Below are positions 1-64,000 of a DNA stretch of 64,000 bases, piece after piece (the stretch's first letter is position 1; the number at the start of each line of letters is the position of its first letter). Source of the stretch: Ignavibacteriales bacterium (GTDB lineage Bacteria; Bacteroidota; Ignavibacteria; UBA10030; SZUA-254); NCBI GenBank assembly GCA_016218025.1, contig JACRFD010000070.1, positions 2,745 to 66,744 on the forward strand, in the 5' to 3' direction. Below the pieces are notes generated by a model. It saw nothing but the letters and a program-made list of their open reading frames with translations. It was not told where the DNA came from and searched no databases. The position numbers and the translations under genes were made by a program.

Positions 1-1316
1 AGTTTTTAGAGAAATACTCAGGTGCATGTCTCTTTGTTACGCACGATAGACATTTTCTTGACTCGATTGCAACACGGATTATTGAACTTGCTAATGGTGT
101 CTGTTACTCGCACACCGGTAATTATACCGACTTCATGCTTGATAAGGCAGAGCGTGAATCGCAATTAGAGACTGAAGAAAGAAAAAGAAACCGTTTCCTG
201 CTCCGCGAGCTTGAATGGGTGCGCAAAGGACCGCGGGCACGGAGAACCAAATCGAAAAGCCGGCTCAGCAAATATTTTGAAGTGGTTGAGAAGAAGGGGT
301 ACGAGCAGGAAGCGGAAGTTGAATTGATTATTCCGCCTGCATCGGTTCTTGGCTCTAAAATTCTGAACTTGAAGAATGTCGGGATTGAGCTTGGTGGTAA
401 AAAGCTATTCAGTAAAGTGGATTTCAATTTCGTCAGGACAAGGAAGCTTGGAATCATCGGTCGCAATGGACTTGGCAAAACCACACTCCTTAAAATCATA
501 CTCGGTCAGTTGGCTCCTACGGAAGGTCATACCGAAGTAGGTGATAGAACAATCTTTAACTACATCGATCAATCACGTTTGGCGCTTAACGATGATAACA
601 CAGTCTTACAGGAAATTGGAGAAGGCAACGAGTGGATTATCTTTGGCGAAGAGCGTATGACGGTGTGGAAATACCTGCGGCGTTTTCTGTTTGACGATGA
701 CAGAATGCAGACGAAGGTGGGGAAGCTCTCCGGTGGAGAACGGAGCCGGCTCTTATTGGCAAAGATATTGAAAAAAGGAGGTAACTTTCTGATATTAGAC
801 GAACCGACAAACGATCTTGACCTTGCAACTCTACGAGTTCTCGAAGAAGCGCTCTCAGCATTCGATGGCTGTGTTATAGCGGTGAGCCATGATAGGTATT
901 TCCTGAACCGTGTGTGCAATGGTATTCTTGCCTTTGAAGGAAACGGATATGTACATTTCAGTGAAGGTGATTACGATTATTACTTAGAGAAACGTAACGC
1001 CCGTTTAGGAGAAGCAGAGGCGAAGTCCGCTGAAGTAAAACATCCCGACACACAATTGAAACCGCAGACCAAAAAACTGAAAAAGAAATTAAGCTGGAAA
1101 GAAGCAAAAGAACTTGACACTATTGAGCAGGATATTATACGGGCAGAAGAGGATGTGGAACGGATTGAAGCAATTTTCTCCTCGCACGATTTCTACGACC
1201 AGCATGGGGAGCATACGGTGAAATTGACTAAAGAACTTGCTGTGGCAAAGGAACAAATTGAGCGTCTCTATGTTCGATGGCATGAGCTTGAGGAATTACG
1301 GACGGGAATGAAATGA
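1..1316 (+). CDS. ABC-F family ATPase (Uup/EttA-like), 5'-truncated by the window edge
   Basis: The frame is open from nt 3 ('FLEKYSGACLFVTHDRHFLDSIATRIIELANG', the end of a first ABC domain). The second ABC domain has Walker A 'GRNGLGKTT', signature 'LSGGERSRL', Walker B 'FLILDEPTNDLD' and H-loop 'VSHDRYFL'. It ends in a charged coiled-coil tail. Confidence 0.85.
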   Translation, partial: FLEKYSGACLFVTHDRHFLDSIATRIIELANGVCYSHTGNYTDFMLDKAERESQLETEERKRNRFLLRELEWVRKGPRARRTKSKSRLSKYFEVVEKKGYEQEAEVELIIPPASVLGSKILNLKNVGIELGGKKLFSKVDFNFVRTRKLGIIGRNGLGKTTLLKIILGQLAPTEGHTEVGDRTIFNYIDQSRLALNDDNTVLQEIGEGNEWIIFGEERMTVWKYLRRFLFDDDRMQTKVGKLSGGERSRLLLAKILKKGGNFLILDEPTNDLDLATLRVLEEALSAFDGCVIAVSHDRYFLNRVCNGILAFEGNGYVHFSEGDYDYYLEKRNARLGEAEAKSAEVKHPDTQLKPQTKKLKKKLSWKEAKELDTIEQDIIRAEEDVERIEAIFSSHDFYDQHGEHTVKLTKELAVAKEQIERLYVRWHELEELRTGMK

Positions 1317-1537
1317 ATCTACTTGTGAGACGTTCGCAATGAGTACACACCTTTAAGGTACCAATTTGGCACCTTAAGATGGAGTGAGTATGTAGGAATA
1401 CGAAAGGAAATGCGATAGTGTAGTTTGCAAATCGCAATGGCATTTTTTATTTTGATGCAGGATCATCAAAAGTTGGAATTCCAACATAAACTTATTGATT
1501 AAGTATGATTATACATTAAACGCGAACTGGAGAATGG

Positions 1538-2239
1538 ATGCCAAAACATAAACAATTAACTCTTGTAACATTTAAGAAAAAATTTGTAATAGTTAGAGAT
1601 AAGGGCTGGATAGCCTCCAAGAGAAAGGGACCAACAGGCATTGGGCAAACATTAGAATCTTATCTTGGCATGAAAGAAAATAATATCGCTTTGCCAGACT
1701 TAGGTACAGTAGAGTTAAAAGCGCATCGCATTGGTTCATCGTCAATGATCACACTCTTTACATTTAACAGAAAAGCGTGGAAGATGAACCCACTGAAAGC
1801 TATTAAAAAGTATGGTACACGAGATGCTAATGGAAGATTAGGCATGTATTTTACTATGGCAAAAACTCCAAACAGTATGGGTTTATTCCTCCATATTGAC
1901 AAGACAACCATTTCAGTACGACATATTTCCGGAGAAATTATTGCTGAGTGGCAATTAGAAACATTGGCTGAGAGGTTTGCAAAGAAAATTCCGGGTCTTG
2001 TTCTCGTGAGCGCATTTAGTGAAATGCGTGGAGATGTCGAGTGGTTTAAATACGATCGTGCGCAGTTACTAACGGGAACATCTCCGAACATTATACATAA
2101 TCAAATTAGTGCAGGAAACATTCTTGTTGACCTCAGACTACACGATAAGGGTACGTCAGCAAGAAACCATGGAACTGGATTCAGAGCTACCGAAGACAAA
2201 CTTACTATGTTATTTAATAATATATCGGAATTGACGTGA
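1538..2239 (+). CDS. Type II restriction endonuclease, MvaI/BcnI (MutH-like) family
   Basis: The blocks 'GIGQTLESYLGMKENNIALPDLGTVELKAHR', 'LVLVSAF' and 'ILVDLRLHDKG...RNHGTGFRA' occur in the order I recall for BcnI/MvaI. The stop overlaps the start of the adjacent methyltransferase. Confidence 0.7.
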   Translation: MPKHKQLTLVTFKKKFVIVRDKGWIASKRKGPTGIGQTLESYLGMKENNIALPDLGTVELKAHRIGSSSMITLFTFNRKAWKMNPLKAIKKYGTRDANGRLGMYFTMAKTPNSMGLFLHIDKTTISVRHISGEIIAEWQLETLAERFAKKIPGLVLVSAFSEMRGDVEWFKYDRAQLLTGTSPNIIHNQISAGNILVDLRLHDKGTSARNHGTGFRATEDKLTMLFNNISELT

Positions 2240-3639
2240 GGAAATTACAACAGTTAAGCTTCCTTGAAGAACCGATCGCACCAGAGATAGATGAATGGAC
2301 ATTTAACGGCGCATCAACTCGTGAATTGACGCATTGTTACCACGACTATCCTGCAAGGATGATACCGCAAGTTGCAGAGAAATTGATTAATCTGTACGGT
2401 CGAGATGCAAAAATGCTCTTTGATCCATACTGTGGAACCGGAACATCACTTGTCGAAGGTGTAATTCGCGGCATAGATGTTATAGGCACAGATATTAATC
2501 CACTCGCAGGGATGATCGCACAGGCGAAAACTTCTCTGCCCGATTTTTTTGTCTTGGATAATAGTATCAGGCATTTTAATGATTTCGTTTTACGCTCACA
2601 ACCAATCAGACTAGAAAAGCCACCATTTATCCCAGGTATTTCAAAGATAGAATTTTGGTTCAAATCCCAAGTTATTGAGAAGCTGCTACGCTTAAAGATT
2701 TTCATTGATACATTGGAAGACGATGAGGTTCGGCTTTTCTTTAAAATTGCTTTCAGCGAGACCGTTCGAGAGTCGTCGAACACGAGAAATGACGAGTTTA
2801 AATTGTATCGGTATGAACCAGAAAAGCTAAGGTTGTTCAATCCAAACGTGTTTTCTACGATGTCGTTAAAGTTGAAGAGAAACAGACTTGGCTTAGAGAG
2901 ATTTGCTGACCTCATGAGTCAATTCAAAAATTTCCCAACAGCAAAAATATATGGTTTCAACACAGTCGATGGAATACCAGAAGAATATCTCAAGAAGAAT
3001 AGTGTTGATATTGTTGTAACTTCTCCTCCATACGGTGATTCGCAGACAACAGTAGCTTACGGGCAATATTCCCGACTATCTGCGGCTTGGCTTGGACTTG
3101 AAGAGCCAGAGGGAGTCGATAGAAAATTGATGGGTGGTAAGATACAGAAGAAAATACCCCGACTTCCCAGCGAACAACTTGTTGACACTATAGAATCAAT
3201 TTCTCAAAAAGACTCAAAACGTGCTCTTGAAGTTGCTTCATTCTACCATGAATTGTATCAGTCGGTTACAAATATTGCTCAGGTTATTAAACCGGGTGGA
3301 TTTGCTTGCTATGTTGTGGGTAATCGTAAAGTGAAAGGCACTGTTCTTCCAACCGATATTGCTATTAGGGACTTTTTCTCGGCGTTAGGATATGAGCATG
3401 TTGATACCCACCATAGAATTATTCCAAACAAGCGAATGCCACTTAGAAATAGCCCAACAAATGCTACTGGCGTGCTTGAGGAAACAATGACACGAGAGTA
3501 CATAGTGATTTTGCGGAGAAAACGTATGGGCATAGTTTCGGAAAAAAAATCTATCTATCATGTTTCATCTAAAAGAAAGGAAAGTAAATTACGTAAGAAG
3601 AAAGCTGTTATAAGAAAAACCAAACGTCAGGAACGGTAA
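2236..3639 (+). CDS. DNA amino-methyltransferase (N4-C or N6-A), cognate methylase of the R-M pair
   Basis: GTG start overlaps the upstream TGA (GTGA at 2236-2239). AdoMet motif I is 'FDPYCGTGTS' with 'GTDINP'. Motif IV 'TSPPYGD' lies about 200 aa downstream. A Lys/Arg-rich tail closes the protein. Confidence 0.8.
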   Translation: MRKLQQLSFLEEPIAPEIDEWTFNGASTRELTHCYHDYPARMIPQVAEKLINLYGRDAKMLFDPYCGTGTSLVEGVIRGIDVIGTDINPLAGMIAQAKTSLPDFFVLDNSIRHFNDFVLRSQPIRLEKPPFIPGISKIEFWFKSQVIEKLLRLKIFIDTLEDDEVRLFFKIAFSETVRESSNTRNDEFKLYRYEPEKLRLFNPNVFSTMSLKLKRNRLGLERFADLMSQFKNFPTAKIYGFNTVDGIPEEYLKKNSVDIVVTSPPYGDSQTTVAYGQYSRLSAAWLGLEEPEGVDRKLMGGKIQKKIPRLPSEQLVDTIESISQKDSKRALEVASFYHELYQSVTNIAQVIKPGGFACYVVGNRKVKGTVLPTDIAIRDFFSALGYEHVDTHHRIIPNKRMPLRNSPTNATGVLEETMTREYIVILRRKRMGIVSEKKSIYHVSSKRKESKLRKKKAVIRKTKRQER

Positions 3640-3649
3640 GGAACACTGA

Positions 3650-3748
3650 TTGCTCAAAGAAATCCTAATCCAAAACTTACGCGTTGTATTTGTCGGAACA
3701 ACCGTATTGGAATTGCTTGAATTTGTCACCTTCAAACTAACCATATAA
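3650..3748 (+). pseudogene. Truncated 5' fragment of a UDG-family gene, paralogous to the start of the 9646 gene
   Basis: By hand alignment, nt 3651-3713 are about 90% identical to 9647-9709. The fragment reads 'LLKEILIQNLRVVFVGTTV' versus 'MLKEILIQNLRVVFVGTTV'. ATG is replaced by TTG, and the frame diverges and stops after 32 codons. Confidence 0.7.
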
Positions 3749-3953
3749 AAACCCTCCCAACCACACGCGTTACATAAAAAACACTCTTTACAAAATTAAG
3801 CTGCAGATTAATTTTACGTTCGTCTTATTTTTCAAAACTTATTTCTAAAGCCGCCGTATATAGGGGACGGTAGTGCTGTTGCTTGATTATTCGGATTTTT
3901 TAATCCTAAATGCCCGTATACTTTGATGAACGTATCTATGAAGTGGAGAAGAT

Positions 3954-4427
3954 ATGGTAAGATTAAAGATTTTATACATCATTTTGTTTTTATCTATTTG
4001 CTCATGTTCACGACCGACCGAAGATAAAAATATCGATAGAGCGGCAGTTGAGAACACAATCAACGCTTCTATTGGCTGGGCAAAAAATAAAGATTTTAAA
4101 TTGCTCTACAGCATCATATCCAACGATTCAAATTACATCGAGGTCGATCCCAATCCAGGACTTATACGGGGATTCAACGAATTCAAAAAGAACGAACCAT
4201 TCTGGAACAGTCCCAATTTCAAAGCGATCAGATACGACATCCGCGATCTGAAAATAAATCTTTCCGAGAGGGGAGACGTCGCCTGGTTCTATTGCATCCT
4301 CGACGATGTGAACGAGTGGAAAGGAGAACCGGCAAACTGGCTGAACACCCGGTGGACAGGCGTGCTCGAAAAACGGAACGGAAACTGGATCATAGTGCAA
4401 ATGCATTTCTCGTTTGCCAAATCATAA
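3954..4427 (+). CDS. Lipoprotein, NTF2/SnoaL-like (DUF4440-like) fold
   Basis: Lipobox-type signal 'LFLSICSCS'. The C-terminal 'RWTGVLEKRNGNWIIVQMHFS' is typical of NTF2-like domains. A GGAGA lies upstream of the ATG. Confidence 0.5.
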   Translation: MVRLKILYIILFLSICSCSRPTEDKNIDRAAVENTINASIGWAKNKDFKLLYSIISNDSNYIEVDPNPGLIRGFNEFKKNEPFWNSPNFKAIRYDIRDLKINLSERGDVAWFYCILDDVNEWKGEPANWLNTRWTGVLEKRNGNWIIVQMHFSFAKS

Positions 4428-4509
4428 CTCAACTTACCGTCAAGAGATATGATAAGCGTATTAGAATTACATCTAATATTTTAAACAAAAATCAATAAAA
4501 GGGGAAATC

Positions 4510-5997
4510 ATGAAAAAAAGAATATTACATGAAACAAGTTTGCTGGCTGCATTGCTCTTATTATTTTGCGCATGCAGTGGTCTGGCGCTAAACTATAACG
4601 AAAGTGCAAGTGATACCGGGATATCGAATACCAAAACACAAAATGACAGTATCAATCCTGTTAATGTATTTGAGCAGGTGTGGAATCTGCTCAACACCAA
4701 TTATCCTTATTTCGAACAACGAGGCATCGACTGGAATGCACTTCATAAAGTGTACGCCGCTAAAATTTCTCCGACTTCAACGGAAGAAGAGTTGTTCAAT
4801 ACTCTCAGCAATATGCTGGAACATTTTAATGATGGACATATTAATCTGGAAGCCGGAAAAAAGAGATTCTGCTCATTAGTTAAAGTAAATCCCAAAATGG
4901 AAGATTTTAGTTGGAAATTAGTAATCGATAAGTACCTAAATAAGAGTTATAAGACAAGCCCCGATAGCATGTTTTTCTACGGGTGGTTAACAGATGAAAT
5001 CGCCTATATGCGCATACGACGATTTCCCACTAAAGAGGTTATAGAAAAATATATTGATACCATTATCGGAGAGTTAGCGAAAGCAAAAGGAATAATATTA
5101 GATATACGGGGAAATCCGGGTGGAAACGGTTTTGGGGTAGCAGCACTCGGCAGCCGATTTGCGGATAGGAAAAGACTTTACGAAAAAAATATTAACCGCA
5201 TAGATCAAAGTAAAACTTACACAAGCCCTACATATCATTATGTTGAACCACTTGGACCTATTCAATATAAAGGACCCGTTATTCTTCTTCAGAATGTTTA
5301 CTCAGAGTCAGGTTCAGATGCCTTTGCTCTCGCAATGCGAGTACTCCCGAACGTGACATCTATTGGGGAGAATACTGGCGGTTGCTTTGCTACATACTAC
5401 CCGGAAAAGCTTATTAACGGATGGACACTATCAATGCCCTTCAGCTATGTAGTTGACCAGAACGATTTTTGTTGGGAAGGAATGGGCGTTCCACCTAACA
5501 TTCGCAAATTAAACACGAAAGAAGATATTGCAGCCGGTAACGACAAGGTTCTTGAATTGGCTATGGATATATTGAAAGTCGACGGACATATCCGAAAAGA
5601 AGCAAGCGGAAGTTTGAAGGAAATGAAGATTTCCCTCATCGACCAGTTTGTAGCCACGTGCAGCGCCGGGGGAGTTCAGAGTGCTGTTGCTCAATTGGAG
5701 AAATCACGGAAGAATAATCCGGATGGAGTTTATCTAAGTATTCAGGAATATGGACTCGCTTTCAAGAAGTTTAATCAAAATGAAAAGATGGATGAGGCAT
5801 TCGCGTTGCTCGAATTTGGTCTCACTGCTTTTCCCGACGATATCAACACCTTGTATTATCTGGCAAGGTTTTATGAGACAGTAAAAAAGCAACCGGAAAA
5901 GGCAAAGCCCCTATACGAAAAATTGGCAACACTGAAACCCAATTTCCCATGGGAACGGCCCTTTGTTGCTGCAGCAGAAAAATCATTGGGGAAATAA
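4510..5997 (+). CDS. S41-family (tail-specific-protease-like) peptidase lipoprotein with a C-terminal TPR-like tail
   Basis: Signal/lipobox 'LLLLFCACSG'. S41 core motifs 'IILDIRGNPGGN' and 'YSESGSDAFA'. Helical TPR-like C-terminus. Confidence 0.75.
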   Translation: MKKRILHETSLLAALLLLFCACSGLALNYNESASDTGISNTKTQNDSINPVNVFEQVWNLLNTNYPYFEQRGIDWNALHKVYAAKISPTSTEEELFNTLSNMLEHFNDGHINLEAGKKRFCSLVKVNPKMEDFSWKLVIDKYLNKSYKTSPDSMFFYGWLTDEIAYMRIRRFPTKEVIEKYIDTIIGELAKAKGIILDIRGNPGGNGFGVAALGSRFADRKRLYEKNINRIDQSKTYTSPTYHYVEPLGPIQYKGPVILLQNVYSESGSDAFALAMRVLPNVTSIGENTGGCFATYYPEKLINGWTLSMPFSYVVDQNDFCWEGMGVPPNIRKLNTKEDIAAGNDKVLELAMDILKVDGHIRKEASGSLKEMKISLIDQFVATCSAGGVQSAVAQLEKSRKNNPDGVYLSIQEYGLAFKKFNQNEKMDEAFALLEFGLTAFPDDINTLYYLARFYETVKKQPEKAKPLYEKLATLKPNFPWERPFVAAAEKSLGK

Positions 5998-6115
5998 TTA
6001 TTTATAGGAATCCGAAAAGACCGTAACTATATGTAATCATGAAGCAGCAGTATTTATTTAGGTGCTAAAATGTAGTTCGAATCAAAGTTATTTAATAATT
6101 CTGATAAGGATAATT

Positions 6116-7624
6116 ATGAGAAGATTAGTTTTTCTAATACTTACTTTTATTACAACTAACTATTTACATTCACAGCAAGATGGTGAAGATATTTCTTTGG
6201 GAAAATATCGTGTGTTGCGCTCAGAGATTCTCAATGAAGATAGAACACTCCTAATTGCTTTACCGGACGAGTATGAAAATTCCAACCTTTCCTTCCCTGT
6301 GTTATATCTACTCTACGGTGATCAGGTGAAGGGATATTTTGTAGAAGCAGTCAATATTATAGATCGCCTCAGTGGAGCTGGTGAAATACCGCCGTTCATT
6401 ATTGTTGGTGTAGCGAATAAAGACAGGTACCGTGACTGTCTTCCCCTACAGCAAAACGGTACTCCGGGTGGTGCAGAAAAATTTCTGAGATTTCTTAAAG
6501 AAGAGCTAAATCCATTCATCAAATCAAATTATCGGACTAAGCACTTTAATTTCCTCGCGGGTCCACAAGCAGGAGCTGCGTTCGGTCTGTATTCGCTCCT
6601 TGAAAAATCTGACCTTTTTGGCGCACTCATCGTAACAAATCCGTTTTGGACAGAATATACACGCTCATATTTTCTTGAGCGAATGGAAAAATATATTCGT
6701 TCAGACTCTATTCAAAAGAAGTTCCTGTTTATCACATACTGGGATAGAGAAGGCTGGCAAGATCATCGTGGGGCGGTTGAAGCATTAAATAATTTTTCAG
6801 GATTATTCAACAAACAAAAATCCACAGATTTTGTTTTGCACCTCAATTACATCCCGGACAATAAAGATTTTGTCCCCCCAATCGGTTTGAAGGAAGGATT
6901 GCGGAAGTATTTTCAAAATTATAATCCCTCAAACTATTCAGAACTGAATACACTTTCGGATATTCAAAAATATTACCTTGCTCTTTCGAAAGGGTACGGT
7001 TTCGAGGTTTATATCCCAGAGATGATATTGGTTCGCAAAAGCGATGACTTACAGAATAGTGGAAATTTGAACGAAGTCAGGAACATCCTTAATCATATTC
7101 TTCATACTAATCCCATTTCATTAAATGCCTTGTCTAGAATGGCCAGCCTACACAGAACGCTCGGGGAATACGATAACGCAATTAATTATTTTGAAATGTT
7201 TCTTAAGGTTAGAAAAGAACCATTCTTCGAGCGGCAGCTCCAATTATTGTTAAAGTTCAAAGAAGAATCGGCGGTTTACATCTTAGAACCGATTCTAAAT
7301 TCTTCAGGGATTGAAGCTGTGCTGCTCAAGCATCGTGAATTGAAAAATGATCGACAGAATAAAAGAAAGTTTGACGAAAGAGAATTCAATTCCTGGGGAT
7401 ATCGGTTATTACAAAGAAGTGAAAGCGAAAAGGCAATAGAAGTGTTTAAATTGAATGCGGAGCTCCACCCGGAATCTGCAAATGTGTACGACAGTCTAGG
7501 CGAAGTATACATGAAAGCCGGTAACAAAGAACTTGCTATAAAGAATTATGAAAAATCGCTCGAACTGGATCCAAACAATGAAAATGCAAAAAAGACGATA
7601 GATGAGTTGAGAACGAAGAAGTAA
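6116..7624 (+). CDS. Secreted esterase-family alpha/beta hydrolase fused to C-terminal TPR repeats
   Basis: I prefer the ATG at 6116 (AAGGA 6 nt upstream, signal-like 'MRRLVFLILTFITT') over the track start at 6062. 'FPVLYLLYGD' and 'IIVGVAN' match putative-esterase (PF00756-like) blocks. The TPR tail reads 'NVYDSLGEVYMKAGNKELAIKNYEKSLELDPNNENAKK'. Confidence 0.7.
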   Translation: MRRLVFLILTFITTNYLHSQQDGEDISLGKYRVLRSEILNEDRTLLIALPDEYENSNLSFPVLYLLYGDQVKGYFVEAVNIIDRLSGAGEIPPFIIVGVANKDRYRDCLPLQQNGTPGGAEKFLRFLKEELNPFIKSNYRTKHFNFLAGPQAGAAFGLYSLLEKSDLFGALIVTNPFWTEYTRSYFLERMEKYIRSDSIQKKFLFITYWDREGWQDHRGAVEALNNFSGLFNKQKSTDFVLHLNYIPDNKDFVPPIGLKEGLRKYFQNYNPSNYSELNTLSDIQKYYLALSKGYGFEVYIPEMILVRKSDDLQNSGNLNEVRNILNHILHTNPISLNALSRMASLHRTLGEYDNAINYFEMFLKVRKEPFFERQLQLLLKFKEESAVYILEPILNSSGIEAVLLKHRELKNDRQNKRKFDEREFNSWGYRLLQRSESEKAIEVFKLNAELHPESANVYDSLGEVYMKAGNKELAIKNYEKSLELDPNNENAKKTIDELRTKK

Positions 7625-7663
7625 AATATTAAACATCACATGTGAAAAGGCAAAAAGAAGAAG

Positions 7664-9544
7664 ATGACAACAAAAACGACATTCACAAAACCAGACTTTG
7701 CAAGCGTAGCGGCTATTATAATATATTTGATGGCATTTAAAGTTATCCTTCATTTATTATTACCCGAGTATGGATACCATAGAGACGAATTTTATTACAT
7801 CAGTGTTGGAGATCAATTCAGTTTTTCCAATTTAGATATGCTGCCACTTTCTCCTCTGTATTTAAAATTCATTACACTTGTATTTGGTTACTCAATAAAG
7901 GCGATTCACCTGGCATCATCGTTACTCGGTGCTGTTTCACTTTTATTGACCTGCTTGATGACAAAAGAATTGGGTGGGAATAAATATGCCATCTTCTTGG
8001 CTGGAGTATTTTTCCTCTTTTCCGGATTTACAGTTTTCGGTTCGCTCTTCACTTATGACAGTATTGACTTTTTAGTGATTGTGACAGTCCTCTACCTGCT
8101 GGTAAAAATTTTCAAAACCGATCATCAGAAGTTATGGCTGTATGTCGGTGCGGTATTAGGTCTGGGCCTAATGAATAAATTGACCATTCTGTTCTATGGA
8201 TTGGCTATATTTGTTTCGCTATGGCTGGTCCCCCAAAGAAAAATATTTAAGACAAAGTACATTTGGATTGCCGGAATAATTGCACTGTTATTTCTAACGC
8301 CTTATCTGCTCTGGCAATCCAACAATAACTGGTATTTTCTGGGATTTGCCGCAAGCTATGCTGGAGGTATCTCCTATCTCGCGTCCTTTCCGGAATTTGT
8401 CTGGAACCAGATATTGCCCAATAATCTCATCGCGCTGCCAGTCTGGTTGACAGGTTTAATCCTGCTGCTTTTTTCTTCGCGATGGAAGACATACAGGTTC
8501 TTCGGGATCATGTATCTGTTCCTGTTCTTACTGTTCTACGTGATCGGTGCGAAGCTGTATTTCTTGTTTCCGATGTATCCGATCCTTTTATCGATAGGTT
8601 CCATGAAGCTGGAGGAAAAAATCAGTAATTTGGCAAGGACCAGGATCGCCGTTCCGATTGTTTACGTGCTTCTCAGTCTGCCCTTGCTACCAATGTGGGT
8701 TCCCCTGCTGCCGGTAGAGAGATTCATCGATTACGCTAAAATGTTTGGTGTCGATGCCGGCGTGCGATATGAAAACCTGAGATTGAATCAGCTTCCTCAA
8801 CATTTTGCCGACAGGTTCGGGTGGGAGGATCTCGTACGACAAATTTCAGAGGTGTATCACAAAATACCACAGGAAGAGAGGATAAACGCCGGAGTGTTGA
8901 CCAGTAACTGGGGAATAGCAAGTGCGGTTCATGTTTATAAGGAGAAATATGATCTGCCGGAACCGACGTCGGATGCCGGTTGGTATTACTACGAGTCACT
9001 CCGTCGGAACAGTTATAAGAATCATTACGTATGCGTCGGATATACGGAGGGAACACTGCGGCACTTATTTCAATCGGTCAGTAGGGAACGGATCTTTACT
9101 CATCCCTATTGCATGCCTCACGAAAATAATCGGCCGATATTCTTATGCATGAATACCAGGGTGGATATTGGTCAATATTTTAAGGTGGAACAACATATTG
9201 ATCCGGAGTTCTTAACGATCATGCGAAGGGATGGTCCTCAAAAAGCGATCGAGTTTTATAGAGAACGAAAATCCGCCGACTCGAGGATTCTCCTATTCAC
9301 GGAAAATCAAATCAATTCGATTGGATATTGGTACCTTGGAAACAATATGGAAGATGAAGCACTTATCGTGTTTACATTCAACGTAGAGGAATACCCCGAA
9401 TCATTTAATGTCTACGACAGCCTGGGCGAAGCTTATATGACAAATGGTGACACCATGCAAGCCATCGTGAATTATGAGAAATCTTTACAATTAAATCCGG
9501 GAAATGATAATGCCAAAAAGATGCTTGAACAACTACAAAAATAA
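7664..9544 (+). CDS. GT39/ArnT-like polytopic membrane glycosyltransferase with a C-terminal TPR module
   Basis: About 11 predicted TM helices. An N-terminal 'YHRDEFYY' loop resembles the PMT/ArnT family. The tail 'NVYDSLGEAYMTNGDTMQAIVNYEKSLQLNPGNDNAKK' is homologous to the esterase tail. Confidence 0.6.
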   Translation: MTTKTTFTKPDFASVAAIIIYLMAFKVILHLLLPEYGYHRDEFYYISVGDQFSFSNLDMLPLSPLYLKFITLVFGYSIKAIHLASSLLGAVSLLLTCLMTKELGGNKYAIFLAGVFFLFSGFTVFGSLFTYDSIDFLVIVTVLYLLVKIFKTDHQKLWLYVGAVLGLGLMNKLTILFYGLAIFVSLWLVPQRKIFKTKYIWIAGIIALLFLTPYLLWQSNNNWYFLGFAASYAGGISYLASFPEFVWNQILPNNLIALPVWLTGLILLLFSSRWKTYRFFGIMYLFLFLLFYVIGAKLYFLFPMYPILLSIGSMKLEEKISNLARTRIAVPIVYVLLSLPLLPMWVPLLPVERFIDYAKMFGVDAGVRYENLRLNQLPQHFADRFGWEDLVRQISEVYHKIPQEERINAGVLTSNWGIASAVHVYKEKYDLPEPTSDAGWYYYESLRRNSYKNHYVCVGYTEGTLRHLFQSVSRERIFTHPYCMPHENNRPIFLCMNTRVDIGQYFKVEQHIDPEFLTIMRRDGPQKAIEFYRERKSADSRILLFTENQINSIGYWYLGNNMEDEALIVFTFNVEEYPESFNVYDSLGEAYMTNGDTMQAIVNYEKSLQLNPGNDNAKKMLEQLQK

Positions 9545-9645
9545 AAAGTATTACATCATCGAAGAGTTGAGACCGAAGTAAAATGACCTATAAAAATAAT
9601 CCGGTAAAATATTAACCGAATTTTGTTTATATTAATACACTATTT

Positions 9646-10263
9646 ATGCTTAAAGAAATCCTAATTCAAAACTTACGCGTTGTATTTGTAGGAACGACCG
9701 TAGCGGAAATATCGGACGAGCTTGGGTTTTACTATCTGTCGCCCAAAAATCGATTTTGGGAAATGCTGGAATATGCCAACATCACACCAACAATAGTTAT
9801 CTCTCAATCTGATCGTAAAGCATTAGCAGATGCTAAACATACAGGAGTACTTAACGATCTGTATAAGCAATTTTTCTTTGAGAAGAAGGAATCGGCATTG
9901 TTAAAATGTCGCATCGGTTTAACCGACCTCAACCGTCGGCTTGTCGTCAGCAAAGAAGATGACCCCTCTGCAGAACCCACACCCGACGATATCCAAAAGT
10001 TTATAAAGAAAATAGAAAAGTACAAGCCGAAGATTGTCGCGTTTGTAACAAGTGTGGAAATTTTTGAGAAATGTTTTAAGCGTCTTTATCCTACCGCTAC
10101 GCGTCAACGGGGAAAACAGGATTTCATGATCGGCAATTCCGAAGTCTGGCTGCTCGGCAGTACCAGCGGTCGAGTAAAAGATGCAGACGCGATGGAGCAG
10201 GTGTTTGGAGACCTTGCTGATCGGCTTGGTAGTATGGAAAAAGAGGGGTCAGGTGTAATCTAA
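9646..10263 (+). CDS. Uracil-DNA glycosylase superfamily protein (Mug/TDG-like)
   Basis: 'LRVVFVGTTVA...NRFWEML' and 'WLLGSTSGRV' resemble the two active-site blocks of family-2 UDGs. The usual GINPG motif is divergent. Confidence 0.5.
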   Translation: MLKEILIQNLRVVFVGTTVAEISDELGFYYLSPKNRFWEMLEYANITPTIVISQSDRKALADAKHTGVLNDLYKQFFFEKKESALLKCRIGLTDLNRRLVVSKEDDPSAEPTPDDIQKFIKKIEKYKPKIVAFVTSVEIFEKCFKRLYPTATRQRGKQDFMIGNSEVWLLGSTSGRVKDADAMEQVFGDLADRLGSMEKEGSGVI

Positions 10264-10472
10264 AATGCGGTCTTAAGGCGGTAGCCGAGATCTTCGGATG
10301 TTGTCTTCAAGGTAATGTTTTCAGATTGCGTTCCCTGCTCTGTTTAAGGTGTCTAATAACTGAATATTCTCGTTAGCTCGAGATTTACGCGAAAAATCTT
10401 ATAGTAACAGCCACTTTGAAATAATAAAATGTAGATAGAATTTATTTTGAAAAGTCTTTTCAAGATGCTACA

Positions 10473-12884
10473 TTGGTATTAATGTCAGAGATGAATCGAA
10501 AATATGTGGGGATAATGCAGAACGTCCCTGTGCTTTCTTCATTATTCTCAATATTTATGGGTGGATTTGTTATCATTGGGTGGTATTTTGATATTCAATT
10601 TCCCAAAAGCATTTCATCGCAATACATGGCGATGAAACCGAATGCGGCGTTAAGTTTTATACTAATCGGATTTGCATTTCTTTTTCAACAACATAAATTT
10701 TTTCTGGATAAAAAATATTATCAGGTTCTATCCAAGCTCTTTCTTTTTCTTGTAGTCACAATTGCTGCTCTTACATTAGTTCAGTATCTGTTCTCTATAG
10801 ATATCGGAATAGACCAGATTATTTTTAAAGAACAGACAGATGCAATTGCTACCTTGGTTCCCGGACGGATGCCGTGGAGTGTTTCAATAAATTTTTTCTT
10901 ACTCGGTTTGTTTATACTTTTTAATCAGAAAAAAGAAATATCAAAAAATATACTTCATTTATATGCAATGATTCCGGCTATCGTATCAGTCATTGATCTG
11001 GCAGGTTACATATTTCGCACAGAGCATATTTATGGCAAGTTTTATAATCAGATGGCAATCCACAGTGCTGTGACATTCATACTATTCTCCGTTGGTTTAC
11101 TGGCATCCAGACCTAACGAAGGTATAATGAGAATAATCGTAAGTCAATCTTTGGGTGGAATAACCCTCAGAAGATTATTATGGGGCGCAATACTCATACC
11201 TGCTGGTTTGGGCTGGCTTCTACTTCAAGGGTATTATAGCCATATTATTGATTTTGAAGAGATGGTTGCGATTTTCGGACTTACCGGGATGGGAATTCTT
11301 TTTTTCGTTATCTGGTCGAATACAAGATTGCTGGATCGCATTGATAAAGAAAAAATAGCCGCGGAAGAAAAACGGATTCAAAGTGAACAGAGGTATAAAA
11401 CTTTAATCGCGGAAATGGGGGAGGGGTTGCTCCAGACAGATTTGAATGAGAATATTGAATTTGTAAATCAACAATTTTGCTCGCTCCTCGGATACACTAA
11501 AGAAGAATTAATCGGACAAAGCGCCCAGATATTATTTTCAACTGAAGATTGGGATATAATTACTTCAAAAACCGCTCTTAGAATCAGAGGATTTGCCGAT
11601 AGATATGAAACAAAAATGAAACACAAAAGCGGTGAAAAAATCTGGACGAGTGTAAGCGGAGCTCCCCTTATTGATTCGAATAATATGATCAGTGGATCTG
11701 TTGCAATAGTTGCAGATATTGCTGAAAGAAAAAGAATCGAACAACTCAACGAAGCAATTTACAAAATCGCTTCTGCTGCCGAAAAAGCTGTCGATTTACA
11801 AGATCTGTTCAAAGCAGTTCATCAAGTTATTTCACAAGTAATGCCGGCTAATAACTTTTATATATCGTTATATGATCCCAAAATTGAGCTAATTAGTTTT
11901 CCTTATTTTGTGGATGAGATAGACAGTCCTGAATTACCTCGCAAGCCGGGGCACGGATTAACTGAATACGTCTTAAGAACAGGCAAATCACTTCTATGTG
12001 ATGAAGCAAAAAGCCTTGAACTTATGGATAAGGGTGAAGCAGACGTTATTGGAACTCCATCACCTATTTGGCTCGGTGTTCCATTAATAGTTGACTGGAA
12101 AACTATTGGTGTTATGGTTGTGCAACATTATTTCGATCCACGTGCATACAGCGAACGTGAGCAAAAAATGCTTGAATATGTTTCTGATCAGGTTGGAAAA
12201 GTTATCGAACGCAAGAAAGCCGAGGTAGAGCTTGCTGAAAGTGAGAAAAGATTTAGAAATTTATACGATAATGTCCCAGTTGGAATTTATCGTACAACAC
12301 CGGATGGAAAAATTTTAGGTGCAAATACTGCTTTGATAAAAATGATGGGATGTTCTTCGTTTGAAGAATTATCCTCTTTGAATCTTGAAACAGAAGGTTA
12401 TGAAGATCCGGGTAAACGAGAAATCTTTAAAGATGTATTGGAGGAAGTAGGTACTATTCAGAGGTTTGAGTCAACATGGAAAAGAAAAGATGGATCTGTA
12501 ATTTATGTAAGTGAAAATGCAATTGCAGTCAGAGAACATAGCGGCAAAATTTCTTATTATGAGGGAATGGTGGAAGACATCACAGAGCGGAAAATTGTAG
12601 ACAAAGAAAGGGAAAGACTTATCTCTGAATTACAAAAAGCAGTTGCTGAGGTGCAGGCGCTAAGCGGACTTCTTCCTATATGTGCATCGTGTAAAAAGAT
12701 TCGTGATGATTCAGGTTACTGGAACCAGCTTGAATCATTTATCGAAAGCAAAGCAACAGTCCAATTTAGTCATGGCATATGTCCGGAATGTATGCAAAAG
12801 CTCTATCCTCAATATTACGATCGCATTCATCCGAAACAACCTAAGAAAGAAGATCCTGCTGAACCAACATCTGAGAATCATTAA
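10473..12884 (+). CDS. Membrane sensor: polytopic N-terminal domain, PAS, GAF, PAS, then a C-terminal four-Cys module with no recognisable enzymatic output
   Basis: About 8 TM helices (aa 20-290). PAS ('MGEGLLQTDLNENIEFVNQQFCSLLGYTKEEL'). GAF ('ANNFYISLYD...IGVMVVQHY'). Second PAS ('FRNLYDNVPVGIYRTTPDGKI'). Terminal 'LLPICASCKKIRDDSGYWNQLESFIESKATVQFSHGICPECMQKLYP'. The start is TTG at 10473 or ATG at 10482. Confidence 0.8.
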   Translation: MVLMSEMNRKYVGIMQNVPVLSSLFSIFMGGFVIIGWYFDIQFPKSISSQYMAMKPNAALSFILIGFAFLFQQHKFFLDKKYYQVLSKLFLFLVVTIAALTLVQYLFSIDIGIDQIIFKEQTDAIATLVPGRMPWSVSINFFLLGLFILFNQKKEISKNILHLYAMIPAIVSVIDLAGYIFRTEHIYGKFYNQMAIHSAVTFILFSVGLLASRPNEGIMRIIVSQSLGGITLRRLLWGAILIPAGLGWLLLQGYYSHIIDFEEMVAIFGLTGMGILFFVIWSNTRLLDRIDKEKIAAEEKRIQSEQRYKTLIAEMGEGLLQTDLNENIEFVNQQFCSLLGYTKEELIGQSAQILFSTEDWDIITSKTALRIRGFADRYETKMKHKSGEKIWTSVSGAPLIDSNNMISGSVAIVADIAERKRIEQLNEAIYKIASAAEKAVDLQDLFKAVHQVISQVMPANNFYISLYDPKIELISFPYFVDEIDSPELPRKPGHGLTEYVLRTGKSLLCDEAKSLELMDKGEADVIGTPSPIWLGVPLIVDWKTIGVMVVQHYFDPRAYSEREQKMLEYVSDQVGKVIERKKAEVELAESEKRFRNLYDNVPVGIYRTTPDGKILGANTALIKMMGCSSFEELSSLNLETEGYEDPGKREIFKDVLEEVGTIQRFESTWKRKDGSVIYVSENAIAVREHSGKISYYEGMVEDITERKIVDKERERLISELQKAVAEVQALSGLLPICASCKKIRDDSGYWNQLESFIESKATVQFSHGICPECMQKLYPQYYDRIHPKQPKKEDPAEPTSENH

Positions 12885-13609
12885 CCTTTGAAAAGCTGTA
12901 GCGAGAAAGGATCTCTCACCCCGAGCGGTTCAACAGAAAAAAATGGTTCCCCGTATTTTACTCCTATTTGCTGACCGTAATATTTCATTCGTGTATCCAT
13001 AAAATCGAGGAAAGATTTTTGACTTAAGAATGTCTCAGGATCTTTTGATTCAGGGTTGAAGAATTGAGATTTATGAGCTTTTATCGAATTTACTCTTATC
13101 TCATATACATCGGAAATATCAACAATAAACGAAGGTGTGAATTCATATTTCTGCTGATAATGAAAATATTTATGAGGCCTCCAGGCAGGAAGTTTTTTTC
13201 CGTAAGTTCTTACTTCGATTTTTCTCAAGCCCGAATAATACTGAGCTTCACGGCAAAGATAATGAGCGTGGACATGATCGGGATGCCTCTCCTGCCAGTG
13301 AGGTATTAAAATGATCTCTGGTTGATATTTTCTGTATATTTCAATGATTTTTAACTTATTTTTCTTATTTACCTCAACATCTCCATCCGGAATGCGGAGA
13401 TTATCTCTTACTTTCACACCTAAAATTTTCGCAGCTTCCTTAGCTTCCAAACTTCTTATTTTCTTATTTCCGCGTGTGCCAAGTTCACCTTCGGTTAAAT
13501 CTAAAATGCCGACTCTATAACCGAGCTTCACGCATTTTGCAACAGTTCCTCCGCAAGCCAGTTCTACATCATCCGGATGAGCACCAATAGCTAATAAATC
13601 TAATTTCAT
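12881..13609 (-). CDS. bshB1: Bacillithiol biosynthesis deacetylase BshB1 (PIG-L/LmbE family)
   Basis: 'LLAIGAHPDDVELACGGTVAK...GILDLTEGELGTRG' matches the N-terminus of BshB1/LmbE. The HxxH region reads 'HPDHVHAH'. Confidence 0.8.
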   Translation of the reverse strand: MKLDLLAIGAHPDDVELACGGTVAKCVKLGYRVGILDLTEGELGTRGNKKIRSLEAKEAAKILGVKVRDNLRIPDGDVEVNKKNKLKIIEIYRKYQPEIILIPHWQERHPDHVHAHYLCREAQYYSGLRKIEVRTYGKKLPAWRPHKYFHYQQKYEFTPSFIVDISDVYEIRVNSIKAHKSQFFNPESKDPETFLSQKSFLDFMDTRMKYYGQQIGVKYGEPFFSVEPLGVRDPFSLQLFKG

Positions 13610-13714
13610 TTCTTATTCTTTCTTGTTAAAATATTTTATTGAATATATTGATAACTTACTTAAAAGGCAATCGTTTGATTATAATCAGCGGTTTGAATAT
13701 ATTACAGAAACCAG

Positions 13715-14899
13715 ATGGCGATCAAAAACATACTCACAGTCAGCGAACTTACTCGTCGTTTAAAGTCTCTTCTTGAAACATCTTTCACAGACTTAACAGT
13801 GGAAGGTGAAATATCCAACTTTAAGCGGCATTCATCAGGCCATATCTACTTTACACTAAAAGATGGAAATGCTCAGCTCCAATCTGTATTATGGAGAGGA
13901 CGGGCAGCACATTTGCTTTTCACTCCCCAGGACGGTATGAAAGTAATTGCCAAAGGCAGTATAACCGTTTATGAACCTCGCGGGCAATACCAGTTGGACG
14001 TGGTTTCTTTACAACCTCTCGGTATTGGCGATTTACAAATGGCGTTTGAAAAATTGAAACAGAAATTATCTGAGGAGGGATTATTTGATCAGGAATTTAA
14101 AAAGTCGCTACCGGAATACCCTTCTAAAATCGGAATTGTGACATCTCCCACAGGAGCCGCATTGCAGGATATTCTGAATATATTAAACAGGCGATTCCCT
14201 GCATTAGAAGTTTTACTCTATCCGGTAAAAGTTCAGGGTGAGGGTGCCGCGTCTGAAATTGCTCAGGCAATAAAAGATTTTAATAAACATTATGATGTCG
14301 ATTTAATTATAGTCGGCCGGGGCGGAGGATCTTTGGAAGATCTTTGGGCTTTCAACGAAGAGATTGTAGCTCGTGCAATTTTTGCATCGAAGATACCTGT
14401 TGTTAGTGCTGTGGGACATGAAATTGATTTTACTATTTCAGACTTTGTTGCGGATCTCAGAGCTCCAACACCATCTGCTGCAGCAGAATTGATAGTTCGT
14501 GATAGAGATGATATTATTGATAATATTCGTAATTATTGTTATACTATGGAACAAAATATCAGGTCTATTTTCGATAATCGAAAAGAAAAAATATCTTCAC
14601 TGTTGTTAAGTTATTCATTTAATCAACCAAAAGATTTATTGAGGCAATATTCTCAACGTATTGATGAACTCGAAAGATACTTAGATCAGTTCGTTGATCA
14701 TAATATTTCAATTCAAAATGAAAAGTTGACTTCACTTTCAAAAAGAATCGCCTCATTAAATCCGAAGTCAGTGTTACAGAGAGGGTTTACAATAATTTAC
14801 CGGAACGGCAAGATTATAGATCGGGCTATAAAATTACACCAAGAAGATGACGTGATAATTAAATTCCACGACGACGATAAGCCGGCCAGAATATCTTGA
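13715..14899 (+). CDS. xseA: Exodeoxyribonuclease VII large subunit
   Basis: OB-fold N-terminus 'LTVEGEISNFKRHSSGHIYFTLKD'. Catalytic core 'IIVGRGGGSLEDLWAFNEE'. Followed by xseB. Confidence 0.9.
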   Translation: MAIKNILTVSELTRRLKSLLETSFTDLTVEGEISNFKRHSSGHIYFTLKDGNAQLQSVLWRGRAAHLLFTPQDGMKVIAKGSITVYEPRGQYQLDVVSLQPLGIGDLQMAFEKLKQKLSEEGLFDQEFKKSLPEYPSKIGIVTSPTGAALQDILNILNRRFPALEVLLYPVKVQGEGAASEIAQAIKDFNKHYDVDLIIVGRGGGSLEDLWAFNEEIVARAIFASKIPVVSAVGHEIDFTISDFVADLRAPTPSAAAELIVRDRDDIIDNIRNYCYTMEQNIRSIFDNRKEKISSLLLSYSFNQPKDLLRQYSQRIDELERYLDQFVDHNISIQNEKLTSLSKRIASLNPKSVLQRGFTIIYRNGKIIDRAIKLHQEDDVIIKFHDDDKPARIS

Positions 14900-14909
14900 T
14901 AAGGCATTT

Positions 14910-15152
14910 ATGAAAAAACAAAAAAGTGACGAAGGATCTTTCGAGGCAAACATGAAGCGGCTCGAAAATATTGTTGAAACTTTGGAAAGCAGCAACATAC
15001 CGTTAGATGAATCGATTGCTCTTTATGAAGAGGGGATTAAAGTATCAAAATATTGCATCGATAAATTACGTTCAAGCGAGATTAAATTAAAACAGTTGAA
15101 AAAAGATATCGATGGAAAATTGGAATTGTTTGATGTTGATACTGAAGAATAG
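14910..15152 (+). CDS. xseB: Exodeoxyribonuclease VII small subunit
   Basis: 80 aa. 'FEANMKRLENIVETLESSNIPLDESIALYEEG' is the typical XseB helix. Adjacent to xseA. Confidence 0.9.
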   Translation: MKKQKSDEGSFEANMKRLENIVETLESSNIPLDESIALYEEGIKVSKYCIDKLRSSEIKLKQLKKDIDGKLELFDVDTEE

Positions 15153-15160
15153 GAACATTA

Positions 15161-17047
15161 ATGCCCTCACTACTATCTGAGATAAATTCTCCCGATGACC
15201 TTAAAAATTTAGAACAATCCCAGCTAAAGACGGTTGCGGATGAGTTAAGAGAATTCATTATTGATAAAATCTCCCAATCGGGAGGGCATCTTGGGGCCGG
15301 ATTAGGTGCAGTTGAACTCACTATCGCGCTACACTATGTCTTCAATACACCTGTTGATAAACTTATCTGGGATGTAGGCCATCAAGCATATCCGCATAAA
15401 ATACTCACAGGCAGACGCGATCAATTTCATACCATTCGACAGGGTGGCGGTTTAAGTGGTTTTTTAAAACGAAGCGAGAGTGAATATGATGCTTTCGGTG
15501 CAGGTCATGCAAGCACTGCAATTTCAGCCGCACTTGGTATTGCAACGGCTCGTGATCTTGCGGGTGATAATTATTCTGTGCTGGCTATTGTAGGTGACGG
15601 GGCAATGACCGGAGGAATGGCATATGAAGCAATGAACAACGCCGGTTTGCAAAAAAGGAATCTGGTTGTTGTATTCAATGATAATAATATGTCTATAGCC
15701 CAGAATAAATGGGCTTTCTCAAATTACTTTACTGAACTTATAGCCAATCCTTCTTACAACAAACTTAAATCAAATGTGTGGGAGATTACAGGTAAGTTAG
15801 ACTCACTCGGTGATCGGATCAGAAGAATAGCTTCACGTGTTGAAGAAGGGATAAAAGTTGTAATCACACCCGGAATTTTATTTGAAGCATTGGGATTTCG
15901 TTATTTCGGCCCGATAAATGGACATAACATTCCACAACTCATAAAAATATTCAAAGAGATTAAAAATCTGTCAGGTCCGATTTTAGTTCATACTGTAACC
16001 CGCAAAGGAAAAGGATATAAACCTGCTGAAGAAGACGAACAAGCACTACACGGTGTTACTCCCTTCGATAAAGTAACGGGCCAATCGACAAAAAAGACAA
16101 CCTCTAATCCGACATACACCGAAGTATTTGGAAATGCTCTTGTTGAATTAGCAAAAGAAAATCAAAATATTGTAGGAATTACCGCTGCAATGCCCGACGG
16201 AACAGGTTTGGATAAACTGCAAAAAATATTTCCCAATAGGTTTATCGATGTCGGAATAGCAGAACAACATGCAGTTACTTTTGCCGCAGGACTTGCTACA
16301 CAAACTTTTATTCCAGTAGTTGCAATATATTCAACATTTCTTCAGAGAGCATTTGATCAAATAGTCCACGATGTTGCATTGCAAAATCTTCATGTAATTT
16401 TCGCATTGGATAGAGGTGGTATCGTCGGAGCCGACGGACCAACTCATCATGGTGTACTTGATTTTGCTTACTTGCGTAGTATCCCGGGAATGGTAGTCAT
16501 GTCACCTAAGGATGAAATTGAATTACGTAATATGTTGTATACAGCAGTTAAATATAATTCCGGTCCTGTTGCAATTCGGTATCCAAGAACTCAAGGTTCT
16601 GGAATGTCTGTCGATAAGCCGTTTCAAAAGTTAGAAATCGGCAAAGCTGAAATAGTTCGTCATGGAAAAGATATTGCAATTCTTTCAATAGGGAATATGG
16701 TTAACCATTCACTCGGGGCAGCAGAATTATTAATTCAGGAAAGTTTTGATCCTACAGTTGTAAATATGAGATTCGTTAAACCGATTGATGAAAAAACACT
16801 CTCCGATATTTGTAAAAAACATAAAATAATAATTACGATTGAGGATCACTCAGCAAGCGGAGGTTTTGGAAGTGCAATATTAGAATCAATTTCAAAAAAT
16901 AATTTTAAAGATATTTCTGTAGTCGTTCATGGTATCCCGGATACTTTTATCGAACATGGAACTATACCGGAACTTCATAAACAACTGAAGCTTGATGCAA
17001 AAGGTATTGCATCATTGGTTAAGGATTTAATAAAAACTAATCGTTAA
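15161..17047 (+). CDS. dxs: 1-deoxy-D-xylulose-5-phosphate synthase
   Basis: 'GGHLGAGLGAVELTIALHYVF', the TPP-binding 'GDGAMTGGMAYEAMNNAG' and a length of 628 aa. Confidence 0.95.
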   Translation: MPSLLSEINSPDDLKNLEQSQLKTVADELREFIIDKISQSGGHLGAGLGAVELTIALHYVFNTPVDKLIWDVGHQAYPHKILTGRRDQFHTIRQGGGLSGFLKRSESEYDAFGAGHASTAISAALGIATARDLAGDNYSVLAIVGDGAMTGGMAYEAMNNAGLQKRNLVVVFNDNNMSIAQNKWAFSNYFTELIANPSYNKLKSNVWEITGKLDSLGDRIRRIASRVEEGIKVVITPGILFEALGFRYFGPINGHNIPQLIKIFKEIKNLSGPILVHTVTRKGKGYKPAEEDEQALHGVTPFDKVTGQSTKKTTSNPTYTEVFGNALVELAKENQNIVGITAAMPDGTGLDKLQKIFPNRFIDVGIAEQHAVTFAAGLATQTFIPVVAIYSTFLQRAFDQIVHDVALQNLHVIFALDRGGIVGADGPTHHGVLDFAYLRSIPGMVVMSPKDEIELRNMLYTAVKYNSGPVAIRYPRTQGSGMSVDKPFQKLEIGKAEIVRHGKDIAILSIGNMVNHSLGAAELLIQESFDPTVVNMRFVKPIDEKTLSDICKKHKIIITIEDHSASGGFGSAILESISKNNFKDISVVVHGIPDTFIEHGTIPELHKQLKLDAKGIASLVKDLIKTNR

Positions 17048-17067
17048 ATAAGATAAGAAGTGATGAT

Positions 17068-18090
17068 ATGACCGATGAAAATAAACAGCGTAAATTGAAA
17101 CTCGGCGTTATCGGACTCGGCTGGGTATCACAGATATTTCATTTGCCTACTATTATCAAAATGGATGATGTTGAGATAGTGGCTGTTTGTGATAAAGATA
17201 AATCAAGAGCAAAATTCATTGCTGAACGGTTTAATGTTCAAAAAGTGTATACTGATTATAAACAAATGCTGGCTAAAGAAGAATTAGATGCAGTGGATAT
17301 TTGTACAAGTACAGATTCTCACTTGCAAATAACACTCGATTCTTTAGAAGCCGGAAAAGATATTTTTGTTGAAAAGCCTATTGCTCGGCATTATCATGAA
17401 GCGGTTCAAATATCCGAAGCGGTAAAACAACACAAACGTAAATTAATGGTAGGAATGAATAACCGCTTCCGACCTGATACAATGATTCTGAAAAGTTTTA
17501 TTGAAAAAGGAGAGATAGGGAAAATATTTTACGTAAAAGCCGGATGGCTGAAAAGAATCTCGCCCGACAATAAGTGGATGACTCAAAAAGATAAATCGGG
17601 AGGAGGCGTATTCCTCGATTTGGGTATCGTCATGCTTGATATGATACTCTGGCTGCTTGGTTTTCCGCCTGTTCAAAGAGTAAATGCAAAAATGTATATG
17701 CATAAGACGAAGAGCGTTGAAGATTCGGCTATTGTTTCCCTCGAAGTCAAATATGGGATATCATTAGTAATGGAAACAAGCTGGTCGTTTCATTGCGCCG
17801 AAGATTACTTCTACTGCAATCTTTATGGATCCGAAGGAAGTGCCATGATAAATCCTCTCAGGATTTACAAACAACTGCACGGCAATCTTGTTAATTTAAC
17901 TCCAGTCAAAACAGAATCACCTTTGAATTTGTTCAGAAAAAGTTATGAACTTGAATTAAAACATTTCGTTGGCGCTGCCAGAGGGCTGCATCCAATAATA
18001 TCCAATGGCGATGAAGCTGTTCAAAGAATGAAAGTTGTGGAAGCAATTTATCAATCTGCACAAAAAGGAAAAGAAATAAAATTAAAGTGA
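17068..18090 (+). CDS. Gfo/Idh/MocA family oxidoreductase
   Basis: N-terminal Rossmann 'LGVIGLGWVSQ' and 'VEKPIA' motifs. Confidence 0.8.
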   Translation: MTDENKQRKLKLGVIGLGWVSQIFHLPTIIKMDDVEIVAVCDKDKSRAKFIAERFNVQKVYTDYKQMLAKEELDAVDICTSTDSHLQITLDSLEAGKDIFVEKPIARHYHEAVQISEAVKQHKRKLMVGMNNRFRPDTMILKSFIEKGEIGKIFYVKAGWLKRISPDNKWMTQKDKSGGGVFLDLGIVMLDMILWLLGFPPVQRVNAKMYMHKTKSVEDSAIVSLEVKYGISLVMETSWSFHCAEDYFYCNLYGSEGSAMINPLRIYKQLHGNLVNLTPVKTESPLNLFRKSYELELKHFVGAARGLHPIISNGDEAVQRMKVVEAIYQSAQKGKEIKLK

Positions 18091-18881
18091 AATCACCGCC
18101 CGTAATAGCATTATTGACAGATTTCGGAACAATGGATGCTTATGTAGCATCGATGCGGGGAGTAATTTTATCAATTGCACCAAACGCGACCATCATAGAT
18201 ATTTCACACTCAATTGAACCTCAAAATATTGATGAAGCTGCATATATTATTTGGACTACATTCCGCTACTTTCCCAAAAATACTACCTTTATCTGTGTCG
18301 TTGATCCGGGAGTAGGATCGAACAGGAATATTATCTGCGTTGAATCAAAAGATTACAGATTCATTGCACCGGATAACGGTTTGTTAAAATATATTCTAGG
18401 TTCATTGCATAGGCCCAAGGTGATTGCGGTGAAAAATAAAAATTATTTTCTTCCGCAAGTTAGTACTACTTTTCACGGCAGGGATGTTTTTGCTCCGATT
18501 GCCGCACAGTTGGCAAAGGGCTTATCGTCGTCAAAATTAGGACCCGAAACAACACCATTATTCCATGCAGAACAATTCAAAGAGGTAAATTTAAAATATA
18601 ACGACGAATATAACGGTTCAATTATTCATATAGATTATTTTGGAAATATAATTACCAATTTTTTGATAAAAGGTGATCAGAAAAAAACATTCAAACTCAA
18701 AATTGGAACTGGATATATAACAAAATTATTTTCATCTTATGCCGATGCTCCAACCAAAAAACCTTTTTTGATAATCGGTAGTTCAGGTTTACTTGAGATT
18801 GTTGTGAAAAATGGTAATGCAAGCAATTACGTTAAAGCTCCTGTTAAAAGTAATTTAAAATTGACAATCAGCAATGGATAA
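18087..18881 (+). CDS. SAM hydroxide adenosyltransferase (DUF62, fluorinase/chlorinase-like) family protein
   Basis: 'IALLTDFGTMDAYVASMRGVI', 'VVDPGVGS' and 'FHGRDVFAP' blocks. The start overlaps the upstream stop. Confidence 0.8.
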   Translation: MKSPPVIALLTDFGTMDAYVASMRGVILSIAPNATIIDISHSIEPQNIDEAAYIIWTTFRYFPKNTTFICVVDPGVGSNRNIICVESKDYRFIAPDNGLLKYILGSLHRPKVIAVKNKNYFLPQVSTTFHGRDVFAPIAAQLAKGLSSSKLGPETTPLFHAEQFKEVNLKYNDEYNGSIIHIDYFGNIITNFLIKGDQKKTFKLKIGTGYITKLFSSYADAPTKKPFLIIGSSGLLEIVVKNGNASNYVKAPVKSNLKLTISNG

Positions 18882-19977
18882 GAAGATATTGAAAGATCAG
18901 CTATTCATGCTCGAGGCATTATCGCTCGCACAGAAGGGTGCAGGAAGAGTTGAACCAAATCCAATGGTTGGAGCTGTAATAGTTAAAAACAATCGCATTA
19001 TCGGAAAAGGTTATCATCAATATTTTGGTGGCCCGCATGCCGAAGTAAACGCCATAGCAAATTGCTCCGAATCAGTGTCTGGTTCAACTATCTATGTAAA
19101 TCTGGAACCCTGCAATTATCACGGTAAGACACCACCTTGTACAGATCTGCTGATTAAAAATAAAATCAAGAGAGTTGTTGTGGGTTCATTGGATCCAAAC
19201 CCTTTAGTAGCAGGAAAAGGTGTTGCTCAACTTAGGCGGGCAGGGTTGACTGTTCAATTAAATGTCTTGAAGGAGGAATCTGAAAGACTGAATGAGGTAT
19301 TTCGAAAATATATCAGAACAAAAATACCATTTGTTGTTATCAAGATTGCTCAAACACTCGATGGCAAAATAAGTGATTCTTATAACCGTGCAAAATGGAT
19401 TTCAAGTAATGAATCTAGAAAATTCGTTCATTCTTTGCGTTCTCAGTACGATGCTATTTTAGTTGGTGCAAATACTGTAAAAATTGACAACCCTAGTCTC
19501 ACAGCTCGAATTCCGAATGGCAGAAATCCCATACGCGTTATTTTGGATGGTAATTTTAGCACATCACTTAAGTCACGATTATTTAATGATCGCAAATCAA
19601 AAACAATCATAATAATATCAAAATCTTCAGGATTGAAAAATAAATTAAAAGTGAATAAATTTATCAAAGCCGGAATTGAGGTCATACAATTAGCCGAAAT
19701 CGAGAGAGGAATAATCTCAACAAAAAATATTTTGAATACTCTTGGATTACTATGTATAACATCAATTTTAATCGAGGGTGGTTCAAATGTTATTACACAA
19801 TTTATAAAAGAAAAAACTGCCGACAAGATTCTCATTTTTCAATCTCCCCAAATATTAGGGGCAGGACTTAATTCAGTTGGGAATTTAGGAATTAATAATA
19901 TCAAAAACAGTATAAACTTAAAAAAGATAAGTTCATTTCAAATAAAAGACGATTTGCTGATAGAGGGATATTTTTAA
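18874..19977 (+). CDS. ribD: Bifunctional riboflavin biosynthesis deaminase/reductase
   Basis: Deaminase zinc motifs 'HAEVNAI' and 'PCNYHGKTPPC'. C-terminal reductase domain. Confidence 0.9.
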   Translation: MDKKILKDQLFMLEALSLAQKGAGRVEPNPMVGAVIVKNNRIIGKGYHQYFGGPHAEVNAIANCSESVSGSTIYVNLEPCNYHGKTPPCTDLLIKNKIKRVVVGSLDPNPLVAGKGVAQLRRAGLTVQLNVLKEESERLNEVFRKYIRTKIPFVVIKIAQTLDGKISDSYNRAKWISSNESRKFVHSLRSQYDAILVGANTVKIDNPSLTARIPNGRNPIRVILDGNFSTSLKSRLFNDRKSKTIIIISKSSGLKNKLKVNKFIKAGIEVIQLAEIERGIISTKNILNTLGLLCITSILIEGGSNVITQFIKEKTADKILIFQSPQILGAGLNSVGNLGINNIKNSINLKKISSFQIKDDLLIEGYF

Positions 19978-20618
19978 TGTTTACAGGAATAATTGAAGAA
20001 CTTGGAAAAATTAAATCGATTCAGAATAAAGGAGAAGGTCTCATAATTGAAATAGAAGCTTCTAAATCGGTTCCGGAATTAAATGTTAAAGAGAGTGTGG
20101 CAATTAACGGTGTATGTCAGACAGTGGTAAAATTAACCAAGTCATCTTTTTTTGTTGAAGCTGTTGAAGAAACTTTGAAAAAAACAACATTCAATACTCT
20201 TAAATCGGGTGATATTGTGAATTTGGAACTTCCAATGAAACCTACAGGCAGATTAGGAGGACATATTGTTTTAGGGCATGTTGATACAGTCTGCGATATT
20301 GTAAAAATAGAAAATAAAGCAAACAGCATTCTCTATACAATTAAAATAAAATCTGAAGATATAAAATTTGTGGTAACTGTAGGTTCTATTGCTATAGATG
20401 GAATCTCACTAACATTAGCTTCTGTTAAAGATAATTTAATTACCGTATCTATTATTCCGCATACTCAAAAAAATACAATTGTAAAATATTATAAGGTGGG
20501 AACAAAAGTAAACATTGAATATGATATAATCGGTAAGTATGTGGATAAAATTCTGAAGTCTTCAGGTGCCGGTTACAATCAATTAACAACTGAAATATTA
20601 TCTCAAAATGGATTTTAA
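19977..20618 (+). CDS. ribE: Riboflavin synthase alpha chain
   Basis: 'MFTGIIEELGKI', a duplicated lumazine-binding repeat and 'GDIVNLE'. The start shares 1 nt with the ribD stop. Confidence 0.9.
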   Translation: MFTGIIEELGKIKSIQNKGEGLIIEIEASKSVPELNVKESVAINGVCQTVVKLTKSSFFVEAVEETLKKTTFNTLKSGDIVNLELPMKPTGRLGGHIVLGHVDTVCDIVKIENKANSILYTIKIKSEDIKFVVTVGSIAIDGISLTLASVKDNLITVSIIPHTQKNTIVKYYKVGTKVNIEYDIIGKYVDKILKSSGAGYNQLTTEILSQNGF

Positions 20619-20621
20619 AGA

Positions 20622-21383
20622 ATGGCACGGAAGATATTTTACAAAATCTTAAATGATAATAATAACCAGATTACCAATAAGGAATGGGATGATGTTTTAA
20701 AACTCCAACATTGGTATAATTCTGAATTCATCTGGACTGCAGGGAAATTAGGTTTTAGAATGTATGCAGTTTTTCCGAATTTAGACTATAATGTTTCGGA
20801 TGTAGATGAATTGCACAAAATAATTCATGAGAGAAAAAGAACTTTAAAGAGTGCCGGATTAACTGAAAATGAATCTATTCAAAAACTTGAAGAAGAAGGT
20901 CTTGTAATAGCACAAAAGGGTGGCTACGTTGATAATTGTCTTGCAAGCGGATTCACCAGAGTTGCGGGGAATGAATTCAACGCCTACTTAGTCTGTGATT
21001 TTTTATTAAAATGTTCATTGTTGCTTCAACAATCATCAATAATTGTGAACGATGAAGGTATTTTTATAAAATCTAAAGAAATTATTTTTAATCGGGGTAA
21101 TGTTATTTTTAAAGTGAAAGAAAAAGAGATGTTGGATCGATATCACCAAATGATCATTAATCGACACATCTTCTCGGTAGTTGATCCTGCAAAGTATAAT
21201 AATTTCCCTGAATTTAAAAACAATGTTTATGGATTTGATAAACTGGACAAAGAGGAGAGAGGCTCAGTTTTGACTGATTGGAATTGGCTGGGGTTCTCTG
21301 ATAATTTTGACCTTTATGGAGATGATGTGAGAGGATATGATCTAAACAAGAAAATCAAAGGATTTTTCGTCGAAATCGTATAA
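20622..21383 (+). CDS. Hypothetical protein with no family recognised, last gene of the dxs-rib gene string
   Basis: 253-aa ORF that starts 4 nt after the ribE stop. I recognise no motifs. Confidence 0.55.
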   Translation: MARKIFYKILNDNNNQITNKEWDDVLKLQHWYNSEFIWTAGKLGFRMYAVFPNLDYNVSDVDELHKIIHERKRTLKSAGLTENESIQKLEEEGLVIAQKGGYVDNCLASGFTRVAGNEFNAYLVCDFLLKCSLLLQQSSIIVNDEGIFIKSKEIIFNRGNVIFKVKEKEMLDRYHQMIINRHIFSVVDPAKYNNFPEFKNNVYGFDKLDKEERGSVLTDWNWLGFSDNFDLYGDDVRGYDLNKKIKGFFVEIV

Positions 21384-21456
21384 ATAATTCTTGAAATTCT
21401 CTAATTAAATCGTTATCTTATAAAGCCTCAAAATATTTAATAAATCAAGGAATTTT

Positions 21457-21801
21457 ATGTTTGGATTATTAGTAATAATTGAAATTATTGTTAGCGTCTT
21501 ATTAATGATTACAGTTTTAATGCAATCAAGTAAAGGCGGAGGGTTAGCAGGTTCTTTCGGTGGAGCATCTATGGGGACCGTTTTTGGCGTCCGCAGAACT
21601 GCCGATTTTTTAAGTCGGGCAACCTCTATTCTTGCAACAGTATTTATACTTCTAAGTTTGATTACAAATATCTTTTTCTTACCCGGAAAACAGACTACTT
21701 CCGAAAGTGTAATTCAACGCGGCGGCACACCCACTGCTGTTCCAAGGGCTTTACCTCCAAGCTCTCAACAAGCTCCATCAAAGGGCCAAGAATCTAAATA
21801 A
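21457..21801 (+). CDS. secG: Preprotein translocase subunit SecG
   Basis: Two TM segments and 'LMQSSKGGGLAGSFGG', typical of SecG. Confidence 0.85.
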   Translation: MFGLLVIIEIIVSVLLMITVLMQSSKGGGLAGSFGGASMGTVFGVRRTADFLSRATSILATVFILLSLITNIFFLPGKQTTSESVIQRGGTPTAVPRALPPSSQQAPSKGQESK

Positions 21802-21823
21802 TTAATTTTGTCTATACCGATGC

Positions 21824-21896
<73 letters not shown>

Positions 21897-21970
21897 CAGA
21901 AATTTATTTACATTTCAAATATCTCAATTGATTTTTATAAATCATATTTATAATTTGATCTGCCTTTCTC

Positions 21971-22729
21971 TTGATAAAGTCGATACAATATCATAAAACA
22001 CAATCTCGCGTTGCACTTATTACTGGTGGAGCGAAAAACCTGGGAAAAGAAATCGCTCTGTCTTTAGCAAATGAAAATTTCAACTTGGTCATTAATTATA
22101 ACAAATCTCAAAAAGATGCGATCTCTTTAGTTAAGGCATTGAGAGAAAAAGGAAAAGATGCTATTGCAATAAAAGCCGACATCACGAAGAGAATAGAGGT
22201 AATTAATCTTATCAAAAGATCATATAAAGAGATGGGACGAATAGATCTCTTGGTTAATAATGCGGCTGTTTTTAGAATGAATAATATTCTTGATACGACG
22301 GAGAAACATTGGGACGAGACCATTAATACCAATTTAAAAGGCGCATTTCTTTGTTCTCAGGCAGTTGCACCTATTATGCTTAAACAAAATAGTGGAATGA
22401 TTATTAACATATCATCAGTTGCTGGCATTATTGGATGGAAAAATTATCTCCCATATAGTATTTCTAAAGCTGCGATAATCATGCTGACTCGTGTATTAGC
22501 CAAATCGTTGGCACCGCATATTTTGGTAAATGCAATAGCACCTGGATATATAGAAATTCCTAAAAAGATGATTAGCAATCGAAATAAAATGCCAATAAAA
22601 AAAATATTGTTAAACAAATATGGTAATTCTAAAGATATTACTGATGCTGTTCTTTATCTGGTAACAAAAGGAGATTATATTACAGGTCAAATTTTGACTA
22701 TAGATGGCGGCAGATCGATATTCAGCTAA
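21971..22729 (+). CDS. SDR family oxidoreductase
   Basis: 'ALITGGAKNLGKEI' (TGxxxxxG), 'NNAA' and the catalytic 'YSISKAA'. TTG start. Confidence 0.8.
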   Translation: MIKSIQYHKTQSRVALITGGAKNLGKEIALSLANENFNLVINYNKSQKDAISLVKALREKGKDAIAIKADITKRIEVINLIKRSYKEMGRIDLLVNNAAVFRMNNILDTTEKHWDETINTNLKGAFLCSQAVAPIMLKQNSGMIINISSVAGIIGWKNYLPYSISKAAIIMLTRVLAKSLAPHILVNAIAPGYIEIPKKMISNRNKMPIKKILLNKYGNSKDITDAVLYLVTKGDYITGQILTIDGGRSIFS

Positions 22730-22769
22730 CAATTTGATTTCATTAAACTCTTGTTGTATATTTATAACA

Positions 22770-23121
22770 GGGGATGATATGGTTTCGACGGGGATGAGAA
22801 TGGTCAGAATGGCATCTCGTGCTGTCCGAGTTGCACGTTAATAAAGCGGAAAACAATAAGTGCAGACAATAACTACGCACTGGCTGCTTAATTAAAGCAA
22901 CCCATCCATTATAATCATGCTCAACGGATTATAACTGGGTGTCGATTAAGTTGAGATAGTTTGATGATTTTCTCAGGTTCATTAAATGAAAATATACTGA
23001 GATAGCTTGTAACAACTGTGTTTGCTCCGGGAATTGCAGGTGAAATCTTTTGAGCAGACTATTGATGTAAATGTTCTGGTGGTTTTCTCTTCGGACCGGG
23101 GTTCGATTCCCCGCATCTCCA
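22770..23121 (+). ncRNA. ssrA: tmRNA (SsrA)
   Basis: 5' GGGGATGA...GGTTTCGACGGGG pairs with 3' ...GGTTCGATTCCCCGCATCTCCA (tRNA-Ala-like acceptor and T arm). The internal tag ORF GCAGACAATAACTACGCACTGGCTGCTTAA (22862-22891) encodes ADNNYALAA*. Confidence 0.9.
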
Positions 23122-23123
23122 CA

Positions 23124-23150
23124 AATACCGTCGATTGACGGTATTTTTTT
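23124..23150 (+). terminator. Rho-independent terminator after ssrA
   Basis: 9-bp stem AATACCGTC / GACGGTATT with loop GATT, followed by a T-run. Confidence 0.75.
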
Positions 23151-23176
23151 GTCTCATTTTAACTGATGTGATATAT

Positions 23177-24001
23177 ATGTCCACTACAATTCAATTCACG
23201 AAAATGACCGGCGCGGGGAATGATTTTATCCTTATCGATAATTATAATGCAATTTACACTCATGATTGGCAAATTATTGCTCCTATTTTATGCGATAGAA
23301 GATATGGCGTTGGTGCAGATGGTTTATTGATTATCGAGAAAAGTATAGTTGCGGATTTTAAAATGAATTATTTTAATTCAGACGGAAGTTATGGAGGAAT
23401 GTGCGGTAATGGCGGCAGATGTGTTGCTTTATTTGAAACTGAGAGGATGAATAAGTCCGAAATTAAATTTGAGGCTTTAAATCATATATATACTGCAAGT
23501 TTATATTCTAACAGTATAAAACTCCAGATGGCTAATCCTCATTCTATCATCTTAAACCAGAAGATAATTGGTTTAAAAGAGTTTGATATTTTGTATCATT
23601 CAATAAACACAGGATCACCACATCTTGTTATTTTTAATAAAGATTTTCCTGTTATGAATGTTGAATTAATCTCTTTAGGTAAGGAATTAAGGCATTATCA
23701 TAGATTTAAACCATCCGGGACAAATGTAAATTTTGTTACTATCAACAATGATCGTAGTATTTTTATCCGTACATACGAGAGAGGCGTTGAAGCAGAAACA
23801 TTTGCATGTGGAACCGGTTCGATTGCAGCAGCAATTATTTATTCTATTCTTTATTCAGCCAAACCACCAATCAATGTTTATACAAAAAATCAGGAAATCT
23901 TAACGGTTGATTTTGATAGGGATGGAGAAGATTTACGAAATGTATCTTTGACTGGACCTGCAAAAGAAGTCTTTAAAGGAGAATTTATACTAACGATATA
24001 A
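23177..24001 (+). CDS. dapF: Diaminopimelate epimerase
   Basis: 'FTKMTGAGNDFILID', 'FNSDGSYGGMCGNGGRC' and 'ACGTGSIAAA' (the two catalytic Cys). I chose the ATG at 23177 because the track start at 23135 would run through the ssrA terminator. Confidence 0.9.
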   Translation: MSTTIQFTKMTGAGNDFILIDNYNAIYTHDWQIIAPILCDRRYGVGADGLLIIEKSIVADFKMNYFNSDGSYGGMCGNGGRCVALFETERMNKSEIKFEALNHIYTASLYSNSIKLQMANPHSIILNQKIIGLKEFDILYHSINTGSPHLVIFNKDFPVMNVELISLGKELRHYHRFKPSGTNVNFVTINNDRSIFIRTYERGVEAETFACGTGSIAAAIIYSILYSAKPPINVYTKNQEILTVDFDRDGEDLRNVSLTGPAKEVFKGEFILTI

Positions 24002-24045
24002 CACGGATAATATATCTTATGTAAAGTATAATATGTTATTCTTGT

Positions 24046-26274
24046 TCAGAACAATTGATTTATTCTATTGTTATAACTCGAATGTATCTCCTCCACTTTC
24101 AAATTTATTTTATCATTCACACGATATTTACTGGAATTATTTATAATACCTATTTTGTGAATATCAATATCGTATCTTTCAGTTATACTTTTAATTGCAG
24201 TAAAATTAGATGGATTACAACTAATTACAACCATCGATTGAGATTCCCCGAATAGATAACGACTTAAATTCGATTTAGCAGAGATATTTAGTTCAACACC
24301 TAAATTCTTTGCTGTCAATTCTGGATTGCCTATTAAAGACTCAGCAACAGAGATTGCAATACCACCTTCGCTAACATCATGAGCTGAGCATAATAGTTTA
24401 TGCTCATTTAAATCTAATATCAATTGATGTAACCTTTTTCCTGTTTCTAAATCAAGATCCGGAGCATCACCTTCAACCAAATTATAATGCACTTTTAAAA
24501 ATTCAGATCCACCAATTTCTTCTTTGTTATTGCCAAGCAAGAGTATGAGATCTCCTGTGTTCTTAAATTCATGGGTGATAATATTTTGGATATCTGAAAG
24601 CTCACCGATCATTCCAATCACAGGTGTGGGATAAATCGGGCCATCCGGACTCTCATTATAAAAGCTGACATTTCCTCCTGTAACAGGTGTATTAAAAAAT
24701 CTACAAGCATCACCCATTCCTCTAATTGATTCTTTAAATTGCCAATAAATTTCAGGCTTATAAGGATTACCAAAATTTAAACAATTTGTTATTGCCAATG
24801 GTAATGCTCCAACACAGACAATATTTCTTGCACACTCAGCTACTGCAATTTGAGTTCCCCGGTATGGATTGAGATATACATATCGAGAATTGCAGTCAGT
24901 TTTCATGGCAAGAGCTTTTTTTGATCCCTTGATTCTTACTACAGCTGCATCACCTGCCTGTGAAATTGTGTTTGTTCTAACCATACTATCATATTGTCTA
25001 TATGCCCATTGCTTTGAACATATATTTAAAGAAGTTATAAGTTTTTTAAAAACATCTTCATAATCATCAGGTTCCTGAAGAGTAGAGAAATCAAAAGAGT
25101 GTTTCTGTTTAAGATATGAGGGCTCGATTGAATCGCGAAAATAAACTGGCGCACCCCCTCCCAAAACCAAATCTTTGGCTGGAACAACCGCAACATGTTT
25201 GTTTTTATATATAATATCAACATTCCCGTCTTCTGTCACTTTTCCTATTGTTTCACATCTTAATTCCCACTTTTCAAAAATTTCTTTAATCGATTTTTCA
25301 TTTTCGGGCTTAAGGATAACTAACATTCTTTCCTGAGATTCAGATAACATAATCTCATAAGCACTCATTTGACTTTCTCGAACAGGAACGAGATCAAGAT
25401 TAATTTTCATCCCTGTACCAGCACGTGCACTCATTTCAGATGTTGAACAGGTAATGCCAGCAGCACCCATATCTTGTATACCCATTACTAAACCTGCTTT
25501 TATTGCTTCAAGTGTTGCTTCAAGTAACAATTTCTCTGTAAAAGGATCTCCTACTTGAACGGATGGTCTCTTTTTTTCAGATTCTTCTGATATTTCCTCT
25601 GAAGCAAATGTGGCTCCATGAATTCCATCTCTACCGGTGGATGAACCTACTATCAAGACTAAATTCCCGGCACCATGCGCAGATGCTTTGGCTATTAGTG
25701 AATGCTTGACTATTCCTACTGCCATGGCATTTACAATTGGATTTTCGTTGTAACATTTATCAAAATAAATTTCTCCAGCTACAGTCGGCACACCAAAGCT
25801 ATTACCATAATCTCCTATCCCCTTAACAATTCCTCTCATCAAATATTTTGTTCTTGGATGATCAATCTCTCCGAATCTTAATGAATTTAATGCGGCGATT
25901 GGTCGTGCACCCATTGTAAAGATATCTCTCATTATACCCCCAACTCCTGTAGCTGCTCCCTGATATGGTTCAACAGCTGATGGATGATTATGACTCTCGA
26001 TCTTAAAAACAACAGCCAAACCATCTCCAATATCCACAATACCGGCGTTTTCCTCTCCTGCCTGTATAAGCAGTTTACCGCCACTGCGGGGTAGCTTTTT
26101 CAATTCTGCGATAGAGTTTTTATAACTGCAATGTTCGCTCCACATTACGCTATAAATTCCTAATTCTGTATAGGTTGGCTTTCTGCCAAGAATTTCTAAA
26201 ACTCTTTGATATTCTTCTTCCGTTAAACCGTGGGTTAATGCTGAATCCAATGTCACTTCAGGATCGATCATCAA
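24046..26274 (-). CDS. purL: Phosphoribosylformylglycinamidine synthase subunit PurL
   Basis: '[20 protein letters not shown]', '[28 protein letters not shown]', 742 aa. Confidence 0.95.
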
Positions 26275-26285
26275 GTATTTCCTGT

Positions 26286-26795
26286 CTATTGATTAATTTC
26301 AATGATTATCATTTCAGCACCCTTTTCTACCGAGCTATTGTTCTTCACTTTTATTTCTTTTACAATACCGTTAACTTTCGATTTTATTTCGTTCTCCATT
26401 TTCATAGCTTCTAAGATTATCAGTCCTGTTTCAATTTTTACAATCTGATTTTCTTCAACTTCTATTTTTTTCACTAATCCAGGCATTGGAGCTGAAATAA
26501 TAATTTTCTTGTCTGCGGATGCACTGTTTTTTTTCAGACTTTTCAGCAAATTTGTTTTATAGTCCTCGATTTCAACATCCAGTATGAATCTATTAATCCA
26601 AACATTTGCGAAAGAATCATTTGTGAATTTGCAAAAACCATTATGACAAAATGTTTTACCGTTAATTTTGAAGCCACCATACCCATTGTCATCAAACGTA
26701 ATGCTTAATTGTTTTCCGTTAATCAAAATTGTGTTTTGATCAAAATATTCAACAAGGAATTTTTTTCCATTTATACTAACCGTATAATTTTCCAT
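26286..26795 (-). CDS. Biotin carboxyl carrier (biotinyl-domain) protein
   Basis: C-terminal biotinyl domain with '[11 protein letters not shown]'. Directly downstream of accC. Confidence 0.8.
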
Positions 26796-26833
26796 TTTAA
26801 TGTTTATTGTCTAAATATTAATTATTAAATGTC

Positions 26834-28330
<1,497 letters not shown>

Positions 28331-28337
28331 TAATTAT

Positions 28338-30686
28338 TTACTCGATCTCAACAACAGTAACTCCTGTTCCTCCTTCGTTCCATTCGCCTAACCTAAATGA
28401 TTTAATACCACGACGTTTTTTTAAATGCTCGGTTATTTTTTTTCTTAGTGCACCGGTTCCTTTTCCGTGAATTAAATCTATACGATGTAACCCATTAAGC
28501 AATGCAGAATCGATGAATTTATCTACTAAAATTATTGCTTCATCTGCATACATTCCCCGCAGGTCGATTTCACGTTTAACGTCATTTTGAAATGTTTCTG
28601 GTGCATTTGGTAAAACATGTTCAACTTTAGTATTGCCGGCTAGTTCGATTTCTTTCTCATGGATTTTCAATCGCAAATCACCAGCCATAATCATATAATG
28701 ATCATCATCAACTTTTGACATTATTATTCCTATACTTTTACCATTCTTCAATCTAACCTGCTCACCCTGTTTAAAGTTTTGTGCAGGAGCTTCAACAGAT
28801 TCGTTTTTTAGGACACTGATTATATTCTGACGTGCATCTTTAATTTCTTCTTTTGCTTTTCTCACAACATGACGATTGGCAGATGTTTCTTTTATCTCCT
28901 TGACAGAATTTTCAATAAGTTTATTGGCATTTTGAAGTATACTTTTTGCTTCATTGAGTGCATTAGCTTTAATGTGTTTAAGTTCTTTTTCTAAGGAAGT
29001 TATCTTAGTTTGATAATTTAAATTTAGTGTATCAAGCTTAATTTTTTCAGCATTAATATGATTCAGTTTATCCTGCAACTCTCGAGACTGTCGTTCTAAA
29101 TCAAGAATCAAATTTTCCAATTTATTAGCATCACTGCCTTTAATTGATTTTGCTTTTGCAATCAGTTCAAATGAAAAATTCATTCTCTGTGCCATTTCCA
29201 ATGCAAAGCTGCTTCCTGGAACTCCCAAGCGAAATTTATAGGTTGGACTTAATGTAACCTGATCAAATTCCATTGCAGCATTTTGCATACCTTCAGTTTC
29301 AAATGCAAATGCCTTGAGAGCACCGTGATGTGTTGTAACAATATTTACAGATTTATTATCCGTCAGTTGCCCCAATATCGCTGCTGCTATAGATGAACCT
29401 TCTACCGGATCGGTACCAGAGCCAATTTCGTCGACAAGAACAAGACTTTCAGAGTCAGATTCATTTAAAATTTCCCTCAAATTTTTTAAGTGTGAACTAA
29501 AACTACTTAAGTCGTTTTCAATCGATTGTTCATCACCCATATCAGTGAATATTTTCTTAAATATTCGTATTTCACTATCAGGTGAGGCAGGAATATGACA
29601 ACCAGATTGAGCTAAAAGTGAAAGAATTCCCACAGTTTTCATTGCAACGCTTTTACCTCCGGCGTTAGGACCTGTGATTAATATCGTAAAGCAATTTTGA
29701 GGTAACTCGAAATTTAATGGCACAACATCATTTCGTTTGTGTCGGCTTAAAAGTAATGGATGGTATCCATTAATTATACGAAATGCTCCCGTTGAATTAA
29801 TTAATGGCTCTGATCCTATTACAGAAATGGAAAATTTTGCCTTAGCTTGAATAAAATCAATGGTGCCGAGAAGATGCATATTTTCGATTAACTCAGATTT
29901 ACTCTTTCGAACTTGATCGGTCAAATCCCTGAGTATTTTTTCCACCTCTCTTTCTTCTTCAAGAATCAGAGATCTGATTTCATTATTAAGTTCAAGAGTT
30001 TGTGTCGGTTCAATAAAAACAGTTGCACCGCTTGCTGAAGCAGTATGGATAAAACCAGGTACTTTGTTCTTATGTTCAGTTTTGACCGGAATAACCATCC
30101 TACCGTCACGGGTTGTAATAATTTCATCCTGCACCCATTCTGCTTCTGAAACTCTTTTAAGGATCGATTCGAGATTGCTTCTTAGATGAGATTTTTTTTG
30201 AATTATCTGCCTTCTAATGACAGCTAACTCTTTTGTTGCTGAATCTTTTACATTCCCATTTTCATCGATTGCCCGACTTATATTATATTCTAGAATTTTG
30301 TCGACATAAAAAGTCATAATCATCGAGAATATAATAGGATAAGATTGCTTCTTTCGTGAAAAATATTCTTTTAAATTTCTTGACGAAATTAAATTTGAAT
30401 GGATACGATTTAAATCTGATGGGTTTAAAATAAAATTATCAATTGATAATCGATGAAGCGGAAGGCGGGTGTCGTGTATACCATCAAGAGGAAGAGTATC
30501 CTCTAATTCGATAATTTTTTTTATTTCTGAAACTAAAGAAAGAGCTTCCCTTATCTGCGAAAGATCAGAAAGCGGACGAAGTGTTTGAAGCTGTTCCCTC
30601 CCTAATTCCGAAATTGCATATTTCTGGATTTGAGCTATGATTTTTTCAAATTCAAGCTTAGAAAATGAATTTAAGAATTCTTGCAT
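28338..30686 (-). CDS. mutS2: Endonuclease MutS2
   Basis: Walker A 'ITGPNAGGKSV', 'LVLVDEIGSGTDP' and a C-terminal Smr domain 'IDLRGMYADEA...LIHGKGTGALRK'. Confidence 0.9.
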   Translation of the reverse strand: MQEFLNSFSKLEFEKIIAQIQKYAISELGREQLQTLRPLSDLSQIREALSLVSEIKKIIELEDTLPLDGIHDTRLPLHRLSIDNFILNPSDLNRIHSNLISSRNLKEYFSRKKQSYPIIFSMIMTFYVDKILEYNISRAIDENGNVKDSATKELAVIRRQIIQKKSHLRSNLESILKRVSEAEWVQDEIITTRDGRMVIPVKTEHKNKVPGFIHTASASGATVFIEPTQTLELNNEIRSLILEEEREVEKILRDLTDQVRKSKSELIENMHLLGTIDFIQAKAKFSISVIGSEPLINSTGAFRIINGYHPLLLSRHKRNDVVPLNFELPQNCFTILITGPNAGGKSVAMKTVGILSLLAQSGCHIPASPDSEIRIFKKIFTDMGDEQSIENDLSSFSSHLKNLREILNESDSESLVLVDEIGSGTDPVEGSSIAAAILGQLTDNKSVNIVTTHHGALKAFAFETEGMQNAAMEFDQVTLSPTYKFRLGVPGSSFALEMAQRMNFSFELIAKAKSIKGSDANKLENLILDLERQSRELQDKLNHINAEKIKLDTLNLNYQTKITSLEKELKHIKANALNEAKSILQNANKLIENSVKEIKETSANRHVVRKAKEEIKDARQNIISVLKNESVEAPAQNFKQGEQVRLKNGKSIGIIMSKVDDDHYMIMAGDLRLKIHEKEIELAGNTKVEHVLPNAPETFQNDVKREIDLRGMYADEAIILVDKFIDSALLNGLHRIDLIHGKGTGALRKKITEHLKKRRGIKSFRLGEWNEGGTGVTVVEIE

Positions 30687-30692
30687 CTTATT

Positions 30693-31226
30693 TTAATATG
30701 CTTTTTTAACAGATTCTATTTTGCCTTTAACTTCATCAAAAAATCTTTTCGAATCAGGCATCCAACGTGTTGTGGCATCGAAAATTGTTGGAGCCAGAGG
30801 GTAGACATCTTCGTAAAATAGTGATTCGTTTTTTGTTTCTGCTTCAGGAATCTGAAAAAAATCGAGCATAACCAATACTAAGCTCACTGCAAGCAATCCC
30901 TGAGCGCCGCCAAGTATACCACCTGCAACCCGTGACCAGAGATGTATTGTTTCGCGGCTGCTTTTCCCAAACCATCTGTAAGAAAGATTTGCAATGAGGA
31001 GAATCCCTGCAAAAATAATGAAGAAGGCAAAAATTAATGCACCTTCCAAAGAAATACCTAATGATTCCACAAAGATATCACCAAGCGGAGTCATAAATTT
31101 TGTTGCTGCTACCAATCCTCCAATGAAACCAATTATTCCATATAGCTTTTTAAAAAAACCATCTCTAACGCCAAGAGCTATAAAAAATAATATGCCTATT
31201 AAAATCAAAATGTCTGTTGTGTTCAT
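30693..31226 (-). CDS. cvpA: CvpA family membrane protein
   Basis: Four TM segments and the CvpA-like N-terminus 'DILILIGILFFIALGVRDGFFKKL'. Confidence 0.7.
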   Translation of the reverse strand: MNTTDILILIGILFFIALGVRDGFFKKLYGIIGFIGGLVAATKFMTPLGDIFVESLGISLEGALIFAFFIIFAGILLIANLSYRWFGKSSRETIHLWSRVAGGILGGAQGLLAVSLVLVMLDFFQIPEAETKNESLFYEDVYPLAPTIFDATTRWMPDSKRFFDEVKGKIESVKKAY

Positions 31227-31228
31227 TT

Positions 31229-31681
31229 TTATGCACCTAAATTATTCTTAACAAGTTCTTGTATAAGCTTTCCGTCAGCCCTGCCTTTAAATTCTTTAAC
31301 AATTATTGGCATCACCTTGCCAAAATCTTTTTGAGATGAAGCATTTAATTCCTTGATTGTCTTCTGAATGAAAACAGTTATCTCATCACTGCTTACTTGT
31401 TTTGGTAGATATTCTTGAATTATCGCAAGCTCATGCTCCTCTTGCTCCGCAAGGTCAATGCGATTATTTTGCCGGTAAATCTCGATCGCTTCCTTTCTTT
31501 TCTTCGAGGCAGCGATTAGAACCACTAATTCATCCTCCGGTTTCATACCACCAGTAGGACGTTTCTCAACTTCTTTTTCTAGTAACCCTGCCCTTATTGT
31601 ACGTAATGTTTCTAATCTGAGTTTTTGAGCAGATTTCATCGAAGTTTTTATGTCTTCTAAAATCTTTTCTTGTAATGTCAT
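31229..31681 (-). CDS. GatB/YqeY domain protein
   Basis: 'LQEKILEDIKTSMKSAQKLRLETLRTIRA' and 'IIQEYLPKQ' are typical of YqeY. Confidence 0.8.
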   Translation of the reverse strand: MTLQEKILEDIKTSMKSAQKLRLETLRTIRAGLLEKEVEKRPTGGMKPEDELVVLIAASKKRKEAIEIYRQNNRIDLAEQEEHELAIIQEYLPKQVSSDEITVFIQKTIKELNASSQKDFGKVMPIIVKEFKGRADGKLIQELVKNNLGA

Positions 31682-32003
31682 AATGTAATTCCTTTATGCA
31701 GGTAAAATATATCATTTTGAGATATTAGAGTCAATAATTATTTGATTAAACAAAATGATTTTTAGAAATACATGAAATATTCAAAAATATAAGAGTCACT
31801 TAGAATTTGTGCTGTTATCCGAATTGTTTACTTATCTGTAAAGAAATCTACAGAATGAGTATAATAATCTGTTTAAAGATGTATATTGACTATTCTTTAA
31901 GCAATTAATAAACGACCACGCATCATATTTGCACCCTTTTTTCTGTGTGAGCATCAAATTTGGTAAGTTAAATAAAATTATCTGTAATAAATCTGGAGTT
32001 GTA

Positions 32004-32420
32004 ATGTCCGAAAATTTAAACAAAGTCACTTTTTTGGAAAAAGTTTTTAATTATGAAAAAAGCAAAGATTGGAAATTCGCCGGCGAGTTGCCAACTGTAA
32101 TAGATTTTTGGGCGCCATGGTGCGGACCATGCCGTATAGTTGGACCCGTGCTGGATGAGCTTTCAAATGAATATAAAGGAAAAGTTAATTTTTATAAGGT
32201 TAACACTGAAGAAGAACAAGAACTTGCATCGGTTTTTGGAATCCAAAGTATACCAAGTTTATTGTTTGTTCCCAAAGATCGTCAACCGATGATGGCAGTC
32301 GGCGCACTTCCGAAAGATACACTCAAAGGAATTATTGACAAAGAGCTGCTCTCTCTCCCGGTTGCTGAAGAACATGAACATCACCACCATCATGAGCATG
32401 GCGATCAATGCCAACACTAA
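32004..32420 (+). CDS. Thioredoxin with a His-rich C-terminal tail
   Basis: 'FWAPWCGPCR' active site. I prefer the ATG at 32004 (GGAG 8 nt upstream) over the track start at 31929. The tail reads 'EEHEHHHHHEHGDQCQH'. Confidence 0.85.
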   Translation: MSENLNKVTFLEKVFNYEKSKDWKFAGELPTVIDFWAPWCGPCRIVGPVLDELSNEYKGKVNFYKVNTEEEQELASVFGIQSIPSLLFVPKDRQPMMAVGALPKDTLKGIIDKELLSLPVAEEHEHHHHHEHGDQCQH

Positions 32421-32650
32421 TGAATTGTCCGCAAATATTTGATAAGCTAAGAAATAGCTTTGTTAAGCATGTTTGGGTAAGAAGAATGCTGTTTGGAATT
32501 ATAGGAGCAGTATTAGGTTTCAGTTATTATTTTTTCATCGGTTGTTATAACGGAACCTGTATGATATCTAGCAATCCTTATATCAGCACACTTTATGGTG
32601 CCGGCATCGGTTTAATTATCACTCCTTCAAAAAAGAAAACCGGAGAATAA
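32408..32650 (+). CDS. Small two-TM membrane protein with a GC-x4-TC motif (DUF6132-like by recollection)
   Basis: 'FFIGCYNGTCMISSNP' lies between two hydrophobic helices. The start is either ATG 32408 or the TAATG-overlapping ATG at 32420. Confidence 0.5.
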   Translation: MPTLMNCPQIFDKLRNSFVKHVWVRRMLFGIIGAVLGFSYYFFIGCYNGTCMISSNPYISTLYGAGIGLIITPSKKKTGE

Positions 32651-32651
32651 T

Positions 32652-33038
32652 GTGGTAATAATTTACATCTTATTAGGCATTGTAATTCTTTTTATATCAA
32701 TGCAATTATTCATCCGATTTCAATCTAAATTTAAAAAAGACAAAGATGTAAAAACTCTGACAGGGTATATTGGAGATGCGGTTAGACATGGTGGAAAAGT
32801 ATTGCTCTATTTTTATTCTTCCTCTTGTGGCGCCTGCCGCCAACAAACCCCGGTTATAGATGGCCTTCCTAAAAACCATACTACAATTTTCAAAGTAGAT
32901 GTCTCTAAAGACGCAAAAACTGCTATGGCACTTGGCGTACTTGGAACTCCATCCACAGTAATAATTGAAAATGGTTTGATAAAGGAATTTTTTCTGGGAT
33001 ACATTAATCGAGATAAGATATTAAAATATATTCAATGA
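32652..33038 (+). CDS. Membrane-anchored thioredoxin-fold protein (CGAC active site)
   Basis: N-terminal TM helix and 'LLYFYSSSCGACRQ'. The GTG start lies 1 nt after the upstream stop. Confidence 0.65.
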   Translation: MVIIYILLGIVILFISMQLFIRFQSKFKKDKDVKTLTGYIGDAVRHGGKVLLYFYSSSCGACRQQTPVIDGLPKNHTTIFKVDVSKDAKTAMALGVLGTPSTVIIENGLIKEFFLGYINRDKILKYIQ

Positions 33039-33192
33039 TAGATTTAAGCCATTGAAATATAACTGATATCTATTCCATATATAATCTCCTTTCCATGTAT
33101 CTATTTCAAAAAACATTATAAGAGTTGATTGTCCGATTAGTGTTTCATATATTGATGATAAATCATTTATGAAAATTATTTTGGAGTAACTA

Positions 33193-34611
33193 ATGCCCAG
33201 TTCTGATGAGATAATTTCGAGAGCGCGACATGCCGCTTTGGCTCTTAAAAAATTAGACCAAAAGAAAACCGACCACATTGTTCGTGCAGTTTACCTCGAA
33301 GCTATGAATAATCGTGTCAGATTAGCGAAGATGGCAGCGCAGGAAACAAATTTGGGTGTATGGGAGCATAAGGTTATCAAGAATATTATTGCAAGTCAAT
33401 TGGTTTACGAAAATATCAAAAACCAAAAAACAGTTGGAGTAATATCTGAAGATTCATACACCGGGATAATCGAGATGGCTCAACCAATCGGTCCTATTTT
33501 GGGATTAGTACCGGTTATCAATCCAACATCGACTACAATTTTCAAAATACTCATTTCATTAAAGACGCGTAACCCAATCATAATCAGTTCAGCAACTGCG
33601 GCTAAAGAGTCGGTAGCTGAAACGGCTTCCGTTTGTTACAACGCCGCGTTGAATGCCGGCGCGCCCGAACATTCAATACAATGGCTCCGCAAGCCCAATC
33701 TTTTAGTTACTAAAGAATTGATGAGCCATCGTGGCTTAGCCTTAATACTTGCAACGGGTACCGGCGATCTGGTTAAAGCAAGTTACAGTTCAGGAACTCC
33801 CACTATTGGAGTTGGCGCAGGCAATGTTCCTGTTTACATTGGAGCAAGCGCTGATATACCATTTGCCGTATCAAGCATATTATATTCTAAGACTTTTGAT
33901 AACGGATCAATCTGCGCCAGCGAACAGGCAGTTGTTGTTAAGAAACGACTTGCAGATAAGGTAATCGAAGAATTTGAAAAGCAAAAAGGATATTTCCTTT
34001 CAAAAGATGAAATTGCCAAGGTAAGCAGAATAGCTTACGACAAAGAACGTGGGTTGATGTCGCCAATGGTTGTGGGACAATCAGTCCAACGGATTGCTGA
34101 AATGGCTGAGATAACGATTCCACATGACACTAAGGTTTTAATAGCCCAGCTCGATAAAGTATCGCGCGATTGTCCGCTATCCGCTGAAATATTAGCACCG
34201 ATCTTAGCATTTTATGTTGAAGAAGATTTTGAATCGTCTATCGAGCGATGTATGGAGATTACACGATTCGGGGGTATTGGACATACTGCTGTAATCTATT
34301 CAAACAATCCGGAACGAATCGAATATTTTTCTAACGCATTAGATACTGCGAGAATTCTTGTCAATACTCCATCAACACACGGAGCATTGGGAGGAATGTA
34401 TAACTCTTTGCCTCCCTCCTTCACGTTGAGCTGTGGATCCGGTGGAAAGAACAGCACAACAGATAATATCACCACCCGGCATCTTCTCAACATTCATCGC
34501 ATATGCCGACGAAGAATTAACCAGCGATGGTTCAATATCGATCAAGACAAATGTATAGATGAATCTGTCTCTGCGGAAATGATGGAAAGAGAATTCAATA
34601 AAAACTCTTAA
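33193..34611 (+). CDS. Acylating (CoA-dependent) aldehyde dehydrogenase, EutE/AdhE-N-terminal type
   Basis: The ALDH fold carries the catalytic Cys in 'FDNGSICASEQ'. N-terminal 'ARHAALALKKLDQKKTDHIV' and 'VINPTSTTIFK' resemble the ALDH half of AdhE. There is no ADH domain. Confidence 0.75.
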   Translation: MPSSDEIISRARHAALALKKLDQKKTDHIVRAVYLEAMNNRVRLAKMAAQETNLGVWEHKVIKNIIASQLVYENIKNQKTVGVISEDSYTGIIEMAQPIGPILGLVPVINPTSTTIFKILISLKTRNPIIISSATAAKESVAETASVCYNAALNAGAPEHSIQWLRKPNLLVTKELMSHRGLALILATGTGDLVKASYSSGTPTIGVGAGNVPVYIGASADIPFAVSSILYSKTFDNGSICASEQAVVVKKRLADKVIEEFEKQKGYFLSKDEIAKVSRIAYDKERGLMSPMVVGQSVQRIAEMAEITIPHDTKVLIAQLDKVSRDCPLSAEILAPILAFYVEEDFESSIERCMEITRFGGIGHTAVIYSNNPERIEYFSNALDTARILVNTPSTHGALGGMYNSLPPSFTLSCGSGGKNSTTDNITTRHLLNIHRICRRRINQRWFNIDQDKCIDESVSAEMMEREFNKNS

Positions 34612-34673
34612 GTGTGATGATAGTTGATGTTGTGATAATAAGTTAAAATCAATTACAGAGTTCAATGATAGAT

Positions 34674-34720
34674 GATCCCCGACTTTTGTCTATAAATTAT
34701 CCTGGTAGAAGTCGGGGGTC
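34674..34720. repeat. Hairpin just past the stop of the SBBP gene, homologous to 38998-39046
   Basis: GATCCCCGACTTTT ... AGAAGTCGGGGGTC forms a 14-bp stem with two G-T positions. The flank AGAAGTCGGGGGTCTAATCTGGCTTATTTCATC parallels AGAAGTCGGAGGTCTGATTTAGCTTTTACTTCATC at 39032. Confidence 0.7.
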
Positions 34721-34729
34721 TAATCTGGC

Positions 34730-37700
34730 TTATTTCATCAAAATCAATTTCTTCACATCAGTAAATCTCTGTCCTGAGCTTGTCGAAGGATTGTCTGCGT
34801 TTAAGCGATACATATAAACGCCGCTCGGTAACGAATTAGCGTTCCATTCCACCGACTTGTTTCCTGCATCCTGATATTCGTTAACCAATGTCTTCACTTC
34901 TTGCCCAAGCAGGTTGTAGATCTTCAATGTTACTCTACAATCAACAGGCAACGAATAACTAATAACAGTCGTTGGATTGAATGGATTAGGATAATTCTGG
35001 TGCAAAACAAATTCTTTCGGAATCTCAATTTGGGTATCTGCAGATAATCGGAGGTTGATGGTAGAATTTTCATTCACGATAACCGCTGAACCGGTACCCA
35101 CCATTCTTATTTCTCGTCCATCAACAATCAATGAAGCAGATTTTACAGCTTCGCTTACTTCCCACCTTATTGTTACAGGATATTCTGCTGAGTTTATTTG
35201 GATTGGTATATCGTTATACTTGACATCTTCCGTTACTGCAACCATATTCCCTGTCGCAAATCGTACATCATACATTCCTTCCGGTGGCACCGGTGGTAAT
35301 ACGTGTCGATTTTCATCAACATTTTCTCCCGAACCGAAATATAGTTTACCCTCGTTCAGTTTAGTATCTGTTATCGTCAAACTGTTCATACCATCAAGTG
35401 AATTTCTTGAGGATAATCCTTTCGAGAATGAACTGCCGGCACTATAAGAAAGTATCAACTTGCCTGATGCATTTGTCTTTACCCAATACGCATGCATCGG
35501 CTTCAATGTATCTGTTATCTCATAACTTGTGGTGTACCCGAAAAATTCAGAAACAACAATACCTACCGGTATTGAATTCACCGATGCGGATGTTATTGGA
35601 TAGCTAATCGACCCTATCATGTTCCATCCTGTATTTACTGATATTTCAAAATTATCAATATCATCACCGCCGATTATCACTTCCTGAGCATCCGGAAACT
35701 TCATCCAGTATCCTTCGCCAAAATTAAGTTCTGTTCGTTCGATATATGTGCCTTGATAAGCAAATGCATCAGATATAGATGTTGGGAAATGTTTTTCTTT
35801 GTTTGCAGAATCCGGATCCAGAGGTAATGAGACCATATTCCATTTTGCCTGAACAGTATCGGCAAAATATGGACCGCGGAATAATTTCAAGTCTGATTCA
35901 GCTATGGACACCGATGATAATCCTCGTGCTGCTTTCATTATACCGGATAATTCGCCCGGATCGTAACGGAGACTAACCTGTGCACTATAATTTTCTCCGC
36001 ACTCAGGATGAACAGCGTACATACGGTTTAACGGTTCTATCTTACAGTATAAACTATTTGCGAGTGAGTTGATAATCTTTGGACGGGGAATACCGAAGGG
36101 CCATTTCGAGAACTTTTTTGCTGAATCAATCACAATCGTGTTCTTCAATGTATCGATCCTGCCACCTAACGAATCCCAATAAAAATTTCCAGTCATTTGG
36201 TTTGACAATACAGTCATTGAAACAGCGCATGGGTTTGTGCCTTCACCCGAAAACTTGATGTATGAACCGGGACTCTCAAATCTGTACGTGCCTGTTTCTC
36301 CCAGTTTAATATTTCGTTTAATTGTTCCTTGTGTCACTATACCGGTATCAGATATGGCGCTTGTATCGTTGTTCTCGACAAGTATTGTATCCTGTTCACG
36401 TGTGCTAATTCCTTTTGGCAGGATCATCTGATTCTTTACCGTGAAGTTGCCGATGACACTTGTGCTGTCGCCTGTAATTTCTATTTTATAAAAAGTGTTA
36501 ACACCACCATCTGAGGCAATCACCTTTGGTTGATCACCTGCAAATGTAATTATTGAATGTCCCGGATCGAGCGTACCTCTGTTCACCCAATCTTTGAAAC
36601 ATTTTATTCCTGTTGTATCTGAGGTTTCAGGAAATTGTAAATTTGCACCATCATCTATTTGAAGAGTACGCAAGACATTCAGTTTGCTTACAGTTGGTGA
36701 AAATTGTAGAGTCCCTCCGCTCTCGATGCGGATTGCCCTAACAGAATCTTGTGGGAGTGAATCGATTGTAACAACAACACCTGTTGGAATTGAAACAAAT
36801 TTATCGGAACTTGGAGGTATTCCACCTGTCCAGCTTAAACTATCCGACCAATTACCAGTTGAATCTCCGGTATATCGATAGGCATATGTGTTGCCAAAAT
36901 CTTTGTCTGTGAGTGAAACACTTCCTGAAACTGTGACTGTGTATGTTCCTAGCCCAGTTGGATAGGTCAATATCCAGTTTGTATCTTGGACTTCACTGAT
37001 AGTGTAAATTCCTGGATTAATGACTGAAAAATTATAGTGACCTCCAGAGTCTGTTATTTTTGAATCTATAGTTGCGCCAATTGAATTTTTTAAAAGTATA
37101 TTCCACCCCGTTAGTGTAGAATCTGCTCCATCGAATATACCATTCCCATCAATATCATGGAAGACCAAGCCGCTAATACTTGCAAGATTAGCTGTATTAT
37201 TAAGTTTTGCAATGAACATATCATTGTCGCCGTTGTTTACCAGTGTGGTTGTTCCCAAAGTCAGGGTGGGACTCATGAACAGACCCGAAACATAGCAGCT
37301 ACTATCATTTATCGCAATGTCATATGCTTCTTCATTACCTGTTCCACCGGCGCTTTTTGCCCAAACCACATTTCCATCCTGATCATATTTAATAATAAAA
37401 AAATCATACCCTCCGTTATTCGTTAAAGTCGTTGAATCTAAGGTAAGGGTAGATCCGTTAAAGGTCCCTAAAATATAAATATTATTGTTATGATCAATAG
37501 TCATACCATTGCAGGATTCATCAAAAGTTCCTCCAGCACTTTTTGCCCAGATGACATCTCCATTCCCATTATATTTCACAACAAAGAAATCAGAACTTCC
37601 CGCATTATTATTGGTTAATGTCGTTGTACCGAAAGTGATGGTAGGACTGCTAAAAGAACCGGAAACGAGACAATTGCCATTACTATCCAAGCCTATGCCA

Positions 37701-38581
37701 CTCCCTATGTCACTGCCAGTTCCTCCTGGGTTTTTAGCCCACAGGACGTTTCCGTTTGAATCATATTTAACAATAAACATATCATGCATCCCACCTTTAT
37801 TTGTTAATGTCGTCGTCCCAAAGGATATGGTTGGACTTTGAAAATATCCTGTATAATAACAGTTACCGTTTGTATCGACAGCCATTGCTATCGGTTGTTC
37901 ATAGCCACCCCCACCTCCTTTTTTAGCCCATTTGACATTTCCATTTGCATCGTATCTTACGAGATACATATCATAGGCGCCAGAGTTCAACAAGGTCGTT
38001 GTACCAAATGTAATGGTAGAACTTTCAAAGATCCCCGTCGAATAAACGCCGCCACTCTTATCTGCTGAGACCCAACAACCCTGATTGCGCCCATATGCCT
38101 GAGCTGTTCTTACCCAGATTATCTTTCCATCCGCATTATACTTGGCAACAAAAACATCCCAATAATTATTACCTGTCGTTCGTGTAATTGTGTCAAGGGT
38201 AATTGTGGAGACATAAAAATTTCCCCCAACGTAATAATTTCCGTAATTATCTTCCGCTATATCGTTACCTTCACATGCTAATGCAACAGCACTCCTTACC
38301 CATAGCACATTTCCGCTTGAGTCGTATTTCACAAAACACATCGTTGGAGTATCCCCGTGATTTTGACTAAGAACAGTAGTTGTGTCGAAGGTAACCGACT
38401 GACTTCTAAAACTTCCAACGACATAACTGTTACCGCTGTCATCCAAAACATTGTGCTGGAAATTGTCATTACCTGTCCCCCCAGCGCTTTTTGCCCACTG
38501 CCAACTCGGGGCTTGTGCCTGTGCATATGCAAAGCTCAAAGCAAAAATATAAGCGAAAGTAAAAAAGTATAACTGTTTCAT
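34730..38581 (-). CDS. Secreted SBBP beta-propeller-repeat protein with an SdrD-B-like domain and a T9SS C-terminal sorting domain
   Basis: Signal peptide 'MKQLYFFTFAYIFALSFAYAQA'. About 9 repeats of 'GNVxWAKSAGGTGxD...GNxYVxGxFxSxTxTFGTTTL' (SBBP-type). 'ISGLVFHDIDGNGIFDG' (SdrD B-like). Terminal 'NYPNPFNPTTVISYSLP...LILMK' (T9SS CTD). Confidence 0.85.
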   Translation of the reverse strand: MKQLYFFTFAYIFALSFAYAQAQAPSWQWAKSAGGTGNDNFQHNVLDDSGNSYVVGSFRSQSVTFDTTTVLSQNHGDTPTMCFVKYDSSGNVLWVRSAVALACEGNDIAEDNYGNYYVGGNFYVSTITLDTITRTTGNNYWDVFVAKYNADGKIIWVRTAQAYGRNQGCWVSADKSGGVYSTGIFESSTITFGTTTLLNSGAYDMYLVRYDANGNVKWAKKGGGGGYEQPIAMAVDTNGNCYYTGYFQSPTISFGTTTLTNKGGMHDMFIVKYDSNGNVLWAKNPGGTGSDIGSGIGLDSNGNCLVSGSFSSPTITFGTTTLTNNNAGSSDFFVVKYNGNGDVIWAKSAGGTFDESCNGMTIDHNNNIYILGTFNGSTLTLDSTTLTNNGGYDFFIIKYDQDGNVVWAKSAGGTGNEEAYDIAINDSSCYVSGLFMSPTLTLGTTTLVNNGDNDMFIAKLNNTANLASISGLVFHDIDGNGIFDGADSTLTGWNILLKNSIGATIDSKITDSGGHYNFSVINPGIYTISEVQDTNWILTYPTGLGTYTVTVSGSVSLTDKDFGNTYAYRYTGDSTGNWSDSLSWTGGIPPSSDKFVSIPTGVVVTIDSLPQDSVRAIRIESGGTLQFSPTVSKLNVLRTLQIDDGANLQFPETSDTTGIKCFKDWVNRGTLDPGHSIITFAGDQPKVIASDGGVNTFYKIEITGDSTSVIGNFTVKNQMILPKGISTREQDTILVENNDTSAISDTGIVTQGTIKRNIKLGETGTYRFESPGSYIKFSGEGTNPCAVSMTVLSNQMTGNFYWDSLGGRIDTLKNTIVIDSAKKFSKWPFGIPRPKIINSLANSLYCKIEPLNRMYAVHPECGENYSAQVSLRYDPGELSGIMKAARGLSSVSIAESDLKLFRGPYFADTVQAKWNMVSLPLDPDSANKEKHFPTSISDAFAYQGTYIERTELNFGEGYWMKFPDAQEVIIGGDDIDNFEISVNTGWNMIGSISYPITSASVNSIPVGIVVSEFFGYTTSYEITDTLKPMHAYWVKTNASGKLILSYSAGSSFSKGLSSRNSLDGMNSLTITDTKLNEGKLYFGSGENVDENRHVLPPVPPEGMYDVRFATGNMVAVTEDVKYNDIPIQINSAEYPVTIRWEVSEAVKSASLIVDGREIRMVGTGSAVIVNENSTINLRLSADTQIEIPKEFVLHQNYPNPFNPTTVISYSLPVDCRVTLKIYNLLGQEVKTLVNEYQDAGNKSVEWNANSLPSGVYMYRLNADNPSTSSGQRFTDVKKLILMK

Positions 38582-38690
38582 AAAGTTAGCCTGATATGTT
38601 ATTATTATGTACGTATTTTTTTATATGTTTGTTATTGAGCTGATGTTTCATTTTTAACAATTCTCTATTTCAAAACAGGCAGTATAGTTA

Positions 38691-38822
38691 TCAATTCCCA
38701 CACTCATCATTCGCATCACCATTAAATGGATACCATGTCACCAATCCGTTTGTTGGTGTTTATGGAAATGAAACGATTGTTCTCGTAGATAATAAACAAA
38801 TTAATACCAATATTATTTTCAT
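38691..38822 (-). pseudogene. Remnant of a small LamG-type secreted protein gene
   Basis: The minus strand reads 'MKIILVLICLLSTRTIVSFP*TPTNGLVTWYPFNGDANDECGN*'. That is a signal peptide, an in-frame TAA, the hallmark start of a Laminin_G_3 domain (compare 'LVAYYPFNGNAGDVSGNGN' in the giant gene), then truncation. Confidence 0.55.
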
Positions 38823-38997
38823 ACGAATTCTTCTTCCAGAAAAAATGAATAACTTATTCATTGAAGCATTGTGTCATTTTCTAATTGAATCATGGCTCAT
38901 TGAATCTTTCCATATTTGAATCTCAGCCAGTGGCTGATGCGCCTTTGGCGCAAATGATAAAATGAACCAACAATCTGCGGCTCACTTCCGACGGGTA

Positions 38998-39046
38998 AGA
39001 CCTCCGACTTCTTTCTAAGCTATACCGAAATAGAAGTCGGAGGTCT
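38998..39046. repeat. Perfect 15-bp-stem hairpin 10 nt past the stop of the giant gene
   Basis: AGACCTCCGACTTCT, a 19-nt loop, then AGAAGTCGGAGGTCT. It is homologous to 34674-34720, with a paired substitution (CTCC/GGAG versus CCCC/GGGG). Confidence 0.75.
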
Positions 39047-39056
39047 GATTTAGCTT

Positions 39057-42000
39057 TTACTTCATCAAAATCAATTTCTTCACATCAGAATACTTCTCTG
39101 CGTTTAAGCGATACATATAAACGCCGCTCGGTAACGAATTAGCGTTCCACTCCACCGACTTGTTCCCTGCATCCTGATATTCGTTTACCAATGTCTTTAC
39201 TTCCTGTCCAAGCAAGTTGTAGATCTTCAATGTTACTCTACAATCAACAGGCAACGAATAACTAATAACTGTTGTTGGGTTGAATGGATTAGGATAATTT
39301 TGATTCAATTTGAATTCGCTCGGAATTACATTATCTATATTCTTCTCATCCGGATGTGGTGGCGGTAATTCGGATGTTGGAATTATATTTATTTTGCTGC
39401 CGAATGATAAAATCTCACCTTCAGCAAGGATTAACTTGCCTGGTTGATCGACTTTAACCCAATAACCACGACCCGGTTTCAACGTGTCAACCTGCCTGTA
39501 TTGTCCATCGAAATCAAAAAATCCGGAAGTAGTCATTTGTGGTGGAATTGATATAATATTATTAACCGGAACCGGTGTGTAGATTGTCCCTATCAGATTC
39601 CATCCTACAAAATTAATTTCAATCGTGTCGATCAAAATTGGCGACCCGCTGATTGTAACATTTTCGGAATTATTGTATTTAATCCAATAACCAACACCGG
39701 GATATAAGAATTCTTTGTTCACATATCTTCCTTCATAAGCGAAAGCACTTGTATTAGAATTTCCGAAAATGGATGTTTTTTGATTATCTCTGACTCTAAC
39801 AGGTAAAGAGATTATGTTCCAACCGGCTGTTATTGACTTTTCAACCTCTGTATGCAGTGATCTGAAAAGTGAAAGTGAATCTTCCCTAACACCAAATGGA
39901 ATTTCTGTCTGTTCATAACGAAGCGATAAATTGGAACAGAAATTACTCCCACCAAAGGCTTCGATAGTGTACAGCCTATTTACTAACGGATTATTATTAA
40001 CAATCCGTGGTCGTGGAATTCCAAATCGCCATTTTGAAAATTTATTCACACAATTTGCACTAACAATATTCTTAGCAGTATCAATATAACTCTGGATTGT
40101 TTCCCATAACTCGTCGGGATCAGTTAATGATGAATCTATTAATGTCGATACCATAATTTTTGAGGGATAAATACCTGTGCCATCAAATTTAATGGAACTG
40201 CTTTTACTTTCGAACCTGTATATGCTCGTATCACCTTCAGCAATATTTCGGATAATCGTTCCTTCCTTTATTACTCCATCCCCAATCAGAGCATCTGATC
40301 TGTTTTTAAGAATAATTAATGTGTCTGTTTGCCGTTGCTCCAGATCCTTATCAAGCGTAATTAAATTGTTGACAGTGAGATTACCGGCTGTTCCGGTATT
40401 TTCACCTAATATTTCAAGATTATAAAATGTAGAACTGTGTATCAGCTTCGGATTGTCTCCTACAAATATTACTCTTGATTTTCCAGGAATAATCGTATTA
40501 TGATTAATAAAATCACCGAAGCAAACCATTCCGCTGTTCTCACTTTCGGGGAACTCGATTGTACCGTCGTTGTGAACTTGCAAGTATGTTTTTAATATGC
40601 CTACGGTGGAGTCAAATTTCAGTTTCCCTCTCCAGTTGATCTCGAGTGCGGCAATTGTATCGAATGGCAGTGAATCAACAAAGACAGTTACATTCTCAGG
40701 TACTTTAACAAAAGCAGTTGGTCCGGGGACTTTACTTCCCGACCAATTGCCCGGATTAGACCAGTTACTTCCGGATTGACCAACGAATGTATAACCAAAT
40801 CCTGTAAATGCTCTGTTACCAAAATTTACACCTGTGATGGCTGTATCGATTGATATTTTAATATCGAGAGGTTTTGGTGTTGTTTGAACCCAGCCGCCCT
40901 GCATTACCTGACGAATTCTGTAAGTACCAAATCCAAGATTCGAAAATTGATAATTACCATAGAAATCAGTCGAAGTATATCTTTCGCCTAACTCTAAAGT
41001 ATCGTTGCTATTTAGATCGATGAAAACCGCATAGCCGATTATTCCGACTTCACTGGAATCTTGAATACCGTTTCCATTTATGTCGTTATATATTAAACCT
41101 GATATGGAACTACCTCCGGGTGAATTGGATAGCCAATCTTTGTAAACCACGAACCCTTTAGTGGGATCATCAAACGAATCATGAATTTTATCAATATTCG
41201 ATGGATAAGGAAGTGTGCTCATTCGTTTAGTGGTTGAGTCTCCCCACCAATTGAACCGAGCGGCTATATTTTTTTCCGTTTCATTCCATAATGAATATTT
41301 ATTAGTTTCTAATAAAGTGTTATTGGTTACAATAGGCATAGTACCAGAGCCACCTACAAATAATCCGACAGAGTCATTTTCTGACAAAGAATTTAAATCG
41401 ATAGTCATCGGACAAAAGTAGTCGTTTAAATTGATTGACAAACCGGTCTCTATGTTTTTAGTTAATATGTTACCCTCAATGTTCGTTGATATGGTACTAT
41501 TCAAGCAAGCTCCCTCCCATTGGAAACCTATACGGTTATTATTAGCCTGATTTCTCGACAAGATAACCTGCTCAAATCCTGAAACTACAAGATTGATTCC
41601 TACATCAAAATTTTGTACAAGATTGCTGCTTAGTATAAAGCTGCTACCAGAGGTTTCATTAAATGGATAAACAGCTATACCTTCTTCTCCTATAATTGTA
41701 TTAGAAGATTTTATACTATTTTTTTGGAGTGAATATACAGCTAAGGGTTGCATTGTTTGCACTACTGCTTTTACACTATTATTCATAATGTCAAATTTGA
41801 GTGGTTCATAAATTTCTCCCAGCCAAAGACCGGTTCCACCGTAAATTTGAATGTCGTTTGACCTTATTTTAAATTCTCCACCGGGATGGAATTGTATTAC
41901 GTCTATCCATAAACCAATACCAAGCGTATTTTTTATAACGTTCCGCTCAATATCTACATTCTTCACTTCTTCCCAATAACCAAGATAAATGCCAGCATCG

Positions 42001-45000
42001 GTTTCACCAGTTGGAGTTGCTAAATTATCGTTCACAAAAATATTTTGAACATTTCCTGAGCCAAAAATATTAATACTCCCCATACCAAATCCTCTGTTCA
42101 AAATTTGATTTCTTTGAATAGACAAAGCTGAAACTTCCGACAATGGACTAAATGGTTTTGGAGTAGTGAGATTGCTCGCTTTTCTTTCTGCCCAAATCTT
42201 TTTAATATCTCTATCCTTTTCTCGAATCTTTTGAGCTTTGAATCTTTCCTTCAACTTATTATATCTTTCACGTGAAGTAGGAGATGAAAGGCTCATTTGC
42301 ATTTTATTACTCTTAGACGTTAACCATTGCTCGGGAGTATAGAAGTTCTCGATAGTTATACCGTCTCCGTCGTAGTTTCCACTGATGTTGTTGTCGTCAA
42401 TATTTAATGTGTAGGCATAAACATCCATAACATAAATTCCTGCCCAACTTCCAACGGTATCGCTGCCTATAATCTTATTGCGAGATACTGAAGCACTACT
42501 ATGTAATTCCTCATTCCATGGATAAAAGAAAAATTGTATCCCAGCTTCAGAAAAATCAGTAATTGTATTGTTATCAACTTTCACATGCTGCATGTTATCA
42601 TCGCAAAAGTATAGACAACCATCATGAATAATATTTCCGCAAACACTCATTTGCCCGGGTCCATATCCATGCAAATGCATAGCCCAATTGAATCCGCTTA
42701 TTGTATTGCTATCGTATTTAACAACACAACCATCAATTTCGCTCGTAGGATATAGTGTTATACCTTCCTCTCCGACTGGATAATTTCTTAAATCTGATGG
42801 CTCCATTTTTCTATTTTTACCTTGTAAACTAAATGGATCGATGGCAATGACAGAGTTATTGGAGACATTGAAATTTGTTGGTCCATAACATTCACCAAGC
42901 CAGATGCCCCATCCGCCATTTGTTCTTACATTGTTTTCTCGCACAATGAAATCACCTCCTGTAGCTATCTCTCCCCCATCAATCCCAATACCTTGATGTC
43001 CGGGATTATTAATGATATTGTTTTTTATCCAAATCCGCCCGGTTCCAGAGAACCAGCCCATATACATTCCAACGTCCGATGCCTCGGAAGATAAAAATGA
43101 ATTGTCAATGATATCAATTGCTCCCCCTCCATTCATCTCAGAAATTGACATCGGTCCCATACCACCACCGGCATAATTGATCGTGTTATTTTTAATTGAT
43201 AGCATGGTATAATCGTTAGTCGATTTTACTCTATTTGTTGCATTTGATTTCTTTATTTTTCTATCTCTCCATCTTTGTTCGGTTTCAGATTTCAGTTGAG
43301 AAAGATCCCTTTGATGCATTTTTTGATATTTCTGCGTTACACGATCTTTAAGTGATATTGATGCTGGTGCGTAATTGTTTGATACCTTAACATTTGCTTT
43401 TCCAGTGAATATCGGTCCAGTACCGGTGAAACTCCCAAGCATTATTCCATCACCCTGATAGTTACCATTAATCGAATTATTCTCAACCTTGAGGTAGTTC
43501 GATTCAACATATTCATTGTAAATTCCAACGTACCCACCTGAGGTATCGCTTCCGATGATTGTATTATTTAAAATATTTAAACCACCTTCACCTGCTCGAT
43601 CAACCATAAATCCGTTAAACCAAATACCTGCTTCTGAAAATTCGGAAATCTGATTACGGTTTATACTCAAACTCCCTCCACGTAATTCATCTTCACACCA
43701 GATACCTCCATCAACCAAAGTATTATTCGACAAACTTATTTGTCCGGAACTTATATACCATGGGTGTATGCCGAAATAAAATCCATTAACACGATTGCTA
43801 TCGACCAACACCCTGCTGTCGGCAAGAGTTTCATTGCTTCCTCCAAACGCAATTCCGTCTCCGCCAATCGGATAATTTATCTGGGAAACCATTTGAGATA
43901 TTTTTTGTTTATAATCCATCATCATCGATTCAGATGCATTTACTAAATTATTTTTAATCTCTAAAATCTTTGGCTCCCATATTTCACCTAACCATAATCC
44001 TGCATCACCGCTCAAAATGTTTATCTCGTTATCTCTAACTATGAATGAACCACTCGGATAAATTTCCGCTCCTTCTACCCAAATACCTCCCATTCCTGAT
44101 GCACCGGTATATTTGTTTTGCTTTATATTTACATCTAATACCGGACCATTTATGGGTCCTAAATATAAACCACAATCTGCACCATCAACTGTCCGGAGAT
44201 CATTATTTTCAATATTTACGGTAAAAGGACCCTGCACCTCACCAATATTAATTGGTCCCATTCCTGCACCCGCATAATTTATTAAGTTGTTACTGATTGA
44301 TAAATAAGAATTACTTGATGTTAAAGGTGCTTGAGATTGGATATTTTTTGTATTCATTCCTTTACTATGCTGGAGTTTTGATTGAGCAATTATCTCTTTA
44401 CGATCTTTTGATTTCATCTTCGATCTTAATTGTAAAATCCGTTCCTTGAGAGGAAGGTTATTATTTGTTGATCGGTTTGTACTAAGCAAATTATAGTTAT
44501 AGTCTTCAGGGCTATAGACACCTCCTAACATAATTCCATCGCCAAAATAATTTCCTGTTATCGAATTATTTTCAATTAAAAGTCGATAACTTTCAAATCC
44601 ATCACTCATAATTCCAACATATGATCCGAGAGTATCACTTCCAACGATTGTATTGTTTTTTATACTTAGTTCGTTTGGAATACCGGGAGTAAACGCATAA
44701 AAATTGGAAGTGTATATTCCGGCTTCACTGAAATCAATTATTTCGTTTCCTTCGATATTAGAATGATTTGCCGCATGATCTTCGATGAAAATACCACCGT
44801 CTTTGAGATTATTATCTTTTATAGAGACTAGATCAGAATAAATGAATGGATAAATCCCATAATAATATCCAATTACTACATTACTGTCTATATTAAGACT
44901 TGATCCATTTTCCCAAGTATTGTTGCCCCACAGTGTGATTCCCTCATTACCTACGGGATATCCTTGAATGCTTCTATTATTTTTTTGATTCGAGGAAAAA

Positions 45001-48000
45001 ATTGTGGTGTCTTTACCAACGACGAAATTATTTTTTACTTCTATACTTTTGGGTTCCCAAAGTCCATAAAAAGCAAGCCCACTACCACCATAATGATTTG
45101 TACTTACCTTATTATCGTTAATTTTTACAAAACCGTCATTCGCAACTTCTATACCCTCGGAAACAATGCCACCCCAATTACCTATACCACTAACATCATT
45201 ATTTTCTATCCTAAGAGACGTTAACGGACCATCCATCACACTAATATACATACCACAATCGATGGTTGCTGTTATTTTGTTATCGCAAATACTTACAGCA
45301 GATCCTGTACTTTGGACTGTTCTGTTTTTTCTGTCCGGATTTTTTGTATTCTCAATATATTTCTGTTTGGCAGTTAATTTAACTTGATTCCGATCTCTTG
45401 ACTTAAGAGCATTAATCTTAGCTTGTATTTTCTCTCTTAACGCTTTGTGATTTAATGTTGCCGAGTTCGTTTCAGTAAAATTCTTTTTGGTTTTATAATC
45501 GGGTCGAATCCCTGAGAAACCATCCATAAATATTCCACCAATAAAACCTGAGATATCATTTTTATTAATGTTCAAGAAAGAACCGCTTGCATACCCGCCA
45601 ATGGCAGTTGCTGCAATTCCTTTCCCATCAAATTTATTGTTTTCAATATTGATGCTTCCATTTTCTGTTTCTAACCAGACAGATGCATCGGCATTGTTTG
45701 CCAAGAAAGAATTTCTGAGATCGATAGCAGTTGAGCCGGCAGCATATAAACATTGACCGACATTTTGAATCGTGTCATTATTCAACGTTAGACTTGAATT
45801 ATATCCCCATGTTTCAAATCCGTTGTAAACATTACCCCCATCTAGTGTAATATTAGTGAAGGAAATATTTGGGCATAATTCTTCCATACGTACAGCCGCT
45901 TCCCAACCATGAAGAGTATCTAACACAAATCTTAATTGATTAAATTGAACATTTGAGATATTGATTAGATGGATACCAACTGGAGCTTCCATTGTATCAG
46001 TAAATTCAAAATAAATTGTTGATTTACCAATGCCTTGTGGTTCGATAATTAACGGAGGAGCCGAAGGTTTATTATCGATTGGATACAGTAAAAGCGATTG
46101 CTCGTAATATGCAGTATCTAATAGCTTCAATCTAAGCGTGTCACTTATAAAACAAACGTTTATAGAATCGAATGCTTCTTTAAGCGTAGTATAATTACCA
46201 CCGACTCCAACTGTTTTTAGACCGGAAATTGACGGTGGAGATAGTCTACCAATTCCGCTGAGATATACAGTGCTTACTGGCTGATCAGGATCATTACTGT
46301 TTATCGTTAATGAAGCGTTGAATTCACCCACCTCAACAGGATTAAATATGACATATATCGATCCTTTGGTTCCAACAGGAATTGTCAATGATGAAGGTGT
46401 AGCCGTGAATAATGAATTATTGGTTGTAATATTATTTAATATTAACTCTGCTGTTCCGGTGTTACGAACAAAGAATGAATCAATTTTTCCTATGTTTAGG
46501 TAAGTAGAATCAAATTTTATTGAGTCTCTCATAACAGCGATATCAGGAATACCGGTAACTGTCAAAGAGGCAGACACATTTTTCTGAGGAGAAACAGGAT
46601 CATTAGATGATACTACAAGATTTGCATTAAAATTTCCTCCGTATAATTCTTTAGCGTTTATCTTCAAATCGATTTGTTGATTTTGCCCCGGCTGTATAAC
46701 TCCGGTAATTTGTGACTCTGAAAGCCAAACTGATGTGCCACCCGCCAACATCCCATTTTTACAGAGTCCTGATTGGCTTCCATAGCATTCCCCTGTATTT
46801 GGATTGTATTTAGCTGTAATACACTGATCCGAGGCATAAAGTGTGTCACCGCAAAATCCCATAGATCTTATATAGTTAACAGGCTGCCATGAATTGATTA
46901 CTGAACCATCTACTAAACTTAATTCATAAATCGCATTGCCATAATTGCTCACAAATAATCTGCCGTTGCCACCATCCATACCACCGCCGATATAAACCGG
47001 AGGCACTATGCTTCGCAATATCGCACCATCATAAGGATTCATTTCATAAATAGTATTGGAGTTAGGCGCTAAGGCATACAATTTACCGTTGACAAAAGCT
47101 AAGTCTTGTATAGTTTCAGGTGGTTGTGAATAACGCTTAATTACTTTTCCGGTAAATGGATCAACAATGTATATTTTTGAATCATAATTATTCGAAACAT
47201 ATAATCGTTGCCCAGAGAAAGCCAAACCTGATTCCATCCACCAGTAGGTGACGGTGGGCAAAGATATTGCTCTTATTGGATTACCGGTATTAAGATCTAT
47301 TTCATATATCTTATTTCCGTTGACACTGAATAATCGCCTGCCTAAATTATTTATTGAGCTTAACGCTGTTGGAATGGTTAATTCTTCTAAAGATTTATCG
47401 TCCACGTTCTCGTATTTCCTTGATGGCTCGGCAACTTTTATATTCTTAATTGAAGAAAGGATTTTATAATTAGTTACTGGAGGCGGTACCGGGAAAATGA
47501 ATTCATTTTCAATGTCATATTGAAGCTCACCCAAACCAGAATTATTAATTATAAAAGAAGAAGTTGTACTGTCCCCTTCTAATAGCGTGAATGAAAGAGT
47601 TTGTGGATTTACTCCGATAACCGGTGGGTGCATTGCTTTTCCACTCACGGGTATTAGATATGTTCCATTACTCGGATCATTTGATGTAAAAGTGATATTT
47701 CCCGTAATGTTTCCAGATGTTGTGGGAGAAAACCTCACTACCAATTTTTGTTTTCCTGACGGATTCAAAGTAAATGAACTTAGATCAGTACTGAAAGATG
47801 GATTACCAGATGAAATATTGCCTATGATCAGTGATTGAACACCGGTATTTTGGACAAGCAGTGTATCGGTTTTACTGTATCCGACAAATGTCGAATCAAA
47901 AGTAATTGTTGAAGGAGTAACATAAATATTCGGCGCGCCAATTACATTTAGGGTTGTTGACACAGTGATCGAGTCATCATCAGGATCATTACTTATCACA

Positions 48001-51000
48001 AGCAAGTTGGAATTGATTGTACTTGTATCTATACCGAAACCATTGAATGTAATTTCGATGTTTTGGGCTTGACCTGGCTGGATAGTTCCTGCGGAAGGAA
48101 TAACTGTTATACATTCTTGAATACCATCATCGATCTGATACAATGTCGGTGACCAACTCGAATTAACCCACCAAAGATCTTGACCATTATGCGCCAGACT
48201 ATATGAACCACAACATCCTAAATCAAATTCTTTTATGATATTTATACCACTATTCACGATTGATAATTGCACAACACGCCCACCATCTGTTGTGCCCCAT
48301 AAGTTTCCGGAACTATGCTGTGGAACCCACACCATCCCGGTTAACCAATAAGGTAACCCGGTAATTGTTTCGATTACATCACCCGAATAATCAACACGAT
48401 ATAAATTTCCACTCCACCATGGCGTTGCTACAAAATACTCGCCATCCCATGTTAAAGTATGCGGTGATCGAGTGTGTAACGAAAATGAGCCTATCCTATT
48501 TCCATTCAAATCGTATCCGTAAACGTTACCACTATTATTTCCTATCCAGAGATATCTTCCATCTGAAGTAATTCCCCAAGCATTATAATGGATTGTAAAA
48601 CCTCCAACAACACTTTGTGTTTTTACATCATAAATTTGAATTCTACTATTACATCGATCAACTACATAGATTTTGTTGCCTAACCAGACCATGCCATAAT
48701 TACAATTTGGAAAGTTTAAATATGTCCTGATGATATTCCCAACACTTGAGATTGTTCTTTGTTCTTGAGAAGATTTAGATAATAACTCTTCAATATTATT
48801 AACGGTATCAGGACGTGATTCGTCTGCGTAGAAACCAATTTTATTTTCGTGTAAGACTGAAGGTTGACGTAATTTTGTTTTGGGTGTTATCGCTGAAATT
48901 ATTTGGTTCAAATCGATGTTGAACGTTAAATCGCTTTCGCCAGTATTGCTTATGTTAATTTGTTGAACATCGGTATCACCGGAGTATATTGTTGCTGAGA
49001 GTGAAAGTGGTGAGACCGAGATATTAGCCGGAGCATAACGGCTGCCAAAATTAAATCCGGTTGTATCTTCTCCCCCAACTATCTCAATCGTGTAACTACT
49101 CGAGGCAAGCGGAGATGTTTGCGCCCAATTGTTTTGTAATTCAAGACTTATAGTGTATGAACCGGGTAAGAAGATATTAAGATTATAATTTCCATTTGCA
49201 TCTGTAAGAGTAGAGCCATTTGCAGTGCCAGAAAATTTTATTTTCCAACTCTCTAAAAATCCCTCACTCCCATCTTTTATACCGTTGTTGTTTTCATCGT
49301 TCCAAACGATACCACTAACAATACTTTTATTCGATGGTATTTCCATGATATATCGAAAACCACCGCCATCTGTACCATTGTTCCACTTGCCCGTCTCGCC
49401 ATAATTAATATATCCATAAAGTTCTCCTCCTCCATTTGGTTCACCCGGATACCAGTTCGTATAAATTAATTCTTCCCCTGTTATCCAGCACCAATTACCT
49501 ATGTTATTCTCATCTGTGAGTCCAATACAAAATTGTTCATAAGGGGATAAATTGGCTATAAAATTATTTTCCTCAGCACTTCCGATTGTAACCAAATGAC
49601 CGCCGCTTGCTTCGCAATCAGCTTTTGCTTCTTGCCAAGATTTTCCGAATTTTGAAACATAATAACGGCTGCCGTTGAATTCCCCCGCAAAAGTAAACAA
49701 ATCAAAATTGATTTCAGTATGGTTACCGAAATTAATATCTGTTAGTTGTTGGCCCTCTGCCAGTGAAATATTATATGATCCTGAGATCGAAGGATATGTT
49801 TGAGTCCAGTCGGTTTTATTTTCTCCACTGATGACGTAGCTGCCTGAATTCAAATACCAAAATGTATAATTACCATTTACATCGGTAATTGTTGAATCTG
49901 TTTTATCTCCGCTAAGATATACTTTCCAGTTTGGTAGTCCGGATTCATCAATATCTTTAATACCATCGCCATTTAAATCATTCCAAATAAGTCCACTAAT
50001 CTTACTCCGACTTAATGGTATTTCCATGATATAACGAATATTCTGATTATTTGGGGCATCATTCCATCGCCCGAGTTCGCCGTAATTTGTATGAACATAA
50101 TGTTCAATTCCACCTCCATTATTTGGTTCCCCCCACCACCAATTAGTGTAAATAGTTCCTTCACCAGTAACCCATTGCCAAGTCCCTTCTACTGATTCAT
50201 CTGTATATCCAATCCAATATGTTTCAGACGGAGAAATATTGGAAACAAAATTATTTTCATCAGCACTTGAAATTGTTACTAAATGCCCGCCGTTTGCTTC
50301 GCAATCTGACTTTGCGTCATGCCAATATTTTGCATTTGTTGAGATGTAATATTTACTTCCATTAAACTCACCGGCATAAGTAAATAAGTTGGGATCAACA
50401 GCAGGTGGTTTATTACCGAAGTTTTTATCTGTAACATTTGCTCCCGCAGTGATTTCAACATCATAGCTACCCGGTGCGGATGGATATGTTTGCGTCCAAT
50501 CTGTTTGCTGGGTCTCGGATATTGTATATGTCCCTAACGGTAAATATGAGAATGTATATTCACCATTTGAGTTGGTTGTGGTAGAACTATTTATCAGACC
50601 AGAAATATTTATCGTCCAATTTGCTATACCTGGTTCGCCGGATTGTCTTACTCCATCTCCGTTAATATCCCGCCACTTTAAGCCGCTGATTGAACCAGTT
50701 AAAGAAGTTAATCCATCAATCTCTAAAATATATTTGGTTGCATAACTTTCATTTACATCATGCCATTTTCCCAATCCAGTATAATTTGTTACGCAATGAT
50801 TTTCACCAGTTCCTCCTCCTGGCTCAGTCCAATCCCAACCGGTGAAACTAACTAATTCTCCAGTCAGCCATCTCCAATCACCTTCGGTTAATTGATCAGT
50901 AAATCCTATATAAGCCACTTCAGAACTTCCCAAGCCGCCCACAAAATTATTTTCTTCTCCGCTTGAAATTGTAACTAAGTGACCTCCATTCGTTTCACAA

Positions 51001-53558
51001 TCGGTCTTAGCTTCATTAAATGTTTTCGTAGTATTTGAAACAAAGTATGTGTGTCCGTTGTATATACCGCCAAAAGTAAACAAGCTTGGATCAACCACAG
51101 GTGGTCTAATTCCAAAATTAATATCAACAAGGTTTTCGCCAGGCTGCAGATTGATTGTATAACTGGTTGGTGAATTAGGAACTGTTTGAGACCAACCATG
51201 CAACGGATTTTCGCTGATTACATAATTCCCAGTTTGCAAATCGAAAAATGTGTAATTTCCACTAGCATCTGTTATGGTTGAATCTGTCCTGTCACCTGAA
51301 ATATAAACCTTCCAATTTCCCAAAAATGGCTCTGCAATATCTTTAATACCATCACCATTATCATCTTGCCATAGATTTCCTGTGATTGAGCCAGGGTTCC
51401 AACCGTTTTCATGGTAAAGCGAATCGATCTCTGTATCGTTCAATGCACGGTTGTAAATTCTTATGTCATCTATTTCACCCGAAAACCAATTACCATTACC
51501 AAGATTTGTACCATCGACGGCGCCAAAAGCATAAATCATTTTATAACCATAATCTGATGGAACTAATCTGGTTGCTGTAAGACTTGATGCCGATTTGGAC
51601 CCATTCAGATAGCCTTCCAATTTTTGAACCGATTCATCATATTTTAAAACAACGTGATTCCATCTACCTAACTGTACTTTTCCAATAGAAATTGGCATCA
51701 TTCCGTAAACATCTATATAAACACTTATTTTTACTTCACCATCATCCATAATTTCAATTTGGCTATCATGCCAATTATCATTAGGTGTTTCCTGTCCGAG
51801 CTCAGAGACGATGACTCCTCCGGATGTAGCTTTAAACCAAACTGAAAGTGTTACCGTTTTTCCAGAAATAGAACTTTTTAGGTCAGGTGTAATTATATAA
51901 TTATTTGTTCCATTAAAATGATAAGATGCCATTGCTATGTTAAATCTATCATCTGTTAACGTAACTCCATAAGCGTTACTATTATTTCCATTACCACTTA
52001 CATCACCTGCATTGCCATTGAATGGATAATACGCAACAAGTCTTTCTGTGGGGTTAACAATTTGCTCTGTATTTACTTTTAAAAACTTTAAACTTGCCTG
52101 AGAAAGAGGGCGGAGATCTCCGACTGATATATTTTCACTAGCACCAGGTATAGCATCTTCTTGATACGTTAAGTATAACCAATCGCTGTCATTTACTGTC
52201 GGATTGAAATTAGAGATGGAAACATATCTCTCATCAATATCGTTTGTGTTTGTTAAATTACGAACATTACCCCAGCTAAAACCACCGTCAGTGCTGTTTG
52301 TGTAAATTATATCTGAATAATGAAATCCCTCTGAATCAACAACACCTTCTAAATGGGCGCTACATGCAATGAATATATTATCGCCTGCTGCATTTTTCCC
52401 GATAGAAGGTTGATGAAACGAAAAAGTATGATCTGTTTGGTCGGTATTATCGTTACGTTTTAGCATCGGAAAGTTTAGGCTGTCTATCACAGTCCGTAAA
52501 CTCATACTATACGAATCCCACAACCTAATTTTTGAAGTAACATACGGAACATCGCCGTTAACAATTTGCCCACCGCACGAAACTATATATAAGGTTGTAC
52601 CTATATACATCAAATCGAATCCCCCGAAATAAAAATAATCGTCAGGATTTTTTAAGATTGAATTAACCGGTCCCCAGGTTAATCCGTTATCGAATGATTC
52701 CGAATATCTGATTGTGTAATCGGCAAAATTATCGGCGAATGCAAACCATGCAGCGGCTATTCTACCATCCGAACCAACTGCTAATCCTGTTCGTGCACTG
52801 CCAGTACTCATAGTATCCAGAGGTACCCAATCTGAGAAACCAGTAATACTATTGTAGGTTGTGGAATAAATACCAGCCCGTGGACTTTGTCGACCAGCCA
52901 GAATAATTAAATCACCGTTCTGCATAACCTTAATCTGCGGCCAATCTGGATTGCTTGTATCAAAAGGAGTTGGAGAATAAATAGCTTCACTAAAGATTCC
53001 TCCCTCATCGTTTTGCAAATTTAATGTCGTTGCAAGATCATAAGATAGAGTCGGATTCTGGGCATGATTAGCAACAGCAGCAACATATTGACTACCGCCA
53101 TTGGGTTTCAAAGTTAATGAAGGATATCCCGATCGTTCATAGAGACCATAATTTAGAAACTGTGGAGTTCCCCATGTTTCCCCGCCATCACTTGAATAAT
53201 TATACGCCGTCCTTCTTGATGAAGAAACATTCTCACTATCGGTTGCAACCATCATTATTGCATGGATAGAATTTGGATTCAGCGGGTTTACTTCAAGGTA
53301 CTCTAGTTGTCCGCCATTAGTTTGAAAATCCCAGTAACCTGTAATACCGGTTGAAATACCTTTTCCATTTAATGAGGCACTCTGCCTTGGCGGAGTATTA
53401 TTTCTCCATTTTAACATGGTAGTTGGATTTGATTCTTTGATAGGTCCTTTGTCTATTAAATATTCACGGGGAATAATCCGGGATGAGTTAATAGTTTGAG
53501 TGGCAGCTAAATTGAAGATTAGAACCGAGGAAACAAAAAATAAATAGAATTTTTTCAT
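39057..53558 (-). CDS. Giant (4,833 aa) T9SS-sorted multidomain surface or secreted protein. Domain order: BNR propeller, LamG, 3x(SdrD-B + C-type lectin), two propeller regions flanked by Ig-like domains, 5 beta-helix modules, shared C-terminal region, CTD
   Basis: A single uninterrupted 14.5-kb ORF. Signal peptide 'MKKFYLFFVSSVLIFNLAATQ'. Asp-boxes 'SSDGGETWG', 'SFDNGLTWG' and 'STDGGFSWG'. LamG 'LVAYYPFNGNAGD...IDDIRIYNRAL'. CTLD 'DCE(T/A)NGGHLVTISS...W(I/Y)G(F/Y)TD...W(R/Q)W'. Beta-helix repeats 'NN.I.G' ending in 'NWWGD'. CTD 'NYPNPFNPTTVISYSLP...LILMK'. Confidence 0.85.
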   Translation of the reverse strand: MKKFYLFFVSSVLIFNLAATQTINSSRIIPREYLIDKGPIKESNPTTMLKWRNNTPPRQSASLNGKGISTGITGYWDFQTNGGQLEYLEVNPLNPNSIHAIMMVATDSENVSSSRRTAYNYSSDGGETWGTPQFLNYGLYERSGYPSLTLKPNGGSQYVAAVANHAQNPTLSYDLATTLNLQNDEGGIFSEAIYSPTPFDTSNPDWPQIKVMQNGDLIILAGRQSPRAGIYSTTYNSITGFSDWVPLDTMSTGSARTGLAVGSDGRIAAAWFAFADNFADYTIRYSESFDNGLTWGPVNSILKNPDDYFYFGGFDLMYIGTTLYIVSCGGQIVNGDVPYVTSKIRLWDSYSMSLRTVIDSLNFPMLKRNDNTDQTDHTFSFHQPSIGKNAAGDNIFIACSAHLEGVVDSEGFHYSDIIYTNSTDGGFSWGNVRNLTNTNDIDERYVSISNFNPTVNDSDWLYLTYQEDAIPGASENISVGDLRPLSQASLKFLKVNTEQIVNPTERLVAYYPFNGNAGDVSGNGNNSNAYGVTLTDDRFNIAMASYHFNGTNNYIITPDLKSSISGKTVTLSVWFKATSGGVIVSELGQETPNDNWHDSQIEIMDDGEVKISVYIDVYGMMPISIGKVQLGRWNHVVLKYDESVQKLEGYLNGSKSASSLTATRLVPSDYGYKMIYAFGAVDGTNLGNGNWFSGEIDDIRIYNRALNDTEIDSLYHENGWNPGSITGNLWQDDNGDGIKDIAEPFLGNWKVYISGDRTDSTITDASGNYTFFDLQTGNYVISENPLHGWSQTVPNSPTSYTINLQPGENLVDINFGIRPPVVDPSLFTFGGIYNGHTYFVSNTTKTFNEAKTDCETNGGHLVTISSGEENNFVGGLGSSEVAYIGFTDQLTEGDWRWLTGELVSFTGWDWTEPGGGTGENHCVTNYTGLGKWHDVNESYATKYILEIDGLTSLTGSISGLKWRDINGDGVRQSGEPGIANWTINISGLINSSTTTNSNGEYTFSYLPLGTYTISETQQTDWTQTYPSAPGSYDVEITAGANVTDKNFGNKPPAVDPNLFTYAGEFNGSKYYISTNAKYWHDAKSDCEANGGHLVTISSADENNFVSNISPSETYWIGYTDESVEGTWQWVTGEGTIYTNWWWGEPNNGGGIEHYVHTNYGELGRWNDAPNNQNIRYIMEIPLSRSKISGLIWNDLNGDGIKDIDESGLPNWKVYLSGDKTDSTITDVNGNYTFWYLNSGSYVISGENKTDWTQTYPSISGSYNISLAEGQQLTDINFGNHTEINFDLFTFAGEFNGSRYYVSKFGKSWQEAKADCEASGGHLVTIGSAEENNFIANLSPYEQFCIGLTDENNIGNWCWITGEELIYTNWYPGEPNGGGELYGYINYGETGKWNNGTDGGGFRYIMEIPSNKSIVSGIVWNDENNNGIKDGSEGFLESWKIKFSGTANGSTLTDANGNYNLNIFLPGSYTISLELQNNWAQTSPLASSSYTIEIVGGEDTTGFNFGSRYAPANISVSPLSLSATIYSGDTDVQQINISNTGESDLTFNIDLNQIISAITPKTKLRQPSVLHENKIGFYADESRPDTVNNIEELLSKSSQEQRTISSVGNIIRTYLNFPNCNYGMVWLGNKIYVVDRCNSRIQIYDVKTQSVVGGFTIHYNAWGITSDGRYLWIGNNSGNVYGYDLNGNRIGSFSLHTRSPHTLTWDGEYFVATPWWSGNLYRVDYSGDVIETITGLPYWLTGMVWVPQHSSGNLWGTTDGGRVVQLSIVNSGINIIKEFDLGCCGSYSLAHNGQDLWWVNSSWSPTLYQIDDGIQECITVIPSAGTIQPGQAQNIEITFNGFGIDTSTINSNLLVISNDPDDDSITVSTTLNVIGAPNIYVTPSTITFDSTFVGYSKTDTLLVQNTGVQSLIIGNISSGNPSFSTDLSSFTLNPSGKQKLVVRFSPTTSGNITGNITFTSNDPSNGTYLIPVSGKAMHPPVIGVNPQTLSFTLLEGDSTTSSFIINNSGLGELQYDIENEFIFPVPPPVTNYKILSSIKNIKVAEPSRKYENVDDKSLEELTIPTALSSINNLGRRLFSVNGNKIYEIDLNTGNPIRAISLPTVTYWWMESGLAFSGQRLYVSNNYDSKIYIVDPFTGKVIKRYSQPPETIQDLAFVNGKLYALAPNSNTIYEMNPYDGAILRSIVPPVYIGGGMDGGNGRLFVSNYGNAIYELSLVDGSVINSWQPVNYIRSMGFCGDTLYASDQCITAKYNPNTGECYGSQSGLCKNGMLAGGTSVWLSESQITGVIQPGQNQQIDLKINAKELYGGNFNANLVVSSNDPVSPQKNVSASLTVTGIPDIAVMRDSIKFDSTYLNIGKIDSFFVRNTGTAELILNNITTNNSLFTATPSSLTIPVGTKGSIYVIFNPVEVGEFNASLTINSNDPDQPVSTVYLSGIGRLSPPSISGLKTVGVGGNYTTLKEAFDSINVCFISDTLRLKLLDTAYYEQSLLLYPIDNKPSAPPLIIEPQGIGKSTIYFEFTDTMEAPVGIHLINISNVQFNQLRFVLDTLHGWEAAVRMEELCPNISFTNITLDGGNVYNGFETWGYNSSLTLNNDTIQNVGQCLYAAGSTAIDLRNSFLANNADASVWLETENGSINIENNKFDGKGIAATAIGGYASGSFLNINKNDISGFIGGIFMDGFSGIRPDYKTKKNFTETNSATLNHKALREKIQAKINALKSRDRNQVKLTAKQKYIENTKNPDRKNRTVQSTGSAVSICDNKITATIDCGMYISVMDGPLTSLRIENNDVSGIGNWGGIVSEGIEVANDGFVKINDNKVSTNHYGGSGLAFYGLWEPKSIEVKNNFVVGKDTTIFSSNQKNNRSIQGYPVGNEGITLWGNNTWENGSSLNIDSNVVIGYYYGIYPFIYSDLVSIKDNNLKDGGIFIEDHAANHSNIEGNEIIDFSEAGIYTSNFYAFTPGIPNELSIKNNTIVGSDTLGSYVGIMSDGFESYRLLIENNSITGNYFGDGIMLGGVYSPEDYNYNLLSTNRSTNNNLPLKERILQLRSKMKSKDRKEIIAQSKLQHSKGMNTKNIQSQAPLTSSNSYLSISNNLINYAGAGMGPINIGEVQGPFTVNIENNDLRTVDGADCGLYLGPINGPVLDVNIKQNKYTGASGMGGIWVEGAEIYPSGSFIVRDNEINILSGDAGLWLGEIWEPKILEIKNNLVNASESMMMDYKQKISQMVSQINYPIGGDGIAFGGSNETLADSRVLVDSNRVNGFYFGIHPWYISSGQISLSNNTLVDGGIWCEDELRGGSLSINRNQISEFSEAGIWFNGFMVDRAGEGGLNILNNTIIGSDTSGGYVGIYNEYVESNYLKVENNSINGNYQGDGIMLGSFTGTGPIFTGKANVKVSNNYAPASISLKDRVTQKYQKMHQRDLSQLKSETEQRWRDRKIKKSNATNRVKSTNDYTMLSIKNNTINYAGGGMGPMSISEMNGGGAIDIIDNSFLSSEASDVGMYMGWFSGTGRIWIKNNIINNPGHQGIGIDGGEIATGGDFIVRENNVRTNGGWGIWLGECYGPTNFNVSNNSVIAIDPFSLQGKNRKMEPSDLRNYPVGEEGITLYPTSEIDGCVVKYDSNTISGFNWAMHLHGYGPGQMSVCGNIIHDGCLYFCDDNMQHVKVDNNTITDFSEAGIQFFFYPWNEELHSSASVSRNKIIGSDTVGSWAGIYVMDVYAYTLNIDDNNISGNYDGDGITIENFYTPEQWLTSKSNKMQMSLSSPTSRERYNKLKERFKAQKIREKDRDIKKIWAERKASNLTTPKPFSPLSEVSALSIQRNQILNRGFGMGSINIFGSGNVQNIFVNDNLATPTGETDAGIYLGYWEEVKNVDIERNVIKNTLGIGLWIDVIQFHPGGEFKIRSNDIQIYGGTGLWLGEIYEPLKFDIMNNSVKAVVQTMQPLAVYSLQKNSIKSSNTIIGEEGIAVYPFNETSGSSFILSSNLVQNFDVGINLVVSGFEQVILSRNQANNNRIGFQWEGACLNSTISTNIEGNILTKNIETGLSINLNDYFCPMTIDLNSLSENDSVGLFVGGSGTMPIVTNNTLLETNKYSLWNETEKNIAARFNWWGDSTTKRMSTLPYPSNIDKIHDSFDDPTKGFVVYKDWLSNSPGGSSISGLIYNDINGNGIQDSSEVGIIGYAVFIDLNSNDTLELGERYTSTDFYGNYQFSNLGFGTYRIRQVMQGGWVQTTPKPLDIKISIDTAITGVNFGNRAFTGFGYTFVGQSGSNWSNPGNWSGSKVPGPTAFVKVPENVTVFVDSLPFDTIAALEINWRGKLKFDSTVGILKTYLQVHNDGTIEFPESENSGMVCFGDFINHNTIIPGKSRVIFVGDNPKLIHSSTFYNLEILGENTGTAGNLTVNNLITLDKDLEQRQTDTLIILKNRSDALIGDGVIKEGTIIRNIAEGDTSIYRFESKSSSIKFDGTGIYPSKIMVSTLIDSSLTDPDELWETIQSYIDTAKNIVSANCVNKFSKWRFGIPRPRIVNNNPLVNRLYTIEAFGGSNFCSNLSLRYEQTEIPFGVREDSLSLFRSLHTEVEKSITAGWNIISLPVRVRDNQKTSIFGNSNTSAFAYEGRYVNKEFLYPGVGYWIKYNNSENVTISGSPILIDTIEINFVGWNLIGTIYTPVPVNNIISIPPQMTTSGFFDFDGQYRQVDTLKPGRGYWVKVDQPGKLILAEGEILSFGSKINIIPTSELPPPHPDEKNIDNVIPSEFKLNQNYPNPFNPTTVISYSLPVDCRVTLKIYNLLGQEVKTLVNEYQDAGNKSVEWNANSLPSGVYMYRLNAEKYSDVKKLILMK
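41130..46250 (-). repeat. Intragenic tandem array of five right-handed beta-helix modules (about 1.0-1.1 kb each) separated by four Lys/Arg-rich linkers
   Basis: The linkers lie at about 45305-45465, 44330-44470, 43210-43375 and 42145-42295, for example 'LKERILQLRSKMKSKDRKEIIAQSKLQHSK'. Each module restarts with 'LSI.NN.INYAG.GMGP' and ends 'NNSI.GNY.GDGI'. Confidence 0.7.
49035..51390 (-). repeat. Intragenic alternating array of 4 SdrD-B-like and 3 C-type lectin domains
   Basis: CTLDs lie at about 50712-51085, 50030-50395 and 49335-49715 ('F(T)(F/Y)(G/A)GE(F)NGS.YY(V/I)S...(R/K)YI(M/L)EI'). They are interleaved with 'SG(L/I).W.D.NGDGIKD...NFG' domains. Confidence 0.7.
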
Positions 53559-53654
53559 AACTCCGCCTTATAAAATAATTTAAATATGATTTGTGATATA
53601 AAAACCGTGACTGATCAAAAAAGTTCTCTCGATACTCTATGATGAAACTATTAA

Positions 53655-53712
53655 CTCGAGAACCCGCAACTGTAGCCGGTTTTCGAGTGTTCTTCGACTC
53701 CGAGTCGAAGAA
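53655..53712. promoter_or_regulatory. Two adjacent dyad symmetries 100-150 bp upstream of the giant gene
   Basis: CTCGAGAACCC-N11-CGGTTTTCGAG at 53655-53686. A perfect 23-bp palindrome TTCTTCGACTC-C-GAGTCGAAGAA at 53690-53712. Confidence 0.4.
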
Positions 53713-54280
53713 TGTAACGAGAAAACAAACTTATTAGCCTCTTTATATATTTCGTTACATTTTATTCGCTATACGGAAATATTTTATATGTTTGATACTA
53801 AAACTTATTTGGATGAATTACGCATTTCTCAGAATTGTTCTAAACGACGGGTAATCCTTACGATTTGAATTAATCCCAATGAGATGGAAGATATAAATTG
53901 CCATCACCAGTGATTCTTTAGCTTAAACCCAAATTACCTATTGCATTTCTTTCGAATTAGAATAAATATTATCATGGACTAAATGAATAACATCGCTCGA
54001 ACTAAATTCCAAAATACCAAATAATTTTCCCCTTTTATTCAACCCAGGTAGTAAATAAGCTATCATTATAAAGAATGTTTTTCCACTACAAGAGGATCAA
54101 CATTTCATTGATTACAATACTTTTAAAATAAATTTAGAAATTGATTATAATCCCAATAAATATCCATCTGTTATGAGATATTCATTTAGTTAATATTAAA
54201 GAGAATAATCCAAAATGTCAAGTAATATGATATAAATTTGCCTATTTTTTCAATACCATTTTTCCCATTTTGAATGAATA

Positions 54281-54309
54281 TTGACAATTTACATGCCATT
54301 CGGTATATT
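54281..54309 (+). promoter_or_regulatory. Candidate sigma70-type promoter for the kinase locus
   Basis: TTGACA (54281-86), a 17-nt spacer, then TATATT (54304-09), about 105 nt upstream of the first ATG of the repeat region. Whether this lineage uses this consensus is unknown. Confidence 0.35.
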
Positions 54310-54415
54310 GATTCCTAAATTTATTAATGATAGAGAATTTTAGTGCGCTCATATTTTGTCGAATTAATTCTTTCAGTAATATGAGAATACAAGTTATTTA
54401 TTTGGAAATATTACT

Positions 54416-54665
54416 ATGATCGGTAAAACAATATTCCATTATAACATAGTAAAGAAATTGGGCGAAGGCGGACTTGCCCGCCGGAGCCAAATTCACATCA
54501 AAGGTTCATTCGATGGTTGGTAAGACTATCTCACATTATAAGATATTAGAAAAGCTCGGCGAAGGCGGACTTGCCCGCCGGAGCCAAATGCACATCAGAG
54601 GTTCATTCGATGGTTGGTAGCACTATTTCGCATTATAAAATTTTAGAAAAGCTCGGCGAAGGCGG
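54416..54665 (+). repeat. 97-bp tandem repeat (2.6 copies) comprising the kinase start codon and first 19 codons plus a 41-nt GC-rich spacer
   Basis: ATGs at 54416, 54513 and 54610 are exactly 97 nt apart. The units encode 'MIGKTIFHYNIVKKLGEGG', 'MVGKTISHYKILEKLGEGG' and 'MVGSTISHYKILEKLGEGG'. The spacer ACTTGCCCGCCGGAGCCAAAT(T/G)CACATCA(A/G)AGGTTCATTCG is present twice. Confidence 0.85.
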
Positions 54666-57186
54666 GATGGGTGTAGTTTATAAAGCAGAGGATACTAAAC
54701 TTGGCAGATGTGTAGCCATGAAGTTTCTTCCACCTCATGTAGGTACAGATGAAGAAAAGAAATCACGCTTTATCCAGGAAGCCAGAGCTGCCTCAGTAAT
54801 CGATCATCCGAACATTGGTGCAATCTACGAGATTAACGAAACACCAGACGGGTCGATGTACATTGTAATGGCATGTTACGATGTAGAATCACTTAAGGAT
54901 AAAATAGAAAAAGGACCTCTTGAGATAAATCAAGCAATTGATTACTCACTCCAGATTGCAAATGGAATGGTGAAAGCCCATGAGCGTGGAATTATTCACC
55001 GTGATCTTAAGCCAGGTAATGTTTTAATAACAAATGATGGCATAGCAAAGATTATAGATTTTGGACTTGCAAAACTATCAGGAGGAATGCAGCTTACAAG
55101 AAGCGGTACAACGCTTGGAACGGTTGCATATATGTCACCCGAGCAGACACGCGGTGAAAATGTTGATGAACGATCAGACATTTGGTCGTTAGGCATAATG
55201 CTGTTTGAGATGCTGACAGGTAAGCTCCCATTTCGTGGTGAGTTCGATGCTGCAATGGTGTACTCGATTACGAACGAAAATCCTATTTCGGTGGAAACAT
55301 TTAGAACATCCATCCCATTTGATCTCAAGCTTATCATAGCACGGGCATTGGAAAAAGATGTTAATAATCGATACCAGCGAATGGAGGAGATTGTTGCTGA
55401 TCTAAAAAAATTACATTTAAGAAACCAAACGGAAATAATTGCAACAGACGATTCTTCCTCTGATTGGAATACTGTAACAAAAACAATCAGATACATGGCA
55501 AAAAAACATACAGTATCTTTTATTTGGATACCTGCTATAATTCTAATTCTTTTCGTTGTATTCTTTCTCGCAAAATCATTTTTATTCAAACCGCCACCAA
55601 GCACATTGAGTAAGTCGATTGCTGTTTTACCCTTTATTAATCTCGGAGAATCAGAGCAGGTATATTTTGCTGATGGTTTTGCGGAAGAAATAACAGAGGA
55701 ACTTTCAAAGCTATCCCAAATTTTGGTCATCTCACGGCAAAGCTCCGGATATTTTAAAAATTCAAAACTTCAAGATAGCATAATTGCCGATCAACTTGGC
55801 GTAAGATACTTGTTGAAAGGCGAATTGCAACTCGCAGTTATGCGAGTAAAATTGAAATTGTCGTTGTTCGATAGTCACTCAGCCCGCGAGGTTTGGAAAA
55901 AACCATATGATTTTGCACGGGGGGAGATAATAGATATCAAACAAGATATTATTAAAGAAATAGTCGCTCAACTCGATATTGAACCGTCAGCAGTGCGTCC
56001 TCTAAGCTACAAACCATCGGCAGATGTTTATAATACATATCTTCAGGGATTATATCACCGTGATAAATTAACTAAAGATGAAAATACGCTTGCAATAACT
56101 TTTTTCCAAGAAGCGATCAGGAAAGATACTAATTTCATTCCCGCTTATGTCGCACTTGCCAACACCAAGATAGAACATTATCGACAGGCTTGGGATCTAT
56201 CTCCCCAGTACTTAACTGACGCAAGAAAGTATTGTGAAAAAGCTATACAGGCGGATACGAACGACCATCAAGCGTTAGCTCAGATCGGAATAATCACCGA
56301 TTTGGAAGGTAATCCAAAAGCGAGTGTTGATATACTTCAAAGGTCCATAACAAAAGATAAAAACAATGCCATCGCTTTAACGTCTATCGCTTGGATATAT
56401 CTTTTTGAATTAGGGGAACCTGCAAAAGGTGTCATGTATCTAAAACAGCTTGAGGAAATAAATCCTTTCGATTGGCTGACGGCGATGAATTTAGGTGTTG
56501 CTTATGCCCAGATGAAAAATTATCCGGAGGCAATAAAATCGTTTCATCGTGCTGTACAATTAAATCCTACAAACGAATTACCGATATATTCTCTTGGATA
56601 CGCTTATGAACGAATTGTCCAAATCGATAGTGCAATTTATTATTATCAAACTGCTCTCAAAATAAATTCTATGAACTCAAAAACTTACGAAGCGCTGAAT
56701 TCTATTTTGCTAGCAATTAACAATTATGCAAAAGCCGAGTCGCTTATGTCCCAGGGAGTTTTTTTATTTCAGGACGATTATAATATTTTTTATGGGTTAG
56801 GTGTTGCCAATCTTCTTAATAATAAAAAATTCGAAGCAAGTAAGACATTTAACGATGGTTTAAATATTGTAGAATCAGAGATTAAAAAGAATCCAAGAAA
56901 TGGCGACCTGTATGCAATTGCAGGATTATTTAATGCACGTCTTGCAAACAAAAGTGCAGCATTACTCGCAATCAATAAAGCTGTTAAGCTCGATTCAACA
57001 AACGAAGAAGTTATCATGAAAGTAACTCGAGCATATGCAGTATTGGGACAGAAAAGCGAAGTGTTGGAATGGTATAAGCGTGCTAAATCTATGAATCCTG
57101 AATACGATGCCGCCTACTTAAGAACTGCTATGGATTTTGAAAAATATAGGAATGATCCTGACTTGCTATCGATAGCACGCCAGTAA
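54610..57186 (+). CDS. Ser/Thr protein kinase with a TM helix, TolB-N/FlgO-like periplasmic module and TPR repeats
   Basis: 'LGEGGMGVVYKAED', 'HRDLKPGNVL', 'DFGLAK' and 'GTVAYMSPEQ'. A TM helix 'VSFIWIPAIILILFVVFFL'. 'IAVLPFINLGESEQVYFADGFAEEITEELS'. C-terminal TPRs. I prefer the ATG at 54610 over the track TTG at 54571. Confidence 0.85.
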   Translation: MVGSTISHYKILEKLGEGGMGVVYKAEDTKLGRCVAMKFLPPHVGTDEEKKSRFIQEARAASVIDHPNIGAIYEINETPDGSMYIVMACYDVESLKDKIEKGPLEINQAIDYSLQIANGMVKAHERGIIHRDLKPGNVLITNDGIAKIIDFGLAKLSGGMQLTRSGTTLGTVAYMSPEQTRGENVDERSDIWSLGIMLFEMLTGKLPFRGEFDAAMVYSITNENPISVETFRTSIPFDLKLIIARALEKDVNNRYQRMEEIVADLKKLHLRNQTEIIATDDSSSDWNTVTKTIRYMAKKHTVSFIWIPAIILILFVVFFLAKSFLFKPPPSTLSKSIAVLPFINLGESEQVYFADGFAEEITEELSKLSQILVISRQSSGYFKNSKLQDSIIADQLGVRYLLKGELQLAVMRVKLKLSLFDSHSAREVWKKPYDFARGEIIDIKQDIIKEIVAQLDIEPSAVRPLSYKPSADVYNTYLQGLYHRDKLTKDENTLAITFFQEAIRKDTNFIPAYVALANTKIEHYRQAWDLSPQYLTDARKYCEKAIQADTNDHQALAQIGIITDLEGNPKASVDILQRSITKDKNNAIALTSIAWIYLFELGEPAKGVMYLKQLEEINPFDWLTAMNLGVAYAQMKNYPEAIKSFHRAVQLNPTNELPIYSLGYAYERIVQIDSAIYYYQTALKINSMNSKTYEALNSILLAINNYAKAESLMSQGVFLFQDDYNIFYGLGVANLLNNKKFEASKTFNDGLNIVESEIKKNPRNGDLYAIAGLFNARLANKSAALLAINKAVKLDSTNEEVIMKVTRAYAVLGQKSEVLEWYKRAKSMNPEYDAAYLRTAMDFEKYRNDPDLLSIARQ

Positions 57187-57270
57187 CTATTTATTAAAAT
57201 ACATTTCTTTCTGAACTGTTTACAAAAAATTTGATCAAATGCCATCCACGAATAATTCGTGAACGAAATG

Positions 57271-58335
57271 TTATTTCTTCTTTATCTGTTTTTTTACGAT
57301 TTTAATCATCTTCCCAAACTGCTTATCCTTCTTTCGTCTCTCCACATATGACATTTGATGAAACTTAGATTCCTTAATTAATTTCATGTAACTCTGATAT
57401 CTCTCCTCATCTAAGTTTCCGGTTTGAACCGCCGTCAAGATCGCGCAGCCGACTTCCACAGTGTGGGCGCAATCGTTGAACCGACAATTCTGAGAAAGTT
57501 CTTGAATATCAGAAAAGCTGTCATCTATACTCGTACCAGCAGCGATCATACCCAGCTCCCTCATTCCCGGTGTATCAATGAGAAATGCTCCGTTGTCAAG
57601 AACTACTAATTGCCGACGTGATGTTGTATGTCTTCCTCTGCTGTCCTTCTCGCGCACGGGGTTTGTCTCAAATACTTCATCCCCTAAAAGATGATTGAGG
57701 AGCGTAGTTTTGCCTACACCCGATGACCCAAGCAAACAATATGTCTTTCCCTTTTCAAGCACCTGTTGTACTGTATCCAATCCAATATCAGTCTTGTTGC
57801 TGAATGTAATTACCCTTGCGTTGATTTGAGCTTGCCTGATTTCTGAAATTCTTTTTTCTAATTCTTCAGAACTGACAAGATCACTTTTGCTAAGAAGGAT
57901 TATTGGCTCTACATGACCTTCTTTTGCCATAACAAGGTATCGCTCCAGCCGGCGCAAATTGAAATTGAAATCGCATGATTGGATTATGAAAGCAATATCG
58001 ATATTCGATGCAATCATTTGGTAATCAACTGTGTTACCGGCAGATTTGCGGCGCAGGAAAGTTTTCCTTGGCAACAATTCATGAATTATTGCAAGTGTGC
58101 CATCGTTATAGTACTGCACGAACACCCAATCTCCCACACAAGGAAGATCTTGACTTGAATCGGTAAAGAAGAGAAGCTTGCCTGTTGGTTCTGCTTGAAT
58201 TTCATTCTCTTCATTCCTAACAAGATATCGATTCCGGTCAACTCTTGTTATCCGGGCAATGCTAAAATCCAGTTTCTGCGATTCTTCTCGCTTCTTTTGA
58301 AACCAACTATTAAATCCTAGGTCTGCTAATTCCAT
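57271..58335 (-). CDS. rsgA: Ribosome small-subunit-dependent GTPase A
   Basis: OB-fold N-terminus. Circularly permuted GTPase motifs 'LLSKSDL', 'LLGSSGVGKTTLLN' and 'DTPGMRE'. Zinc knuckle 'CRFNDCAHTVEVGCA'. Confidence 0.9.
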   Translation of the reverse strand: MELADLGFNSWFQKKREESQKLDFSIARITRVDRNRYLVRNEENEIQAEPTGKLLFFTDSSQDLPCVGDWVFVQYYNDGTLAIIHELLPRKTFLRRKSAGNTVDYQMIASNIDIAFIIQSCDFNFNLRRLERYLVMAKEGHVEPIILLSKSDLVSSEELEKRISEIRQAQINARVITFSNKTDIGLDTVQQVLEKGKTYCLLGSSGVGKTTLLNHLLGDEVFETNPVREKDSRGRHTTSRRQLVVLDNGAFLIDTPGMRELGMIAAGTSIDDSFSDIQELSQNCRFNDCAHTVEVGCAILTAVQTGNLDEERYQSYMKLIKESKFHQMSYVERRKKDKQFGKMIKIVKKQIKKK

Positions 58336-58376
58336 TTGCTATTATCGGTATAATATTTTTTGTAATATACGTCGAC

Positions 58377-58422
58377 GTGCGACTCACCTTCAAGGTAGAA
58401 TACGACTGGAAGTAAGTCGCAC
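58377..58422. repeat. GTGCGACTCAC-type palindromic element, copy 1
   Basis: GTGCGACTCACCT...(loop TCAAGGTAGAATACGACTGG)...AAGTAAGTCGCAC. It sits between the stop of the 58431 gene and the start of rsgA. Confidence 0.75.
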
Positions 58423-58430
58423 ATTTTCCT

Positions 58431-58985
58431 TTACTCTGTCTTTTTCAATATAACTTTTGAATAAACCTCAAACTCCTTATCGGGTGGAGCAAGCTCGAAC
58501 GTTTCCGAAAATTCGTTATCACCAAGTATTTGATATGTTTCTTTTGCGCGCCATCCGGGCTTTATATTCTCAATCGATTCGGAAATAAAAACCATCCTTT
58601 TACCATCGGCAGAAATACTCTCGAGCTTATACTGGTTCACAAATCCTTCGATGTGAAATTGCCTGAGAATAAAAGTGTTTCTCAATTTATCGAAGCTGAT
58701 ATACCCGACATCTTCATGAACCTCACCTTTGGGATTATTCTCTGAAGGCGGATAAACAGATTTATTGTGAACCTCAATGAATTTTTTGTTGAATATAAAT
58801 TGATATTTGCGTTCATAGTTCCCTTCGCCCGATTCACCACCACCTTTGCCTGTCCAACTGCCGACAAAGAACTTAAAAGGCTTCCAAATGCTGTCTTGCT
58901 TTGTAGTTTGTCCGAATGCTAGAATAGGAAAAAGCAGAATTGCCGCAATAAATATATTTCTGTTGAGCAAATGTTTTGATGTCAT
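58431..58985 (-). CDS. Secreted protein, DUF1579/lipocalin-like (tentative)
   Basis: Signal peptide 'IFIAAILLFPILAFGQ'. 'FVGSWTGKGGGESGEG' resembles the DUF1579 start. Confidence 0.45.
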   Translation of the reverse strand: MTSKHLLNRNIFIAAILLFPILAFGQTTKQDSIWKPFKFFVGSWTGKGGGESGEGNYERKYQFIFNKKFIEVHNKSVYPPSENNPKGEVHEDVGYISFDKLRNTFILRQFHIEGFVNQYKLESISADGKRMVFISESIENIKPGWRAKETYQILGDNEFSETFELAPPDKEFEVYSKVILKKTE

Positions 58986-59011
58986 AATAACCTATATTTT
59001 GAGTTGACTGA

Positions 59012-59392
59012 TTATTTTTCTCCCAGAGTCTCTTTAAGTTTGCTAAAAGGTATTAGCTCTACTCTTTCAACCGAGACAATATCGCCTTTCGGTCCCACAT
59101 TCACTAATCCGAGAATATGCATAGTCATCGGATTAGCTTTGCGTCGCTCACTTTCATGTTTCTGTGCTATCAGTGCGGAATACTGGCATCCTGCAGCACC
59201 ACACAAGGAGTTATAAAGCACAACAGTAGGCTTGGCAAACTCGCCTCTCTCACCAAATTCCCTTTGCGCTTTGATAATTTCAGGGCAATCCAGAAAAGCC
59301 TGAATGAGTTGCTTTTCGCTCACTCGCTCCTGTGCATTTGCGAATGAGACTATAAACATTGCTATTAAAACAAACGCAATTACTATTTTCAT
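59012..59392 (-). CDS. Small secreted hypothetical protein
   Basis: Signal peptide 'MKIVIAFVLIAMFIVSFANAQ'. No recognised motifs. Four Cys. Confidence 0.5.
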   Translation of the reverse strand: MKIVIAFVLIAMFIVSFANAQERVSEKQLIQAFLDCPEIIKAQREFGERGEFAKPTVVLYNSLCGAAGCQYSALIAQKHESERRKANPMTMHILGLVNVGPKGDIVSVERVELIPFSKLKETLGEK

Positions 59393-59416
59393 CTTTTGTT
59401 TATCTCCTATTTAGAA

Positions 59417-59463
59417 GTGCGACTCACCTTCAAGGTAGAATCACGACTGGAGGTGAGTCGCAC
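59417..59463. repeat. GTGCGACTCAC-type palindromic element, copy 2
   Basis: Perfect 13-bp stem GTGCGACTCACCT / AGGTGAGTCGCAC with loop TCAAGGTAGAATCACGACTGG. Located between genes 59012-59392 and 59475-59990. Confidence 0.8.
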
Positions 59464-59474
59464 ATTCCGTTTAT

Positions 59475-59990
59475 TTATTTCCTTGTCAGCTTCACGCGCG
59501 CGAAGGGTTGAAGTTTTCCCTTCACTTCATTATCCATCTGCCATTGCCAGGTATCTGTACTTCTGATGTACACGAATGTTGTGTGGAAGATGCTGCCGTC
59601 ACTGCCTTTGAATAAGAACGCAAGCTTATCCACGCTCCGTTTTGCATGACCGATTGCCTGAGCCGAGAGACCTCCGCCGCCTGTCACGTCGAGCCAAAGA
59701 CAAGCGTACCTGCTCGATGGTTGGTCCCAGCCGATATAAACGATTGCTTCATACTCCGCTTCACCATTAGCGTTCTTTTCGCGTGAGGTTTCGTGAAGTT
59801 GCAGGTACTGATGACCCAGCACCCATTCTGCGATGATATCGTGTATAGTTTCTTTTCCATCTATGGTTCCCTTAAGAACCCACGTCCCTGCCATATGATC
59901 AAGCAAGGAATCCTGAAATGTCGTTTGCTGCGCCAACATGGGTAACGAAACCAAAATAACTAATAAGATGATTTTCATGATTGTTTTCAT
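59475..59990 (-). CDS. Secreted protein, DUF1579/lipocalin-like (tentative)
   Basis: I chose the ATG at 59990 ('MKTIMKIILLVILVSLPMLAQQ' signal peptide). The track start at 60119 would overlap the upstream gene. 'MAGTWVLKGTIDGKE' resembles DUF1579. Confidence 0.5.
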   Translation of the reverse strand: MKTIMKIILLVILVSLPMLAQQTTFQDSLLDHMAGTWVLKGTIDGKETIHDIIAEWVLGHQYLQLHETSREKNANGEAEYEAIVYIGWDQPSSRYACLWLDVTGGGGLSAQAIGHAKRSVDKLAFLFKGSDGSIFHTTFVYIRSTDTWQWQMDNEVKGKLQPFARVKLTRK

Positions 59991-60075
59991 TGTATGCTTC
60001 CTTAAATAAATGTGATGGGCTATTCTAAGGCAACTTTTTCCTTTTTTAAAGTGGTTAGGTGGTAACAAGAAAATA

Positions 60076-60747
60076 TCACCACTTAAATTTTGGCCATTCT
60101 TCGAAGTCGATAGAATCATTTAGCTTAATACCTTTTTGCCCAACCATTGATTTCAGATTCTCTGTAAAAGAACTATAATCTTTTGAACCAAATGAAATCA
60201 TTCTAAGAATATCAGGAAGTAATTTAAAGCGGTCTTTGCCTGATTTCCCTCGAGTAACATATTCTTGTGAGCAAGAATAAATAAAATCAAAATTATATTG
60301 AGTTGGAAACCCACCGAAAGAAGTATACCAATCTATACACCATTTTCCAGTTATTGGGTCATATGATTTCAAAGCCTCTTCAGCGCATGCTTCTAATCTA
60401 AAAATATCGGCTTGATGTGATTTACTTGTTGGATGATAGGCAGCTAGCCGTCGCAACAAACCAAGCTGAACGAGAAATATTGGCCAGAGAATTTTCACCC
60501 CGTAATACAACACTTTTTCATCTTTATAATGAGTAGAGTCAAGGATCTCTCTGTGTCGTTGGTATGCATGTCGAATGTCATATGCAAGATAGAGAACAAA
60601 ATCTGATAACTTATCCTCGATTAAATCAAGTTCAGCAAGTTCGTGGATGGTTGTGTGAAGATTTTTTAGATCCCAGTAGTCGCCATACAATATAATTCCT
60701 GCGCCGTATTTTGTTGGTTTTGAAAATAACATAAAACACAAAAGCAA
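60076..60747 (-). CDS. Hypothetical cytoplasmic protein of unknown family
   Basis: 223-aa ORF that follows the 60749 gene with a 1-nt gap. The start is TTG 60747 or ATG 60732. Trp/Tyr-rich, with no recognised motifs. Confidence 0.5.
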   Translation of the reverse strand: MLLCFMLFSKPTKYGAGIILYGDYWDLKNLHTTIHELAELDLIEDKLSDFVLYLAYDIRHAYQRHREILDSTHYKDEKVLYYGVKILWPIFLVQLGLLRRLAAYHPTSKSHQADIFRLEACAEEALKSYDPITGKWCIDWYTSFGGFPTQYNFDFIYSCSQEYVTRGKSGKDRFKLLPDILRMISFGSKDYSSFTENLKSMVGQKGIKLNDSIDFEEWPKFKW

Positions 60748-60748
60748 T

Positions 60749-61261
60749 TTAGTTGGATGATGTCCTTTTTTCTATCTTTGTCTTCGCTATCTTTATTGCG
60801 TCAAGAGCATCCTGCTTGGACTTAAATGTATAGTTTGCTAGGATTCTTCCTTGTTCGTTATCGATATTGCTAGTTGGGAAAAATTTCATATTGAAGAATT
60901 TCTCGTAGAGCAAGATGAACTGAATTAGATTCGAGTATGCAGTCGAGATAATATTGAGGAGCTCTGGGTCATCAATCCACTTGATCTCGCCACCATCTGA
61001 AAAAGACTTCCACGATTCTATTCGAAGATAATTGTACGTACTGAAAATATTGTCATCTATTTTGACGAGGGCGGTAAGATTGTAGTCAAGCTCGTTCTTG
61101 ATCAAGTTAAGGATTAACTTAGATCGTTTTTCCTTTTCGGCAAAGCGCAATTTTTCCTGCCTGCTTTGTGCGTATTTTTCAAGTTTGATTGCACCTACGA
61201 GAGCAAGTGCAACACCTAGTACCGTAGAGAGAAAGTCAGACCAAAATTGAGAAAAGTCCAT
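60749..61261 (-). CDS. Hypothetical N-terminally membrane-anchored protein
   Basis: One TM helix 'FLSTVLGVALALVGAI', a charged helix 'EKYAQSRQEKLRFAEKEKRSK', then a roughly 110-aa domain of unknown family. Confidence 0.5.
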   Translation of the reverse strand: MDFSQFWSDFLSTVLGVALALVGAIKLEKYAQSRQEKLRFAEKEKRSKLILNLIKNELDYNLTALVKIDDNIFSTYNYLRIESWKSFSDGGEIKWIDDPELLNIISTAYSNLIQFILLYEKFFNMKFFPTSNIDNEQGRILANYTFKSKQDALDAIKIAKTKIEKRTSSN

Positions 61262-61396
61262 TCTAATGCTTTTATGAATAAAGTGCCTTGGTGCAAACTG
61301 ACTGTAATTATCCTGCCATATTGCCTGATAACATTCTTGTGGCAGAAAATGCAGGGGTAAAATACTATTCTTATCTTAGAAAGTCAACTTGCCCAA

Positions 61397-61443
61397 GTGC
61401 GACTCACTTCCACCCCAGATCCATAATTGAAAGTGAGTCGCAC
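61397..61443. repeat. GTGCGACTCAC-type palindromic element, copy 3
   Basis: Perfect 13-bp stem GTGCGACTCACTT / AAGTGAGTCGCAC. The loop (CCACCCCAGATCCATAATTGA) is unrelated to copies 1 and 2. The C-to-T change in the left arm is matched by G-to-A in the right arm. Confidence 0.8.
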
Positions 61444-61488
61444 ATCCATTCAAGCAAAATAATATTTATCTTGTCTAGATGAATCACA

Positions 61489-61544
61489 GCTGTCACGGTC
61501 CATACCGTGACAGCCTCCTTCGGTCACGAAATGGTTCGTGACCG
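61489..61544. repeat. Two back-to-back perfect hairpins. The second is a GTCACGAA/TTCGTGAC-type element
   Basis: GCTGTCACGGT-CCAT-ACCGTGACAGC (61489-61514) and CGGTCACGAA-ATGG-TTCGTGACCG (61521-61544). Confidence 0.75.
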
Positions 61545-61691
61545 CTAAACAGTTTCTTAAATCATTTCATTTACTAACCAATTATTGAAAGAACTCTCTC
61601 CCATCCAATCAGCAATCCAATGAATAGATCAGAAGTTCTTGCAATCAATATTTGCATTTTATTTGGGAAAGTAGTAAAATAAGCAAAATTG

Positions 61692-61745
61692 AACCGCTCC
61701 CGTATAAAGTTTTTATTAAACTTATTGGAGCGGTTTTGTTTTTTC
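61692..61745 (+). terminator. Terminator-like hairpin plus T-tract inside the long non-coding region
   Basis: AACCGCTCC, a 26-nt AT-rich loop, GGAGCGGTT, then TTGTTTTTTC. No credible ORF lies upstream of it. Confidence 0.3.
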
Positions 61746-61895
61746 TGAATTTCATACAAAATCTAAAATTTCCCGTTGCCAATTCCTCTGGCAGCGCAGT
61801 ATATCTCCCCTTTCATCATCTGTTTTCAACCCTTGTTTATCAAATTCCTCCAATTCATATAAATTTCATTAATCGGTTGACTTGTTTTATAAAAT

Positions 61896-62294
61896 ACAAG
61901 ACAACTTTTCCAAAAAACATGTCTGTTATTCCCAAAAACAAAACAACATTTTCTAAAATCAAGTCTGTTCTTCTAAAAAACAAGTCAACATTTATAAAAA
62001 ACAAATCTGTTTTCTTCATAAACAGGACAACATTTTTATTAAACAGACTTGTTTTAGCTGAAAACAAATCAACATTTACGAAAAACAAGTTTGTTTTTCT
62101 AAAAAGCAAGTCAACATTATTAGAAAGCAGAACAACTTTTGTAATAAACAAGTCTGTTTCTCTTGGGAACAGAACAATTTTTTCGAGAAACAAGTCATCA
62201 TTCCCGCAAAACAGATCAACTTTATCACGATTCAAGTTTGTATTCACGTTAAACAAATCACCTCCTATAAAAAGCAGGTGAACATTTATAAAAA
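61896..62294. repeat. Array of 19 tandem 21-bp repeats in perfect register, with partial 42-bp superperiodicity
   Basis: Every unit is exactly 21 nt. The consensus is ACA(A/G)(G/A)TC(A/T)(A/G)(C/T)(A/T)TTT....AAA. Units 1-11 alternate between '..CAAC(A/T)TTT' and '..(C/T)TGTT' forms. The latter build the dyad AAACA-AGTC-TGTTT. The array ends 80 nt before the FN3 gene ATG. Confidence 0.9.
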
Positions 62295-62374
62295 CTTAAT
62301 CAATTTCAATTACAAACAAGACATCCTACATCGGAGTCAAACCGGTGAGGAGATTTGAAAGGAGCAATAATATC

Positions 62375-62998
62375 ATGGGTAAAATAAAATTAAATTTGCG
62401 CAATCTGAATGTAACAGAAAAAATACAGTTCGCACGTCAGATTGTAACAGGAATAACAGGCAATGCATCGTTCCCCACACCCGATCCACCGCTTGCAACA
62501 ATAACAAACTGTGCAACCGATCTGGAAAATGCTTTCAACGATGCTAATGTTGCAAAGCAAGAAGCAAATACAAAGGTTTCTATTCAGGACGGAAAAGAAA
62601 ATGTTTTGGATATCAATCTTCAAAAGCTTGCCAACTATGTTGAAAGTGCAAGCAACGGCGACGATGCAAAAATACAAAGCGCAGGTATGAGCATTCGCGC
62701 AAAAGGTGTCCCGATTGGTGCGCTTTCTTTGCCATCTGCTTTATCTGCTACGGCAGGCGCTAAGGAAGGCGAAATAGTTTTAAGATGGGATCGTGTTACA
62801 GGTGCAAAGAGTTACATAGTTGAACAAAGTGCCGATCAAATTACATCAACAAGCTGGAAGTATGCAGGTGTATCAACAAAAGCGAGCATAATTATTTCAG
62901 GTTTAACGAGCGGAACGAAATACTGGTTCCGTGTTGCAGGTATTGGTGCAGCCGGGCAAGGCGCATGGAGCGATCCGGCAACAAAGTATGCACCTTAA
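62375..62998 (+). CDS. Helical-N-terminus + fibronectin type III domain protein of unknown function
   Basis: I prefer the ATG at 62375 (AAAGGAG 10 nt upstream) over the track GTG at 62345. The FN3 domain reads 'GEIVLRWDRVTGAKSYIVEQS...LTSGTKYWFRVAGIGAAGQGAWS'. There is no signal peptide. Confidence 0.7.
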   Translation: MGKIKLNLRNLNVTEKIQFARQIVTGITGNASFPTPDPPLATITNCATDLENAFNDANVAKQEANTKVSIQDGKENVLDINLQKLANYVESASNGDDAKIQSAGMSIRAKGVPIGALSLPSALSATAGAKEGEIVLRWDRVTGAKSYIVEQSADQITSTSWKYAGVSTKASIIISGLTSGTKYWFRVAGIGAAGQGAWSDPATKYAP

Positions 62999-63008
62999 TT
63001 CCCTTTTC

Positions 63009-63047
63009 GTCACGAAATCCTCTGCGGCTTAGGCAGAGGTTCGTGAC
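63009..63047. repeat. GTCACGAA/TTCGTGAC-type element with a nested inner hairpin, 11 nt after the FN3 gene stop
   Basis: GTCACGAA-AT-CCTCTGC-GGCTTAG-GCAGAGG-TTCGTGAC. The outer arms match 61522-61543. No T-tract follows. Confidence 0.7.
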
Positions 63048-63094
63048 CGCCATGCATATTTATACTAAAATAATAATTCCGATAGCTCGGATAT

Positions 63095-64000
63095 CTATTT
63101 CGAAATTATTTTCAAAGCGTTCGCTCCATTGGCGCAGTAGATGATATCAATTTTTCCGGTTGATTCAACGACAACATTCGACGACTTTGATTTAACTGAT
63201 ACGGGAAGTTTTTCTGCCACCAATGCACCCGTTTTATTTCTTGTGAGATATAATTCGGAAGTTGAAAGATTGGTGTAACTGATATATGCTTTCCCGTTAA
63301 CATCTGTGGCAATGCCTGCCTCGGTCCAATTAGCTAAAGAATCTATCTTCGCAATCACACCGTTATTGTAAATATTCAAATGTTTATCGTCATAATTCCA
63401 ATAAGGTATAAGAACCGAGCCGTTTGTTTTATTTATTGCAATATCGGGTGACCATCCCTTATCATCACCGGAACTCGGAACACCAACGATGATATTATTA
63501 CTGCTCAAGGTGCCGGTTGAAGTGATCGTTTGAAGATGAAGTGTTCCTTCACCGCCATGTTCATAGGCAACATAAACGTTATTACTCGCATCTAAGGCAA
63601 GTCGTGGTCGAACATTAGCCCAGTAAGAACCAATCCGTGCAGGACTGCTCCATGCACCCGAAAGATTGTTTGTATAAAGTAAATCTGTACCGTCGTTACC
63701 GTAAGTGATATGCACTTTTCCTGTTGATGTTACGGCAATGCCGCATCCACTCAAGGATGATCCGACTGAATAGGCAATTTTTGTTTTTATCCATGTACCG
63801 CTTTTATTTGTTGCATACATTATCGCAGAAGTGTCGGTTATCGTTTGTCCAACCACATTGTAAACGATATGAACAAATCCGCTTCCATCAACAGCTATAT
63901 CATTATACACCGACATGGTTGTAGAGATATTCTCAGGATGGATCATGGTTGTAACCCAAGAGCCGGATTTATTTGTTGCATATTTTAAACCGAGGTTGAA
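63095..64000 (-). CDS. Repeat (beta-propeller-like) protein, 5'-truncated by the window edge
   Basis: The frame stays open past the track ATG to nt 64000 ('FNLGLKYATNKSGSWVTT' precedes 'MIHP'). A roughly 45-aa repeat 'G..HI.Y.......L.YATN.SG.W' recurs. Confidence 0.6.
   Translation of the reverse strand, partial: FNLGLKYATNKSGSWVTTMIHPENISTTMSVYNDIAVDGSGFVHIVYNVVGQTITDTSAIMYATNKSGTWIKTKIAYSVGSSLSGCGIAVTSTGKVHITYGNDGTDLLYTNNLSGAWSSPARIGSYWANVRPRLALDASNNVYVAYEHGGEGTLHLQTITSTGTLSSNNIIVGVPSSGDDKGWSPDIAINKTNGSVLIPYWNYDDKHLNIYNNGVIAKIDSLANWTEAGIATDVNGKAYISYTNLSTSELYLTRNKTGALVAEKLPVSVKSKSSNVVVESTGKIDIIYCANGANALKIISK

Follow-up and report, generated by a model that had tools for sequence, protein, structure and literature searches.

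A tandem array of 21-bp dyad units paired with an FN3-domain gene in at least four bacterial phyla

A tandem array of 21-bp units lies directly upstream of a gene for a 207-aa FN3-domain protein in the window (the whole 64,000-nt stretch of Ignavibacteriales DNA analysed here), and the same array-gene pairing was found in at least four phyla: Ignavibacteriota/Bacteroidota, Acidobacteriota, Planctomycetota and Verrucomicrobiota. The analysis shows that array and gene stay paired, that the period and the dyads are conserved, that the array is non-coding as a family feature and that in Acidobacteriota it lies upstream of the promoter. Because the pairing recurs in these phyla and was matched neither in Rfam nor in the literature, the array looks like a real, previously undescribed DNA control or assembly element. 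Our best explanation, held tentatively and with a little less than even confidence, is a double-stranded DNA array of helically phased dimer-binding sites that would nucleate a cooperative nucleoprotein complex.

The array and its partner gene in the window

When the window array (W) was laid out in 21-nt rows starting at 61896, 19 of 19 units had a C in second and an A in third place, and 18 of 19 had AA at positions 20-21, so that no phase slip or indel has occurred over 399 nt, although substitution between units reaches 30-40%. An earlier note made from the sequence alone had described 19 exact, indel-free units, and the row layout and per-position counts bear this out. Each unit consists of a conserved AAACA...TTT core and a variable 5-nt spacer, with high per-position information at AAACA and TTT and low information at positions 15-19. 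In units 1-11, an ACA(A/G)(A/G)(A/T)CAAC(A/T)TTT form alternates with a ACAAGTCTGTT form to give a 42-bp superperiod; ACAAGTCTGTT is a dyad and ACAAGTCAACA is direct, while unit 8 carries the dyad inverted (AAACAGACTTGTTT). This alternation and the inverted unit, both reported in the note, were seen again in the layout and the repeat families.

TRF assigned periods of 21, 42 and 84 nt to the array, and a separate TRF run added a 126-nt higher-order period, which was also visible by eye in the 80%-identical relative L089; the A/B alternation is common to both. A degenerate unit motif occurred 13 times in the 64-kb window (1.1 expected), with 12 of the 13 occurrences inside the array. The independent Logan assembly L088 matches 1663 nt of the locus, the entire W array among them, with 0 mismatches, and possibly stems from the same reads. 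The features of the module are listed in Table 1.

Table 1. Features in and around the array-gene module of the window
Feature	Position	Strand	Basis or remark
Promoter-like site TTTGCA-18-TAAAAT	61651-61680	+	Upstream of array
Terminator-like hairpin, strong, with T-run	61685-61745	+	Fold -22.2 kcal/mol, z = -4.8
Extended array with degenerate flanking units	61875..62336	.	21-nt row layout
Unit 0 (degenerate, inverted core GACTTGTTTT)	61875-61895		Part of extended array
Core array, 19 x 21 bp units	61896..62294	.	Register and per-position counts, TRF, repeat families, motif enrichment
Candidate sigma-70-type promoter TTCACG-17 nt-TATAAA	62243..62271	+	In units 17-18; putative, from sequence reading
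Units 20-21 (degenerate)	62295-62336		Part of extended array
Leader element CATCGG-AGTCAAA-CCGGTG	62329..62347	+	Invariant in W/L006/L007
Ribosome-binding site AAAGGAG	62358..62364	+	10 nt ahead of ATG; similar AAGGAG before homologues
Gene for 207-aa protein	62375..62998	+	Pfam fn3, homologue search, AF2 model
Hairpin immediately 3' of stop codon	63008..63050	+	Repeat families

The distance from the end of unit 19 (62294) to the ATG (62375-62377) is 80 nt, as noted earlier. The C-terminal domain of the encoded protein is an FN3 domain (Pfam fn3, E = 1e-6), and fn3 was the only match in Pfam, NCBIfam and PDB searches. The N-terminal domain is helical and unclassified; the AF2 model (pLDDT 90.5) contains an extended K-x-K-L-x-L N-terminus, a short helix (13-27) and a single 53-residue helix (40-92). 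PDB profile searches, Pfam on the N-domain and Foldseek against PDB and BFVD found no Pfam, PDB-sequence or PDB-fold match for this domain, and the FN3 domain alone was matched, and a ribbon-helix-helix (RHH)-like reading of the N-terminus was speculation unsupported by the fold and profile searches.

The candidate promoter within the array has a good -10 and a weak -35 and was not listed by the consensus scan; its -10 block is conserved in L006/L007 and reads TATTAA in L089. The leader element forms only a weak hairpin (-3.9 kcal/mol, no better than shuffles). Identity between W and L006/L007 is 89% over units 15-19 plus leader, compared with 74% over the coding region. The upstream promoter/terminator unit of W (61651..61745) lies 130 nt before the array. 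Alignment revealed a well-conserved analogue in L001/L006/L089, with TTGACT-17-TACAAT and an ~85-nt hairpin RNA that in L001 folds at -29.6 kcal/mol (z = -5.7). This upstream unit may be part of the array-gene module. Additionally, GTCACGAAAT...GGTTCGTGACCGC occurs both in the hairpin behind the stop codon and in one at 61521-61545; the window has no third copy, and the two bracket the module.

Array-gene pairing across phyla

A dominant 21/42/63-nt periodicity in the 1.2 kb upstream of the gene was detected at 58 of 71 homologous loci and in none of the control regions (0/72 downstream and 0/60 further upstream). An array was called when the best lag in this 1.2 kb was 21, 42 or 63 and identity across 105 nt reached 55% or more; about 18% of the homologous loci were without a clear array. 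The TRF rows fell at periods of 21 (120 rows), 42 (40), 63 (25), 84 (9), 20 (4) and 22 nt (4). Loss of the array from relatives that retain the FN3 gene would have spoken against the earlier note, and we found that these relatives keep their arrays. The exact two-helical-turn spacing it had stressed is the property preserved across the phyla. The 14-mer it had put forward as a conserved core did not hold up, since each lineage carries its own unit sequence.

Unit sequences are entirely different between lineages, and also between paralogous modules of one genome, with the 21-bp period kept. The dyads claimed for the units were confirmed: symmetry of the unit consensus was significant (p <= 0.05) in 61% of 67 arrays, compared with 5% expected, for example, AAACAAGTCTGTTT, TTACAAGCTTGTAA, GCAAGCTTGC, ACAGGCCTGT, ATAGCAGTTGCTAT and AAACCGAGTCGGGTTT. 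Dyad cores are retained and spacers vary; the test in which arms were more conserved than spacers is partly circular because arms were picked among well-conserved columns. At 50-65% protein identity the unit cores are retained (L048/L075, L027/L029/L030 and L076/L081/L056), and so is their orientation to the gene. A 41-nt spacing occurs in L006/L007, and the 21-bp phase is thus not absolutely inviolable. Arrays are AT-enriched relative to their own loci (0.47 vs 0.53, lower in 52 of 64).

Turnover is more rapid in the arrays than in promoter and gene: L018/L036 are alignable only from about -20 and L081/L084 from about -180, indicating that selection on the unit sequence may be weak in places. 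Both pairs, the former with 88% protein identity, are unalignable in the array, as would be expected of a hitch-hiking satellite, that is, a slippage-prone repeat of single ancestral origin that persists by concerted evolution and has no function. The range in copy number (4 to 22 units per array), the 95-99% homogeneity of arrays L080, L052 and L053, and small inversions of dyad centres that resemble mutational flip-flop also fit such a repeat. However, over four or five phyla a neutral repeat would be expected to lose the 21-bp period during sequence replacement, to lose its dyads and to gain indels, of which W has none over 399 nt, and no such repeats occur in the control regions of the same loci. 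We therefore consider a satellite distinctly unlikely.

The protein has 293 homologues, nearly all of 207 aa, and its N-domain is carried by 1130 protein clusters; in 185,579 species-representative genomes the family has 352 loci or more, and its proteins are mildly acidic (median pI 5.8). Many family members are on contigs of only 1-3 kb, and at several loci no more than a few hundred bases separate the gene from the end of its contig; a plausible cause is that short-read assemblies break at the array. The module is solitary, occurs in varied genomic contexts and is present in several copies per genome, on complete chromosomes and on contigs as long as 7.9 Mb. When the ORFs in the 5 kb to either side of 82 loci were compared all-vs-all, no conserved neighbour gene emerged, leaving the 207-aa FN3 gene as the one gene consistently found with the array. 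As a gauge of exclusivity from the array side, a metagenome scan for three CAAGTC cores spaced 21 nt apart was of little value, because it returned 7-nt microsatellites, coding heptad repeats and unrelated repeats, and only one distant family member with an array (L124). A full-text literature search found no description of such a pairing.

Coding, RNA and curvature readings of the array

In the W subfamily, the + strand of the array might encode a peptide of heptad repeats, N-K-S-(V/T)-F-x-K. W, L089, L001/L007 and L006 all have an open + frame through the array, with the same conserved end point, L089/L001 have an ATG (MGI...) at the frame start, and gene callers annotate the array frame. 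With column shuffling of this frame, P(0 stops) was 0.046 in W and 0.012 in the pooled set, but the W value is non-significant after six-frame testing, and L089 alone gave 0.41. The - frame is likewise open in W, so that two of the six frames are open across its array; Pfam matched neither array ORF, and the conservation profile showed no codon (period-3) periodicity. Moreover, W lacks the ATG of its relatives and has as its only start a TTG inside the upstream promoter, and the 41-nt spacing in L001/L006 places units in different frames, leaving no conserved heptad. Such a peptide is thus highly improbable. Among 58 arrays, open frames were about equally frequent on the two strands (36 and 31), and many arrays, including AT-rich ones with stops in all frames, have none, which agrees with the non-coding reading given earlier. 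Six-frame stops, longest open stretches, the codon-position profile, Pfam and column shuffling together led us to reject coding as a family feature.

Alternatively, the array might be transcribed and act as RNA, as a repeat-bearing leader or antisense transcript, e.g., a protein sponge or a 5' UTR controlled by read-through. The conserved sigma-70-type promoter and terminator hairpin 130-170 nt upstream of the array make read-through transcription conceivable in the W subfamily, and the W array folds better than its shuffles (z = -4.9). The opposite strand folds equally well (z = -4.5), however, because the units are quasi-palindromic, and neither GC nor AT skew relative to the gene strand was present. 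Dyad mismatches showed no excess of G/T over C/A (168 vs 150), i.e., no G-U signature. Compensated double changes in dyads were more frequent than expected (75 vs 36), which is attributable to inverted dyad centres and unit subfamilies, and many dyads have 0-2-nt centres that make hairpin formation impossible. At the gathering score Rfam 15 had no hit anywhere in the window, and a search of 61200-63200 at E <= 10 turned up nothing credible; L001, L006 and L089 had no Rfam hit at E <= 0.1.

The Acidobacteriota also argue against an RNA. Here a clear sigma-70-type promoter (A-tract, TTGCC, N17, TAnnCT) stands at a constant ~107 nt from the ATG, between array and gene, and no promoter of this type was found upstream of the arrays; the single in-array match (L034) is antisense. 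Under this promoter model the array is untranscribed upstream DNA. Overall, an RNA role appears rather improbable. The array-promoter distance in this phylum ranges from 0 to 536 nt without helical phasing (Rayleigh p = 0.7-0.9), which is unlike classical activator or repressor sites; here the array is therefore not a conventional promoter-proximal operator.

A further reading is intrinsic structural DNA, in which a curved or superhelical AT-enriched upstream element, without sequence-specific recognition, would enhance a strong promoter, insulate it, or recruit a nucleoid protein non-specifically. A 21-bp repeat sums small per-unit bends in phase and could yield such a shape. The earlier note had expected strong curvature from phased A-tracts, and for W this stood: an approximate wedge model predicted a bend of 23 degrees in each unit, with the end-to-end/contour ratio at 0.19 (z = 2.8 vs column-permuted arrays). 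The AT enrichment, the period kept while the sequence changes and the UP-like A-tracts in Acidobacterial promoters are in line with a structural element. As a property common to all arrays, though, curvature was not borne out by the model: the mean z was 0.5, the long arrays L034, L026, L019 and L084 were predicted to be straight, and only 22% of arrays exceeded composition-matched periodic DNA in this approximate model. Dyad symmetry and core retention at 50-65% protein identity are not explained by curvature, and the distance and phase between array and promoter vary. A purely structural role is therefore unlikely, although less so than an RNA.

Proposed phased dimer sites and known repeat systems

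According to the dimer-site explanation that we favour, the array would be a cis-acting double-stranded DNA row of dyad-symmetric ~14-16-bp protein-binding sites, separated by 5-7-bp spacers and placed every 21 bp. As 21 bp corresponds to two helical turns, all sites lie on one face of the helix, and dimers on neighbouring sites could touch, building a cooperative filament or wrap. Array, promoter, leader and the 207-aa FN3 gene may form a self-contained module. The likeliest role would be either long-range silencing or activation of the strong promoter of the module, or a platform for assembly of its own product or an unlinked factor. We infer protein binding to the array, as well as the identity of its reader and the effect of binding.

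The array appears as a new variant of the iteron/centromere/operator-array class. Among plasmid centromeres, F sopC has 12 x 43 bp repeats, each with an inverted-repeat SopB site, R1 parC has 10 x 11 bp repeats, and pSK41 parC has 20-bp tandem repeats bound by ParR dimers. Like these, the array is a long tandem of phased, partly dyad sites beside an accompanying gene, with sequences that differ between copies and are possibly orthogonal; by analogy, each site would bind a dimer, neighbouring dimers would form a cooperative superstructure, and the geometry is compatible with cooperative binding of adaptor dimers. Unlike these, it has a 21-bp period, is chromosomal and is linked at the 82 loci to neither a ParA/ParM/TubZ NTPase nor a ParB/ParR/TubR adaptor gene, and its partner is a helical-domain plus FN3 protein without an RHH or HTH match.

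The iterons of theta plasmids (P1, F, R6K and pPS10) are 17-22-bp direct repeats, bound by monomers, that are spaced about two helical turns apart and abut the autoregulated rep promoter. The array shares their two-turn spacing (the 21-bp period of the 58/71 loci), a position upstream of and overlapping the promoter of the neighbouring gene, and array-specific sequences, whereas most of its units are dyads in 4-22 copies, its adjacent gene does not encode a Rep (winged-helix) protein and no origin is evident.

These likenesses raise the alternative that the array belongs to an element which is mobile or was once extrachromosomal, as an iteron or centromere-like site serving replication control or partition. 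Phased tandem sites directly before a gene with an abutting promoter mirror iteron-rep and parC-parR layouts. The module stands alone, in multiple copies and in varied contexts, and a pair of copies of the same hairpin flanks it in W. Nevertheless, the flanking-ORF comparison (5 kb each side, 82 loci) identified no linked Rep, ParA/ParM, ParB/ParR or relaxase gene, tblastn found no match in 72,556 plasmids, and loci lie in large chromosomal contigs and complete chromosomes; we judge this origin to be very unlikely. Viral contigs contained no full-length family member and only two partial FN3-domain matches, PHROGs gave tail-protein hits covering the FN3 domain only, and PADLOC found nothing. 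Based on these searches and the plasmid search, a phage, plasmid or defence origin was rejected.

Operators offer a second comparison. ArgR operators consist of 18-bp palindromic ARG boxes 3 bp apart (21-bp period), and LytTR sites of paired 9-bp direct repeats with a 12-bp spacer, placed at a fixed distance upstream of -35. Both resemble the array in their 21-bp centre-to-centre spacing on one helical face, but they have 2-3 sites, a family-wide consensus and a fixed register in which they overlap the promoter, in contrast to the 4-22 sites of the array, which lack a common consensus and vary in promoter distance and phase. Specifically for LytTR, the arrays have no common 9-mer, no linked regulator and an unphased promoter distance. 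Neither a Rep nor a ParA/ParB/ParR or LytTR protein accompanies the array, so what the earlier note compared with iterons, centromeres and LytTR sites is analogy rather than membership.

In EBV oriP, the family of repeats comprises 20 x 30 bp, each with an 18-bp palindromic EBNA1 dimer site and an AT-rich spacer, and acts as a tether and a distance-independent enhancer. Similarly, the array has palindrome-plus-spacer units in long tandem at a variable distance from the promoter, and the protein that reads it could at the same time be under its control. The EBV repeats differ in belonging to a eukaryotic virus, in their 30-bp period and in having a known reader, EBNA1, whereas the reader of the array is putative. 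Some loci have the repeat-plus-variable-segment look of CRISPR (in L083, ~11 nt conserved beside ~10 nt variable). CRISPR repeats are at least ~23 nt and spacers at least ~21 nt, usually with cas genes, whereas the array unit has 21 nt in total, is dyad-centred and has no conserved cas genes nearby, so the earlier view that it is not CRISPR-like stands. A cas9 gene adjoins L001 and was not seen at other loci.

The 207-aa protein itself may be the reader of its own array, with the N-domain as a new dimeric DNA-binding or array-templated assembly module, but we regard this as doubtful, and a recognisable DNA-binding domain was absent from this sole array-linked protein in sequence, profile and fold searches and in the AF2 models. 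If it is true, each module would be a cognate pair of array and reader, and a single genome would hold several pairs of orthogonal specificity. Some 10-20 FN3 domains would then be lined up along anchoring DNA, making a chromosomal scaffold or a switch that regulates itself, for which no bacterial counterpart has been described.

If the dimer-site explanation is true, the array would be a widespread non-coding DNA element, counting at least 352 loci in 185,579 species-representative genomes and over 1000 protein clusters, and linked to a single orphan gene in largely uncultured phyla. Its conserved property would be geometry, an exact two-turn period with a dyad per unit, and not sequence. It would add a chromosomal example to the long phased binding-site arrays that otherwise come from plasmid and viral maintenance elements. 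Linkage to the array provides a handle on the function of a large family of 'FN3 domain-containing hypothetical proteins', and the different unit sequences within one genome offer a natural system for the co-evolution of protein-DNA specificity and tandem repeats.

The 21-bp array and its reading frames

Arranged in rows of 21 nt, the window's array comprised 19 units, all of which had C2 and A3 and 18 of which had A20 and A21. The register was kept to the base over 399 nt, bearing out the indel-free units claimed in the earlier note, and 30-40% of the other positions differed; within the unit, AAACA...TTT was conserved and positions 15-19 were nearly free. The row layout also reproduced the two forms said to alternate in units 1-11, ACAAGTCTGTT and ACAAGTCAACA, the former creating the dyad AAACA-AGTC-TGTTT and the latter flipping the second half-site, as well as unit 8, whose dyad centre has the opposite orientation. 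TRF reported periods of 21, 42 and 84, in agreement with the proposed 42-bp superperiod, and a separate TRF run added a 126-nt higher-order period. The unit motif matched 13 times in the 64-kb window (1.1 expected), 12 of these inside the array, and an independent Logan assembly matched the region with zero mismatches. As described before, the array ended 80 nt before the ATG of the FN3 gene.

Two frames were open throughout this array; repeats with a stop-free consensus, however, are open by construction. Of 58 arrays, 36 had a plus-strand frame that was open over at least 90% of its length and 31 had one on the minus strand, and many arrays, including the AT-rich L032, L053, L059 and L064, had no open frame. 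Codon periodicity was absent from the conservation of the window's units, and its array ORFs had no Pfam match. Specifically, a heptad-repeat peptide translated in the window's subfamily would agree with a plus frame that was open in four arrays and ended at a common stop. However, the chance of an open plus frame (P = 0.046 in the window and 0.41 in L089, its 80%-identical relative, uncorrected for six frames) made this only marginally unexpected, the window lacked the ATG present in its relatives, and the units of L001 and L006 were spread over different frames; translation in this subfamily is therefore very unlikely.

Period and dyad across phyla

The 207-aa family gave 293 word-indexed matches, nearly all exactly 207 aa, and its helical N-terminal domain was present in 1130 clusters (50% identity clustering). 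With each species represented by one genome, 352 family loci were found, the best 80 of which came from Ignavibacteriota/Bacteroidota, Acidobacteriota (Pyrinomonadaceae and Blastocatellia), Planctomycetota and Verrucomicrobiota. Self-similarity was compared at lags of 6 to 63 nt over the 1.2 kb preceding the gene, and for 58 of 71 loci it was strongest at 21, 42 or 63; the same test returned these lags in none of 72 downstream 1.2-kb regions and none of 60 regions at -2600..-1400. TRF rows for the upstream regions fell at periods 21 (n = 120), 42 (n = 40), 63 (n = 25) and 84 (n = 9), with four each at 20 and 22. Arrays had 4-22 units, and the last unit was separated from the start codon by 0-650 nt, usually by 120-300 nt; an array also accompanied L124, a distant homologue (29% identity) that a metagenome scan turned up incidentally. 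The modules (array, promoter, leader and gene) occurred in unrelated contexts, beside cas9, within a glycosyltransferase cluster or among housekeeping genes, and some genomes had at least two. No second conserved gene was found within 5 kb on either side; the FN3-family gene is the sole gene travelling with the array.

The 21-mer unit was lineage-specific and also differed between paralogous modules of one genome, and the 14-mer proposed in the earlier note did not hold as a common motif. Two traits persist, the 21-nt period and one dyad per unit. In 61% of 67 arrays, the unit consensus was more dyad-symmetric than column-permuted controls (p <= 0.05). Typical cores had arms of 4-6 bp and a centre of 0-6 bp, each followed by a more variable spacer (window, AAACAAGTCTGTTT; L034, TTACAAGCTTGTAA; L031, GCAAGCTTGC; L005, ACAGGCCTGT; L081, ATAGCAGTTGCTAT; L027, AAACCGAGTCGGGTTT; L049, AAACAATATTGTTT; L075, TCATaCCGGAGCCGGATGA). 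In L018, L036, L049, L070, L081 and L084, some units had their asymmetric centre turned round relative to others, or several units were inverted as a block. Unit similarity dropped with protein divergence and was still detectable at 50-65% identity, the orientation to the gene being constant. The alternation of two unit forms was shared by the window and its 80%-identical relative, where the 126-nt period was also seen by eye. Meanwhile, arrays of closely related genes (L018/L036 and L081/L084) could no longer be aligned, indicating fast turnover; the L068 and L083 arrays did not align, yet had the core AAAGGGAGTTACC in common, and those of L006 and L007 contained one 41-nt spacing. Given this turnover on one side and the persisting period and dyad on the other, a hitch-hiking satellite is a quite improbable explanation.

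Elements around the modules

In the window's subfamily, a sigma-70-like promoter lay 130-170 nt upstream of the array, and after it came a short hairpin of high stability with a T-run. There was no gene whose transcription this unit could end, and Rfam gave no match; it may be a small RNA or an insulator that is part of the module. The related hairpins that flank the array and gene, the sole copies in 64 kb, may be REP-like elements, terminators or the trace of an insertion. Another hairpin, with a 16-bp stem, looks like a mobile, REP-like element, since it lies upstream of the array in the window and its L006 counterpart follows the stop codon of the FN3 gene. Additionally, the hairpin and repeats of the acidobacterial 5' UTR are a candidate conserved leader RNA structure.

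The cas9 gene near the L001 module was seen at no other locus and is probably a coincidence; Por_Secre_tail proteins were also encoded beside this module. The DUF6904 gene and its two small neighbours were not conserved beside other modules, and the two large proteins are probably surface proteins secreted by the T9SS. In metagenome loci L139, L146 and L158 (and L114 and L159), dyad-like cores occurred in other long 21-nt tandem arrays, for example AACCGTGCAAGTCGTTGCCCT x19 and TTCCGCGGGGATGCAAGTCAC x15, without the FN3-family gene; some of these arrays may be coding heptad repeats (GDCTDLx in L114, GSDDLTR in L159).

Features of the module, its relatives and the rest of the window
Feature	Locus	Position	Description
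Array	window	61896-62294	about 61875-62336 with degenerate units
Candidate promoter	window	62243-62271	TTCACG-17-TATAAA inside units 17-18; inferred from sequence and conservation in L006/L007/L089
FN3 gene	window	62375-62998 (+)	207 aa, FN3 domain C-terminal
Promoter-hairpin unit	window	61651-61745	TTTGCA-18-TAAAAT; -22 kcal/mol, z = -4.8
Promoter-hairpin unit	L001	3420-3545	TTGACT-17-TACAAT in relatives; -29.6 kcal/mol, z = -5.7
Promoter-hairpin unit	L089	~190-300	
Promoter-hairpin unit	L006	~4290-4420	
Flanking hairpins	window	61521-61545; 63008-63050	GTCACGAAAT...GGTTCGTGACCGC; right copy with 20-nt inner hairpin
16-bp-stem hairpin	window	61394-61445	GTGCGACTCACTTCCA...TGAAAGTGAGTCGCAC
16-bp-stem hairpin	L006	5629-5680	79% identical to window copy; directly 3' of FN3 stop codon
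Acidobacterial leaders	e.g. L021, L031, L037, L022, L025, L026, L028, L041	-100..-20 from ATG	TCACGCYCAAGT twice, direct copies; hairpin GGGTACT-CACGCCCA-AGTACTCC, compensatory variants (GGGGGACT...AGTCCCC in L026)
Planctomycetota leaders	L005, L048, L059	-90..-15 from ATG	shared structured element (A)GAGGCTGTAACG...CTAACNGCCTCT, immediately 5' of RBS; twice in L059
cas9	L001 (JGI Ga0394675_104071; same contig as L007)	15-3110	Cas9_a, HNH_4, RuvC_III; divergent, ~600 nt from module at contig end
DUF6904 protein	window	60076-60747 (-)	E = 2e-33; upstream of module, opposite strand
Small genes	window	60749-61261; 59475-60119	unannotated; upstream of module, opposite strand
97-nt tandem repeat	window	54461-54665	2.1 copies, 92% identical; overlaps start of Ser/Thr protein kinase-TPR gene (54571-57186)
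4833-aa protein	window	39057-53558 (-)	SdrD_B, C-type lectin, HYDIN-like Ig, beta-helix, Por_Secre_tail
1283-aa protein	window	34730-38581 (-)	neighbour of 4833-aa protein
tmRNA (tag ADNNYALAA); tRNA-Lys(CTT)	window	22770-23124; 21824-21897	ordinary housekeeping RNAs

A proposed row of binding sites and its possible reader

The arrays had no Rfam match and showed neither GC skew nor AT skew with respect to the strand of the gene, dyad mismatches of the G/T and C/A kinds were about equally frequent (168 vs 150), and many dyads were too tight for a loop. The two strands of the window's array folded alike (z = -4.9 and -4.5). In Acidobacteriota, a strong readable promoter (GGAAAAA, TTGCC, N17, TAnnCT) lay downstream of the array; in most loci it kept a fixed distance of 102-112 nt from the ATG. 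Because a search for promoters of this type placed them in the leader of 20 loci, further upstream once and inside an array once (antisense, L034), the array would most simply be untranscribed upstream DNA, and its action as a transcribed repeat RNA is quite unlikely. Array and promoter were 0-536 nt apart, and no helical phase was favoured.

The strong intrinsic curvature suggested earlier was predicted for the window's array (23 degrees per unit, end-to-end/contour 0.19, z = 2.8) by an approximate wedge model with Bolshoy-Trifonov parameters. It was not general: the mean z of 64 arrays was only 0.5 and several long arrays were predicted to be straight. The arrays were AT-enriched relative to their loci. 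Curvature may contribute in the window and, on this model, is not a shared property; an intrinsically structural DNA is an improbable reading.

What fits best is double-stranded DNA carrying a row of dimer-binding sites on one helical face, because the exact two-turn period outlasts sequence replacement, each unit has one dyad, the two strands are symmetric, the array lies upstream of the promoter, and unit sequences are lineage- and paralogue-specific. This reading is tentative, with slightly less than even confidence. A protein reader would bind the array, which might then control the module's promoter at long range or serve as an assembly platform. The module's own 207-aa protein is the obvious candidate, because paralogous units differ within a genome and nothing else is linked. 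Its AF2 model (pLDDT 90.5) consisted of a short helix (13-27), a 53-residue helix (40-92), a short helix and the FN3 domain, which alone was matched by Foldseek and sequence profiles. The N-terminal domain alone (AF2 pLDDT 90.9) had no PDB neighbour (best E = 5) and no match in Pfam and PDB profile searches. No signal peptide was visible by eye, the median pI of the family was 5.8, full-length relatives were absent from viral contigs and plasmids, and the family was absent from PADLOC. Since structure and profile searches gave no support for a DNA-binding identity, we consider it unlikely that this protein reads its array.

Plasmid centromeres, iterons and the EBV family of repeats are likewise arrays of sites aligned on one helical face. 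The earlier comparison with iterons, centromeres, operators and LytTR sites stands for the proposed way of working and fails for membership: the modules had neither Rep nor Par proteins nor a LytTR system, were not on plasmids and kept no fixed register to the promoter. It is very unlikely that the array is the iteron or centromere of a mobile element. No earlier description of the array was found in Rfam or by full-text literature searches. We class it among phased tandem binding-site arrays, where it is unusual in being chromosomal, in conserving only its geometry across phyla and in being tied to an orphan FN3 gene.
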